64,000 nt of DNA from Myxococcales bacterium (GTDB lineage: Bacteria; Myxococcota_A; Polyangia; Polyangiales; DASUME01). Below, piece by piece: positions 1-64,000 of the stretch (positions within the stretch are counted from its first letter, which is position 1; each line of letters opens with the position of its first letter). Made by a program: the position numbers and the translations under genes. The notes under the pieces were generated by a model, which saw only the letters and a program-made list of their open reading frames with translations, was not told the origin of the DNA and did no database searches. The DNA is taken from NCBI GenBank assembly GCA_047601445.1, contig JASGJH010000001.1, forward strand, positions 160,001 through 224,000, read 5' to 3'.

Positions 1-3000
1 ATGCCCCCAGTACGCACGATCACCTGGTTTCACACCGGAGCGTGGCTGGAGCGGGAGCGACTCGAGCTCGCGTTGGCGCAGGAGTACTACCGACAGGACC
101 CGGAGGCGCCGCTGCTGGAGGACACGCGGCTTCCTCCTGGACTTTCGGCGGCCGACGAGCGTGAGGCAGCCCGCGCGTTGCGGGGGCAGGTCCTGCGGCA
201 GGAGATCTATGGTGAGGACGAGACCTCGGCGAGCGCGCACCCCTACTCGGTTTCGGAGCGGGATTACGAGGTTAGGTTGATTCAGGGGCGATTAGGGAAC
301 GCCCATGGTGTGTTCTTCACGCACCCCCGCACCACGATCAGTCTCGCGTACGAGCGCAACCCGGGCGATCGACGGATGAGCCAGGAGTTCGTGCTCGACG
401 TGGATGAGTTCGGAAACGTCCTCCGGTCCGCCTCCATTGCCTATCCGAGGCGGAAGCCTGAGGAGGCCGAGCAAGCGAAGCTCTGGGCGACGGTCAGCGA
501 AGCAGTCGTGACCAACGTGCTCGTGGGCGGCCATCGGCTCGGGGTGCCACTCGAAGGGCGCTCCTATGAGCTGACCGGGCTAGCGCCGCCTCCTCGCGGG
601 GTGCTCGCATTCGATGCCGTTGCTGTCGCTGCCCGCACTGAGAGTGTGCTCGCCTATGAAGAGGAGCCGCAGAACGGTATACAAAAGCGCCTCTTGAGCC
701 ACGGGTTTCAGCGATACTACGACTCGGAGCGTTTGAACGCGGGGCCGCTTCCCTTCGGGCAGGCGGACGCACGGGCCATCCTCTACGAGACCTACCAGCT
801 GGCTCTCACGCCCGGCCTTGTCGAGCGGGCCTTCAACGGCGATGTGCTGCGTGTGACGGGCGAAACCCTCACCGCCGCGGGGTATTGCGAGCTCGAGGGA
901 CGCGTCGGGTGGTGGGTTCCTTCCGCGAGAGCCGTACCCGACGCGACGCGCTTCTTTCAGCCCACAGAGTTCTTCGACGCGTTCGGGAACCGGTCTCGCA
1001 CCAGGTACGACCGCTACGCTGTCTTGGTGGAACGCGTAGAAGACGCTCTCGCCAACACTATGGTTGCCCGCAACGACTACCGGATGCTCGGTCCGGCAAT
1101 GGTCACCGATCCGAACGGCAATCGTACGGCCGTCAACTTCGATGTTCTCGGCATGGTCGTGGCGACGGCGGTCATGGGTAAGGAGGGCTCGGACGATGGG
1201 GACACCCTGGCCGATCCCACCACCATGCTCGACTACGATCTCTTCCGGTGGCTCGACCACGGTACGCCGAATTTCGTGCGGACGCGCGTCCGAGAGGTGC
1301 ACAGAAGCCCGAGCACCCGGTGGCTCGAGAGCTATGCCTATTCGGACGGCTCGGGGCGAGTGGCGATGACGAAGGCCCGGGTTCGCGGGGGCGACGCACC
1401 CGCGCGGGGAGCCGACGGTAAGCTACTCAAGGATCCCGACGGCTCCCTGGTCCTTGTAGGTACCGAATCACGGTGGGTGGGCTCCGGGAAAGCCGTGCTG
1501 AACAACAAGGGGCTGCCAGTAAAGCAGTACGAGCCCTTCTTCTCATCAACCAGGGAGTTTGAGGACGAGGCGGAGCTAGTTCAGTGGGGCGTGACGCCGA
1601 TCATGTTCTACGATGCTGCAGGCCGGCTCATTCGCACCGTGCTGCCGCACGGCGGTGTGGGGCGCGTTGTGTTCACACCCTGGGAGCAGGTTGTTTACGA
1701 CGAGCACGATACGGTATTGGAGGCGGGGAACCGATGGCTCGCTGAGCGAACGGCTGGGGGGGCGCTCGCGTCCGATCCCGATGAGGCGCGAGCCGCGAGG
1801 GCCGCCGTGGCGCACGCTAACACGCCGACCACCACCAAGTTCGACACAATGGGACGGCCATTCTTGGTGCACGCACGGTTGTCGTCGGACCCGAATGTAG
1901 AGCCCATCGCGACCAGAGCGGTGCTGGATGTCGAGGGGCACGCGCTGCAGGTGAACGATGCTCTTGGGCGCGACTGCATGGTTTCCACGTTCGGCATAGG
2001 CGGCCAGGTATTGCGTCAAATCTCGATCGACGCCGGCGATCGTCGCGCACTCGCCACGGTCGATGGGGGTCCGCACGCGACCTGGGACGCCGTGGGGCAT
2101 CTGGTGGAGACCCGCTTCGATGCGCTGAGGCGGCCGACCTACGTCAAGGTTGCTCGAAGTGGCGTCAGTTGGTTGGCGAGCCGCATTTTGTATGGAGAGT
2201 CGCTCGTCAAGAACGACGCCGTGGCGAGCAACACGCTTGGAAAGGCGATTCTCAGCTTTGACGGCGCGGGGCTTGTGCGAACACAACGCTACGACTTCAA
2301 GGGAAACCTGCTCGAGTCATCTCGCACGCTTGCCCGGGAGTACCGACGGGAGCCTGACTGGAGTCCGCTTGAGGCGGTCGTAGACACCGAGGCGGCGCTC
2401 GTGGCCGCGTCCGACCTGCTTGAAGGAGAGAGCTTTCAGAGAACCTTTAGGTTCGACGCGCTGAATCGGGTGATCCGCGGGACCTATCCCGATCATGGTG
2501 ATTTCACGAAGCAATCAAGTGCGGCCCCGCAGTACGACGAGGCTGGTATGCTTCGTGCGCTGACCGTCTCTGTGCGAGGGGCCGCGGACGCTCCCTTTGT
2601 CGGAGACGTCACTTACAACGCGCAGGGGCAGCGAGAACGTATCGCCTACGGCAACGGCACGGAGACATCGTACCGCTACGACCCGCTCACGCTTCGCCTA
2701 TGCAGCGTCGCGACGACGCGCCCAACATCTCTCAAAAGCGAGAGCGAGCGCCTCCAGGCGATCGACTATGTGTATGACTGCGTCGGCAACATCACGACGA
2801 TGCGTGACTCGGCCGCGCAGGAGCTCTTTTTTTCCGGGACGCAAGCGCTAGAGGCCAACCAGTACGTATACGACGCGCTCTACAGGCTCACCGAGGCGAC
2901 CGGGCGTGAGCAAAAGGGCTTGGTGGGGGACGCTCAACGAGATGATAGGGACCTGCCGATCCAAAACCTGCCGCACGTGAACGACGGCCAGGCACTGCGG

Positions 3001-4803
3001 CGTTACCGAGAGTCCTACGAATACGACGTCGTCGGCAACTTCGACCTGTGGACGCACGAGGCATTGGGCGAGGGCCCTGGATTGCAGGCAACCTGGAAGA
3101 GGGCCTACGCCTACGGCGTGCACAAAGACAAGCGCTCGAATCGGCTCGAGAGTACGAGCCTGCCCGAGGACCAGCTCGCGAGTTACCACCACGACAACAA
3201 CGGCAACATGGTCAGCATGCCGCACCTCTTGGCCATTGCGTACACGCATGCCGACCAGATGCGGTTCGCCGATCTGGGGGGTGGCGGGATGGCCTTCTAC
3301 ACATACGATGGAGGTGGTGAGCGCGCGCGCAAAGTGATCGAGCGGCCCGGTGGCACCGTGCTCGAGCGCATCTACCTGGGGGACTACGAGGTGTACCGGG
3401 AGCGCAGGGGCGAGCGGAACGAGTTGGAGCGCCAAACGTTGCACGTGATGGATGGTGCGCGTCGTGTCGCTATGGTCGAGACAAAGACCGAGGATGCGGA
3501 AGACCAGAACGGCCTAGGTGTTAGCCGAGCGCGCTACCAGCTCGGAAACCACTTGGATTCGGCGATGCTCGAGTGCGACGAGAAAGGCGCCTTAATCTCC
3601 TACGAGGAATATCATCCGTACGGAACCTCGTCATTCCGAAGCGCTCGCGGTGGACTCGAGGTGAGCGCCAAGCGATATCGGTACACCGGCAAGGAGAGGG
3701 ACGAGGAGACGGGGTTTGGGTACCACTCGGCGAGGTACTGCGCATACTGGTTGGGAAGGTGGACCAATTGTGACCCCGTTGGACTGAGAGGAGCAGGGCC
3801 AAACCTCTACGAGTATGGTCTAGCGAATCCGCACCGAATGACAGACCCGCAAGGGACAAGCCCGACCGACGTCGACTACAATGCCATCGGACCAGCGGCC
3901 TCTCCGAACAGCGCGACCCTGAGCGTTTGGGAGGCGAAGGTGCCCGGAATTCTACCGAAGTTGGGCGAGGCGCCAACACCGATCCTAATGGGCAACGGAT
4001 GGAGCGCGAGCGCCAACGTTGGTCTCAATTCCAAGGGTCCGGCTACGACCCGGGCCGGGACCTCAGGTTCTTCGAACGGCGCTAGGAACGGCTGGGCACT
4101 GTTGCTGCCAGCTGTTGCGAAGGCGATGGATGGGGTCCTGGAGAACGTGAAGACCCAGGCACTGGAAGTATTAAAGGACGGGGTCGAAGTGGCCGCCGAA
4201 AGCGAACTGACTTCGACTGCCGTCGTGGAGGGCATAGGCGTCGCAGCGAGCGTCCCGGAGTCTGCTGAGGCTGTTGCCCTAATGCCGCTGCTCGCACCAG
4301 TCGCAGCAACTTTCACGATGGTTGTAGGTCCAGGTTTGGCGTTTGAACCACACAAACCGACCATCACATGGACGATAGGAGGAGTCGACGCCGACACCTA
4401 TTCCTATTTGGACCCTTCCGGAAAGCCATGTATCTACCCAGTGGTCTTGCATCCACCGACAACAGACACGAGTGCAGAAGCCGTCTATGAAACCCAGCTC
4501 TACATCTGGTTCGGACGGGAGGAAGTGAGGCTTGGTCTCCTATCGCCGACGGGGCGAGTTTCGACAAAAGGTAAACTCGGGACAGAAAAGAAGAATGCGA
4601 CCGAACGCGAAAAGCGCCGAGCTGCTCGGGCTGGAACACCGTACAAGGGACAGGCCTCCCATATGATCGATACGACATGGACCGGCTCAGCTGAGCCGCC
4701 TGCATGGTACGATATGATTCCGGCTGTGAACCTAAGCCTAGGCTCACAATCGGAAAAGTATCCGCTCAAATACAAGCCGGATTGCTTTATCTTCGCTCCC
4801 TAA
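1..4803 (+). CDS. Tc toxin B-C fusion / Rhs repeat protein with variable C-terminal toxin domain (probably 5'-partial)
   Basis: TcdB-middle-like start (PPVRTITWFHTGAW), YD repeats, Rhs core (YEEYHPYG, RYRYTGKERDEETG), PxxxxDPxG motif (PHRMTDPQG), then a divergent ~315-aa tail. Confidence 0.9.
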   Translation: MPPVRTITWFHTGAWLERERLELALAQEYYRQDPEAPLLEDTRLPPGLSAADEREAARALRGQVLRQEIYGEDETSASAHPYSVSERDYEVRLIQGRLGNAHGVFFTHPRTTISLAYERNPGDRRMSQEFVLDVDEFGNVLRSASIAYPRRKPEEAEQAKLWATVSEAVVTNVLVGGHRLGVPLEGRSYELTGLAPPPRGVLAFDAVAVAARTESVLAYEEEPQNGIQKRLLSHGFQRYYDSERLNAGPLPFGQADARAILYETYQLALTPGLVERAFNGDVLRVTGETLTAAGYCELEGRVGWWVPSARAVPDATRFFQPTEFFDAFGNRSRTRYDRYAVLVERVEDALANTMVARNDYRMLGPAMVTDPNGNRTAVNFDVLGMVVATAVMGKEGSDDGDTLADPTTMLDYDLFRWLDHGTPNFVRTRVREVHRSPSTRWLESYAYSDGSGRVAMTKARVRGGDAPARGADGKLLKDPDGSLVLVGTESRWVGSGKAVLNNKGLPVKQYEPFFSSTREFEDEAELVQWGVTPIMFYDAAGRLIRTVLPHGGVGRVVFTPWEQVVYDEHDTVLEAGNRWLAERTAGGALASDPDEARAARAAVAHANTPTTTKFDTMGRPFLVHARLSSDPNVEPIATRAVLDVEGHALQVNDALGRDCMVSTFGIGGQVLRQISIDAGDRRALATVDGGPHATWDAVGHLVETRFDALRRPTYVKVARSGVSWLASRILYGESLVKNDAVASNTLGKAILSFDGAGLVRTQRYDFKGNLLESSRTLAREYRREPDWSPLEAVVDTEAALVAASDLLEGESFQRTFRFDALNRVIRGTYPDHGDFTKQSSAAPQYDEAGMLRALTVSVRGAADAPFVGDVTYNAQGQRERIAYGNGTETSYRYDPLTLRLCSVATTRPTSLKSESERLQAIDYVYDCVGNITTMRDSAAQELFFSGTQALEANQYVYDALYRLTEATGREQKGLVGDAQRDDRDLPIQNLPHVNDGQALRRYRESYEYDVVGNFDLWTHEALGEGPGLQATWKRAYAYGVHKDKRSNRLESTSLPEDQLASYHHDNNGNMVSMPHLLAIAYTHADQMRFADLGGGGMAFYTYDGGGERARKVIERPGGTVLERIYLGDYEVYRERRGERNELERQTLHVMDGARRVAMVETKTEDAEDQNGLGVSRARYQLGNHLDSAMLECDEKGALISYEEYHPYGTSSFRSARGGLEVSAKRYRYTGKERDEETGFGYHSARYCAYWLGRWTNCDPVGLRGAGPNLYEYGLANPHRMTDPQGTSPTDVDYNAIGPAASPNSATLSVWEAKVPGILPKLGEAPTPILMGNGWSASANVGLNSKGPATTRAGTSGSSNGARNGWALLLPAVAKAMDGVLENVKTQALEVLKDGVEVAAESELTSTAVVEGIGVAASVPESAEAVALMPLLAPVAATFTMVVGPGLAFEPHKPTITWTIGGVDADTYSYLDPSGKPCIYPVVLHPPTTDTSAEAVYETQLYIWFGREEVRLGLLSPTGRVSTKGKLGTEKKNATEREKRRAARAGTPYKGQASHMIDTTWTGSAEPPAWYDMIPAVNLSLGSQSEKYPLKYKPDCFIFAP

Positions 4804-4832
4804 TTGTGCCTGCAACGCGGGCTTGAGCATGC

Positions 4833-4919
4833 AATGCGACCGGTGTCGGTGGAACCCAGGCGAACAATACGTCGAGCGATGCCGGGGCCGCCTACGTCTT
4901 CACGCGTTCCGAAGGCGTT
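4833..4919 (+). pseudogene. Isolated fragment of an FG-GAP/integrin-like repeat
   Basis: Manual translation NATGVGGTQANNTSSDAGAAYVFTRSEGV resembles bacterial integrin-like repeats (xGAAYVFxR); no start or continuation. Confidence 0.5.
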
Positions 4920-5065
4920 GCTCTTGCGGGCGCACACGCCGTTCACCTGCTGCACCGGGGTGCACGTGGTGGTGTTGCTGCAGGTCGTGCTCTCTCGCAC
5001 GACGAGAAGCTTCCCCCACGAGAGGCAGCTGGCAGCAACGCACGCGTGGCTTAGAGTAGGCCACG

Positions 5066-5312
5066 GTGGAGATTGAAGGCGCACTGCTATCCTTGATTGA
5101 GGCGTTTCGGCCCCGCCTAGCGCCCTCTGTCGTGTCACACATCGAGGGGTTAGCGAGATTCGGGCGAATGCGCAGTCGCTCTTGAGGAGCTTTGCACTTA
5201 TCTCAGCGAAGCTGACGTACAGCCGGCAGCAGAAGAGCTCTCGTCGATTTCAAAGCTAGGCGCGGTGCTGAACGTCGACTCCGGCTACTGGGCGACCTGG
5301 ACATCGACGTGA
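5066..5312 (+). pseudogene. MafI-like immunity protein with +1 frameshift at GGG 5162-5164
   Basis: Removing one G gives MEIEGALLSLIEAFRPRLAPSVVSHIEGLARFGECAVALEELCTYLSEADVQPAAEELSSISKLGAVLNVDSGYWATWTST*, with the GExxxALExLC...LG..L..D...W pattern; lies downstream of the Rhs toxin. Confidence 0.6.
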
Positions 5313-5514
5313 GGCGCTCAGCAGTTGCGCGTGGCTGTTCAGACGGTCGCGGGTGCCGCGGCGAAGCGTTCGGGGGACCGTTAGTGGGATTGCAGCAAGA
5401 GTTGACGCCGGGCAGGGAAGCTACTTGCAGGTGCGTCTTTGCTTTTCAAACATGGCGACGGAGCCGTCGCCGGATCGGTCGCGGGAGCCGGGGCGCGCCG
5501 CTCGTGGGCCCGCA

Positions 5515-5584
5515 AATCCTCCGCAGGCCGCGTACGGGTCGGCTAGGCGAATCCTCCGCAGGCCGCGTACGGGTCGGCTAGGCG
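5515..5584. repeat. Perfect tandem duplication, 2 x 35 bp
   Basis: aatcctccgcaggccgcgtacgggtcggctaggcg at 5515-5549 and 5550-5584. Confidence 0.95.
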
Positions 5585-6145
5585 CGAGAACTTCCAGACG
5601 GCGCGGAATCGCTGCGCGGGAGCAGGCCGTAGATCGCCGCGTGCGGTCCGGGCTGCGCGAGTTAGCGATCGAGCCGCGCCGAGCCCGGCCGACGAGTTCA
5701 CGGCACGCCGACCTAGGTGCCGCGTAGTGAACGATGTGATCGTGGACGAGCGATGTTTCGTGACGCGGTAGCAACTTGTGCTGCTAACCGTTGGAGGGCA
5801 CCAGCACATCGAAGGTCAGCGCCGTGACGTCCCACGCTTCGTTGTCTCCAGGCTCGCGACCGTACGCGCTGGAGGGCGCTCGCAAGGCCCGTGCGATACC
5901 TGCGTCGGGTTTACATGACCTAGGTTCGGAGAACTGTAACGAATAAGGCCGTCCTGAGCTGAAGCGCATGCGCCTTCGCTCCCCAACACTGGCTGGCCCC
6001 TCGGCGCGCGGTTGGTCGGCCATGGCTTGCGTTCGCTCAAAGCTAACGGACGTCGCTGTCCGAGGGGCGCCCGGAACAGACCTTGGTGCGCGGTTCGAAT
6101 CAGTATTGGTAGACGTTAGCGAATCGCAATGCGCATCATTTCAGA

Positions 6146-6979
6146 ATGCCAGAGGAAAATTCAGCGACAAGCGTCGGCAAGGAACTCCCGGAAACTGCGA
6201 TACAACGGCTGTCGGAGCGTCTAGGAGACCCCTTTCTGTTCTCGTTCGTCACCGCGTTCATCATCTTCGGGTGGCGATTCTTCTTCGCGCTCCTCCACGT
6301 GCCCAAGATTGGCGCACTCAAAGACCTCACGAGCGCAGTCAACAGGGTTTCCGAGTACCTGGACGATTGGGTGTTTTGGAAGGCGTTCTCTGTTGGTCTC
6401 TTCTTTGCTTTTGTCTGGCCATGGTTAGGCGGTGCGCAGCGACTTTATCTGGCATGGAAAGAGAGGCTTGTCGGCGACTGGGAGCAGTCGATTCGTTCAA
6501 ACAAGACCATCACTCTTGCAGCACTGAGGGAACATCCAGAGTTCGTCGCGCTTCAAGGAGAGCACCAAGCGCTAGTTGCATTCGCCGCAAGGACAGCCGG
6601 ATGCGTCATCGACGAGAGCACCGTCTATCTGGTGGCTTATGCGCCACCGGAAGGAGTGCAAAAATTTTCGTTCGTCGAGGTGATTCGCGGATCCGAGTTG
6701 GCCACGACACGGCGCGTGAAATTAGGTCCACAGAGAAGCAGCAATGCAGAAGTTGGTTTTGTCGTCGATTCCATCAAAGGGCCGACAGGGCGGTCGATGG
6801 TCATTCTCGCGCTCAAATCGATGCAGTTCAGATGGCCGGATAACGTCGAGTTTGCCCCCATGACCTCTGGACCAAAAGGGGATGGCTTGGCGGGAGTGGG
6901 CCAACATTCCTGGGACATTCCTCGCATTGAACCCGTATCCGATCATCCGCAGAGGATAGGCAAGCTGGTCACTACGTGA
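6146..6979 (+). CDS. Hypothetical membrane protein (two N-terminal TM helices)
   Basis: 277-aa ORF, hydrophobic segments PFLFSFVTAFIIFGW and FSVGLFFAFVWPWL, more AT-rich than backbone. Confidence 0.7.
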   Translation: MPEENSATSVGKELPETAIQRLSERLGDPFLFSFVTAFIIFGWRFFFALLHVPKIGALKDLTSAVNRVSEYLDDWVFWKAFSVGLFFAFVWPWLGGAQRLYLAWKERLVGDWEQSIRSNKTITLAALREHPEFVALQGEHQALVAFAARTAGCVIDESTVYLVAYAPPEGVQKFSFVEVIRGSELATTRRVKLGPQRSSNAEVGFVVDSIKGPTGRSMVILALKSMQFRWPDNVEFAPMTSGPKGDGLAGVGQHSWDIPRIEPVSDHPQRIGKLVTT

Positions 6980-7371
6980 AGGGTCCGAGCTTTGTTGAAG
7001 CCGAGCGCACGCGCATCGTTCGCGACCAATAACTGGCAGCGCTGCAGGCGCAAACCTCTGGAATCGCCCAATGAATTGGTCCTCAGTTTACATGGCATCG
7101 ATTCTGCGGCGTGGCGTCATCACCTGCCTCTCAGGCTTGTTCAGTCGCCGACCAAAGCGATGTGATCGGTTCCATATCGCGGCGCGTGATCAGTCACAGC
7201 AGGCCTGAGGGCGGCCGCGGCGCGAGGGTACTCCCGCACGCCGGCGAGAACCGATCCCGCCCGCAGGTTGAGGAGATCGCTGAAGCACACCTGCACCAGC
7301 CCGCCACTGAATCGGACGGTTGTCGCAATCGGCAGACCGCACGTTGGGCTCAACTTGCAGGGAAGGGCGCT

Positions 7372-8040
7372 TCAGCCGCGCGCCGCGCGGTCGACCTCAG
7401 GAGTGCGCGCACCCAGGCGTGCCAGCGTGGCCAAGCGCAACGACGAAAGCGAGACCGCGGTGGGAACGCTGGGCTCGGGAGGTCCGAACATCGTGAGGAC
7501 CTTGCCGTCCATGGTGCCGAGCAGAATCTGTCGTATGGGCCCCTGCATTCCGCGCGGGATCTCCAAGCGATTGACTTCGTACAGCGAAGTGCGCGCGAGC
7601 GCGTGGCCCTCGGGCGTAGGCCCCTGGTGCGCCATTGCGAATGCTGCCTGGAAGCGCATCCATTCGTGGAGCGTAGGCATCAGATCAGCGATGCTCATGC
7701 GCGCGCGAACGTGCAGCCAAAATGCGAGCAACAGGTCGCCGTCGTGCTGCGAGAACGGCTGCGCTCCGAAGCGTCGATTGAAGCGCAGCGGCTCGAGGAA
7801 GAACACCGACAGCATGTAACGATACTCGTCGTTGGTCGCCGTCACGCCTCGATGCTTGATCGACATGCGCTCCAGCGCAGCCCGGCCCGCCTCGCTGTCG
7901 GTTCCTTCCAGGTCAGGGGCTTGATCAGCTCGCGCGTGCGCTGCAGACGTTGGAAGGCCGCTCTGGAGCAGAGAACCGGCATACAGACGTGAAACCATCG
8001 CTGCGATGCTCATCGTGCGCAACAGCCCCAGATACGGCCG
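7372..8040 (-). pseudogene. Degenerate DUF2236/MpaB-like oxygenase
   Basis: GTDSEAGRAALERM..KH....NDEYRYMLSVF..EPLRF..RFG pattern; N-terminus missing and local frame disruption. Confidence 0.55.
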
Positions 8041-8099
8041 AGGCGGAAGTCTCGGGGGTGGCGCTGGTAGTAAATTGCCACGACGAGACTTTGGCGTTC

Positions 8100-8190
8100 G
8101 AGCACCGACGATCACGAACTGCACACCCGCTTCGCCCAAGCACTGGAGCATGTCGGCGAAGTCTTCGTTTAGTTCAGGTGCCTTGGCCAC
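8100..8190 (-). pseudogene. Truncated nucleotidyltransferase (N-terminal fragment)
   Basis: LNEDFADMLQCLGEAGVQFVIVGA is a typical MNT/AbiEii-like start; similarity stops after VGA. Confidence 0.5.
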
Positions 8191-8416
8191 GGCGCCGCAC
8201 CCATCGGACTGGAGTTTCATTGCGCGAGTAGCTGGGAATCTCCTTGCCCATGCTGGCCCAGGCATCCTGCGTCATCCGCCAGACCATGCCGACGCGCTCC
8301 GCAGGGCTTAGTGCGCTCAGATCATCCTCAGGTTCTGCCCCAAGGGCGAACTGTCGGATCTGCCACGTCTTGCGGGCAGCAGCGCGCTTGCGGCGATCTT
8401 CCTCGCCCTCGCTCAT
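8174..8416 (-). CDS. Small hypothetical protein, usual partner of nucleotidyltransferase (TA-like pair)
   Basis: 80 aa, LSPAERVGMVWRMTQDAW motif, overlaps start of the NTase fragment. Confidence 0.6.
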   Translation of the reverse strand: MSEGEEDRRKRAAARKTWQIRQFALGAEPEDDLSALSPAERVGMVWRMTQDAWASMGKEIPSYSRNETPVRWVRRRGQGT

Positions 8417-8732
8417 TCTCAAACCCTACCAAGTTGTACCGCGATCCCGGTACCGAGCAGGCTCGAGCTCACAAGAGCCGTGGCCCGACAGGCGAGCACG
8501 GATGTGCCCATCCGTGCCGGCGCAGCCGAGACCATTCGAGCCCACTCGAGCAAAACCCACTCCCGAAAGCCTCCACCACTCTCCCCACCGTCCCCACCGC
8601 ACCCCCTCTTTGCGTTCCTCCAACCGAACGCGCCCAGCTCTCCTCACCGCCCGTCCGCCGCAGTAAGGATCGGCGGCACCTGTGGCAGGCCACAGGTATC
8701 GCCGATACGTCCGCGAACTGCGGTCGAGCGCA

Positions 8733-8885
8733 GGGGCGAGGGGTGGGCTTGGGGGCGCCCCAAGTCGCTTTGTCGAACTCGTGTCCTCACCGTTGACTGG
8801 GCCACCAAAGCGCGGCCAACTCCCATCTCACCGCCCCCCACGACGCGACAAAGCGCAGCGCGCCCCCAAGCCCACCCCTCGCCCC
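8733..8885. repeat. 26-bp perfect inverted repeat with inner 10-bp IR (MITE-like or large hairpin)
   Basis: ggggcgaggggtgggcttgggggcgc (8733-8758) vs its reverse complement (8860-8885); inner cgctttgtcg (8766-8775) / cgacaaagcg (8846-8855). Confidence 0.85.
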
Positions 8886-8986
8886 GAAGCACCGGCCAAG
8901 ACCGATGGACAACGCGCGGGCAGAGGAGCGGAACTGGGAGCGCTCGGTGGAGGAGCGCACCAGGGAGAACGTTGTGGATTGTAAAG

Positions 8987-9011
8987 AGTGGTGGAGGCGC
9001 CGGGAGTCGAA
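8987..9011. repeat. att site: displaced copy of tmRNA 3' end
   Basis: agtggtggaggcgccgggagtcgaa identical to 23895-23919. Confidence 0.93.
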
Positions 9012-9144
9012 TCCCCTTGGCAGCGATTTCGTAACGTGGCGACATCGCGCGCTTTTTTGCCAAGTGGTTGATTTGAAGGCGCTTTGTCCGCATCGGGTGA
9101 GTGCGCGCCAGTGTTTCCGAGACAACAGCAGTCCCCCGGACTCC

Positions 9145-9163
9145 TGGAGACATATTGGAGGCG
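9145..9163 (+). promoter_or_regulatory. Putative integrase arm-type binding site
   Basis: TGGAGACATATTGGAGGCG, 16/19 identical to 23834-23852; internal TGGAG repeat with 11-bp period. Confidence 0.6.
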
Positions 9164-9215
9164 TGGGATTTGGCGCACCGCTGGGGCGTGATTGCGCCTA
9201 GACGATCGAGTCAAG

Positions 9216-9281
9216 GTGGGCGAGGAGTGGCTCACCGTCGATGAGGCCGCCGTGACTTTGAGGATTGGCCGCAGTGCCGCA
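9216..9281 (+). pseudogene. Excisionase-like HTH remnant
   Basis: EEWLTVDEAAVTLRIGRS, then similarity is lost. Confidence 0.4.
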
Positions 9282-9359
9282 GGTAGATCTACGACGCCGG
9301 AGATTTCCAGGCGTGGTCAGGATGGGGCGGTTGTTCCGGCTGCGGAGATCGGCTCTGCT

Positions 9360-10352
9360 CTAGTCTTTGTCATCGCTGGGGAGGCCGAGAATGTTCGCGT
9401 TCAAGCCCACCTCCTGTGTGGCGAGGAATTGAATACGGCGAACGTAGCTAGTCACGATCTTGACTGCCTGCTCCAAGTCGTCGGCCTGCGCGAGGACTTG
9501 CCCTGTGTTGACGCAGAGGGTTTCGCAAAGGACCAGTAGGTCAGACTTGATCGCGTCGTCGGACACCTGCACGTGTCCGTTGGACCACTCAACGAGCAGG
9601 TTGAAGATCGGGCGAAGCTTCGAGCCCTGCTGTAGGTATTGGTGCACCGAGGTTCGAATCTGGCTCGCCACTCTCGGGTCAACTTCAAAGCGGAGATAGC
9701 CCGGGGATGCAACGCCAGCTGCGATCAGTCGCCCTCTCGTAGCAGCAGATCCCTTCATCTTCTCAAACACGTGATGGAAGACCCAGCCTCCCTTCAGGTT
9801 GTAGTTTAGCCGCAGGTCTCGCACGGCACTCAAGTCGGCCTCGCTGCCGAACAGCGAGAGGAACGCGTGAGCTTGCAGGTACTTCCGGGGATACAACGAG
9901 AGCTGTTCTTGGTAGTCCCAGCTCTCGCCCACGTAGACATCCTGGATTGGCCCACCCGTGAAGACATCGCTGGCGGCGACAAAGTAGGACTTGGCGCTTG
10001 GCAGGTATGAGGGCGGAACGTCGGCCACGAGCCCATAGTAGGTGGCGAGCGCGTCCGCGTTCCCGTCCATGTCCACCAAGTATACGAATTGGTCTAGGCA
10101 TTTCTCGATAACCGTCCGCAGCGTCACCTTGCCGAGGAGATACGGCAAGAGCTGGGCTGGTGGTGTGCGCACGACCATCCAGCGGTTGGCTTCAGCCGAG
10201 GAATCACACCACTTGTAGAGATAGGTTTCGCCTTTCGACGATCGAAACTCCGATAGAAGCGGACCGTCAAACTCGTCTAGATCACGCACGTGGGTCAGGT
10301 CCACCGGGAGGTGGGTGATCCGCGTGAACCGTTGAGGGGGGAGGGCGTTCAT
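9360..10352 (-). CDS. DUF6575-like domain protein
   Basis: 330 aa; N-terminal FDGPLLSEF...YLYKWCD....NRWMVVR...L..YL.GK.TLR pattern. Confidence 0.65.
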   Translation of the reverse strand: MNALPPQRFTRITHLPVDLTHVRDLDEFDGPLLSEFRSSKGETYLYKWCDSSAEANRWMVVRTPPAQLLPYLLGKVTLRTVIEKCLDQFVYLVDMDGNADALATYYGLVADVPPSYLPSAKSYFVAASDVFTGGPIQDVYVGESWDYQEQLSLYPRKYLQAHAFLSLFGSEADLSAVRDLRLNYNLKGGWVFHHVFEKMKGSAATRGRLIAAGVASPGYLRFEVDPRVASQIRTSVHQYLQQGSKLRPIFNLLVEWSNGHVQVSDDAIKSDLLVLCETLCVNTGQVLAQADDLEQAVKIVTSYVRRIQFLATQEVGLNANILGLPSDDKD

Positions 10353-10808
10353 AGCGGGTTACCGACGATCGTACTGACCGTCTCTAGGGCCGCACCGTGG
10401 CATTCGTGAAGGTCAAAGTGGCCGTTCTTGTCGGCCAGGCATTGGAGGCCGTGCGACGCGACTAAATTGACCTCGGCCAGATGGGTCCACTTCGGGGATT
10501 CCGTCCGGGTGCCTGAGGATGTTCGGGTAGTCCGCCACGAGCTGGCCGTAGCGCTTCCTGGCAGCCATTTCGCTCACGAACATGGATAGGCCATAAGCCG
10601 AACAGCTTGGCGTCCTGGGACGGTTGGCCCGTAGGGGGGGCTCCTTGATGACTGGGAGGAAGGACGCCGGGGTCAACGGGTTCCGGACGAAACGGTACGC
10701 CTTCCGGCTCATGGGCTTGGCGTCGGCGGGTGGGCAGCTCGGGAACTGGGCGATTTCCGAAGCGTACTTTAGAGGTCCAGGCACACCTTCCGCTCTATTC
10801 TGGGTCAT
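10349..10808 (-). CDS. Small hypothetical protein (CPPxDA..YRxV..C..GLSxF..GHFxLHE), split by a 1-nt insertion at G-run 10494-10497
   Basis: Deleting one base joins ...YPNILRHPDGI to PKWTHLAEVNLVASHGLQCLADKNGHFDLHE...NPL*, whose stop overlaps the ATG of the DUF6575-like gene (ATGA). Confidence 0.6.
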
Positions 10809-10824
10809 TTCCTGGCGACCCAGA

Positions 10825-11280
10825 TTAGGTGTGGTTGTCTTTCTTGTCTAGAACGCAGCTCTTGACCCGCCAGTCCGACACCGAAACCGCCCGCCGTCGA
10901 TCGTCGAGGCTCACGTGCGTGTACATCGTGGTCATCTTGATCCGGGCGTGACCGGCCAGTTTCTGGATCTGGGGGAGGGGAACACCCTTCGCTACGGGTT
11001 GTCGGACGTAGCTGTGCCGCAGCTTGTGCCACCCACATCGCTCGACCCCAGCAGTTTCGCAGGGCCGCCACAGAGGCCATTTGCATCCGTTCTTCGTGAG
11101 CAGGAGGCCCCCATCATCGCCGAAAACTTAGGCATCGGGGGCGGCCTTTGGCGATAGAGGCCCTCAAGGGGAGCTTGGTACCACGCGAATGCGATTGCTC
11201 TTCGTGTGGCCCTGATGACTTTCGCCCTTGGCGTCCCACACCGCTCTTGCTCACCGTGACCTGGTGAGTGCGCACCGGGC
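10825..11280 (-). pseudogene. Relic of a second tyrosine integrase (catalytic C-terminus)
   Basis: Manual translation TKSNRIRVVP...LTKNGCKWPLWRPCETAGVERCGWHKLRHSY...KGVPLPQIQKLAGHARIKMTTMYTHV, with in-frame stops upstream. Confidence 0.85.
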
Positions 11281-11523
11281 TGTTTGTCCGCGATGACGAA
11301 GGGAGCGATCGCCAGGTACGTGCCGCTAACCTTCCAACGCTGCGCCTGTTCGATGAAGTAAACACAAATAAGTTCAATTGGTTACGGCCGGCGAGGCGGG
11401 GGGCGGATCGGGGTGAAAACTGCCGAGGGCTGAGCTTTTTCCGCCTCCCTTGCGTCTGGCTTCGTAGAGTCCCGTCAGCCCAATCGGGGGGGCCGCCTGC
11501 CGACTGCAGGGAGGACACAGGTC

Positions 11524-13698
11524 ATGTCGAACGTGTTGCATTCAGTGGGCCAGAAGCTCAACGAGCCGCAGCTCACCAACGATCAGGCTTCGGCTGCCAG
11601 TCACCTGGTCTCTCTCGTGGAACCGGGCGCGTACGTAGGTGACGTGTTCTCGCTGAGCTACGAGCACGCGTTGGTACAGATACACGATCACTACAGGCAA
11701 CGAGTCGGAGGCATCCCCGCTCTTTCCTTTCTGATCGCGACGCGCATCGGCCCGCAGCAGAAGACGGATGTTCGCGAGGAGGACTCTTCGATCGTGCTGC
11801 TGCGAGCACTCGATCACTGCGACCTCCCGAACGCGGCCGAAGCTCTCCGTGTTCGCGTCGAAAATGCGCAACGCGTAAGCGGCGAGACGGAGAAGCACTG
11901 GGACGATCGCAGTGTCATGGATCCCATGACTCATAACCTGCTGAGCTACGCCGGCGTACGTTGCCGAGTCGTGGGGACCTTCTATGTCGAGGCGACCGGC
12001 GCCGATGGTGAATCGAAGTACGCGCTCAAATTTGGGTCGGACCTGTCGAACTACTATCCGAATAGAGGCCTGAAAGTCTACAAGCCTCGCGGGGCTGTGC
12101 TGGCGAAGCTCGTCAACTATCGTGACCCGCACGCCTTGAACGCACACGCCAACAACGTTTTCGTCGGCAAGGTTCGCTATGCATCTACGAATCGGTCATT
12201 TCAGCAGATCGGCAACGTAGGATTCGCCATCACGCCGACGGACCTGCTGGGACAGAAAACTGCACTCTTTGGAATGACGCGTTCCGGAAAGTCGAACACG
12301 ACAAAGATCGTGCTCAAGTCGATTTTCGAGCTTCGGTGGCAGGACTCGCCGAAGCGAATCGGCCAGATCGTGTTTGACCCGAATGGCGAGTACGCAAACG
12401 AGAACACGCAGGACGCGCACTCGGGGCAGAACCCGACCGCGCTCAAGAATGTGTGGGCGTGCGCGCCAGACGCTCAGCGCGACGTTACGAGAGCGGACGT
12501 GGTCACGTATGGGATTACGCGACATCCAAACGATCCCGGGCGGAAGCTGATGCTGCTCAACTTCTTAGTAGAGCGCAACTTGATAATCGGCAAAGAGATC
12601 ATCGACGCAGCTCTTGCTGATGACACCACCAAGTACGTGACCAACTTCAGAAGTGTCTCGATGGAGAAGCCGGAGGGCGATCCGTTTTCTGGCGACATGC
12701 GGCGATGGCAACGCCGGGTGCTCTTCTATCGAGCTCTGCTTATTCAGGCGGGTTTCGCGGCGCCGGCCAACCTCAAGCCGGACACTGCAAAGCTCTTCAA
12801 CAAGGATCTCTTGCAAGCGCTGGCTTCCCGTCCCGAGGATGACGAGGCCGAGGGTGCCGAACGAAAAGGCCGACGAGCGAAGGCTGCGGCGACCGATCCG
12901 GACTATGCGGTGTGCGCCACCATCTTGCAGAAGGAGAAGCCCGGATGGGGAGAGATCGCGCAAGCCGCGAGGATTCTCTATAGAGCCATCGTCTCTCGCG
13001 ATTCTCCCTTTGCAGCGTTCGACCAAAAGTATGTGCAGGAGCACGAAGGGTCTTGGGCTGACGATCCACTTCGCGCAATCTTGGGCATGTTCGATCAGCC
13101 GAACGGCTCGCGCATGGTGGGCCGCATTCGAGAGCAGCACACGTCGGACACAGCCACCGACTATGCCGACGACATTTACTCAGACTTGAGGGCAGGAAGG
13201 CTCGTCATCGTTGACCAATCCAGCGGAAATCCGGAGCTAAACAAGTCCTCCGCTGACCGCGTGATGAGGCGGATCTTCGAGCGAAACCAGAGCGACTTTC
13301 GCCGAGGCGAGAGTCCTCCTGACATGCTCGTGTATGTCGAGGAAGCTCACAACATTCTCCCGTCAGCAAAGGAGGACGATTTTCAAGATATCTGGGTTCG
13401 CACTGCCAAAGAGGGAGCGAAGTACCGCATTGGATTGGTGTACGCCACCCAAGAGGTCAGCACCATTCAGCGCAACATTCTGCGTAACACCGCCAATTGG
13501 TTCATCGGCCACTTGAACAATACAGACGAGACGAGAGAGCTCAACAAGTTCTACGACTTTGCCGACTTCGAGGGCAGCATTCTACGCGCACAGGACAAGG
13601 GCTTTGTTCGCGTGAAGACGTTGTCCAATCCGTACGTTGTCCCTGTGCAGGTTGAGCTGTTCTCTATCGACCCTGCTGGTAGTCACAATGCCGTATGA
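11524..13698 (+). CDS. HerA/FtsK-superfamily ATPase (DUF87-like)
   Basis: HAS-barrel-like N-terminus, Walker [17 protein letters not shown], Walker B VYVEEAH, KEGAKY, ATQ. Confidence 0.88.
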
Positions 13699-15043
13699 GG
13701 GCGAATTTGCGGGGTATCGGGCACTTCAACGCATTGCCGAGACGGAGCGTGTCAAGAATCTCGTGCGCAATGCCCGTGTCCAGGCCGCCGCCGTTGGGCC
13801 TCGGGTAGTTCCGGTCCTTGCGCCGAGCCCACCGTCTGCATTGCCTGACTTCGTCTTTGCGATCGACGGCAGTCTCGCAGAGATTGATGTCCGCAATGGA
13901 TTCCCAGGCGCAAAAGTCGGCTACTGCACCGTAGCCAGTGTGCTGCTTGACCTCCATCGGATGGAGGAGTTGGACGAGAACCGCCCAGCAGACCCTCGCG
14001 AATTTCGGAAGACCGAAGAGGCATCGAGCATTGATGCCGCACTGCCAGGCAGCAATGTAGTGACTCGGACCAATACGTCGGCCGCGGAGTCGTTCCGGCA
14101 AGCGCTTTACGAGAGCCTTCACGACGGCGTGGTAGACGAGCAGGAAGGTTCGCCAATCCTCGAGACCTATGAGGCGCTGCTCGCACTCAAGCCAGACAAC
14201 AGGAACGGTCAGCGGTGTCCTTATGACGATGAGTACGCCTGCGACGGCCGCCTTGAGCGTCTCGAGAAGGGGCTTACCTCTTGCGCCTGTGATCGACGGA
14301 AGGCAATCTACTCGACTGACGCTTTGCGCATCCACGAAGGGTTTCGATCGCTAGGCTCGAACCTCGAGGCCTACGGGGAAGTAATGCAGGTCTGGGAGCG
14401 CGTTCTCTTGGTGCACCTGCTTCGTTGTTTCGAACGGCGCAACTGGCTCGACCGAGTTGGGCGCTTGGCATTCATGCTGGATGGCCCGTTGGCTGTCTTT
14501 GGTCATCCCGCATGGTTGAGTGCTGCCATTACGAAGGAACTTCAGCGGATCAACGTCAAGGTTCGGCAGCTCACCGGCAATGATCTGCTGATTCTTGGCG
14601 TCGAGAAGACTGGAGAGTTCGTCAGTCATTTCGATCACATCGATCAGACGGAGCAACCCGGTGAGGAGTACTTTCCGCGTCGCGGGTATCAGCTTCTTAC
14701 GGACAAGTACATCAAAGAGCGAGTCAAGTTCTCGGATAGCGACAAGCGCTATGGCGCCGACACGTACTTCGGCCGGAAGCTCTTCTACAAGACGTCGAAG
14801 GGCGGGCGAATCGTCGCGACGATTCCTTTTCTGACCGCAGAGCAGGACACAATCCAGTCCGACGACATCTCCCTTTATCCGCAGTTCTCCGCGGTCTGCG
14901 CACTACTCGACAAGTTGGTGTCGTCACGCTTCCAGAACGCGTTGACACCGCTGGTTGCCGCGAACGCGCAGGCGGCGATCCCGCTGGAGTTGGGAGCCAA
15001 AGTATTGCAGCAGCTTGCAAGGGCGCTAATGAAGGAACGATGA
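13688..15043 (+). CDS. NurA-like nuclease (RNase H/PIWI-like fold) with Cys-rich insert
   Basis: FAIDGS and LDGPL acidic motifs, GVEKTG, CPYxxxxxC...CxC insert; overlaps HerA stop by 11 nt. Confidence 0.8.
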
Positions 15044-16160
15044 GTCGCGGCACGGAAGCAAGAGACTACGAGACCGCCGAGCGTCGGTGGGAGGGAGTTG
15101 GGCCGTACTACGCGATGTTCCCAACTGCATTCTCCGATGCTGTGGTACGCGACTACACGAGCCGAGGCGATGTCGTCCTTGATCCCTTTGCGGGGCGCGG
15201 AACTTCGCTCTTCAGCGCAGCTGCCCAGGGGCGGCGGGCTGTCGGTATCGAACTGAACCCCGTGGGCTGGGTCTATGCATCCGCCAAGTTGGCGCCCTCT
15301 GAGCGCCAGCGCGTGGAGGACAGAATTTGTGAGATCGAATCGCTCGCTCCCGGATTCGCTCAAGACGCGGTCGCTCTGCCGACCTTTTTCGGCACTGCTT
15401 CACGCTGCGCGTGAGGCAGTATCTCTGTGCTGCTCGCGGCACCTTGTCATGGCGCTCGAACGAGGTGGACCGGACCTTAATGGCGATCTTGCTCGTACAC
15501 ATGCATGGCAAGAGGGATGCGTCTCTCTCAAACCAGATGCGTCAGGCAAAATCCATGGCTCCCGACTACGCAGTTCGGTGGTGGAAGGAGCGGCACATGA
15601 GACCGCCGGATGTCGATCCGGTTAGCTTTCTCCTCAAGCGGGTTGCATGGAGGTATGCACGGGGGGTGCCTGCGCTCGCGCCCTCGCAGGTGATTCTCGG
15701 CGACAGCACACAGGCGCTGGACGAGATCCGTGAACGGATTCGAGCGAGAGGTTTGCGACGCGCAACGTTGCTTTTTACCTCCCCGCCCTACTGCGGCATT
15801 ACCAACTACCACTACGATCAATGGTTGAGGCTGTGGATGTTGGGAGGAGCGCCCAGTGCTCGCCGTCCCCCGGGCGCTGGAGAGTACCGAGACAAGTTCG
15901 AGAACGTAGATAAGTACAGGACCCTGCTTAGGACCGTGTTCTGCTCAGCCGCAGAGAGCGTGAAAAAGTCAGGCACCGTCTATCTCCGAACAGGTCGACA
16001 AGAAGAGACGTTGTCGGCGACCCTCGACGCGTTGCGCGAAGCTTTTCCCAAGAAGAGGGTACGAATGACGCGTCGCCCGTTCCTGCGACCCACACAGACC
16101 AAGCTATTCGGAGACAAGTCTCAGAAACAGGGCGAGGTGGACCTCGTGATCGGGCTTTGA
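15040..16160 (+). CDS. Amino (N4-C/N6-A) DNA methyltransferase, split by a 1-nt deletion at T-run 15385-15389
   Basis: PYYAMFP and motif I DPFAGRGT in first part; motif IV TSPPY in second part; one added base reads LPTFFRHCFTLRVRQYL; ATGA overlap with NurA. Confidence 0.85.
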
Positions 16161-16258
16161 TCGCGACGCCAGGGACGACTGAGCGACCGGCTCACAAGGA
16201 GGAACCAGCGAGGTGCGCGTTCTCCAGTCATCGCACCGACGCGACTGGGCCGTCGCGA

Positions 16259-16780
16259 TCAAGGCACTTCGCGCATGACCGTGAGGCGCCACTTGCAGTC
16301 GTCGTGGACCGGGCCTCCGTGCGTCTCGGACATCATGAACGGTCCTTCCGTAACCGCGCGACCCGCGACAATTCCAGCACCGGTCTCCCACGCCCCGCGC
16401 AGACTGAGATCCAACGTCTGGACTCGTTCCGTGCCTGTGAGGACGGGATAGGTCGCTCCCGCCGGCGAGATCTCAATGGGCGTCACGGTCACGTTGTTCT
16501 CGAAGTTGGAGGCCGGGACCCTCACGATGGACCAGGTCATCCCCGTAGCGTCGAGTTTCGGGCAAGCGGGCCCTGAGGCAACGCGCAGCACGTGGTAGCG
16601 CTCGCCAGCGGGCGCTTCCGCGTCGGGCTCCGTGGTGACCTCAGCGTCCAAGTTCTGGCCGGAGTCGACAAGACCCGCATCATCTTCCGGCGCGTAGCCG
16701 GCATCGGGACCGAGGTTGTAGATGTTGGTGGTGTCGCCGCAGGCGGCGGCGAGCAAGAGGAGTACGGCCCAGCGGTTCAT
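16259..16780 (-). CDS. Hypothetical lipoprotein
   Basis: MNRWAVLLLLAAAC lipobox-like signal, 173 aa. Confidence 0.65.
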   Translation of the reverse strand: MNRWAVLLLLAAACGDTTNIYNLGPDAGYAPEDDAGLVDSGQNLDAEVTTEPDAEAPAGERYHVLRVASGPACPKLDATGMTWSIVRVPASNFENNVTVTPIEISPAGATYPVLTGTERVQTLDLSLRGAWETGAGIVAGRAVTEGPFMMSETHGGPVHDDCKWRLTVMREVP

Positions 16781-16911
16781 GTGTGATCTCCAGAGGCAGC
16801 CCACGGTACTTCGCAACATTTGGCCTCAACGCGGCATGAACAGTCTAGTCCAAGTAGACTTTCTTCCATGGTCCATGTCCTGGGAGGCCAAGATGGGTTT
16901 CCCTTCGGCCA

Positions 16912-17298
16912 ATGGCAGGCGACATTGAGCGTGTCTATGGGGAGATCGGGGAGCGTGTGGCAAAGCTCCGCGACGAGCGAGGGTTCACTCAGGAGCAGCT
17001 CGCCGAGAGGGCCGGAATTAGTGCCAATCATCTCGCCAAGGTTGAGCGAGCCTTTAAGCGATCCACCGTCGCGACGCTTGCCCAGGTGGCGAAGGCCCTC
17101 GGAGTGCCGCTCGCGGCCCTGGTCTCCGAGGAGGGGAAGGAGGGGGCCTCGGTCCCTGGGCTTGTCGAGGTGCTCACGACGCTTCCCAAGGACGACCAGC
17201 GCGCCATCCTGCGGCTTGCCGAGCATTTCGTGAAGGTTCGGTCGTCGAGCGCCTCGCCCGAGGGCAGCAAACGTCACCGAGCGCATTCTCGACGTTAG
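16912..17298 (+). CDS. XRE/Cro-CI family HTH repressor
   Basis: IGERVAKLRDERGFTQEQLAERAGISANHLAKVERA. Confidence 0.9.
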   Translation: MAGDIERVYGEIGERVAKLRDERGFTQEQLAERAGISANHLAKVERAFKRSTVATLAQVAKALGVPLAALVSEEGKEGASVPGLVEVLTTLPKDDQRAILRLAEHFVKVRSSSASPEGSKRHRAHSRR

Positions 17299-17319
17299 TG
17301 GAAACTCGGCCCGACGCGG

Positions 17320-17367
17320 GCTCGCGGACCCACGGACTACCCCTTTAGGGGTCCGTTGGGTCCGAGC
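17320..17367. repeat. Imperfect palindrome centred on CCCCTTTAGGGG
   Basis: cggaccca/tgggtccg, cggac/gtccg, cccct/agggg arms. Confidence 0.75.
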
Positions 17368-17429
17368 GTTTGCGGATGCCTAGAGACGACCTGCGTTGAA
17401 GGCGAGCCTCTTGTTCGGTCCTGGATCGC

Positions 17430-17768
17430 GTGGCTATCGTGCACCCTATGACGCTTGACCAGGAGAAACTCTTCGCCGAACTAGCGGTTCATGCTGCTGA
17501 AGCAGAAGATCATCGAGTGCTGGCGGCACAGGCAGAGTTCTGCACCTGGAGCATCGTTGATCGACTGCGTGCTGCTGGAGTCCCCTGGCGTCCTATTCTG
17601 TTCTGCTTGGGCCGTGCTCGCGGACGGACACCGAGCGAAGCCCGCGAGCTTGCACAGAGTGCTCGCAAGCGTTTGCATGACTTCCGCACGGCACTGCTCC
17701 CCAAAAAAACTGTGTCCTTTGGTCCGTCGACCATTCGCAGGCGTGTGGTGACCGAAGAAATCGAATAG
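17430..17768 (+). CDS. Hypothetical protein
   Basis: 112-aa ORF co-oriented with element regulatory genes. Confidence 0.45.
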   Translation: MAIVHPMTLDQEKLFAELAVHAAEAEDHRVLAAQAEFCTWSIVDRLRAAGVPWRPILFCLGRARGRTPSEARELAQSARKRLHDFRTALLPKKTVSFGPSTIRRRVVTEEIE

Positions 17769-17862
17769 CTGTAGTCGCTCGGTTACCCGGCGAAACAGGT
17801 TTGAGTTGTAGGTGCGTGGCGTGCGCGGACCAAAGGACACAAGGTGTTGTTCGGAGGTTTCC

Positions 17863-18126
17863 ATGAATGACGAGAGCCAGCGCAATCCAAATGATGAGTC
17901 CCGCCGCGTCGTGAGGCGAGTGACAACCGAGGAGTATTACTTCGACGATGTCGGTCCGAGCGACACCGTCACCCCACGTCGCGCCCCGCCACGTCCCGTG
18001 GAAGCGCGTGGCGAACCGAGTTCTGAGCGCGGCGATACGCGCACTCGTGTGCAGACCGGGCTGGGCGCCTGCGAAGACGATGACCCGCCTGCCCATTGTC
18101 CACCGCGAGCCGCTCGACGTCGCTGA
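17863..18126 (+). CDS. Hypothetical protein
   Basis: GGAGG RBS before ATG 17863; 3' end uncertain. Confidence 0.4.
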   Translation: MNDESQRNPNDESRRVVRRVTTEEYYFDDVGPSDTVTPRRAPPRPVEARGEPSSERGDTRTRVQTGLGACEDDDPPAHCPPRAARRR

Positions 18127-18241
18127 AGGCACCAATGGGCGCCGCGACCGGAAATCCAGTAGGTTGCCGTCGCCCTTGGGTATTGCCCCCTGGCTCGCCA
18201 CGGGGGCGCCCATCTCCAGTGCCCGTGCGTGAGGTGCCACG

Positions 18242-18926
18242 ATGTCCACTTCTGAAGCGCGACTTCGCCAGCATGGCCTTGGCCATGGAGGATTGGCTCC
18301 GAAAGCGTGGCCAGGTCGTCGCACGGCTGCCCGCGTACTCGGAATCAGCACGCGTACCCTGCGCCGCCGTGAGACGGATGGAATCATTCGCGCCCATCTA
18401 GATGCCGATGGGCATCACCGGTTCGACCCAGAGGAGTTGAAGGAGTTCTCAGAAACCCACCGGGAATCGGGTTCGGGCGTGGCTGCCGACGATGGTGATG
18501 GCCAACCGCGAGGCAACCCAGTAGCGAATGTGGGCCGCCTTGCGGCGTCCATCTTCGCGCAGCTCAACGCGGGGGACGCGCCGCGAGACGTGGTCGTGGC
18601 GCTCGGCATTGAGCCTGAGGTGGTCAGGCAGTACCACGCGCAATGGGTTTCCCTGGGCGCGGATCTCGTAGTTCCACCGGGGTGCCGCAAGGCATTGGAG
18701 CTCCTGCTGGGGGCACGCTTCACATGCCCGGAAGGACTTCTTGCGCTCGTTCAGACCCTCGCTGACGAGGCCGCGCAGTTTCGTCGCTTCAGGTATCGCT
18801 GCGGGGGTTGCGGGACCGAGCTGCAGGCGACTCCAGAATCTGGAGTGGCGCTCCCTCGCGGTAGGCGGTGCGCTCACCGACTGGCAATGCGGGGCCTGCG
18901 CCGACATGGCTTCCTCGAGTTCTTAG
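18242..18926 (+). CDS. MerR-type HTH protein with C-terminal Zn ribbon, frameshifted near 18837
   Basis: AARVLGISTRTLRRRETDG HTH; CGGC in frame, second CGAC pair recovered by removing one base. Confidence 0.6.
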
Positions 18927-19713
18927 GCGTCCACGACCACGCCATCTCGAACGCGTGCGGCCAAGGAGGGCTCGGGCGTGAGAGCTGGGTCCGGAAGACA
19001 TAATTGGAAAGCTCTTGCCGGGTCGGCAATGGCGCCGAGTCGAACGCGGCCCTCAATTCTTCCGCGGACGTCTCCAAAGTTGGCCGCAGGGGGCTTTTGT
19101 CCGTTATGAACGAGGACACCGCGAACGCAAGCCATGCTGCCTCGCGCGGATACTGCGATCGCTGTGACGGTTCGAACAGCCGTGCGTTTCGCCGCGCTTC
19201 CTTGATGTGCTTCTTCCACGTGTCCCGTCGTTGATGTTCCTTCTTGCCCGAGAAGACGAACCACGGCGCGTATTCGGAAACAAGTCTCAAGTCGCGCGCC
19301 AGCACAAATAGGTCCTCCGAGTCGGGCTCCTGATAGTTGTGCGCACGAGACAAGAAGAGGAGGCTGGTTAGGAAAACCTTGAGCGGCATGATGCCCCGTC
19401 GGCTGCCTTGGACCAGCTTCAGGGAGAGACCTGCCCCCGCCAGCAAGTCGACCGTGCGGTGCTTCACGGCCCTAGCGGTAGGCTGCTTGTCCCCGAACGC
19501 GGCGGTTTCCAGTTCGGCGAGGCCGTTCAGCAGGAAGCTGCCCTTTCCTCCGAACGGGTAGGGCATCGCCCTCAGTTCGTTGAGGTCGTCCGCGAAAGGG
19601 CGACGGTTGAGGGCGTCCTGTACGATCTTGTTGAGGGTTGCGTAGCTTTGCTCGGCGACGGCTGCGTCGAATGAGAAGCGGATGAACGGATCGTCTCGTG
19701 CTTTCAACGACAT
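18874..19713 (-). CDS. Hypothetical protein
   Basis: 279-aa protein-like ORF divergent from the replication operon. Confidence 0.55.
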   Translation of the reverse strand: MSLKARDDPFIRFSFDAAVAEQSYATLNKIVQDALNRRPFADDLNELRAMPYPFGGKGSFLLNGLAELETAAFGDKQPTARAVKHRTVDLLAGAGLSLKLVQGSRRGIMPLKVFLTSLLFLSRAHNYQEPDSEDLFVLARDLRLVSEYAPWFVFSGKKEHQRRDTWKKHIKEARRNARLFEPSQRSQYPREAAWLAFAVSSFITDKSPLRPTLETSAEELRAAFDSAPLPTRQELSNYVFRTQLSRPSPPWPHAFEMAWSWTPKNSRKPCRRRPRIASR

Positions 19714-19755
19714 AGATGATGCGCAACTGAGCGAGATGATTGCACGGCGGCGGCC

Positions 19756-19971
19756 ATGCACATTCGGGATGAGGCAATCATGGCCATTCTCGAACATCGC
19801 CGGTTCATAGCGGCAACACGGATAGCACACGTGCTGGGGGTGTCGCCCCGCACGGCTCGCCTTTGGGCCCGAGCCGGCAAGCTTCCTACAGTGCGTATCG
19901 GGGGACGGCGCCTTGTCGACCTCGAACGTCTCGAGGCTCTGATCGCCGCCCAGCGTCGCGATGCCCCCTAA
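19756..19971 (+). CDS. Excisionase-like HTH_17 protein
   Basis: IAHVLGVSPRTARLWARAGKLPTVRIGGRRLV. Confidence 0.8.
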   Translation: MHIRDEAIMAILEHRRFIAATRIAHVLGVSPRTARLWARAGKLPTVRIGGRRLVDLERLEALIAAQRRDAP

Positions 19972-19989
19972 AAGTTTGAGAGACCGTGC

Positions 19990-21018
19990 GTGTCACCGCG
20001 CGGCCTCTCTGGTCCTCCTGCGTCCGAACACCCAATTCGAAAGCACCTCAGACCGATGGACACTACCACGATTTGCGCGCCGCCAGGCGTTCAGATGCTC
20101 AGCGCTGAGCAACTTCAAGATATCAGTGCTGTGCCGCCCAAGATGCTGCTCGACGCTCACCTTCGCGTCGCGGAAGGCGAGGCGGTACTCCTGTTCGGCC
20201 CGGCGAGCGTGCACAAGACTTGGCTCCTACTTCTGGCTGCGCTCACGGTCTCTGCGAACACGGGCAAGTCCATCTACTTCGCGGGCGAGGGATCGTTGGA
20301 CGCCATGGCCCTCCGTGTCCTTGCTCTGCTTGCCGGAATGAACTTGACGTTGTCTGACGTTCGCGGCCGCTTTCATCTTGCGGTCGGTGGGTTCGACCTG
20401 ATGGATGAAGCCAATCATGCCTGGCTTGCCGAGCAGTCCGATGGGATCGGGCCTGACTTCGTAGTGCTGGACCCGATGTCGTCGTTTTTCTTCGGGGATG
20501 AAAACGCTGCCAAGGACACGAAGGCCTTCGTGGCTGGGCTGGACCAGTGGCGCCGAAGCGGCCCGGTGGCTATCGCGCTCGGCCATCACGCGCGTAAGCC
20601 AAGCGAGGGGCGTCCCGAGGACGTCCGCGGAAGCTCAGTGCTCCGCGCCTGGGCCGATCAGGTCGTGTCCGTTTCGCGAACGACCCCTCTCGAGTCCGAG
20701 AGTCGCCTGCTAGTGCAGAAGCAGCGTGACGGTGCGCCGCGAGCTCCTTGCCTGGTCCGGTTCGCTTTCAGTGATGGACGCGTTGACGTCGCCGTGAAAG
20801 ACGACAACGAGTACGGAGCAGAAGGTGCCGTTCTTTCGGCTCTGCGCGCGGCCCAAAAGCCGCTGAGCAAGACCGAAATTCGAGAGCAGATCGGACGCAG
20901 CAGTGAGGACGTCGCGGCTGCTTTGGCCGGGCTTTTGAAGCGCAAGGTGATCCGTGGTGCCGATGCTCGGCCGTATGAACGCGGCCGTCGCGGCGTCGTC
21001 CGCTACGAGGCGGTCTGA
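19990..21018 (+). CDS. AAA_25/RepA-like (RecA-fold) helicase with C-terminal winged helix
   Basis: Variant Walker A GPASVHKT, YFAGEG, VVLDP, DEN, HHARK, RGSS. Confidence 0.8.
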   Translation: MSPRGLSGPPASEHPIRKHLRPMDTTTICAPPGVQMLSAEQLQDISAVPPKMLLDAHLRVAEGEAVLLFGPASVHKTWLLLLAALTVSANTGKSIYFAGEGSLDAMALRVLALLAGMNLTLSDVRGRFHLAVGGFDLMDEANHAWLAEQSDGIGPDFVVLDPMSSFFFGDENAAKDTKAFVAGLDQWRRSGPVAIALGHHARKPSEGRPEDVRGSSVLRAWADQVVSVSRTTPLESESRLLVQKQRDGAPRAPCLVRFAFSDGRVDVAVKDDNEYGAEGAVLSALRAAQKPLSKTEIREQIGRSSEDVAAALAGLLKRKVIRGADARPYERGRRGVVRYEAV

Positions 21019-21050
21019 GGTTTGCGCGCGCAGAGCGCGGGAAATGGAGA

Positions 21051-21503
21051 GTGTCTATGAAGTTTAAGGGAAATGGTCGAGATCGGTTCACGGGTGTCGA
21101 GCCTGCACCCAAGCGGATGATCGAGCTGAGCCGCGACGATCTGATGAAGTCAGAGATGCCGGAGTTCGACCGCTATCTGTTCGAGGTGACCAAGGCAGAG
21201 GTCACCAAGAGCCAACAGGGGAACGATACCCTTCACGTCATGTTCTCGATCGTAGGTGGACCCTACGGTGGGTACCAGCTGCTTCAGGCCTATCCGATTG
21301 CGGTCTACCGCGACAAGCTCAAAGCCGTGCTTTGGGCCCTGGGGATTCTCGACGTTGGTGAGTGGGGAGGGAGCCTCGATCCTGATCACCTCGTGGGCCT
21401 CAAAGCCTCGGCGGAGCTCTTTATGGAGAGCACCGACAAGGGCGACTACCTCCGTCTCGATGAATGGTTGAAGGCTCCTGAAGTCGAGAGCGCGACGCCA
21501 TGA
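21051..21503 (+). CDS. DUF669-like putative ssDNA-binding protein
   Basis: YLFEVTKAEVTKSQQGNDTLHVMFSIVGGPYGG pattern; located between helicase and primase. Confidence 0.6.
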   Translation: MSMKFKGNGRDRFTGVEPAPKRMIELSRDDLMKSEMPEFDRYLFEVTKAEVTKSQQGNDTLHVMFSIVGGPYGGYQLLQAYPIAVYRDKLKAVLWALGILDVGEWGGSLDPDHLVGLKASAELFMESTDKGDYLRLDEWLKAPEVESATP

Positions 21504-22543
21504 ACATGGTCGAGCACGCACTCGCGTACTTGGAAGCTGGGGTCTCGCTCTTCCCGGTCGATCAGGCCAGAAAGCCGCTGGTCTGTTGGACACGCTGGCA
21601 GCGCGAGCACCCCTGTAAAGCCCAAGTCGCACGCTGGTTCCGTCGATGGCCGTGGGCAGGGATCGCCATCGTCTGCGGCGAAATCAGTGGCTTGTTCGTG
21701 CTCGATATCGAGGTCTACGCGTTGTGGATTCTTGACCAGGTTACGTTGCCCAAGACGCCCACCGTCGAGACGCGCTCCGGTGGGCGGCACCTCTACTACA
21801 AGCATGACCGCGCGTTGCGCTCAACGGTCTGGCACCACGAAGGGAAGCGCATCGGCGAGTTCCGTTCGGGCGGAAACTATGTGATCGCGCCGCCGTCGCG
21901 CGTAGTCGGAGGAGCCTATCGCTGGCTCGTGCATCCGCTTGATGCTGAACTGGTACCTGCACCGGAGTGGGTGTTCGAGAGCCTGATGGCGGTGTCGGCA
22001 GTGTGTCGCTCTTTTCCTCGAACAGCAGACGCGGGGTTGCCTGCGGCGGCACACGCGAGCAGGTCAGAAGCAGACCAAAGCCTTGCGCTTCGAATGGTGC
22101 TGACTGGCAGCCCCGCATTCGAGATCGAAGCCGTTCTGTATGCGAGGCCGGCGTGCAGGGACCGAGGCCGGCACGGTGAGGCCTACGTCCAACGCACCGT
22201 GAGCAAGGCGATAGCGTTCGCGAACCAGCACTACCACGCAGCACGCGTAGCAAGCGTTCGCGATGGGCGTGGCGCAATCGAAATCAACTTCCTCGTGCTC
22301 GAAGGGGCTCATGCCGGACGCATGCTGAAGCGCCGCCTGGATTCAACGATGACCGAGCGCGCCGCGGACGTGTGGGAGTCGTTGCTCGCCCTAGGTTGCG
22401 AACCGCAGCGTCTTCGTCACCTGGTAGGCCTCGAAGTTCGGATCGGCTTGTTCGACTCGCCCTACGGCGGTGTCGCGGTTCGCGGGCCCGTGTACCCGCT
22501 TGTCGGCGCCCTGCAGCGACCATCGGAAGGAGAGAGCCTGTGA
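21500..22543 (+). CDS. Bifunctional DNA primase/polymerase (Prim-Pol)
   Basis: ALAYLEAGVSLFPV..RKPL, GIAIVCG.ISGLFVLDIE, TPTVETRSGGRHLYY, GGNYVIAPPS; SRSEAD motif. Confidence 0.9.
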   Translation: MNMVEHALAYLEAGVSLFPVDQARKPLVCWTRWQREHPCKAQVARWFRRWPWAGIAIVCGEISGLFVLDIEVYALWILDQVTLPKTPTVETRSGGRHLYYKHDRALRSTVWHHEGKRIGEFRSGGNYVIAPPSRVVGGAYRWLVHPLDAELVPAPEWVFESLMAVSAVCRSFPRTADAGLPAAAHASRSEADQSLALRMVLTGSPAFEIEAVLYARPACRDRGRHGEAYVQRTVSKAIAFANQHYHAARVASVRDGRGAIEINFLVLEGAHAGRMLKRRLDSTMTERAADVWESLLALGCEPQRLRHLVGLEVRIGLFDSPYGGVAVRGPVYPLVGALQRPSEGESL

Positions 22544-22748
22544 GCCAGCAAGCAAAACGAGAGCCCCCCTTTTCATGCGAGCAGAAGAGGTCGCAGAACT
22601 CCTGCGCACGACCCGTCGGGCCATCTATGCGATGACCGGGCGAGGCCTCCTTCCCGGGGTGACCCGTGTCGGCCGTCGCCTTCTCTTCCGGCGGGACATT
22701 CTGCTACCTTGGCTGGAGCAAAAGCGTGCGCTGTCGCCCGAGGAGTAG
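22540..22748 (+). CDS. Excisionase (HTH_17); GTG 22540 start needs one extra base in C/T run, otherwise ATG 22575
   Basis: MRAEEVAELLRTTRRAIYAMTGRGLLPGVTRVGRRLLF directly upstream of integrase. Confidence 0.85.
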
Positions 22749-22753
22749 TTCGG

Positions 22754-23891
22754 GTGGCGATCGAAGATACGACCCTACAAAAGAGGCGGCTTCGAAGTGG
22801 ACATCGTCGTGCACTTGCCCGATGGGAAGACGCTGCGAGAGCGCCGCAAGGCGCCCGTGACGTCCAAGTCGGGCGCGCAACGATGGGCTGAGGCACGGGA
22901 GCGCATCCTGTTGTCCGAGGCCCTTGCTCCGAGGAAGCGAAAAGACGTCCCGACCCTTGCGGTGTTCTGGCCGCGATTCCTTGAGGGACACTGCAAAGCG
23001 AATCGACACAAGCCCAGCGGGGTCGACAGCAAGGAGTCGGCCTATCGCAACTACCTGGGGCCGCTGCTCGGCGACAAGAGGCTCGATGCGATCTCCAACG
23101 AGGACATCGCTCGCCTTAAGAGCCACATGGCAGAGAAGCAGCCGGCAACCACGAACAACGTGCTCTCTGCGCTCAACATGGCCCTCAAGGTCGCGCTCGA
23201 GTGGAGCGTGATCGACAACGTGCCGTGTAAGATCCGGCTGCTGCGGAAGCAGAAGCCGACCCCACGGTTCTACGACTTCGATCAATACGCATGGCTCATC
23301 GAGGCTGCGGGCAAGATCGATGCACGGATCGAAATCCTTGCCCTACTTGGCGGTGACGCTGGGCTCCGCCGCGGCGAGATCATCGCACTGGATTGGGGGA
23401 ACGTTGACCTTCGCCGCAATCGACTAGTGATCGATCGCGCCGAGTGGAAGGGCAAGGTCACCGAGACCAAGGGCATGGAGATGCGCGTCGTCCCCATGAC
23501 CGACCGCCTGCATGCCGCGCTCAGCGTTCACCGCCACCTGCGTGGTGACCGCGTGCTCTACACGGATAGCGGTGAGACTGTCACCGCGAAGGTCCTTCAG
23601 AAGTGGATCGCCAGGGCGCAGAAGCGGGCAGGGCTCCGCGCGACCGGGGCGCTGCACATCCTGAGGCACACGTTCTGCTCGCACCTGGCAATGCGTGGCG
23701 CCGCGGCGCTGTCGATCCAGAAGCTAGCGGGCCACAAGAACCTGCAAACTACGCTCCGGTACATGCACCTCGCCGAAGGCGAGGCCGACCGAGCGATTCG
23801 TCTCCTCAACGCGCCCGTGAACACGGGCGCTCGTGGAGACATTCTGGAGACGACTCAACCGTCGATCGCGATGATCAACGGTTCTGCATAG
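22754..23891 (+). CDS. Tyrosine recombinase/integrase (GTG 22754 with AGGAG RBS is one base out of frame; open frame from 22797)
   Basis: AGLRRGE, HILRH, LAGH, TTLRYMH catalytic motifs; ends next to ssrA 3' end. Confidence 0.95.
23834..23852 (+). promoter_or_regulatory. Putative integrase arm-type binding site
   Basis: TGGAGAC-ATTC-TGGAGAC direct repeat starting 61 bp before the att core. Confidence 0.6.
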
Positions 23892-23896
23892 ATAAG

Positions 23897-24253
23897 TGGT
23901 GGAGGCGCCGGGAGTCGAACCCGGGTCCGAGAGTGATTCGCGTTGGCCTCTACGTGCGTAGCCCCTGTACTAGCTTCGCGGTGGGCAGCGCCCGTGGGCA
24001 GGCTCGCTTCACCGCTATCGACCCTTTATTTCGCAATCACGCCGAGTCGAACTCGTGACCGCTAGTCAGTTCAATTACGCCTCCAGGTGAGCACCGACTG
24101 GCTCAGCCCTTCGACGGCTCCTTTGGCTTAATCAGGCCGCGAGAGCGTATGCGTTATCGTTCGCAATTGGTTTTCTGAAGGTATTTACGTCGTCTTCAGC
24201 CGACAGACACGCAACCAACACTGCACAGCCCCCGTCGAAACCGTATCGCCCCC
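23897..24253 (-). ncRNA. ssrA: tmRNA, tag peptide ANDNAYALAA
   Basis: 5' GGGGGCGAUACGGUUUCGAC, 3' GGUUCGACUCCCGGCGCCUCCACCA, internal tag ORF GCG AAC GAT AAC GCA TAC GCT CTC GCG GCC TGA; 357 nt. Confidence 0.97.
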
Positions 24254-24463
24254 TTGCTCCATGTTCTGCTTCGAAACTGAGCGTTCACCCGACTGTGTCG
24301 CACTGGATCGAGACCCGCGATTGAGCGCCGATCTGTGCTCGGATGAGCAGGGTCACAGTAGCCACCGATAGGGGGCCGAGCAAGCTGTGAAGCCCTTTAC
24401 AGTTTGTCCATTTTTTGGCGCAGACCGTGGCCATGTGTAGGCCCATCGGTTACAACGATCCAC

Positions 24464-24988
24464 GTGAACACGACGCCACTACCCGCCAAAAAAGACGTCG
24501 CTCGGGCCTTGTTGCTGCGCGGAAGCGTGTTCATCCACCTGGACCCGCGCCGCTCCGGAGTTCTGGTGCCGGCTCGCCTACGTTCGCAAGCTCAGGTGGT
24601 GCTTCAGGTGGGCCTCGACATGCCCGTGCCGATTCCGGACCTGCGCATCGACCAGGAAGGTGTGTTCGGGACTCTCTCGTTCAAGGGCGTGCCCTTCGCG
24701 TGCTTCGTGCCGTGGGGCGCGGTGTTCGCCCTGGTCGGCGAGGATGCCAAGGGCATGGTGTGGCACGCGGACATGCCGGCCGAGATTGCGGCCGAGGTCG
24801 AGCGCGAGGGGCGCAAGCGCGCCGGTGGCTCGGCCGAGCTAGTCGAGCTCGATGCTTTTCGGGCTGCGCGCCCCCCTGCACCGGAGCCTGGACGCTTCGA
24901 TGTGCGTCGCTCGGGAGCCGTCGCGAAGCGCAAAAGCGATCGTCCGCCGGCCTGGGATCGTCCCTCGTACCTCCGCGTGGTGAAATAG
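24464..24988 (+). CDS. SspB-like ClpXP adaptor
   Basis: VFIHLDPR..GV.VP..L, PIPDL.ID..GV.GTLSF, C.VPW.AVFA and C-terminal RPSYLRVVK ClpX-binding tail. Confidence 0.85.
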   Translation: MNTTPLPAKKDVARALLLRGSVFIHLDPRRSGVLVPARLRSQAQVVLQVGLDMPVPIPDLRIDQEGVFGTLSFKGVPFACFVPWGAVFALVGEDAKGMVWHADMPAEIAAEVEREGRKRAGGSAELVELDAFRAARPPAPEPGRFDVRRSGAVAKRKSDRPPAWDRPSYLRVVK

Positions 24989-25181
24989 GTCGCCAAAGTG
25001 ACTGTCTCGCGGGGTCGCGATCGGGAGGCCGGTCGTGAGCCCGCGCGATGTCGTTTGGGGTATCCAAATTCATTTCCGCGCCCCACGCCGAACGACTAGC
25101 CCTGGCTATGGGCAGTCGAGTCGGCTGAACGTCGTTTAGTAGGGCAGACGCCGCTAGCTCGCTTGCGGGGCAAATTGGCTT

Positions 25182-25219
25182 AAAAACAAGACGCAGCCAG
25201 CGTTTCCACTGGCTGCGTC
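25182..25219 (-). terminator. Rho-independent terminator
   Basis: 11-bp stem gacgcagccag/ctggctgcgtc followed on minus strand by UUGUUUUU. Confidence 0.8.
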
Positions 25220-25372
25220 AACCCCCTGATTGGCTTACTGAGCCCCCCGTACTTGGCTCGGCGTCCCCTCGGAGAGGCACTAAAGCATGGGCCCGTTTGG
25301 GGTGCAATGCGGAAGTGCAAGCCCATTTCACTTTCGAACTGAAGACGTTTAGGATGGCTCGCGCTGGGGAGC
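25182..25372 (-). ncRNA. Candidate structured small RNA
   Basis: No credible minus-strand CDS feeds the terminator; stems GAGCCAUCC/GGGGGGCUC and AUGGGCUUG/CGGGCCCAU need G-U pairs available only on minus strand. Confidence 0.45.
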
Positions 25373-25459
25373 AAGGTTGCTTACCAAGCGGGCGTTTTCT
25401 CTCACATGTCTTGGCAATTCCGTGCGGTTTCGCGGACACTCGAGAAACGAGGACGCAAC

Positions 25460-26170
25460 ATGGCGCTGACGCCGCGTGACCCAGATGAGTTGCTTCGAGA
25501 CGTACCTGTCTTGGCAAATTTGCCAGCCGAGGACTTGGCAGCGCTAGCCCAGGCTGCAGAAATGCGAAAGGCGACGAGAGGCGAACCACTGTTCCAAGAA
25601 GGGGCTGTGGCAGAAGGGCTGGTCGTTGTTCGCACGGGCGAGGTGAAGCTCGTGAAGAGCGCCAAGGACGGCCGCGAGCAGATCCTGTATTTGGCGCGCC
25701 CGGGGCGTCCCATTACGGAGGGGCTGCGCTTCGATGGCGGCACTTACCCCGCAAGCGCGATTGCGATGCGACCGACCACGGTGCTGATCATCCCGAATCA
25801 GATCATCTCCGAAGTCGGAGACCGCAAGCCGCACGTCTTGCGCGCGATGGTGGACCTGCGCGCACGACGTACGGACCGCTTGCTCACGCTGATCGGGGAC
25901 TTGTCGCTGCGCACGGTGCCGGCACGCCTGGCGTCGTTCCTGTGTTCGCTGTCGGCCCAGCGCTCTGCGCGCGGAGAAGACGCGCGAACCTTGGTGCGCG
26001 ACTTGACCACCGAGACGGTGGCGGGACGACTGGGCACGGTGCGCGAGGAGATTTCGCGCGGCCTGGCGTTGCTCGAGCGAGAAGGGGCCCTGAAGGTGAC
26101 GCCGGACGTGGTAGTCATCGAGGACCTGGAGCGCCTCGAAGCCATCGCGTTTGGCTCGCGGCGTAGCTAA
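25460..26170 (+). CDS. CRP/FNR family transcriptional regulator
   Basis: cNMP-binding domain (LFQEG...GEVKL...DGREQIL) and HTH VAGRLGTVREEISRGL. Confidence 0.93.
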   Translation: MALTPRDPDELLRDVPVLANLPAEDLAALAQAAEMRKATRGEPLFQEGAVAEGLVVVRTGEVKLVKSAKDGREQILYLARPGRPITEGLRFDGGTYPASAIAMRPTTVLIIPNQIISEVGDRKPHVLRAMVDLRARRTDRLLTLIGDLSLRTVPARLASFLCSLSAQRSARGEDARTLVRDLTTETVAGRLGTVREEISRGLALLEREGALKVTPDVVVIEDLERLEAIAFGSRRS

Positions 26171-26177
26171 CCCGCGC

Positions 26178-27029
26178 GTGTCATCCCCACCGACCTCGGA
26201 GAGTGCCCGCAAGGACGCTGAGCCTCGCGCTCGGGCGCACGCGGCCGAGGCAGCACGCGGGGAGCTCGGGCGCTGGATCCTGGCGTGCTGCGGGGCCGCG
26301 TTGCTGATGGCCCTGGCGAGTCAGTTCGAGGCCGTTTGGGTCACGCCGCGCTGGGGGTTCTTCCTGGCTTTCGCGGTGGTCGCGCTCCAAACGCTGTTGG
26401 TTGCTTGCGTGGCGCCGATGCGGCGCTTGTGGCTTCCGCTGGGGGCACTGCTGCTCGCGCTGGCTTTCACGGCTCTGCGCGGAAGCGCGCCGGGCGCCTG
26501 GACGGGGGCGGCCCTCACCACCGCGCTGCTGGCGGGGGGCACGGCGATCGGTGCCGCGCTGGGTGCGCGCATCGAACACGCGGGGCACCTGCTGGCGGTG
26601 GCCTTGGTGAGTGGCTTGGCCGATCTGTGGAGCGCCCATGCTGGCCCGACGGCGCGCATGGTGGCCGATGCCATCAGTCGACCCGAGAGGCTCGCCCTGT
26701 TCGCGCTGCCGTGGCCGCTCTGGGGGACGGGTACCATTCAGCCCGTGCTGGGCGTGGGCGACGTCGTGTTCGTGGCGCTGTACCTGGCCACGTTTCGGCG
26801 GCACGGGCTCTCGCGCGTGCGCGCATGCGTGGGCATGGGCGCGGGGTTCGCGCTGGGGCTCGGGCTCTTGCTGGGCCTGGAACGCGCGGTGCCGCTGTTG
26901 CCCTTGTTGGGAGCGGGTGCGATTTGTGCCGACCGCCGGGCGCGTGCGCTCGAGAAGCGTGAGCTCGTCTTGGTGGTGGCGGTAACAGCTGTACTTGCGG
27001 GGCTGCTTGCCACACGCTGGGGAAGGTGA
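26178..27029 (+). CDS. Multi-pass membrane protein (possible GxGD-type intramembrane protease-like)
   Basis: Several TM helices, ADLWS, LGVGDVVF, PLLP motifs. Confidence 0.65.
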   Translation: MSSPPTSESARKDAEPRARAHAAEAARGELGRWILACCGAALLMALASQFEAVWVTPRWGFFLAFAVVALQTLLVACVAPMRRLWLPLGALLLALAFTALRGSAPGAWTGAALTTALLAGGTAIGAALGARIEHAGHLLAVALVSGLADLWSAHAGPTARMVADAISRPERLALFALPWPLWGTGTIQPVLGVGDVVFVALYLATFRRHGLSRVRACVGMGAGFALGLGLLLGLERAVPLLPLLGAGAICADRRARALEKRELVLVVAVTAVLAGLLATRWGR

Positions 27030-27033
27030 GCCC

Positions 27034-28194
27034 ATGCGAGAGGCAGCACAACGCATCGAACGCATCGCCAAGCTGGTGCAACATCCCTCGGTGAGCAGCG
27101 CCGCGCCGGGCTGGGACCAGGGCAATCGCGAGGTGACGCAGGAGCTTGCGGACATGCTCGATGGTGCGGGCTTCGAGGTGGAGCTGATGCCGCTCCCGCA
27201 CGCACCGCACAAGGTCAACCTGCTGGCCTCGTTCGGGCGCGGACCCGGCGGGTTGGTGATCGCGGGCCACACCGACACGGTGCCCTACGACGCCGCGCGC
27301 TGGACCAGCGACCCGTTCACGCTGAGTGAGCGCGATGGCAAGCTGGTGGGGCTCGGCAGCGCGGATATGAAGGCGTTCTTGGCGCTGGCGGTGGAGGCGG
27401 CGCGGGGGCTCGACCCCAACGCACTCGAAGCGCCGCTGTTCGTGCTGGCGACGGCCGACGAAGAGACCAGCATGGACGGCGCGCGGGCGCTGCTCTCGGC
27501 GCAACGGCCGCGGGCGCGCCACGCCATCATCGGCGAGCCCACGGACATGCGGCCGGTGCGAGCGCACAAGGGCATCATGATGGAGCAGCTCAAGGTGGTG
27601 GGGCAGACCGGCCACTCGAGCGATCCCGCGCTGGGCAACAACGCCATCGACGGCATGTTCAAGGTGCTGGACGAGCTCTCGCGCTTTCGTGCCGAGCTCG
27701 CGACTCGCTATCGCAATGCCGGGTTCTCGGTGCCCGTGCCGACGCTGAATTTCGGGCGCATCCAGGGCGGCGACAGCGCCAATCGCATCTGTGGGGAGTG
27801 CGCGCTCGACATCGACCTGCGCTTGCTGCCGGGCATGGAGATGGAGTTCTTGCGGGCGGAGCTACGGCGCCGCGCCGAGGACGCGCTGGCCGGGACGGGG
27901 CTCGCGCTGCTGCACGAGACCACCTTTCCGGGCTCGCCGGCCCACGAGCTCGCGGCCGAGGCGGCCATCGTGCGGGCGGCGGAGGAGCTCACGGGGGAGG
28001 GCGCGCTGAGCGTGGCGTTCGCTACCGAGGCACCGTTCCTGGCGGCGCTGGGGGCGGACACGCTGGTGCTGGGGCCGGGCGGGGTGGCCGAGGCGCATCG
28101 TCCGGACGAGTTCGTGCGGCTCGAACGGCTCGAGCCCACGGTGCGCTTGCTGCAGGAGCTCGCGCGCCGCTTTTGCGTGGGCCAGACGGGCTGA
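27034..28194 (+). CDS. argE: Acetylornithine deacetylase
   Basis: GHTDTVP, GSADMK, ADEET, IGEPT, AHRPDEF; adjacent to argA. Confidence 0.93.
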   Translation: MREAAQRIERIAKLVQHPSVSSAAPGWDQGNREVTQELADMLDGAGFEVELMPLPHAPHKVNLLASFGRGPGGLVIAGHTDTVPYDAARWTSDPFTLSERDGKLVGLGSADMKAFLALAVEAARGLDPNALEAPLFVLATADEETSMDGARALLSAQRPRARHAIIGEPTDMRPVRAHKGIMMEQLKVVGQTGHSSDPALGNNAIDGMFKVLDELSRFRAELATRYRNAGFSVPVPTLNFGRIQGGDSANRICGECALDIDLRLLPGMEMEFLRAELRRRAEDALAGTGLALLHETTFPGSPAHELAAEAAIVRAAEELTGEGALSVAFATEAPFLAALGADTLVLGPGGVAEAHRPDEFVRLERLEPTVRLLQELARRFCVGQTG

Positions 28195-28276
28195 TCGGGG
28201 CGCTCTGGGAGTTGCTTTCGCCGGGCGGAGGCCGTATTTAGCCCCGTTCGGGAGCACTCAAAACAGGAACGAGGTC

Positions 28277-29608
28277 ATGAGCGGATCGGAGCGGCCCTTC
28301 GTCGACTGGTTTCGACACTGTGCACCTTACATCCATGCGCATCGTGGCCGTACCTTCGTCGTCGCCTTCGGTGGCGAGGCGGTGGCGGATCCGGAGTTCT
28401 ATCGGCTGGTACACGACCTGGCGTTGCTCTCGAGCCTCGGCGTGCGCTTGGTGGTGGTGCACGGCACGCGTCCGCAGATCGAGGAGCGCCTGCGTGAGGC
28501 GGGCATCGTGAGCGAGTTCCATCGAGGGCTGCGCATTACGCGACCCGAGGCGCTGCCCTGCGTGAAGGAGGCCGTGGGCGTCACGCTCGTGGAGATCGAA
28601 TCCAAGCTCTCCATGAGCCAGCCCGACTCGCCCATGTTCGGCGCGCGCGTTCGCGTGGCGAGCGGCAATTTCGTGACGGCGCGCCCCGTGGGCGTGCGCG
28701 ACGGCGTGGACCACTGGTACACGGGCGAAGTGCGCAAGGTGGACGCCGAGGGCATCAAGCAGCGGCTCGACTCGGGCGCGGTGGTGTTGATCTCGAACCT
28801 TGGCTACTCGTGGACGGGCGAGGTGTTCAATCTCGGGGTGCACGAGGTGGCGAGCTCGGTGGCCGAAGCCGTGGGCGCGGACAAGCTGGTGTGTCTCACG
28901 GAGCACGAGGGCTTCGTGAACAAAGACGGCAGCCTGCTGCGTGAGGTTTCTCCCTCGGCAGTCGAAGACCTGCTGAAGGACCGCGCGGACCTGTCACTCG
29001 ACGTGCAACGCTGGGCCTTGATGGCGGCGCGGGCGTGCCTGGGTGGCGTACGCCGCGGGCACCTGCTGTCGCGTCACATCAATGGCGGGTTGTTGCAGGA
29101 GCTCTACACGCGTGACGGCGCGGGTACGTTGATCGCCGTGGAGGCCTTCGAGGGCATGCGGGTGGCGAGCGCGCGCGATCTGCCGGGCATCCTGGAGCTG
29201 ATCCGGCCGCTCGAGGCGCGCGGTGTGCTGGTGGCGCGTTCGCGCGAACGGCTGGAGCGAGAGATCGATCACTTCGTGGTGGTCGAGCGCGACGGGATGG
29301 TGGTGGCGTGCTGCGCGCTGTACGAGCTGGACCAGAGCACCGGCGAGGTCTCCTGCTTCGCGGTCCATCCCGACTATCGCAAGGGAGGGCAGGGGGATAG
29401 CCTGCTCAACTTCATCGAGCGCAAAGCGGCTTCCCAGCGGCTATTCAAGCTGTTCGTGCTCACGACCCACACCGGCCACTGGTTCATGGAGCGCGGCTAC
29501 GAAATGTCCGACCCGGAGCAGCTGCCCGTGGAGCGTCGCTCGCTCTACAACCCGCAGCGCAACTCCAAGGTGCTGCTCAAGCAGTTGCCCAACGGTTCTC
29601 GGCCGTAA
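28277..29608 (+). CDS. argA: Amino-acid N-acetyltransferase (N-acetylglutamate synthase)
   Basis: FVDWFRHCAPYIHAHRGRTFV, AAK plus GNAT domains, YNPQRNSKV. Confidence 0.96.
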   Translation: MSGSERPFVDWFRHCAPYIHAHRGRTFVVAFGGEAVADPEFYRLVHDLALLSSLGVRLVVVHGTRPQIEERLREAGIVSEFHRGLRITRPEALPCVKEAVGVTLVEIESKLSMSQPDSPMFGARVRVASGNFVTARPVGVRDGVDHWYTGEVRKVDAEGIKQRLDSGAVVLISNLGYSWTGEVFNLGVHEVASSVAEAVGADKLVCLTEHEGFVNKDGSLLREVSPSAVEDLLKDRADLSLDVQRWALMAARACLGGVRRGHLLSRHINGGLLQELYTRDGAGTLIAVEAFEGMRVASARDLPGILELIRPLEARGVLVARSRERLEREIDHFVVVERDGMVVACCALYELDQSTGEVSCFAVHPDYRKGGQGDSLLNFIERKAASQRLFKLFVLTTHTGHWFMERGYEMSDPEQLPVERRSLYNPQRNSKVLLKQLPNGSRP

Positions 29609-29767
29609 CTTCCCGCCGGCGGGGAAGCTACGCGGCGTTACCCGCTGGATTTCATGGGTATTTCCCCTGAACACCGGCGTACAAAGTGCTGGCCACCCCG
29701 CCGGAAAATGCTACGGCAAACCGCTATTCAGCCGGAGGGCCGCCCGCCCGACGGGAGGCGAACGTGC

Positions 29768-32275
29768 ATGTCCCAGACAGTTTCCCAAGCTCGCGGTGAC
29801 GACGAGAAGGCCAATGCCGAGCAAGAGCGCATCGTGGGCGAGGAGGAGAAGGTCCTCGCGCGCGTGCAGAAGCACCTCGAGAACCGAGAGGTGCGCCGCT
29901 CGAGCCAGCCGTTGATCAACTACGACAAGGAGCTGCTCATCCTGCGCGACGCCATCAACGAGGCGCGCCTCGAAGACATCCCGCCGCTGCTCGAGGAGAT
30001 GGAGCGTCTGCAGGGCGTGGCGGCGCGGCGTGCCGAGGTCACCGAGTCTCACATCGATCCCAAGTCGCCTTACTTCGGGCGCCTGGTGCTGCGTGAGGGC
30101 GAGCAGAAGCGCGAGATCTTGATCGGCCGCGGCACCTACCTCGACTCGCGCACCGGTGTGCGCATCGTGGACTGGCGCGACGCGCCGGTGAGCCGGCTCT
30201 ACTACCGCTACGAAGAGGAAGACGACTACGACGAGGAGTTCGGTGGTCGCGAAGTGGTGGGCGAAGTGCTCACGCGCCGCTCGCTGGCCATCAGCGAGGG
30301 CTCGCTGCGTCGCATCGGTTGTCCTCAGGGCATCTTCGTGAAGACGCTGGACGGGCGCTGGTTGCGTGCGGACGACAGCGCGCGCTTGCAGGGTGGCCAG
30401 GGGGCTGCCCCGCGACCCGAGCATCACCGTGCGCCGGTTGGCAAGCTGGGCGTCGGCGGCGACGGCGAGCGTCGCGTGGACAAGCACCTGCCCGAGATCG
30501 CGGCGATGATCGACCCGCGTCAGTTCGAGCTCATCACGCGCCCGAGTTCGGGGTTGGTGGTGATCCAGGGCGGCGCCGGTAGCGGCAAGACCACCATCGG
30601 TCTGCACCGCCTGGCCTACCTGGCGTACCAGGAGCCCAAGCGTTTCCGCAAAGACCGCATGCTGATCGTGGTCTTCAACAAGGCCCTGGCCCGCTACATC
30701 TCGCGCGTGCTGCCCGCACTCGGCGTGGAGGGCGTGCAGGTGGTCATCTACGAGACCTGGGTGGAGAAGCTGCGCCGTGAGCACTTCCCACTCTTGCCCA
30801 AGGAGACGGCCGAGGAGACGCCCGCCGTGGTGTCCAAGCTCAAGAAGAGCCCGGCCATGCTCGGGCTCATCAAAGAGCGCGTGGCGCTGCTCCAGCAGCG
30901 GATTCTGGACGCCATGCTCGACGGGCTCAACGAGGTCACCGATCGTGAGCTCGTGAAGAAGGCCTGGCGCGAAGGTGAGAAGCACGCGCTGAGCGTGCGG
31001 CTCGACGCCATGGCGCGCTGGGCGGCCCAGGAGAAGGCGCTGCCGCCGGGGGTGCGGCGCGCGATCCAGAGCGCGGCCAGCAAGCACGGGCGCTCGGTGT
31101 CGGACGTGCTCGTGGTGTGGAGCGAGATTCTCACCGACCACGCGCTCCTGCGCGAGGCGCTCAACCGGTTGGCGCCTGGCGAGATGAGCGACAGCGAGCT
31201 CGAGCAGGCCCACCAGTGGTGCGCGCGGCGCTGCCCGCAGGTGGTGGCCGAGTGGGAGGAGCGCGTCGACGAGGGCAGCGGTGCCCGCGCCAGCAAAAAT
31301 CGGGACGACGATGAGGAAGCCGGCTCTTCGCCGCGTGAGAGCTTCGGTGACGGAGAGCTCGAGTCCGCCATGGAGGTCGCCTCGGGGCTCACGCCCGGCG
31401 AAAGCGACGACGACCTGGGTGGCGGCGACGACGAACCGGTGATCACCGATTTGCCGACGCCCATCGATCACGAAGACGAATCGCTGCTGCTCCTGCTGTA
31501 CCAGCGCCTGCGTGGCCGCCTGATGGGGCCCAAGCAGCGCGACGTGCTGGAGTACGAGCACATCCTGGTCGACGAGGCGCAGGACCTGAGTCCGGTCGAG
31601 TTGAGCGTGGTGATGTCCACCACCACCGAGCAGCGCTCGGTGACCCTGGCGGGCGACGTGGCCCAGCGCCTTCACATGGACAATGGCTTCGAGAACTGGG
31701 GCGACGTGCTCGGGCAGCTCGGGCTATCTCACGTGGAAGTGGAGCCGCTCAAGCTCAGCTATCGCTCCACCCACGAGATCATCGAGTTCGCGCACGAGGT
31801 GCTCGGGCCGCTCGCGCCGGCGGAGATCGGCAAGGCCACGCGCAGCGGCGCGCCGGTGGAGCTGTTCCGTTTCTCTCACAGCGGCGATGCGGTGGGCTTT
31901 CTGGCGGAGTCGTTGCGCGACCTGGCGCGCGTGGAGCCCAAGGCCTCGGTGGCGGTGATCTCACGCTACCCGGAGCAGGCCGACCTCTACTACAAGGGCC
32001 TGGTCAATGCCGAGGTGCCCAACGTGCGACGCGTGGCGGATCAGGACTTCCCCTTCAAGCCGGGCGTCGACGTGACGGACGTGCGGCAGGTGAAGGGCCT
32101 GGAGTTCGACTACGTGGTGCTGGTGGAAGTCAGTGGGGCCACGTTCCCAGCTCAGGACGAGACACGACACTTGCTGCACATCGCGGCCACGCGCGCGGCC
32201 CATCAGCTGTGGCTCTCTTGCACGGGCGAGCCCTCGCCGCTCATCCCAGCCCTCCTGCGCGAGCGCGGCTACTGA
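29768..32275 (+). CDS. HelD-like SF1 ATPase (RNA polymerase recycling factor)
   Basis: PYFGRL, IVDWRDAPVSRLYY, GGAGSGKTTIGLHRLAYL, VDEAQD, SYRST, VKGLEFD, ATRA. Confidence 0.8.
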   Translation: MSQTVSQARGDDEKANAEQERIVGEEEKVLARVQKHLENREVRRSSQPLINYDKELLILRDAINEARLEDIPPLLEEMERLQGVAARRAEVTESHIDPKSPYFGRLVLREGEQKREILIGRGTYLDSRTGVRIVDWRDAPVSRLYYRYEEEDDYDEEFGGREVVGEVLTRRSLAISEGSLRRIGCPQGIFVKTLDGRWLRADDSARLQGGQGAAPRPEHHRAPVGKLGVGGDGERRVDKHLPEIAAMIDPRQFELITRPSSGLVVIQGGAGSGKTTIGLHRLAYLAYQEPKRFRKDRMLIVVFNKALARYISRVLPALGVEGVQVVIYETWVEKLRREHFPLLPKETAEETPAVVSKLKKSPAMLGLIKERVALLQQRILDAMLDGLNEVTDRELVKKAWREGEKHALSVRLDAMARWAAQEKALPPGVRRAIQSAASKHGRSVSDVLVVWSEILTDHALLREALNRLAPGEMSDSELEQAHQWCARRCPQVVAEWEERVDEGSGARASKNRDDDEEAGSSPRESFGDGELESAMEVASGLTPGESDDDLGGGDDEPVITDLPTPIDHEDESLLLLLYQRLRGRLMGPKQRDVLEYEHILVDEAQDLSPVELSVVMSTTTEQRSVTLAGDVAQRLHMDNGFENWGDVLGQLGLSHVEVEPLKLSYRSTHEIIEFAHEVLGPLAPAEIGKATRSGAPVELFRFSHSGDAVGFLAESLRDLARVEPKASVAVISRYPEQADLYYKGLVNAEVPNVRRVADQDFPFKPGVDVTDVRQVKGLEFDYVVLVEVSGATFPAQDETRHLLHIAATRAAHQLWLSCTGEPSPLIPALLRERGY

Positions 32276-32276
32276 C

Positions 32277-33251
32277 GTGACGCTGCGCGCGCTGTTCGAG
32301 AGCGCCCGCGCGCGCCGCCTGGCCCTGGGGTTACCCAGCGCCGAGACCAACGCTTACCGCTTGTTTCACGGCGCAGCGGAGGGGCTCGAGGGCCTCACGG
32401 TGGATGTCTACGGGGAGTTCTTGGTGGCGAGCCTGTACACCGAGCAGCGTGGCGCTCGTGAGGAGGAGTGGCTCGATGCGCTCCACGAGCTCGGCTTCCG
32501 TGGGGTGTACCTGAAGCACCGTCCCAAGCAGGCGAACGAGCTGCGAGATGACGAGCGACGTGTGCGCGCTCCCGAGCAGGCCGTGCGTGGGGAAGATGCG
32601 CCGGTGAGCTTCGAGATCCGTGAGTCGTCGCTGCCTTTTCAGGTGCGATTGGGGGACGGACTCAGCACGGGCATCTTCCTCGACCAGCGCGACAACCGCG
32701 CACACCTCGGGCAGATCGCGCGCGGGAAGCGTGTCCTGAACTTGTTCGCGTACACCTGTGGGTTCGGCCTGGCCGCTGCGCTCGGGGGAGCCGCAGAGAC
32801 CACCAACATCGACGTCGCGGTGCCCGTGCTGGAGCGCGGCAAGCTCAACTATCAGGCCGCCGGTCTGGACCTCGAGGGGCACCGTTTTCTCGCGCGCGAC
32901 GTGCTCGACAGCTTGCCCAGGCTGGCGCGCCGTGGGGAGCGCTTCGAAATCGTGGCACTCGATCCGCCGAGCTACGCCTCCGTGAAGGGCAAGGGCCGTT
33001 TCAATGTGGAGCAGGACTACACGGAGCTCGCGCGCCTGGCCTTGTCCGTACTTAGTCCGGGTGGAACGCTGCTCGCTTGTACCAATCACGCACGGCTCAC
33101 CGAAAAAGACCTGGAAGTTTGCCTGCGGAGCGCCGCACGCGCGCTTGGACGAAGCCTGAACGCCGTGAGATTTGTGGCCCCGCCTGCGGATTTTCCAGCG
33201 CCTCCTGGCCGCCCCGGGCATCTGAAAAGTGCCTTTGTCTCCTGTGCCTGA
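32277..33251 (+). CDS. RlmI/RlmK-like SAM-dependent rRNA methyltransferase
   Basis: AYRLFHG, STGIFLDQRDNR, VLNLFAYTCGF, LDPPSY. Confidence 0.88.
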   Translation: MTLRALFESARARRLALGLPSAETNAYRLFHGAAEGLEGLTVDVYGEFLVASLYTEQRGAREEEWLDALHELGFRGVYLKHRPKQANELRDDERRVRAPEQAVRGEDAPVSFEIRESSLPFQVRLGDGLSTGIFLDQRDNRAHLGQIARGKRVLNLFAYTCGFGLAAALGGAAETTNIDVAVPVLERGKLNYQAAGLDLEGHRFLARDVLDSLPRLARRGERFEIVALDPPSYASVKGKGRFNVEQDYTELARLALSVLSPGGTLLACTNHARLTEKDLEVCLRSAARALGRSLNAVRFVAPPADFPAPPGRPGHLKSAFVSCA

Positions 33252-36200
33252 AGCTTTTTCGATTGCAGCCCTTGTGCCGCCGAATAAAATCGCTAAGAAG
33301 GGTGCACGAGACCCCCTCTCGTTTGCCGTTTGGCCCACGTCTCCCGCCGATGGCGGAGTCCAGTCGGCCGCGCAAACCGCAGCTTGATGCCACAAGCTGG
33401 GTTCTCCAAAGCCAGCAAATCAGCAACATGGGGGCCGCCCTGCCACGGGGCCGCGAGTTTTGGGGCTCATCACAAAAGAGCCTCTGATTTCAGCAGTTCA
33501 CAAGCCGCGCTAGTCGCTTCATCTCGCGCGGTCGTCGTTTCCAGCGAAGGGGACAGGGCCCGGCCAGTGCCAGGGGGGCACAAGCCGGCTCAAAAAGACC
33601 ATGGCCGAAAGTCCACTGATCGACACCAAGAACGATCTGACCATCGCGCAGCACGTGGCGAAGCTGTCAGACCGTGCCATCCAACGAATCACCGGCGGCA
33701 ATGCGTTCTTGCGTGGGCGCCTCTACGCGCGTCGCAACGCGGTGGTAGACCTGCTCGCCAACGGCACGACCGCCAGCGCGAAGATCTTGGTGCGCACCGA
33801 CCAGCCTTACGAGACCCAGCTTGGGCTCACGAGCGAAGGGCAGATCATTTCGCACTGCTCGTGTCCTGCATGGCGCGGACCGACCGGGCACTGCAAGCAC
33901 GTGGCCGCGGTCCTGGTGGCCCTGCGAGATCGTGAGCGTCCTCCGCGGCCCAAGGGTGAAGACGCGCCGAAGCCCGAGGGGGCGGCCAGCGGCGCAGCCT
34001 CGAGGCCCACGCTGGCAGCTTCGAACGGACACAGCTCCTCGGGTGCACCGGCCTCGGGATTCGCCCCGCGCGAGAGCGGCATCAAGGCCCAATCCGCGGC
34101 AGCGCTCGACGCCAACGGTGCAGCTGGACCCGCAGGTAAGCGCCGGCGATCGCGCAGGCGGCGCCGGGGGGCGGGTGAGGGCGGTGAGCCGCAAGTGCAG
34201 GTCGTTGCCCCGGCTTCCCCGTCCATCGTCGTCACCTCACGCTCCGGCGAAGTGCGCGAAGTTCGCGAGGCTCGCGAGTCCCGCAGCGAGTCGCGCAGTG
34301 AATCCCGTGGCAGCCTCGATGCCTGGTTGCCCCCGCAGGTAAGCCGCCCGGCCGACCTGGAGTTCCGCTTGGCCGTGCGCCCGGCCTCCATCGCCGTCAC
34401 CACCGTTTTGGCGGGCACGCGCCAGGCCGTGGCCCTCAACGACGCATTGGCCTCCTTCAGCGGCATCGGCACCAACGTGCGCCCGCTGATCCGCGATCTG
34501 GCGCGTCACACCACGCGCGGCGCCCCGGCCACCGCCGAGGTGCGCAGCGAAGACGCGGCCGAGATCCTCACGCGCCTCAAGGGGCGTCGCGTCCTCCTGG
34601 AGCCGGCTTCCATGGAGCTGCGCTTCACCGAGGAGCCCCTGCGTCCCAAGATCGAACTCGATCTCGCCAACGGCGGCACCGTGCGCATCCGCGTGGTATT
34701 CGAGCTGCCCTCCACTGGGCGGCGTTTCCCGCTCTCGAGCGGCGCCTGGTTCGAGGGCACGCCGGGTTGGTACGTGGACACCACCGAGGGCGTGGCGCGT
34801 CCGGTGGCAGACAACGTGACGCCGGCCTGGCTGCAGCGGCTCTACCGCTCGCCTGCGCTGGTGCATCCGGTGGGTGATCTGCCGCACGTGCTCACGGACT
34901 TCCTGCCGCGCGTGGCGGCCTCGCTCGGCGCAGCGTTGCCCGAGCTCGAGTCGGTGGCCGACGTGGTCGACGTGGCCCCCAAGTTCGCGCTGCGCGCTGG
35001 CGGTGACCTGGTCGAGGCGCGCGCGCGCATCCAGGTGAAGTACCGCGACTACGGCTTCGATGTGCCGCCGCGCGATCTGCCGCCTCCGCTGTCCTTCGTC
35101 GATGGCGCCGGTACGGGTCGCGGCGACGCGGGGCGCCCGCGTGTCGTGCGGCGCGAGGTTGGCCTCGAAATGACGGCCATCCAGGACCTGTTGAACCTCG
35201 GCTTCGAGCCCGACGGCACCGAGCTGGTGGTGCGCGGCGACAAGGCCATCAACTTCTGGACCACCGGTATTTCCACGCTGCCCGAGGAATGGGATCGCTT
35301 CATTCCGAACGACCTCGCCGGCGTGCAGGTGCGCAAGACGGCCGTCAGCGCGCGCATGCGCGTATCGAGCGGGGTCGAGTGGCTCAACCTCGACATGATG
35401 TTCGGCGCCGAGGGCGTGGCCGTGAGCCAGGAAGAGCTGCGCATGTGCCTCGAGCAGGGCAAGAAGCTCGTGCGCCTCGAAGACGGCACCTACGCGCCCG
35501 TGAAGGCCGAAGACGTGGGCCAGGTGCTCGAGCGTATGGCCGAGATCTTTGCCGGCGTCGGCGAGGACAAGCGCGTGCCGCTCTCGCAGGCGGGTCGCGT
35601 GCAAGAGCTGATGCGCATCGTGTCCGACCAGAACGTGCAGAGCACGGCCAAGAGCCTGTTCGGCAAGCTCGAGGACCTCGGTCAGGTCGAGAGCATCGCC
35701 AAGCCGCGCACGCTGCGGGCCACGTTGCGCCCGTACCAGAAGGACGGCTTCTCCTGGCTGGTGTTCCTGCACAACCTGGGCACCGGCGGCATCCTGGCTG
35801 ACGACATGGGTCTCGGTAAGACCCTGCAGGCCATCTCGTTGCTGCTGTGGGCCAAGGGCAAAGAAGACCGCAAGCTGACCCTGGTCGTGGCGCCCACCTC
35901 GGTGGTGCCCAACTGGCAGCGTGAAATCGAGAAGTTCGCGCCGAGCTTCAAGGCCGTGCTCTGGCAGGGCCCCGACCGCCAGGAGAAGGCGGCCGAGCTC
36001 GAGGACGCCGACGTGATGATCACGAGCTACGCGCTCTTGCGGCGCGACGAGGAGTTCCTGCAGACGCTGGACTTCCGCTACGTGATCCTCGACGAAGCGC
36101 AGCACATCAAGAACCCCTTGAGCGCCACCGCGCGCGCGGCCAAGCGCCTCAAGAGCGACCGCAAGCTCGCCATGACGGGTACGCCCATCGAGAACCGCCT

Positions 36201-37063
36201 GAGCGAGATCTGGTCGATCTTCGACTTCGTGTCGCCGGGCCTCTTGAGCAGCCTGAACAACTTCGAAGAGAAGTACGCGCGTCCCATCGAGCGCGGCGAC
36301 AAGGAATCGGCCCAGCGCTTGCGCGCGACCATCCATCCCTTCGTGCTGCGCCGCACCAAGGCCGAAGTGGCCCAGGACCTGCCCGAGAAGATCGTGCAGG
36401 AGATGGTGGTGCCGATGGCCGAGGAGCAGCAGAAGCTCTACAAGCAGATCCTGCGTCAGGTGCGCGAGAGCGTGCTCAGCGAGGTGGAGAAGCAGGGCAT
36501 CCAGAAGGCCTCCATCCAGATCCTCGCGGCGCTCACGCGCTTGCGCCAGGTGGCCTGCGACCCGCGTTTGCTCGGGCTCGAGGGCAACTTCGAGGAGGAG
36601 AGCGGCAAGCTCAACGCGCTCAAGGAGATCGTCAGCGAGGCCGCCGCCGGTGGTCACCGCGTGCTGATCTTCAGCCAGTTCGTGTCGATGCTGAAGCTGA
36701 TCCGCGAGGCGCTGGACGCCGAGAAGATCAACTACACCTACCTCGACGGCTCCACCAAGGATCGTCAGTCCCTGGTCGACAAGTTCAACACGGACGAGTC
36801 GCTCACGGTGTTCTTGATCTCGCTCAAGGCGGGTGGCACCGGCCTCAACCTCACGGGCGCCGACACGGTGATCCACTTCGACCCCTGGTGGAACCCGGCG
36901 GTCGAGGACCAGGCCACGGATCGCGCGCACCGCATCGGTCAGAGCAAGGTCGTCACGGTGTATCGCCTGGTCGCGCGCGACTCGGTGGAGGAGAAGATCC
37001 TCCAGCTCAGCGAGAAGAAGCGCGAGCTGGTCGCCAACGTGCTCGCCACGGAGGACGCGGGCC

Positions 37064-44239
<7,176 letters not shown>

Positions 44240-44429
44240 GCGGCCTCTCGGGCTGAGGAGCGGGCTTGCTCGTGCGCAACCTTCGTGATGCGGCGCGCGA
44301 GCGTGGTGCGCTGTGCCCCTTAGCTATGCGCGTGTCGCTGCTCAGCAACGCTCGGGTCGAAGCGCGCCCTCGGACGTGCGAGCGGAAGAGCACGGCGAGC
44401 AAGGCTCAATGAGCGTGGCTCTCGATCGA

Positions 44430-44813
44430 CTATGTTCGCTTGCGTGGCGGCTCGAGCCCGGCCTCGCGCCGAAACTCGCGGCACTGCCATGAGCCGCGCT
44501 CGAACTCTCGACACGTGGTCCCGCGATCTTCGTACACGCGGCATGCGTGAGGAGACTCGGCCGTACCCAGGTGAACGCAGGCGCCCTCGGCGGTGTACGC
44601 GAACGCGAGCTCGCCGAAATGACCGGGTACGAGCGCCTCGACGAGGTCGTCTCTCCCCGCGCGCTTCCAACGCACGATATCTTCGGCGGGAACCAGGATG
44701 CGACCATCGCTGGCCTGTCGGCAGCAAACGCCGCACGCAAGGCAATCGGGTACGTCCCTCGTGTCGTGTTCGCCCTCGTGCTGGCGGTGCTCGCTGTCGT
44801 CGCGGACTTCCAC
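44430..44813 (-). CDS. YkgJ-family (CxxCxxCC) Zn/Fe-chelating protein
   Basis: CLACGVCC, CVHL, CRVYEDR...CREF. Confidence 0.85.
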   Translation of the reverse strand: MEVRDDSEHRQHEGEHDTRDVPDCLACGVCCRQASDGRILVPAEDIVRWKRAGRDDLVEALVPGHFGELAFAYTAEGACVHLGTAESPHACRVYEDRGTTCREFERGSWQCREFRREAGLEPPRKRT

Positions 44814-44852
44814 GTCGCTGGCAGCCTGACCCAGCCTGCGTGGGTGGTCGAG

Positions 44853-44901
44853 TTCGCCGCTCCGCTCAGGGTGACAAATTCGCCGCTCCGCTCAGGGTGA
44901 C
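44853..44901. repeat. Two 23-bp direct repeats, 26-bp period (REP-like)
   Basis: ttcgccgctccgctcagggtgac at 44853-44875 and 44879-44901. Confidence 0.85.
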
Positions 44902-45177
44902 GAATTGGACGATGCGGGATGACGCGGCCGGGGCAGGGCGTACTTGCCGGGGGGCTCCCTCCGTGACAAATGCGCCCCGCACGTGGCTGCCTGGGGACGG
45001 GCACGGAGCGCTCGGCCCCCGCCTGGAATGGTCTGTTTTCTGTGTTATTCTGTGGCCTTGGATAGCAAGGTCCCCGCCCCTCCGGGCCCGTTGCCTGGCC
45101 CGTCCGAGGTGGCTGAAGCGATGCCACGGGTGCTACGTCAAGGGAACTCCCGAAATGGGAAACGGAGAAGCTGATAC

Positions 45178-45444
45178 ATGAGCGAAGCGCTTCATGGACC
45201 TCTCAAGCGCCTCATTGTCGATGCGCTCATGCTCGAGGACATCGAGCCAGGGGAGATCGAAGACGACGCGCCCTTATTTGGCACGGGACTGGGCCTCGAC
45301 TCGATCGACGCTCTCGAGCTGGTGATCGCCATCGATCGCAAGTTCGGGGTGAAGATCGAGGCGGAGGACGAGCGTAACAAAGAGATTTTTCGCAGCGTGA
45401 CGAGCCTGGCCAGGCACATCGCTGAGAACCAACCTCGCGGGTAA
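45178..45444 (+). CDS. Acyl carrier protein 1
   Basis: GLGLDSIDALEL. Confidence 0.95.
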   Translation: MSEALHGPLKRLIVDALMLEDIEPGEIEDDAPLFGTGLGLDSIDALELVIAIDRKFGVKIEAEDERNKEIFRSVTSLARHIAENQPRG

Positions 45445-45450
45445 AGATCG

Positions 45451-45708
45451 ATGAACAAAGAGGAGATTTACGCGCGCATTCGGCACACGCTGGAATCGAA
45501 TTTCGAGATTCCTGCCGAACGCATCACGCCCGAAGCCCGTCTGCAGGAGGACCTGGAGCTCGACAGCATCGACGCCATCGACATGGCCGTGCAGATCCAG
45601 GAGATGACGAACGTGCGGGTCGACGAGGAGGAGCTCAAGACGCTCCGCACCGTGAACGACACGGTGGAACTCGTGGTCGCGTTGCTGGCGCGGCAAGCCA
45701 ACAACTGA
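45451..45708 (+). CDS. Acyl carrier protein 2
   Basis: DLELDSIDAIDM. Confidence 0.95.
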   Translation: MNKEEIYARIRHTLESNFEIPAERITPEARLQEDLELDSIDAIDMAVQIQEMTNVRVDEEELKTLRTVNDTVELVVALLARQANN

Positions 45709-45738
45709 GAGCCCGTGCGGTTGGGCGGCCCATAGACC

Positions 45739-46368
45739 ATGCGCAAGCTGCTCGCGGTGTTGAACGTCGCGCTCGTGGTCGGGTATCCGCTCGCCGTGTA
45801 CTTCGGGCTCACCCGCTTCGGCGCGCGCGGTGTGTCGCTGCTGTTGCTGGCGCTGCTCTTGCCCGGCCTGCTGCAGAAGTTCGCGCGGGCTTCGCGTGAG
45901 GACCTGCGAACGGTGCTGGGCTTGCCGCTGAGCGTGTTCTGCTTGGTCGGCGCATCGGCGCTGCTCGACGATCCGCGCCTCGTGCTCGCGTTGCCGGTGC
46001 TGATCAACGTGGCCCTGCTGATCCAGTTCGGCCTCTCGCTGCGCGGCACCCCGATGGTGGAGCGCTTCGCGCGCATGCAGGACCCCAACCTCGGGCCGGC
46101 GCAGGTCGTTTACTGCCGTACGGTCACGCTCGTGTGGTGCGGCTTCTTCGTGCTCAATGCGCTGGTCAGCGGGTACCTTGCGCTGTTCGCCGAGCTCGCC
46201 AGCTGGGCGCTCTACACCGGGCTCATCGCCTATGTGCTGATGGGCGTGCTGGGCGCTTGCGAATACCTGGTGCGCAAGGCGCGCTTTCGCGAGTACGGAC
46301 CGGGCCTGCACGATCGCGTGATCGCCCGCATCTTCCCGCCGCCGGGTGCCGGCGAGGTGACGCGATGA
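45739..46368 (+). CDS. COG4648-like membrane protein of aryl-polyene-type clusters
   Basis: YPLAVYFG, PMVERFAR, YCRTVTLVWCGFF, WALYTGLIAY. Confidence 0.85.
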   Translation: MRKLLAVLNVALVVGYPLAVYFGLTRFGARGVSLLLLALLLPGLLQKFARASREDLRTVLGLPLSVFCLVGASALLDDPRLVLALPVLINVALLIQFGLSLRGTPMVERFARMQDPNLGPAQVVYCRTVTLVWCGFFVLNALVSGYLALFAELASWALYTGLIAYVLMGVLGACEYLVRKARFREYGPGLHDRVIARIFPPPGAGEVTR

Positions 46369-48074
46369 GGTTGCCGCTCGCGCATCATGGAGCGCAGGAC
46401 GAGGTCTGCTTCGGCGGTGAGGGCGCGCGCACCTGCGCGCAGCTCCTGGCCTACGTCGACGCCCTTGCAGCGCGCTTGCCAGGCACGGTTTCGCAAGCCG
46501 GTGCGCGCGTGGTGCTCGCCTGCGAGGACCGCTATTTTTTCACGGCTGCCTTGCTCGCGGTGTGGCAGCGCGGGCTGACCGCCGCGTTGCCACCGAATGG
46601 ACAGGTGGAGACGGTTCGTGATCTACGCGCCATGCCAGGGGTGGTCGGGCTCCTGCACGATCGCGATGAAGACGAAGGACTCGACGTGCGCGGTCTCGAG
46701 CCCGACGCGGGTGATGTTGCGACGCTACGCCCCTACGCCGCTGGGCTCGCCGCACAGGACCCGGCGCTCGTGGTCTACACCTCGGGCAGCACGGGCCAAC
46801 CGACGCCGCACCTCAAGTCCCTGGCGCAGCTCCTGGCCGAACCTGCGATGTGGGTCGAGCACTTTGCGCTGGCTCGGCGTCGCGTGGTGAGCGCCGTGCC
46901 TGCACACCATATCTACGGGCTCTTGTTCGGTGTGCTCGCGCCGCTGCTCGGGGGCGGTGCCTTCTCGCGGCGCACGCCGGTGATGCCGGGCGAGGTGCTG
47001 CGTGAGCTTGGCGAAGCCAGGGCCCAGGTCCTGGTTGCGGTACCACCCCATTTGCGCGCGCTTTCGGCGTTCGAATGGCCCGCCCTCGAGCGCGTGTTCT
47101 CTTCGGCTGCGCCGCTGCCTGAAGCGACCGACGCGGCCCTGCTGGCCCGCGGCATCCGCGCGACCCAGGTGCTCGGATCCACCGAGACGGGCGGCATCGG
47201 CGTGCGCACGAGCTGCGCCGAGCTGTGGCGGGCGCTGCCAGGCGTGCAGCTCGAGGTCGATGACGGTGGAGCCCTGCACGTGCGCTCGCCCTGGGCCAGC
47301 GCCGAGGGCAAGACCGTGCCCACGGCGGATCGGGTCGAGCTGCGAGAGGCAGGCTTCGCGCACCTGGGGCGTACGGACAGCGTGGTAAAGGTGGGTGGGA
47401 AGCGCGTAGATTTGCGAGAAGTAGAGCTGCGGCTGTGCGCCATTCCCGGCGTGACGGACGCGCGGGTGCTGGAGGCAGGGACGCCGTCGCCGCGTGGGTC
47501 CGAGCTTTGGGCCGTGGTGGAGTGCGAGCGACCCGAGCAGCACTCGGCGCAGGGCATCAAGCAAACGCTGGGAGCGCACCTGGACTCGGTGGTCGTGCCG
47601 CGGAGGTTTCGGCTGGTGTCGGCGCTGCCGCGCGGCGCCTCGGGGAAGGTTACGCGGGCCGACTTGCTGGCTTTGTTCGAGACCTGGCACATCCCGGTGG
47701 AGGAGCTGCCCGAGGGCCGCTACCGCGCGCCCATCACGGCGGAATTGGGCTGGTTTCGCGGGCATTTCACCGGCCAGCCCATCCTCGCGGGCGTGGTGCA
47801 GATCCAGCGCATCGCCCTCAAGCAAGCCCGCAAGCGTTGGCCGGACCTCGGCGCCGTGGAGCGCGTGACCCGCGTGAAGTTCAAGCACCTGGTGAAGCCG
47901 GGCGAGGTGCTGATCCTGAGCCTTGCGCGCAAGGGCCACGGCCAGGTGACCTTTCAACTGACCACGGAGGCGAGCGCCACGAGCGCGGAGCAGCCGGTGT
48001 CCTCGGGTGTGCTTCACTTTCGCGATCCCTCGCAGCAGAGTACGGATGCGCCCGAAACGAGGAGTGTCCCATGA
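46365..48074 (+). CDS. AMP-dependent acyl-ACP/CoA synthetase fused to hotdog dehydratase
   Basis: YTSGSTG, HHIYGLLF, GSTETGG, GRTD; C-terminal FRGHFTGQPILAGVVQ. Confidence 0.9.
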   Translation: MRLPLAHHGAQDEVCFGGEGARTCAQLLAYVDALAARLPGTVSQAGARVVLACEDRYFFTAALLAVWQRGLTAALPPNGQVETVRDLRAMPGVVGLLHDRDEDEGLDVRGLEPDAGDVATLRPYAAGLAAQDPALVVYTSGSTGQPTPHLKSLAQLLAEPAMWVEHFALARRRVVSAVPAHHIYGLLFGVLAPLLGGGAFSRRTPVMPGEVLRELGEARAQVLVAVPPHLRALSAFEWPALERVFSSAAPLPEATDAALLARGIRATQVLGSTETGGIGVRTSCAELWRALPGVQLEVDDGGALHVRSPWASAEGKTVPTADRVELREAGFAHLGRTDSVVKVGGKRVDLREVELRLCAIPGVTDARVLEAGTPSPRGSELWAVVECERPEQHSAQGIKQTLGAHLDSVVVPRRFRLVSALPRGASGKVTRADLLALFETWHIPVEELPEGRYRAPITAELGWFRGHFTGQPILAGVVQIQRIALKQARKRWPDLGAVERVTRVKFKHLVKPGEVLILSLARKGHGQVTFQLTTEASATSAEQPVSSGVLHFRDPSQQSTDAPETRSVP

Positions 48075-49603
48075 GTGAACGGGGAGAGCTGTGCCTGGGT
48101 GAGGAGCCGCTGCGAATCGAGCACGTGGCTCGGGCGGCTCAGGGCACGCTGCACGTGCACGTGTCGAAGCGCGGTGAGTTTCGGCACCGCATCGAGAAGG
48201 GCGCGCGCATCATCGAGCAGCGGCTCGAGCGTGGCGTGCCGACCTACGGCGTGAACACCGGCTTCGGGGCTTCGGTGAAGAACGCGGTGCCGGGCGCCCA
48301 GGCCTGGCTGCTGTCGCGCAACCTACCGCGCTATCACGGTTGCGGGGTGGGCCCGCTGTACAGCGAAGAGCAGTCGCGGGCCATCGTGTTGGTGCGCCTG
48401 GCCTCGCTGTGCGCAGGGTACTCGGGCGTGCGTCATCTGGTGCTCGAGCGGCTCGAGAAGCTGCTTCAGGCCTCGGTGGTGCCCGCCATTCCTTCGCGCG
48501 GCTCGGTCGGCGCGAGCGGGGACCTTACGCCGCTCTCCTACGTGGCCGCGCTGCTCACCGGCGAGCGCGACGCGTGGTATGAAGGGCAGGTCATCCCGGC
48601 CAGCGTGGCGCTCCAGAAGCTCGGCCTTGCGCCCATCGAGCTCGGTCCGAAGGAGAGCCTGGCCATCATGAATGGGACGTCCGTGATGGGCGCCCTGACC
48701 TGCCTCGCCTTCGACCGCGCCCAGAAGCTGGCCCGCACGGCCTCGGCGCTCACGGCGATGGCGCTCGAGGCCATCGGCGGCCAGCGCGCGCACTTCGATG
48801 CCCGCCTGTTCAAGGCCAAGGCCCACCCGGGGCAGATCCGCTGCGCCAGCTGGATCCGCGAGATTCTGAACGAGGGTGAGGTGCCGAGGTCGCGCGAGGG
48901 GCGCATTCAGGAGCGCTACTCCATCCGCTGCGCTCCCCATGTGATTGGGGCCCTGGTGGACGCGCTCGAGTTCTCGCGCGGCGTGCTCGAGACCGAGATC
49001 AACGGCGCCAGCGATAATCCCCTGGTGGATCCGGATACGGGCGACGTGCTCCATGGCGGCAACTTCTACGGCGGCCACGTGGCCATGGTGGCCGACACCC
49101 TCAAGGTGCAGGTGGCCAATCTGGCCGATTTGATGGAGCGCCAGCTGGTGTTGCTGAACGACCCCGGGCACAACGGCGGACTGCCCGAGAACCTGATCGC
49201 CGTGCGCGGCGAGGAGGCGCGTTCGCACCACGGCTTCAAGGCCATGGAGATCACCGCCAGCGCGCTCACCGCCGAGGCGCTGAAGCTGAGCATGCCCGCC
49301 AGCGTGTTCAGTCGCAGCACCGAGAACCACAACCAGGACAAGGTGAGCATGGGCTCCATCTCCGCCTTCGACTTCGAGCGCGCGGTGGAGCTGGTGGAGA
49401 GCGTGGCCGCAGTACACGCTATCGCCTGCGCCCAGGGCGTGGAGCTGCGCGGCGTGCCGCAGGTGGCGCCGCGCGTGCAGGCCTTGCATGCGGCGGTGCG
49501 CTCCAAGGTGGAGCTCACGTTGGAAGACCGTCCCATGGACCGTGACATTGAAGCGGTCACCGAGATGGTGCGTCGTGGCGCCCTGTGGGGCGGAGAGACC
49601 TGA
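48071..49603 (+). CDS. Aromatic amino-acid ammonia-lyase (HAL/PAL/TAL family)
   Basis: YGVNTGFG, MIO motif SVGASGDL, KESLAIMNGT, HGGNFYG, HNQDKVSMG. Confidence 0.95.
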   Translation: MSERGELCLGEEPLRIEHVARAAQGTLHVHVSKRGEFRHRIEKGARIIEQRLERGVPTYGVNTGFGASVKNAVPGAQAWLLSRNLPRYHGCGVGPLYSEEQSRAIVLVRLASLCAGYSGVRHLVLERLEKLLQASVVPAIPSRGSVGASGDLTPLSYVAALLTGERDAWYEGQVIPASVALQKLGLAPIELGPKESLAIMNGTSVMGALTCLAFDRAQKLARTASALTAMALEAIGGQRAHFDARLFKAKAHPGQIRCASWIREILNEGEVPRSREGRIQERYSIRCAPHVIGALVDALEFSRGVLETEINGASDNPLVDPDTGDVLHGGNFYGGHVAMVADTLKVQVANLADLMERQLVLLNDPGHNGGLPENLIAVRGEEARSHHGFKAMEITASALTAEALKLSMPASVFSRSTENHNQDKVSMGSISAFDFERAVELVESVAAVHAIACAQGVELRGVPQVAPRVQALHAAVRSKVELTLEDRPMDRDIEAVTEMVRRGALWGGET

Positions 49604-50250
49604 TGATGCGACGCGCGGCGGTGATCTTGGGGGTGCTGGGGGTGCTCGCGTCGCTGACGTTCGGCGTGGTCCGAGCCCAGAACACGCAGCGCGCCATGCT
49701 CGACGACCTGCTCGCGCGCTTCGCCAAGGTGCAGTCGCTCAAGGCCCAGTTCAAGGAAGAGAAGTACATGGCGCTCCTGGCCGTGCCCTTGCGCAGTCAG
49801 GGCACGCTCTACTACGCCAAGCCGCGCCTGCTCGCGCGCCATACGCACAGCCCGCAGAAGTCGAGCCTGGTGTTGCGCGGGGACAAGCTCTCCTTCGGCG
49901 ATGCCAAGCACCAGGAGAGCATGGAGCTCGCCTCGCAGCCGGCCGTGCGCGTGTTGGTGGATACCTTCGTGAGCGTGCTCTCGGGCGACGGCGCCGCGCT
50001 CGCCAAGCTGGCGACGCTCGAGGTGGAGGAGTTGGCGGAGGGCGCCTTCCAGATCAAGGTGACACCCAAGGACCCGGGCGTACTCAAGATCGTGCGCAGC
50101 ATGAGCTTCACGGGCAAGGGAGCCGAGCTGTCCAAGATGGAGCTGCTCGACGCCAACGGGGACCGCACCGTGACCACCTTCAGCGAGCTGCAGCTGGGGC
50201 AGAAGCTGAGCGACGCCGAAGTGGCGCGCGTCTTCCGCATCGGAGGCTGA
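49603..50250 (+). CDS. LolA-like outer-membrane carrier protein
   Basis: Signal peptide, AQFKEEKYMALLAVPLRSQG, NGDRTVTTF. Confidence 0.85.
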   Translation: MMRRAAVILGVLGVLASLTFGVVRAQNTQRAMLDDLLARFAKVQSLKAQFKEEKYMALLAVPLRSQGTLYYAKPRLLARHTHSPQKSSLVLRGDKLSFGDAKHQESMELASQPAVRVLVDTFVSVLSGDGAALAKLATLEVEELAEGAFQIKVTPKDPGVLKIVRSMSFTGKGAELSKMELLDANGDRTVTTFSELQLGQKLSDAEVARVFRIGG

Positions 50251-50251
50251 G

Positions 50252-52576
50252 GTGCGCTACGCCGCCTTCCTCGTCGCGGCGCTGGCCTGCCTGGCAATCG
50301 CCGTGTTCGGGCTCGAGGTCCGCACATCGATCACCGAATTCTTGCCGCGCGACAACCGCTCGAAGCTACTCGAGCTGGCGCGGGAGCTCTCCAATGCGCC
50401 GCAATCGCGGCTGGTGGTGATCACCGTGGGGGGCGCTTCCAGCGAGGGCTCCACACGCACGCAGAGGGCCGCGCAGCTCCGTGAGAAGCTCGAGCGTAGT
50501 GGGCTGTTCGAGTGGGTACGCGGCAGTGTGGCCAGCTCCGATCAAGAGGAAGCCTATGCGCTGTTCTATCCGGCCCGCCTCGGCCTCGCGCAGCTCCCGG
50601 GCACCACGGGACCGGTTCCGAGCAGCTGGCTAAGCGAGCGTATCCGGGCGCTCAAGGACCGCTTGGCTTCGCCGCTCGGCATGCTCGAGCGGCGCCTGGC
50701 GCCGGGGGACCCGTTGGGGCTCTTCGTGGAGTACCTGCAGCGTCAGCAGGGCGCACGCGGCAGCCTACGGGTGGAGGACGGACAACTGGTCACGGCGGAC
50801 GGGCACTGGTCGGTGTTGTTCGCAGCGACCCGCGCGCCGGCCTTCGACAGCGCGGCCCAGCGCGGCGTGGCCACGCTGCTCACGCACGAGCTGGCGACGC
50901 TCGAGCGCGCCGGCATCCAGGGCGAGTGGATCGGCGTGAACCGCTTTGCCCTCGAGGGCGAACGCTCGGTGAAGGGGGACATCGAGCGCATCTCCAGCCT
51001 GTCGCTGATCGGGATCTTCCTGCTGTACTGGTTGATCTTCCGCTCGCTGCGCGAACCGCTCCTCGTGCTTCTGCCCATCAGCTTCGGTTGCTTGCTCGCG
51101 GTGGCCGTGTGCCAGCTGTGCTTCGGCTTCGTGCACGGACTCACGCTGGCCTTCGGCTCCTCCATCATCGGCGTGGCCGAGGACTATTCGACGCACTTCT
51201 TCAGTCATCGCATCGCCGTGGGCAGCACGGAAGACAACGAGTCGCTGATGCGGCGGCTATGGCCGGGCATGTGGATGGGCGGGCTCACCACCATGGCGGG
51301 CATCGCCGCGCTCGGCGTCTCGGGCTTCCCGGGCTTGATTCAGATGGCGCTGTTCGGCGTGGTCGGCGTGCTCGGGGCGCTCCTGTGCACGCGCTACGTG
51401 CTGCCCGGGCTCTCGCGTAGGCGCGGGCGCGAGCAGCAGGGCAAGCTCGGCGCACTGGGCGAGCGGTTGGTGAAGGCGCTCTCGATTCGCCCGCTGAGCG
51501 CGTTGTGGTTCGTCGTGCCCGCGGTGTTGGTCACCGTGGTCGGCGTGCCGCGCGCGAGCTTTCGGGATGGACTCTCGAGCCTGCGCACGCCCACCGAAGC
51601 GTTGGACGCCGAGAACAAGCGCATCCAGGCGCGCCTCGGTCGCGGTGCGGGCGGGCGCATGGTGGTGGCGCTCGGCGGGACGGACCAGGAGGCCCTGGAG
51701 CGCGCCGAAGAGGCCCAGCGGCTGCTCGAGCGGGCCGGCGAGAAGGGGTTGATCGCGAGCTTTCGCGGACCGAGCGGGCTGATGCCTTCGGAGACGACGC
51801 AGCGTCTCGCACGCAGCCGCTTCGCGAACGACCCGGAGTTCACCGCGCGCCTCGACGCAGTGCTCACTGGAGAGGGCTTCGTGGCCGCCGCCTTCCAGCC
51901 CTTCTTGGACGAAGTGAGCCGCCGCGATCCCGTCTTCCTCACGCCCGAGCAGGTGCTGTCCTCCAAGCTCTCGGACCTGCTCTTGCCCTTCCGCGCCAAG
52001 CTGCCGAGTGGCATCGCGTACCTGACCCAGGTCGACACCGTGCGTTCCGCCGAACTCAGCGGTCTGTTCGCAGACGAGCCCGGGCTCTTCTACGTGGATC
52101 AGGAGGCGCTCTTCAGCCAGGCCTATGGCGAGTTCCGCGCGCGTACGCTGTGGCTCGTCGTGTCTGGGCTCGGGCTCGTGCTCTTGACGCTGTGGCTGCG
52201 CTATCGCGATCTCAAGCTGTGCTTGCTCGGAATGGTGCCTGCGGTGCTCGGTGCGGGGGCGGCGCTCGGCGCGCAGGGGTTGTGGGGGACGCCGCTGAAT
52301 CTGATGCACGTGATCGGGATGCTGCTGGTGTTGAGCATGGGCGTGGACTACGGCATCTATATGTTGGAGAGCCGGGAGAGCGTGGAGGAGGGTGTGGTGA
52401 CCCTGGGCAGCGTGCTGCTGGCGGCGCTCACCACGGTGCTCTCTTTCGGGCTGCTCGGTCTCAGCGAGAACCCGGCCCTGGCCGGCATCGGCATGACGGT
52501 GTCGCTCGGACTCGTGTTCACCGTGGTGATGAGCCCCGTGGTGTTGGTGTGGACGCAAGCCAAGAGGACCGCATGA
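50252..52576 (+). CDS. MMPL/RND family exporter
   Basis: Two TM clusters with large loops, GVAEDYSTH and MGVDYGIY. Confidence 0.9.
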   Translation: MRYAAFLVAALACLAIAVFGLEVRTSITEFLPRDNRSKLLELARELSNAPQSRLVVITVGGASSEGSTRTQRAAQLREKLERSGLFEWVRGSVASSDQEEAYALFYPARLGLAQLPGTTGPVPSSWLSERIRALKDRLASPLGMLERRLAPGDPLGLFVEYLQRQQGARGSLRVEDGQLVTADGHWSVLFAATRAPAFDSAAQRGVATLLTHELATLERAGIQGEWIGVNRFALEGERSVKGDIERISSLSLIGIFLLYWLIFRSLREPLLVLLPISFGCLLAVAVCQLCFGFVHGLTLAFGSSIIGVAEDYSTHFFSHRIAVGSTEDNESLMRRLWPGMWMGGLTTMAGIAALGVSGFPGLIQMALFGVVGVLGALLCTRYVLPGLSRRRGREQQGKLGALGERLVKALSIRPLSALWFVVPAVLVTVVGVPRASFRDGLSSLRTPTEALDAENKRIQARLGRGAGGRMVVALGGTDQEALERAEEAQRLLERAGEKGLIASFRGPSGLMPSETTQRLARSRFANDPEFTARLDAVLTGEGFVAAAFQPFLDEVSRRDPVFLTPEQVLSSKLSDLLLPFRAKLPSGIAYLTQVDTVRSAELSGLFADEPGLFYVDQEALFSQAYGEFRARTLWLVVSGLGLVLLTLWLRYRDLKLCLLGMVPAVLGAGAALGAQGLWGTPLNLMHVIGMLLVLSMGVDYGIYMLESRESVEEGVVTLGSVLLAALTTVLSFGLLGLSENPALAGIGMTVSLGLVFTVVMSPVVLVWTQAKRTA

Positions 52577-53196
52577 ACTTGCGACGAGGAGTGTTTGGGC
52601 TGTGGTTGTGCGGAGCGCTCGCGTGTGGCGGGGCGCGGCAGCCGAGTCCCAGCATGCCGGCGCGCGAGTACCCGGGATATCTCGCGCCGAGCGGGACGTT
52701 GGGGCGCCCCTTCGTGGTACAGCAGAGCTTGCGCGGGACCTACGGGGAGCACGACCTCTCGCTCGACGTGGTGGTGCAGCTGGCGAACGGCAAGCTCACA
52801 TTGGTGGGGCTCACGCCTTTCGGCTCACGGGCCTTCGTGCTCGAGCAAGTGGGAGAGCAGACTCACTTCGAGAAGTTCGTCGACCGCGAGATCCCGTTCG
52901 ATCCCAAGTACGTGCTCAACGACGTGCACCGCGTGTTCTTCCGCGGCCTTCCGAGCCCACAGCCCGACGGCGTGCACAGCGAGGAGCAGCACGGTGAGAA
53001 GGTCACGGAGACCTGGCGCGGAGGCTTGCTGGTGGAACGCCGCTTCGAGCGCCTGGACGGCGAGCCCAAGGGGGCGGTGATCGCGCGCTTCTCGGGGGCT
53101 GCGGCGCCGGTGATCGCGCCCGAGGTGAAGCTCGAGAACCAGTGGTTCGGCTACAGCATCGACATCGAGAGCAGCGACCAGAGCTTTTTGGAGTAG
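52573..53196 (+). CDS. DUF3261-like lipoprotein
   Basis: Lipobox ALAC, LTLVGLTPFGSRAF, YVLNDV. Confidence 0.75.
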   Translation: MNLRRGVFGLWLCGALACGGARQPSPSMPAREYPGYLAPSGTLGRPFVVQQSLRGTYGEHDLSLDVVVQLANGKLTLVGLTPFGSRAFVLEQVGEQTHFEKFVDREIPFDPKYVLNDVHRVFFRGLPSPQPDGVHSEEQHGEKVTETWRGGLLVERRFERLDGEPKGAVIARFSGAAAPVIAPEVKLENQWFGYSIDIESSDQSFLE

Positions 53197-53209
53197 GTCG
53201 GCGGACGCT

Positions 53210-54022
53210 TCAATCGCGCTTGCTGAGCACCCAGAGCGCATCGTCGAGTACGTAGTAGGGAGCCTTGGAGTCGCCGCGGCTGAGGTAGGGCACACGGGCG
53301 ATGCGCTCGATGTCGAAGCCCTGTTCCTCGAGGAAGGCGCTCATCTCCACGAGCGAGAGCTTGAAGCTATCCTCGCTGATGGGCAGGCGTTCCTGGGGCG
53401 ACACGGTGGCACCTGCGACGTGCACATGGGGACGCACGGGGAGGGGCAGGGCGAGCACCAGACGAGCGCCCGGTGCGAGCATGGCGCGCAACGCTGCGAG
53501 CAGCGAGATGGGGCGTCGCGTGCGATCGAGCACGTTGAGGCAGCTGATCACGTCGAAGGGACCATGCTCGGGTAGCGGGACCTCGAGCAGGTCGTGCGCG
53601 TGCACCCGGAAGCCGCGTTCGCCCAGGCGCTTGGCCAGGGGACGCGAGGTCTCCGTGCAGGTGATGTGCTGGAACCAAGGCTTGGCGTGTTCGGTGACGT
53701 AGCCGGCGCCCGCGCCCACATCGAGCAGGGCCCTGCGTGCACCACCGGTGAGCGAGCCCCACTGGGCCTCGGACAACAGGTGCATCGCGTAGGTGGCCGT
53801 GAGCCCGTGGGCATCGTAGGCGCTCATGAAGCGCGTCAGCTGCGAGACGAGCCAGGTCTCCACCATGCTGTGGGGACGCGCCGCGACCTCGGCGAGCCAG
53901 GCCTGGGTGCCGGCGTCTGCCGCCAACGGCACGAACTTCTCGGCGTACTTACCGAGTGCCCGCCGCTCGACCTCGTAGTGGAGTTCAGGACCTTCGCCGG
54001 CCGTCCAAGACTGAGCGCTCAT
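53210..54022 (-). CDS. METTL9/DREV-like SAM-dependent methyltransferase
   Basis: MHLLSEAQW, LLDVGAGAG, TETS, FDVISCLNVLDR, VPYLSRGD...YYVLDDALWVL; ATG overlaps upstream stop. Confidence 0.8.
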   Translation of the reverse strand: MSAQSWTAGEGPELHYEVERRALGKYAEKFVPLAADAGTQAWLAEVAARPHSMVETWLVSQLTRFMSAYDAHGLTATYAMHLLSEAQWGSLTGGARRALLDVGAGAGYVTEHAKPWFQHITCTETSRPLAKRLGERGFRVHAHDLLEVPLPEHGPFDVISCLNVLDRTRRPISLLAALRAMLAPGARLVLALPLPVRPHVHVAGATVSPQERLPISEDSFKLSLVEMSAFLEEQGFDIERIARVPYLSRGDSKAPYYVLDDALWVLSKRD

Positions 54023-55221
54023 TCCGCTGCGTACGGCTCGAAGCGGCGGCGCTTGCTGGCGAGCAACATCTTCTGGAATGGGTTGTCGTCGCGCCAGCAG
54101 TCGCCTGCCAGCGTGCTGATGAGGCCCTTGCGCAGCATGGGCTCGGGCTCTCGCGCGAAGAAGATGTGCTGCACGATGTTGGTCTGGTAGAAGGCGCCCA
54201 CCAGGCTGCCGAAGGCCGTGTAGGCCACCGCCATGTGCTCCGACACCGGTCGCGTGAGCTCCGGGTCGTTCTCGCGGCCCTCGCGCAGGGCGGGCCCCAG
54301 GATGTCCGCGAACTTCTCGCCGCCCAGCATGGCGAGCGATACGCCCGACGAGAACACCGGGTCCAGGAACAGCGCCGCGTCGCCCAGGCAAGCCCAGCGC
54401 GGTCCACGCGTCTTCACGTTGCGGTAGCTGAAGTTGCGGATGATGCGCAGCTCGGTCTTGTGGCAACCGGCGGTGAGGCGCTGCAGCATGGGCGAGGCTG
54501 CGTAGGTGTCCTCGAACAACTGGTTGCTGATGCCTTGCTTGCGGGAGACCACGCCCACGCTCACGCGCTTGCCGGCCAGCGGGATCACCCAGACCCAGCC
54601 CTGGTCCACGATCAGCACGCGGATGTTGCCCACGTGCTCGTTCGCGAGCTCGTTCCAGACCTCGTCGGAGAGGCCGTCGAAGTGACGGAACACGGCGGCC
54701 AGGCCGAAGTCCTCGATGCGGCGCATCGACTTCTCGCGGTGCGCGAGCAGCGCATCCTGACCCGTGGCATCGATCACGAAGCGTGCCTTGAGCTCCCCCT
54801 GGCTGGTCTCCAGCGTGACGCTGTCTTCGCCCGGGATCATCTGGCTCGCACGCACGCCGGTGCGCACCTCGCATCCCGCGTTGATGGCGCTGTCGAGTAC
54901 GGCTTTGTCGAACTTGGCGCGCTCCACCTGGTACGCGTAGCCGGGTGTGCCGTCGAGGCCATCCTTGAAGAGGTACTGAGCGTAGTCGCCCGTGCGCTCG
55001 TCGTAGAACTCGGCGCCACCCTTGTACAGGAAACCCAGGGCCTTCATGTCCATGCCGAGGCGCTCGAACAGCGGCAGGTCGCAGGGCAACAGCGATTCGC
55101 CGATGTGGAAGCGCGGGAACTCGTCCTTGTCGATCAGCAAGACGTCCACGCCCTGACGGGCCAACAGCGCTCCCGCGGTGGCCCCACCGGGGCCGGCACC
55201 GATGATGATGACGTCTTTCAT
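54019..55221 (-). CDS. FAD-dependent oxidoreductase, halogenase-like family
   Basis: GAGPGG, FPRFHIGESLLP, WVWVIP, GDAALFLDPVFSSG. Confidence 0.9.
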   Translation of the reverse strand: MKDVIIIGAGPGGATAGALLARQGVDVLLIDKDEFPRFHIGESLLPCDLPLFERLGMDMKALGFLYKGGAEFYDERTGDYAQYLFKDGLDGTPGYAYQVERAKFDKAVLDSAINAGCEVRTGVRASQMIPGEDSVTLETSQGELKARFVIDATGQDALLAHREKSMRRIEDFGLAAVFRHFDGLSDEVWNELANEHVGNIRVLIVDQGWVWVIPLAGKRVSVGVVSRKQGISNQLFEDTYAASPMLQRLTAGCHKTELRIIRNFSYRNVKTRGPRWACLGDAALFLDPVFSSGVSLAMLGGEKFADILGPALREGRENDPELTRPVSEHMAVAYTAFGSLVGAFYQTNIVQHIFFAREPEPMLRKGLISTLAGDCWRDDNPFQKMLLASKRRRFEPYAAE

Positions 55222-56441
55222 ACCGCTCCAAAGATCAGCGAGGTGTTCATGCCACCGAACGCGAAGTTGTTGCTCATGGTGATGCGCGGCTTGGCGTCGC
55301 GCGGTTCCTTGCCCACGTAGTTGAGGGGCGCGCAGCGCGAGTCGACCTCGTCGAGCGTGCGGTTGGGCGCCACCCAGTTCTCGCGCATCATGGCGACGCA
55401 GAAGGCCGCCTCGATGGAGCCGCAGGCGCCCAACGTGTGGCCGGTGAAGCTCTTGGTGGAGCTGATGGGCACCGTCGTGCCGAGCGTGCGCGCGGTAGCC
55501 AGGCTCTCCGCGATGTCGCCGACCTCGGTGGCCGTCGCGTGCGCGTTCACGTAGTCGATGCGATCGGGGGAGAGCTGTGCGTCGGCCAGCGCGAGCTGCA
55601 TCGCGCCCGCCATGCCGTGGGCTGACGGGTTGGTGACGTGGGTGCCGTCGCAGTTGGTGCCGTAGCCGAGGATCTCGGCGTGGATGAAGGCGCCGCGGGC
55701 CTTGGCGCGCTCGTAGCTCTCGAGCACGAAGGTGCCCGCGCCCTCGCCGATCACCAGGCCGTCACGGTCCTTGTCGAAGGGACGCGGCGTAAGGTCGGGC
55801 GTGTCGTTGCGCCGCGTGGTGGCGTACATGATGTCGAAGATGGCCGTGTGGCTGTAGTGCAACTCTTCGGCGCCGCCCACGATCATCACGTCCTGCACGC
55901 CCGCGCGGATGGTCTCGTAACCCGCGCCCACCGCCTGGCTGGCGCTCACGCAGGCCGAGCACGTGGAGATCACGCGGCCGGTGATGCCGTAGTAGATGGC
56001 CAGGTTGGCCGCCGTGGTGTGGCTCATGAACTTGATGTATTCGGTGGACTGGATGCCCTGGATGCCCCGGTGCACGAAGAGCTTCCGACTCCACTCCTCG
56101 TTGGCTGCCGATGAGCCGTTGGTGCTGCCGTAGGCCACGCCTGTGCGACCGTTGGCCAGCACTTCCTCCGAGATGCCCGCGTCCGCGATGGCCTGCTCCG
56201 TGGCGTACAAACTCAGGAGCGAGACCCGACCCATGGTGCGCGTTTTCTTGCGCGGGTAGTTCAACGCGAGGTTGGTGATGGGGGCCGAGAGCCGCGTCTG
56301 CATGTGCGCGATCTCGGCGAGCTCGGGCGTGATGGCGATGCCATGCCGGTTCTCGCGCAGCGAGCTCGAGACCTCGCGCATGCTGTTTCCGATCGGGGTT
56401 GCGAGCCCGATGCCCGTGATGACCACACGCGTACGACTCAT
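55218..56441 (-). CDS. Beta-ketoacyl-ACP synthase (FabB/F-like)
   Basis: SACVS catalytic Cys, NAHATAT, TGHTLGACG, NNFAFGG. Confidence 0.95.
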   Translation of the reverse strand: MSRTRVVITGIGLATPIGNSMREVSSSLRENRHGIAITPELAEIAHMQTRLSAPITNLALNYPRKKTRTMGRVSLLSLYATEQAIADAGISEEVLANGRTGVAYGSTNGSSAANEEWSRKLFVHRGIQGIQSTEYIKFMSHTTAANLAIYYGITGRVISTCSACVSASQAVGAGYETIRAGVQDVMIVGGAEELHYSHTAIFDIMYATTRRNDTPDLTPRPFDKDRDGLVIGEGAGTFVLESYERAKARGAFIHAEILGYGTNCDGTHVTNPSAHGMAGAMQLALADAQLSPDRIDYVNAHATATEVGDIAESLATARTLGTTVPISSTKSFTGHTLGACGSIEAAFCVAMMRENWVAPNRTLDEVDSRCAPLNYVGKEPRDAKPRITMSNNFAFGGMNTSLIFGAV

Positions 56442-57157
56442 GCGAGGCCTCCGTTGATTCCGATGACCTGGCCGGTGATGTACGCAGCTCGAGGGCCCGC
56501 TAAAAACGCGACCAGGTCGGCGACTTCTTCCGCCTGGCCCAGGCGGCCCGCCGGAATGTGTTTCAGGATTTCTTCGATCGGTGCACCAGCGATCATGTCA
56601 GTCTCGATGAGTCCAGGAGCCACCGCGTTCACGGTGATGCGGCGCTTGGCGAGCTCCTTGGACAAAGATTTGGTCGCCCCGATCAGGCCCGCCTTGGCCG
56701 CAGCATAGTTGGTTTGGCCGCGGTTGCCGGTGACTCCCGATACGCTTGCGATGTTGATGATGCGCCCGTATTTGCGGCGCACCATGGGCATCACCAGGGG
56801 CTTGGTGACGTTGTAAAAGCCGTCCAGGGTCGTGCGGGTCACGGTGTCCCAGTCTTCCCAGCTGAGCGAGGGCAGGGGGTTGTCGCGGGCGATGCCGGCA
56901 TTGTTCACCAGGACGTCGATGGGCGCGGGATCACTCAAAAGATTCTCGAGCGCGCTCTGGGTGGCCTCCCGGTCGCGCACGTCGAAGCGCGCGAGCACGG
57001 CCTTGCCGCCCTGGGCTTCGATCTCGGCCTGGACCGCCTGGGCCTGCTCGTCCTGGGAGCGATAGTTGAGGATCACCGTGTGCCCGGCCTTCGCCAGGGC
57101 CTTGGCGATCGCTGCGCCGATTCCCCGGCTTGCCCCCGTCACCAACGCGCGATTCAC
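56438..57157 (-). CDS. fabG: 3-oxoacyl-ACP reductase
   Basis: TGASRGIG, NNAG, YAAAK. Confidence 0.9.
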   Translation of the reverse strand: MNRALVTGASRGIGAAIAKALAKAGHTVILNYRSQDEQAQAVQAEIEAQGGKAVLARFDVRDREATQSALENLLSDPAPIDVLVNNAGIARDNPLPSLSWEDWDTVTRTTLDGFYNVTKPLVMPMVRRKYGRIINIASVSGVTGNRGQTNYAAAKAGLIGATKSLSKELAKRRITVNAVAPGLIETDMIAGAPIEEILKHIPAGRLGQAEEVADLVAFLAGPRAAYITGQVIGINGGLA

Positions 57158-57594
57158 GGAATAACTCCCCCTGGCAAGGCGCGTCGATACACGCTGAGCT
57201 GGGCCTTGGCCACCGACTGACCCTCCAGCGCCACCGAGCACTCGAAGGAAGCCAACTCGTCGTCTCCCCAGACGCGCTTCGCCTCCACCACCAGCTGGTC
57301 GCCGACCTTGAAGCTATCGACCTCGAAGGTGGCCTCCGGGATGGCGATGAGGTAGCCGGGGCGCACGTTCTGCTCTTTGCTGCGGTCGAAGATACCCACC
57401 AGGGCGCCCACCGTCTGGGCCATCCACTCGATGCTCACGACCGGCTCCACGGCGCCATCTTCCACGAAGACGTGTTCCTGGCGTATTTCGAGTGCACAGC
57501 GAATCTCGTCGCCCTCACGGAAAAGCACGCGGTCGAGCCACAGCATCGGAGCGTCGTGGGGCAAGAGCTCTTCGATCGGCAAATACGCGGTCAC
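57154..57594 (-). CDS. Hotdog-fold 3-hydroxyacyl-ACP dehydratase (ApeP-like)
   Basis: LLPHDAPM, IEWMAQT. Confidence 0.85.
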   Translation of the reverse strand: MTAYLPIEELLPHDAPMLWLDRVLFREGDEIRCALEIRQEHVFVEDGAVEPVVSIEWMAQTVGALVGIFDRSKEQNVRPGYLIAIPEATFEVDSFKVGDQLVVEAKRVWGDDELASFECSVALEGQSVAKAQLSVYRRALPGGVIP

Positions 57595-58388
57595 CGCGCG
57601 ACCTCCGCCGTGGGTTCGCGCGTCGCGGGGCGCAGCGCGCGGAGCTCGACGCACCAGGGCTGAGGACCTTCGCCGAGCTGCACCGTCTCCGTTCCGGCGT
57701 TGGCCAGCGTCTGGGCGAGGAACATGGCCGGACCGAGAGGATGATTCGGACCGGCGAAGGGGTCGCGCAGGCTGCTTTGCTCGCGCGACGCGCGCTTCAG
57801 ACGCGACAGCGTGGCCCGCGGCGGGATGGTGCCCAGGGTCTGCGAAAGCACGAAGGCGACGCCGACCGGACCGTAGACATGTGCGTCGCTCAGCGAACGC
57901 GGAATCAGCTCGTCTGCGAACACCAACAAGACCCGCTTTTCTCCAGCCAAGAGTAATGCCTGAGCCTCCAGGAGGCCCATCGCAACCGTGTCCCAGCCAG
58001 CGGCAATGGCAGTAGAAGCGCGGACATTGTGGGCGCTGATGGAGAGCAGACCGGGCGCGGCGTTGTGCACGCTGTGCCGGAAACGGGCCGGCGATGAGCC
58101 GTTTTCGGAGACGGCCAGATCCATCAAGGCCTCGGCCGTACCCAGCTCACCAAAGGCCGAAGCGAATACGATGTGCAGATCCTCGGCCGACACCGCCGCG
58201 TCGTGCAGGGCGAGCTGAGCCGCGTGCATGAACAGGCGCGTGACGTCGGACAAACCCCGGCGCAGGCTGCGCTCGAGCAGGCTCAGGTCGAGCTTGGGCA
58301 GCTCAGCCGCGGGACCGTGCGGGAAGTCCGCCAGACTCTCGTAGGAACTCACGGCGCCGAAGCCCTCGATGTAGAGCGTGTCGTTCAT
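57591..58388 (-). CDS. Ketosynthase chain-length factor
   Basis: VFASAFGE, SPARFRHSVHNA, GLLEA; no catalytic triad. Confidence 0.85.
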   Translation of the reverse strand: MNDTLYIEGFGAVSSYESLADFPHGPAAELPKLDLSLLERSLRRGLSDVTRLFMHAAQLALHDAAVSAEDLHIVFASAFGELGTAEALMDLAVSENGSSPARFRHSVHNAAPGLLSISAHNVRASTAIAAGWDTVAMGLLEAQALLLAGEKRVLLVFADELIPRSLSDAHVYGPVGVAFVLSQTLGTIPPRATLSRLKRASREQSSLRDPFAGPNHPLGPAMFLAQTLANAGTETVQLGEGPQPWCVELRALRPATREPTAEVAR

Positions 58389-59557
58389 GTCGCCGCCAGA
58401 ATGAGTCCGGTGTTGCTGCCGCCGAAGGCGAAGGCGTTGCTGAGCACGACCTTCACCTTGTGGCGGGCCGGAGCGCGCACCACGTGAATTCCCAGCCCAG
58501 GATCCAGCGGCGTGGCGCCGGCGCTGGGGGGCAAGAACCCGTGCTGGATGGCGAGGGTGCAGAACGCAGCCTCAGTGGCCCCGCAGGCCCCCAGCGTGTG
58601 TCCCGTGAGGCCCTTGGTCGAGCTCACGGGCACAGCGCTGCCCAGGGTGCTCAAGATGGCGCGGCTCTCGGCCTGGTCGTTTTGCTCGGTCCCCGTGCCG
58701 TGTGCGTTTACGTAGTCCACTTGCTGGGGGGAGAGGCGCGCCTTCGCGAGCGCCGCCTGGATGGCCTCGGCTGCACCCTTGCCCTCGGGATGCGGAGCGG
58801 ACATGGAGTGCGCGTCCGAGGTCTCGCCCACGCTCGCCACGTAAGCCGGACCTTCGCCATGGCGCTCCACCAGGAGCAGGGCAGCTCCCTCGCCGATGTG
58901 GATGCCGTCGCGCTCGCTCGAGAAAGGGCGGGCTGCCTGCTTGGACAGCACGCCCAGGGAGTGAAAGCCGCGCACGGTGGTCTCGCACAGCGCGTCGGCA
59001 CCCACCACGAGCGCGGCATCGCACAGGTTGGCCTCGAGCAAGCGCGTGGCGCTCGCGATGGCTTTCACGCTGGACGTGCAGGCCGTGGAAACGGCATAGC
59101 TGGGGCCCGTGAGCTGCAGCACCCGCGCGAGCAACACGTTGAGGGCGTCGAAGGCGTGGGCGGTGCGCAGGTTGAAGCCGGCGGCGTAGGTAGAGGTCTT
59201 GCGGAAGTGGCGGTGAGCGAGCTCGGTGGCATCGAGGCCGCCCGTGCTGGTGCCCACCAGGATGGCGACCCGGTCGGCGCCCCAGCGCTGACGAGCGCGC
59301 GCGACGGCGGCGCTCACCTGAGGTAGCGCACGCATCACGATGCGGGCGAGTCGCGAGTCGAACTCACGGTCGGCCGCGGGCAACGCATCGAGCGGACCTT
59401 GCACGGCGCCGCAGACGGTCTCGAATGGGAGCTCGAAGGGCGGCGGCGACGTGCGCGGGCGTCCTTCGAGCAGAGCCGTCCACACCGCGTCGACCGAATC
59501 GCCGAGCGCGTTCGAGAGCCCCATCGCGGTGATGATGTGCCGCCGTTCCGCGAGCAT
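58385..59557 (-). CDS. Beta-ketoacyl-ACP synthase
   Basis: STACTSS, NAHGTGT, TGHTLGACG, SNAFAFGG. Confidence 0.95.
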   Translation of the reverse strand: MLAERRHIITAMGLSNALGDSVDAVWTALLEGRPRTSPPPFELPFETVCGAVQGPLDALPAADREFDSRLARIVMRALPQVSAAVARARQRWGADRVAILVGTSTGGLDATELAHRHFRKTSTYAAGFNLRTAHAFDALNVLLARVLQLTGPSYAVSTACTSSVKAIASATRLLEANLCDAALVVGADALCETTVRGFHSLGVLSKQAARPFSSERDGIHIGEGAALLLVERHGEGPAYVASVGETSDAHSMSAPHPEGKGAAEAIQAALAKARLSPQQVDYVNAHGTGTEQNDQAESRAILSTLGSAVPVSSTKGLTGHTLGACGATEAAFCTLAIQHGFLPPSAGATPLDPGLGIHVVRAPARHKVKVVLSNAFAFGGSNTGLILAAT

Positions 59558-59673
59558 TGGCGATTCGACGTAGCCCACTGGGGACGGCCGTTCAACCCCA
59601 CATGAGGCCGCGAATGCCCACCTGGGCCGGGCTTTCGGTTCGATGTATAAGCGGCAAGCGAAGGAGCAAAAAC

Positions 59674-60219
59674 ATGGGCTTACGAGCTTTTCTTGCAGTG
59701 CTTGCGCTGTGCGCGTTTGGGGTGGTCGGGTGTAGCCATTCGGCCCCCGTAATCAACCCTGACCCGATCGCCGCCGCGGCCACGCCTGAGACGACGGAGA
59801 TGGCCATCCTCGATGTGCTGCCGAGACGCCGCTGGACCGCCGAAGACGTCCAGCCCGGACGCATCGTCGCCTTCCTGCCCGTGAAGTCGCACCTCGTGCG
59901 AGTCGAGATTGCCTACGACCAGAACCAAGTTCGCATCAACTACCTGAACTCGGACGGCCTGGGTGAGGAAGAGGGCCCGGACGGCCAGCTCTACGCCCAC
60001 CGCAACGTCAACAAGTGGCTGCGCGTGCTGTCCCTCGATATCGCGCGCGCCCTATCGGCCACGGCCGCGGGTGCGCCCGTGGTTGCCGGGCCCGCGCCTG
60101 CCGCGGGTGGTGAACAGCCCGTCGCGGCGCCGCTGCTCGGATCGGCACTCGAGCAACCCGCGCCTGCTCCGGCCGGGGCGCAGCCGAGTGCGCCCGTGCC
60201 CGTGGCTCCGGCGAAGTGA
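59674..60219 (+). CDS. Lipoprotein
   Basis: AAGGAG RBS, lipobox VVGC, HRNVNKWL motif, Pro/Ala-rich tail. Confidence 0.8.
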   Translation: MGLRAFLAVLALCAFGVVGCSHSAPVINPDPIAAAATPETTEMAILDVLPRRRWTAEDVQPGRIVAFLPVKSHLVRVEIAYDQNQVRINYLNSDGLGEEEGPDGQLYAHRNVNKWLRVLSLDIARALSATAAGAPVVAGPAPAAGGEQPVAAPLLGSALEQPAPAPAGAQPSAPVPVAPAK

Positions 60220-60778
60220 GCTGATTTCAGTCCGACTCGGTTCGGGTGCGTCGCGCTTCATCTCCCGGGAATCGACGCTCGAGTCAGTCAGGACGGAAGG
60301 TAAGGCGGCGCGACGACCTCGTGAGTCCGCCCCTGCGCTCCTCGCGCACGCCTCACCCTGTGAATCCCGTGCCGTGCGTTCGCGACGCAACCTCGAAGCG
60401 TTGGTGTCGACAGCTCACCCAACGCGAGGTGGCGTCGCGGCAACGTTCTCCGAACCTGAGCCACTGCGCTGGATTTCCCGATGCGGCATCGAGGCTCCGG
60501 ACGCGCTGACCAGAGTTTCAGCGCACCCGAGCGCGACCCCGACGGGCGACCCAGCGATACACGGCGCGAACTGACGGCTCGGCTCTGCGTCCTGGGGTGT
60601 CCGCGCGCCCTCTGGGCGTGCACTGGGCGTTTTTGCGCTGGACGTACGTTCCATGAAGGGGGAGAAATCGCAATCGAGCCTACGTAGTAGTTGTACGGCG
60701 GGGACTGACCCTGCTTTGCCGTTCTTTGCGTTGGATGCAGGGGTCTGCATTCGACACGTCGCTACGCGGAGCCACGAA

Positions 60779-62290
60779 ATGTCCAAAATGCGTGCAGGGG
60801 TGATGCTTGGGCTCGGGCTAATGGCAGCCACGGGCTGCGGCTCGGACGGCCAGGACGAGCAGCCCCTGGTGCCAACTCAGCTCGAAATTCGCCTTTTGAC
60901 GGACCTGGAACCCGGCACGGAACTCGACCAGGTGCTGGTCGAAAGTCTCACTGAATCCGGCGAGCGGATTCCCGGCCTGCACGCGTTTCGTCTGGAGAAC
61001 TGCGGCTCGACCCTCGGTGGAATGCGTTTTCTGGGATCTTTCGGGGTGGCGAAGAACGAGCGTGACAGCGTTCGGCTCCGCGTCCGTGGCGTGGGACCCG
61101 GAGTGGGTGGCCCGGCAACGGACGTAGTAATTAACGAGTTTGGGGCTCAGTTTCTCCCCGGCGCCCACGAGGTTGACGTGGTGCTCGCGCGCAGCTGCTT
61201 GAAGCACGAAGCATGCGCGGAGGGGCAGAGTTGCTCGCCTGCTAGTGGCCTCTGCGAACCCATTCGGGTGGAGACCAAACCAAGGTCTGTTGCCACAAGC
61301 GAGGACGCGGGGGGTGGATGTCTGAGCGTGATCCAGCTCGACGATCTGTGTACGGACGCCGACGGTCGGTGCCTGACAGGATGCGAGCACGCCGACGACT
61401 CGGACTGCCCAAAGCTATTGGGCGAACCCTGCGCGGGCCCGACGGACTGTGCCTCGGGCCTTTGCCAGCAGGAGCATTGTTGCGATGCGGCCTGCGACGG
61501 CGTGTGTTCTCGCTGTGACGTGTCCGGCAGCGAGGGCACTTGCAAGGCCCTGGACTACAGCGCTGCCGACGACGTGAACAACTGCGGCGCGTGCGGTTCG
61601 GTCTGCAGTTCATCGCACGTGGCCCCGAGTTGTACGGGTGGTCAATGTGATGGCGCTTGCGCCGACGGTTACGCCGACTGCAACAAGGACAAGCGAGAAG
61701 ACGGATGCGAGGTGAGCATCCTCGACGCCAAAAACTGTGGCCAGTGCGGCAACGCTTGCACCTACGACTTTTGTGATACCCAGGCCCGTGATTGCGTGTG
61801 GAGCTTTCGAGGAAATTTCGACAGCGCCGCTAAAGTCTCCCTGGTTCCGAACGTGCTTCGTTCGAGCTCCATCGCCATCGGCCAACAGGGGGTCGTACGG
61901 GCGCTCGGGGTACTCGTTTCCTCCGAGTTTGCCGGGGCCAAGGTGCGCTTGGCCATCTACAAGGAAGACTCGCTGGAAGAGATCCCGTCGGAGCTAGTGG
62001 TGCAGACCCAGCCAATTCTCGTGGAGGATTCGTCCAAAAGCGGCATGGCAGCCGTGGCCGGGGCACTGCGCGTGGAGGGACCCGTGACACCCACGGTCCT
62101 CAGCGATACGGACTTCTATTGGGTGCTGCTCGAGGTCAGCGAACCACTCCAGGTCTTGTCGTCCGAAACGACCGCGGCTTGGGGAGGTACACCTGATTGG
62201 ACGTTTGCGGACTTTCCGATGGTTGCCCCAGCCGTCGAGATGGAGGTCCTTCCGATGCTTTCTGTCTACGCGATCATGACGCCCCAGTAA
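60779..62290 (+). CDS. Myxobacterial-type cysteine-rich lipoprotein
   Basis: Lipobox ATGC, repeats DVNNCGACGSVC / NCGQCGNAC, CCDAACDGVC. Confidence 0.8.
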   Translation: MSKMRAGVMLGLGLMAATGCGSDGQDEQPLVPTQLEIRLLTDLEPGTELDQVLVESLTESGERIPGLHAFRLENCGSTLGGMRFLGSFGVAKNERDSVRLRVRGVGPGVGGPATDVVINEFGAQFLPGAHEVDVVLARSCLKHEACAEGQSCSPASGLCEPIRVETKPRSVATSEDAGGGCLSVIQLDDLCTDADGRCLTGCEHADDSDCPKLLGEPCAGPTDCASGLCQQEHCCDAACDGVCSRCDVSGSEGTCKALDYSAADDVNNCGACGSVCSSSHVAPSCTGGQCDGACADGYADCNKDKREDGCEVSILDAKNCGQCGNACTYDFCDTQARDCVWSFRGNFDSAAKVSLVPNVLRSSSIAIGQQGVVRALGVLVSSEFAGAKVRLAIYKEDSLEEIPSELVVQTQPILVEDSSKSGMAAVAGALRVEGPVTPTVLSDTDFYWVLLEVSEPLQVLSSETTAAWGGTPDWTFADFPMVAPAVEMEVLPMLSVYAIMTPQ

Positions 62291-62316
62291 CCAACAGCTG
62301 CAAACAGGAGAAGACC

Positions 62317-62676
62317 ATGGCCTGCACACTCACCGTGGGTAAACCGACCGCACCCAACATGCGCATCAGGAGCACCGATTCGTTCACCGTGCCCATCACG
62401 AACAGCGGCGACGACCGCGTCGACGTGGTGATCAAGGTTTACCAAACGGACCCCAGCACGACCTCCATACCGGTGGCTCGAGTCGGGGCCAAGCAGGGCT
62501 TTACGTGCTTCAAAGGCACGTTCAACTACCCCGTGGGTTGGGCGGGAGGCACGGAGCTCCGCTCTGTCGGCTTGTTGGCACGCGTGAGTGGCACCGGGTG
62601 CGCATTCAACCCCAATCAAACGCCCGACCAGGATCCCTGCGCCGAGGCCAACGCGACCTTCATCGTGGGGGGCTGA
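62317..62676 (+). CDS. Hypothetical protein
   Basis: AGGAG RBS, 119 aa, beta-rich. Confidence 0.7.
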   Translation: MACTLTVGKPTAPNMRIRSTDSFTVPITNSGDDRVDVVIKVYQTDPSTTSIPVARVGAKQGFTCFKGTFNYPVGWAGGTELRSVGLLARVSGTGCAFNPNQTPDQDPCAEANATFIVGG

Positions 62677-62678
62677 CC

Positions 62679-63317
62679 ATGGAACACCTTCGGCCGAAGC
62701 CCAAGAGGACCTTCTTCGCGTTTGCCGCAGTCAACCCGCTGGCCGATGCCCACGACACCGAGCTACGGATTTCGCACATCCTGCCGGGGACCCCGCGCTA
62801 CGAAACGTTCATGAGCGAGGCCCGGGTGCGCACCTACCTCGAGGAGCGCGGCCTCAAGCTCTCGGTCGGCGACGTTCATATGGTGCACGGTCGCGAGCGC
62901 ATCATCGCTCCCGAGGCGCGCTTCGTCGACCCCGAGGAGGACCTCAAGGAGCCTGAGGTGGCGGAGCACCACGACAAGCTGCGCGCCAAAGCACCGACCA
63001 AGCTCAACTACCGCATGCGCCTCGGGGAGCTCGCCGCGCACGAGGCGGAGGCTTACATGGCGGCCCCGAGCGAGCGTCCGGAGGCCACGGTGATCAAGCA
63101 TGGCGAAGTGATCATGCCGGTGAACCTCGCCGCTGGCGAGCAGCGGCAGTTCATCATGAGCGCGCCCATTCTGCGCGACGAGGGAGAGGCCTACGCCATG
63201 CGTGTGGACCACTACGCGCTCCTGAACGGCACGGAACGCTACATCGGCGGATTCAACGTGCTCTTCGTGCCAAAGGAAAAAGAGCCTCCCACGACTCCCC
63301 TCGCGCAGTGCAAGTGA
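62679..63317 (+). CDS. Hypothetical protein
   Basis: 212 aa, starts 2 nt after previous stop, host-like codon usage. Confidence 0.75.
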   Translation: MEHLRPKPKRTFFAFAAVNPLADAHDTELRISHILPGTPRYETFMSEARVRTYLEERGLKLSVGDVHMVHGRERIIAPEARFVDPEEDLKEPEVAEHHDKLRAKAPTKLNYRMRLGELAAHEAEAYMAAPSERPEATVIKHGEVIMPVNLAAGEQRQFIMSAPILRDEGEAYAMRVDHYALLNGTERYIGGFNVLFVPKEKEPPTTPLAQCK

Positions 63318-63321
63318 GGTG

Positions 63322-64000
63322 TCAGCTCAACGCCTCTGCCAGCTTCTGCTCCATCTCTCCGATGAGCTCCGGACTCACGTCCAGAGCCGGCATGAAGCGC
63401 AGCACGTTGGGCCTCGCCGCGTTCACCAGCAGGCCGAGCTCGAAGGCCCGGTCCCGCACGCGCTCGGCGCGCGCCTCCGGGAGCACCATACCCCAGAGGT
63501 GTCCGTTACCCCGGAGTCGGGCGCTTGCCTGATCGCTCAGTCTCCGCAAGGCGTTCTCGAGGTACTCGGAGCTCGTCTTGCGCAGGGCGCCGTGAAACTC
63601 GGTGTTCAGGGTGTCGAACACGGCGATCGCGCCGGCGCACATGAGGGCGTTGCCGCTGAAGGTTCCGCCGTGGTCTCCATGGTCGAAGCAAGCGACCTCG
63701 CCACGCGCCAACATGGCTGACACGGGCAGCCCTCCGCCCAGGCCCTTGCCGAGCGTCATGATGTCTACGCGGATGCCCTCGCCTGCGTGGGCGAACATGG
63801 GCCCAGTGCGCGCCATGCCGGTCTGCACTTCGTCTGCAATCAGCAGCAGACCCTTGCGATCACAGAGCGCCCTAACTTCGCGTAGGTAGCCTGCCGGTGG
63901 CACCACCGCCCCCGCCTCGCCCTGGATCGGCTCCAACATCACGGCCACCGTGTCGGGTCCAATGCCCGCTTCGAGCGCGCTTACGTCTCCGAAGGGCACC
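63322..64000 (-). CDS. argD: Acetylornithine aminotransferase, class III (5'-partial)
   Basis: EPIQGEAG, DEVQTG, TLGKGLGGG, HGGTF, VLRFMPAL. Confidence 0.85.
   Translation of the reverse strand, partial: VPFGDVSALEAGIGPDTVAVMLEPIQGEAGAVVPPAGYLREVRALCDRKGLLLIADEVQTGMARTGPMFAHAGEGIRVDIMTLGKGLGGGLPVSAMLARGEVACFDHGDHGGTFSGNALMCAGAIAVFDTLNTEFHGALRKTSSEYLENALRRLSDQASARLRGNGHLWGMVLPEARAERVRDRAFELGLLVNAARPNVLRFMPALDVSPELIGEMEQKLAEALS

Follow-up and report, generated by a model that had tools for sequence, protein, structure and literature searches.

The operon analysed here has two close precedents. TdpABC is listed as a phosphorothioate restriction-modification system in two papers (PMC12914056, PMC13223576). 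In ICETh1, a tRNA-integrated element, tth111II, nurA, tdtA and a methylase gene (TTC1880) form one operon, of which tdtA and nurA are required for DNA donation (PMC5365140); the methylase has only a minor effect on donation. In its classical role, HerA-NurA resects DNA ends (PMC13748450). The pair from Thermococcus kodakarensis degrades both strands from any DNA end, and without HerA its NurA leaves circular dsDNA uncut (PMC12977600). Defence machines in which a methylase is swapped for a phosphorothioate enzyme have also been described: BREX type 4 differs in this respect from other BREX systems (PMC12914056), and DndDE with cytosine methylases is a further precedent (PMC10853773, with 0 mentions of NurA).

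The window, a 64,000-nucleotide stretch of a Myxococcales bacterium contig (JASGJH010000001.1, positions 160,001 to 224,000), carries three overlapping genes on its plus strand. They encode a herA-like, TdpA-like ring ATPase (11524..13698, 724 aa; PF01935, E 6e-9), a nurA-like, TdpB-like nuclease of RNase H fold (13688..15043, 451 aa; PF09376, E 1e-10) and an amino-methyltransferase in two parts. The 5' part (15040..15414) contains motif I (DPFAGRG), upstream of TSPPY in the 3' part (15411..16160) as originally noted; its correct frame stops near 15389, and the sequence read from 15040 matches the N6_N4 methylase family (PF01555, E 1e-11). With the true nurA start at 13688, the 11-nt overlap of herA and nurA (13688-13698) and the ATGA overlap of nurA and the methylase gene (15040-15043) are both present in the sequence. 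A promoter scan of 10750-11600 found none. The first-pass annotation had called this operon a candidate undescribed restriction-like defence system. 'Undescribed' is true of the variant, as no system model in PADLOC 2.0 or NCBIfam fits the triad and the papers searched, two reviews among them, contain no description of it as a defence system. It is not true of the kind, because TdpABC and Thermus ICETh1, neither of which the annotation named, are close precedents; its interpretation as a whole is partly supported. HerA-NurA operons linked to a methylase may already be mentioned in An et al. 2025 or Iyer et al. 2004, if only in the supplements.

The motor has a Walker A motif (G250-M-T-R253-S-G-K256), a Walker B motif (E606/E607) and a sensor residue (Q643), and K256, E606/E607 and Q643 are invariant (64 of 64). 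The atypical KEGAKY motif was located at residues 629-634, with Ala632 at the usual position of the arginine finger, defined for HerA/FtsK proteins as lying just before strand 4 (PMC10853773). A canonical arginine finger was not found among close relatives: 73 of 74 have Ala, Ser or Gly there, and one was unparsed. HerA translocation is thus not assured. In 90 of 90 parsed representatives, an arginine in Walker A and one at the finger exclude each other, a pattern that points to compensation; Arg253, or Lys633, may substitute for the missing finger. The family has an arginine in Walker A, and intein-like inserts target this Walker A.

The nearest solved relatives of the motor and the nuclease are TdpA and TdpB, not the repair HerA-NurA. 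TdpA was the best PDB sequence match of HerA (E 7.7e-17 with the single sequence; 4.8e-21 with a profile, versus 9.6e-10 for the runner-up), the matches being local only, and in the profile search it scored far above the Sir2- and DUF4297-type HerA proteins. A PDB sequence search with NurA gave no meaningful match, and its placement comes from a fold search, in which TdpB was the top match (Z 19.6, rmsd 4.5, 321 residues aligned, 15% identity), with Sulfolobus NurA below it (Z 14.0). Residues D60, E217, D265 and E306 of NurA are invariant. Its Cys-rich insert, already remarked upon at first reading, contains four Cys (177, 185, 199 and 201), and the segment 177-201 is probably a Zn site.

In relatives the methylase is a single ORF of 363-389 aa with a Dam/DpnM-like alpha-class topology. 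A model of an intact relative showed the alpha-class order, motif I before motif IV with a domain inserted, and had EcoDam and DpnM as top matches; this places the enzyme in the alpha class of amino-methyltransferases. The SPPY motif suggests N4-cytosine as the modified base and, taken with the alpha order, makes N4-cytosine the probable target. The frame is shifted at a run of five T (15385-15389, plus strand). A programmed frameshift was rejected, since the methylase reads through in 65 of 66 related loci and the exception, L047, is broken at another place. The break is either an assembly error or a recent mutation, with about an even chance of the former. In homopolymer counts, 6-mers are not obviously depleted across the genome, a point against a systematic error; residual breaks do occur, with 4 frameshift-like candidates in 131 orthologous segments (~120 kb). 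The copy described here would work only if the frameshift is an assembly error. A test for site avoidance found none specific to a clade, only a generic depletion of palindromes, seen in all three methylase groups.

Conservation of the triad was examined in the best 80 of 290 relatives, 68 of which qualified as full-length, with at least 2.7 kb after herA. A nurA match was present in 68 of these 68 loci and a methylase match in 66, in line with the triad as annotated; in the two methylase-less loci (L017 and L050) nurA is reduced to 31 and 146 residues. No fourth conserved gene was found in the neighbourhoods. Pairwise identities over 63 loci were correlated (rho 0.81 for HerA-methylase, 0.86 for NurA-methylase and 0.88 for HerA-NurA); kinship contributes to this correlation, and 0 of 500 shuffles matched it for any pair. 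These data show that the three genes are inherited as a unit. In distant clades the same motor and nuclease are accompanied by D12/Dam-like DPPY, beta-class SPPF or alpha-class SPPY methylases. Among the 57 distant loci with both flanks, 50 have an adjacent methylase (48 by script, L085 and L146 by hand). The kinds of methylase track the HerA clades (9 changes versus 35.1 when shuffled), and the 7 loci without one are scattered over it (6 changes, with equally few or fewer in 88 of 500 shuffles). As copies with a missing or broken methylase (here and in L047) have an intact herA-nurA, the pair may be non-lethal in an unmarked cell, or may borrow host marks. Homologous alpha-class methylases exist without herA too (L206). 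The genome has no DndC match, and truncated dndC pieces were seen only before herA in L014 and L048. As first supposed, no classical restriction endonuclease accompanies the triad: a type IIG enzyme is absent here, and neither it nor another endonuclease is conserved beside the triad in relatives. An Eco57I-family gene follows the triad only in L067, among the ORFs scanned.

The genes are indeed cargo of a mobile element, 14.9 kb long and integrated at the tmRNA gene, with a satellite-like gene set. Its att repeats lie at the tmRNA 3' end (23895..23922; tmRNA 23897-24253, minus strand) and, as a copy of that end (27/28 nt), at 8987..9014. A tyrosine integrase (22797..23891), a replication block (19756..22748) of HTH/excisionase-like genes, an AAA_25 helicase (19990-21018) and a Prim-Pol (21500-22543), and an XRE-family repressor (16912..17298) are on the plus strand. 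Neighbouring cargo on the minus strand encodes homologs of PD-T4-10B (9360..10352, E 4e-33) and PD-T4-10A (10413..10808, E 5e-21), toxin and antitoxin of a known anti-phage pair; PD-T4-10 was considered as a fourth component and rejected, being beside 0 of 80 related loci. The best 80 of 290 relatives represent 19 named phyla, and the cassette was found in 0 of 9 same-genus genomes and, elsewhere in the phylum, in 1 of 400 genomes. In 52 of 56 loci its GC content falls below that of the flanking DNA. Viral contigs contributed 1 close and 11 broader loci, with one contig common to both sets, and a Vibrio temperate phage carries herA, then a nurA-sized ORF and a methylase, with an adjoining integrase. 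The defence-island enrichment that the annotation proposed to look for was observed. Of 322 neighbour ORFs, 289 were scanned; among these 289, within 3 kb, 29 belong to defence, toxin-antitoxin or restriction-modification families (classed by hand), as do 3 of the 145 ORFs that lie 5.5 kb or farther away (Fisher p 0.0017). The same 289 ORFs include no conjugation family and no mre11 or rad50, neither of which is adjacent here, and an SbcD model elsewhere in the genome scored below its cut-off.

Linkage, intact catalytic motifs, relatedness to TdpA and TdpB and a defence-type context together make it reasonably likely that the cassette is a defence system. We consider it probable that it is a self-contained, mobile, restriction-modification-like cassette, the methylation counterpart of TdpABC, degrading unmarked DNA from its ends. 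By analogy with the known biochemistry of HerA-NurA, hexameric HerA and dimeric NurA would load onto a free end of double-stranded DNA, and ATP would drive the DNA through while both strands are degraded. The methylase may mark short sites in the DNA of host and element, and the mark would stall the motor or the nuclease; a modification is reportedly able to do so in TdpABC, from which motor stalling by a methyl group is extrapolated. With stalling at marks, unmarked linear phage or plasmid DNA would be consumed, and a broken chromosome would lose DNA only to the next mark. Restriction of unmodified DNA is the predicted function. Weighing against this reading are the methylases missing from 7 of 57 distant loci or broken beside an intact herA-nurA, the lack of a canonical arginine finger throughout the parsed close relatives, the weak and local similarity to TdpA and the low identity to TdpB, the absence of clade-specific site avoidance, and the role in DNA donation of the ICETh1 operon, in which these three types of gene are also combined.

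This last precedent raises an alternative, in which the motor and nuclease process and export DNA and the methylase is accessory. The cassette is likewise on an integrative element, but no endonuclease is conserved beside it, no conjugation family was seen among the 289 neighbour ORFs scanned, the element is satellite-like, and size and gene order differ from those of ICETh1. That the methylase is strictly retained and has repeatedly been replaced is also hard to square with a minor role for it, and we regard donation or mobilisation as unlikely. Slightly less likely still is an abortive-infection sensor, in which a finger-less HerA would serve as a switch, slow or non-translocating, and set NurA loose upon infection, as in Sir2-HerA and DUF4297-HerA, and the methylase would protect the element or regulate expression. 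The family-wide absence of the finger and weak matches to anti-phage HerA models would suit such a switch; the invariant Walker A, Walker B and sensor residues, the mutual exclusion of the two arginines, the intein-like inserts at Walker A and the far better score of TdpA argue against it.

Cargo status, frequent proximity to toxin-antitoxin genes and the wrecked nurA of both methylase-less close loci are what one would expect of a selfish addiction module, with the methylase as labile antidote, HerA-NurA killing cells from which the element is lost, and phage defence a by-product. Copies with an intact herA-nurA beside a missing or broken methylase exist, however, and a circular chromosome offers few substrates to an end-loading nuclease; we give this reading a low probability, a shade below that of the sensor. 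It is compatible with the restriction-modification-like reading. Least probable by a clear step is an accessory pair for end resection in DNA repair, with which an orphan methylase merely hitch-hikes. The classical role of HerA-NurA and the herA-less methylases speak for it, but the cassette is patchy and mobile, Mre11/Rad50 is not nearby, NurA is structurally closer to TdpB than to repair NurA, and three kinds of methylase have been recruited.

A wider reading, which is possible but which we hold to be rather doubtful, is that TdpABC and these cassettes belong to a single widespread class of DNA shredders that load at ends and whose motor halts at a chemical mark, be it N4-methylcytosine, N6-methyladenine or phosphorothioate, and is not triggered by a recognition sequence. 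The present branch would, in addition, use a rewired ATPase site in which the catalytic arginine has shifted from finger to Walker A. As the motor would accept several marks, modification genes would be interchangeable and methylase-less copies could borrow host marks. If the restriction-modification-like reading is right, a widespread restriction-modification class without a site-specific endonuclease has been missed by the searched PADLOC 2.0 and NCBIfam models, and TdpABC would be one branch of a modular family and no longer a thermophile curiosity. The three genes would then make self/non-self discrimination by a sequence-blind motor-nuclease testable, and the ICETh1 transfer module may deserve re-examination as a repurposed defence machine.

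Compared with known systems, the core genes of BREX type 4 and DndDE are unrelated to those of the cassette. Sir2-HerA (Nezha) and DUF4297-HerA likewise have a HerA core in a defence setting, but their models gave weak, partial matches (NCBIfam 28-42 bits versus cut-offs of 800-850), the partner here is NurA and not Sir2 or DUF4297, and both lack a methylase. The archaeal and Deinococcus HerA-NurA end-resection complex has folds and NurA DG motifs in common with the cassette, which, unlike that complex, is mobile, patchy, methylase-linked and without Mre11/Rad50 linkage. The ICETh1 operon of Thermus thermophilus also combines a NurA-like nuclease, a HerA-like ATPase and a PF01555 methylase on an integrative element; its demonstrated role is DNA donation, a type IIG restriction enzyme absent from the cassette belongs to it, its order is nurA-tdtA-methylase versus herA-nurA-methylase here, and its TdtA (568 aa) and NurA (377 aa) are smaller than the 724 and 451 aa found here, the comparison being one of gene types, sizes and order. 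TdpABC (PDB 8wet, 8wfd, 8y1k; An et al. 2025) likewise consists of a HerA-type motor, a NurA-fold nuclease and one DNA-modifying enzyme. Its modifier is the sulfur enzyme TdpC, whereas here it is an amino-methyltransferase with no linked TdpC/DndC-type enzyme; TdpA has 586 aa versus 724 aa for HerA, and TdpB 358 modelled residues versus 451 aa for NurA with its four-Cys insert; TdpA has KEGRKY, whereas here the arginine is in Walker A instead of the finger; and, judged from record titles, the hosts of the cassette's relatives are mostly not thermophiles.

The three genes lie where the first-pass annotation had placed them, as gene and Pfam family calls bear out: herA occupies 11524-13698 (724 aa, PF01935), nurA (451 aa, PF09376) starts with an ATG at 13688, and the methylase gene (PF01555) starts at 15040; the 11-nt and ATGA overlaps it described are present in the sequence. 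The methylase ORF is split at a run of five T, 15385-15389, and is uninterrupted there in relatives. The two halves share 65% and 68% identity with the protein of the related locus L003, in line with HerA (67%) and NurA (72%), so the break arose very recently or else is an assembly error. Homopolymer counts in the source genome look normal, and four frameshift-like breaks were found in 131 orthologous segments. Convergent with the methylase gene, a minus-strand ORF (16259-16819) has an N-terminus resembling that of a lipoprotein and matched no family.

At 58.5% GC, the operon lies below the genome value of 66.3%. It is carried by a 14.9-kb element with a 27/28-nt repeat at each end (8987-9014 and 23895-23922), the second of which is the tmRNA 3' end. 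The element carries genes for an integrase, a Prim-Pol, an AAA_25 helicase, HTH proteins and an XRE repressor; no capsid or tail family was matched among its 15 ORFs scanned, and two weak terminase-labelled matches fell on HerA and on one HTH protein. We infer that it is satellite-like. Divergent from herA, the same element holds homologs of PD-T4-10B and A (9360-10808; PADLOC E 4e-33 and 5e-21, respectively), a toxin-antitoxin system that blocks T-even phages according to the available part of its report (bioRxiv 10.1101/2022.05.12.491691). Same-genus genomes share synteny on the host side of the tmRNA, and at loci L208, L211 and L212 the ~1.5 kb past the tmRNA 3' end is unlike the element. 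A second integrase (G000:C1:8052449-8053480, 51% identical to that of the element) suggests a related element elsewhere in the source genome. Left of the element lies a 1600-aa Rhs-repeat protein (1-4803), and the stretch from there to the att repeat may form another island; a tandem pair of 35-nt copies, 97% identical, is found at 5512-5581, and just outside the distal att repeat two perfectly matching inverted arms of 26 nt are separated by 101 nt (8733-8885). On the host side, 29654-44239 encodes a HelD-like helicase, a Snf2 helicase and a 2391-aa NRPS.

The genome scan yielded 290 relatives, of which the best 80 were kept; the 80 kept loci span 19 named phyla, and 12 of them end too soon, leaving 68. 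Conservation of the triad, which the first-pass annotation had proposed to check, held up: nurA was matched in 68/68 loci and the methylase in 66 (as a single ORF in 65 of these), while in the two methylase-less close loci nurA is reduced to 31 and 146 residues. No fourth conserved gene was found beside the triad among the kept loci. Across 63 loci, the pairwise identities of the three proteins are correlated with one another (rho 0.81-0.88), in part because of common descent. The cassette is cargo of mobile elements rather than part of the core repair machinery. It was found in 0/9 same-genus genomes (72-99% complete) and in 1 of 400 further genomes from the phylum, and its GC is below that of its flanks in 52/56 loci; in a Vibrio temperate phage, herA, a nurA-size ORF and a type II methylase lie between integrase and excisionase. 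In L003, nurA and the methylase are separated by a 4-kb insert (11590-15610) that encodes a MADS3-like ATPase, scoring below cut-off, together with a 208-aa partner, and in a Deferribacter plasmid copy (L086:5698-12171) herA is interrupted by an IS200/IS605 element.

Among solved structures, the closest to the ATPase is TdpA, the HerA-like motor of the TdpABC system (E 7.7e-17; by profile 4.8e-21, with the next hit at 9.6e-10), the matches being local. The atypical KEGAKY motif extends across the family: the arginine-finger position, defined after the available text of PMC10853773, holds Ala, Ser or Gly in 73 of 74 close HerA (the other was unparsed), and Arg253 of the Walker A motif is invariant. 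Both motifs could be parsed in 90 of 150 HerA representatives; 89 have the arginine in Walker A but not at the finger, while one (P0265) is reversed, as is TdpA, with Arg at the finger and none in Walker A. This suggests that the catalytic arginine was relocated from finger to Walker A, with few independent events behind the pattern. P0265 has Gly in Walker A and a C-terminal transglutaminase-like domain fused to HerA. Eight distant HerA (P0204, P0209, P0222, P0235, P0238, P0257, P0259 and P0263) contain long inserts directly after the Walker A lysine, which look like inteins because four of the eight have LAGLIDADG domains.

The predicted NurA model (pLDDT 88) best matches the fold of TdpB, the TdpABC nuclease (Z 19.6, rmsd 4.5, 321 residues, 15% identity), ahead of the Sulfolobus (Z 14.0) and Deinococcus (Z 12.7) NurA. 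D60, E217, D265 and E306 are invariant (62/62), and Asn takes the place of the motif III His in 17/62, the window copy included. The Cys-rich insert noticed earlier holds four or five Cys in 54/62 close relatives, and two CxxC-like pairs occur in 71/77 distant ones. For the intact L003 methylase (predicted model, pLDDT 89), EcoDam and DpnM are closest; the modelled order is alpha, in agreement with the reading of motif I before TSPPY, which is invariant (59/59). From its SPPY motif, we take the predicted target base to be N4-cytosine.

A profile search gave 459 HerA representatives at E up to 1e-30, and an alignment of 54 distant ones retrieved 80 loci from metagenomes and 11 from viruses; a further viral locus, four on plasmids and L109 brought the distant loci examined to 97, several being near-duplicates. 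Of these, 57 have 1.3 kb or more of sequence on each side, and among the 57 a methylase is adjacent in 50 (48 by script, L085 and L146 by hand) and absent in L083, L084, L140, L156, L167, L170 and L174. The partners are D12/Dam-like DPPY, beta-order SPPF or alpha-order SPPY enzymes (15 examples confirmed by Pfam, others typed by cluster and motif), with no significant profile match between D12 and alpha types; the gene is 5' of herA in 63/68 distant-clade loci. In a quick tree of 86 rows with long-branch warnings, methylase types track HerA clades (9 changes against 35.1 when shuffled) and methylase-less loci are scattered. Partner types are swapped yet a methylase is usually adjacent, so what the motor-nuclease retains is a methylase of some kind and not a particular one, as one would expect if the mark is important. 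The methylase-less pairs L083 and L084 lie on cyanobacterial plasmids with an XRE gene upstream, and an AbiTii gene follows L084.

Defence-type families (restriction-modification, toxin-antitoxin, Schlafen, PD-(D/E)XK, TIR and similar), classified by hand, made up 29 of 289 ORFs scanned within 3 kb (322 present) against 3 of 145 at 5.5 kb or more (190 present; p 0.0017), which answers the proposed enrichment check in the affirmative. Housekeeping genes nevertheless surround many triads. Neither conjugation families nor, as first claimed, Mre11/Rad50 were found among the neighbour ORFs scanned. Truncated dndC pieces (TIGR03183) abut herA in 2/80 close loci (L014:186-761, E 2e-62; L048, ~9825-10004, E 4e-15), where a phosphorothioate system may have given way to the cassette, or a sulfur-linked ancestor may have left the pieces behind. 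A dGTPase and a 233-aa gene follow the methylase in L005, L022 and L043; an anti-phage dCTP deaminase, above the NCBIfam cut-off, is directly upstream of herA in L010 (7935-9524); and Schlafen group 3 helicase or UvrD-PD-(D/E)XK genes adjoin the cassette in L011, L023, L034, L069 and the methylase-less L167 and L170.

In TdpABC the sulfur mark reportedly inhibits TdpAB translocation and cutting, and a methyl mark in the triad would act likewise. By this analogy, the methyl mark probably takes the role of the sulfur mark. HerA-NurA is described in the available part of PMC12977600 as a 6:2 machine that pumps a dsDNA end into the nuclease, where both strands are cut, circular dsDNA being left uncut by NurA alone; for TdpABC, a phosphorothioate restriction-modification system, excerpts of secondary accounts state that tdpC alone suffices for modification (PMC12914056, PMC13223576). 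Against the methyl-mark reading stand the seven methylase-less distant loci, two broken methylases next to intact herA-nurA, and the arginine finger missing from HerA. The Thermus element ICETh1 also speaks against it, as its nurA-tdtA-PF01555 methylase operon with a type IIG enzyme serves DNA donation (PMC5365140, in part); the methylase has only a minor role there, according to the accessible text of PMC7767461.

As to named systems, PADLOC 2.0 has no model for the triad NurA, and HerA scores far below the cut-off of the NCBIfam HerA models. Our literature search did not find the triad as a defence system; an earlier mention, for instance in the TdpABC paper or in Iyer et al. 2004, is possible. 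Nor is it described in the available portions of PMC13748450, PMC10853773, PMC12948488, PMC12707154, PMC11472057, PMC7251087 and PMC3417536. ICETh1 likewise has nurA, a HerA-like ATPase and a PF01555 methylase in one operon, but with a type IIG restriction enzyme that the triad lacks. TdpABC, whose TdpA and TdpB are the closest solved relatives, would work alike; the triad nevertheless falls outside that system by its modifier, which is a methylase.
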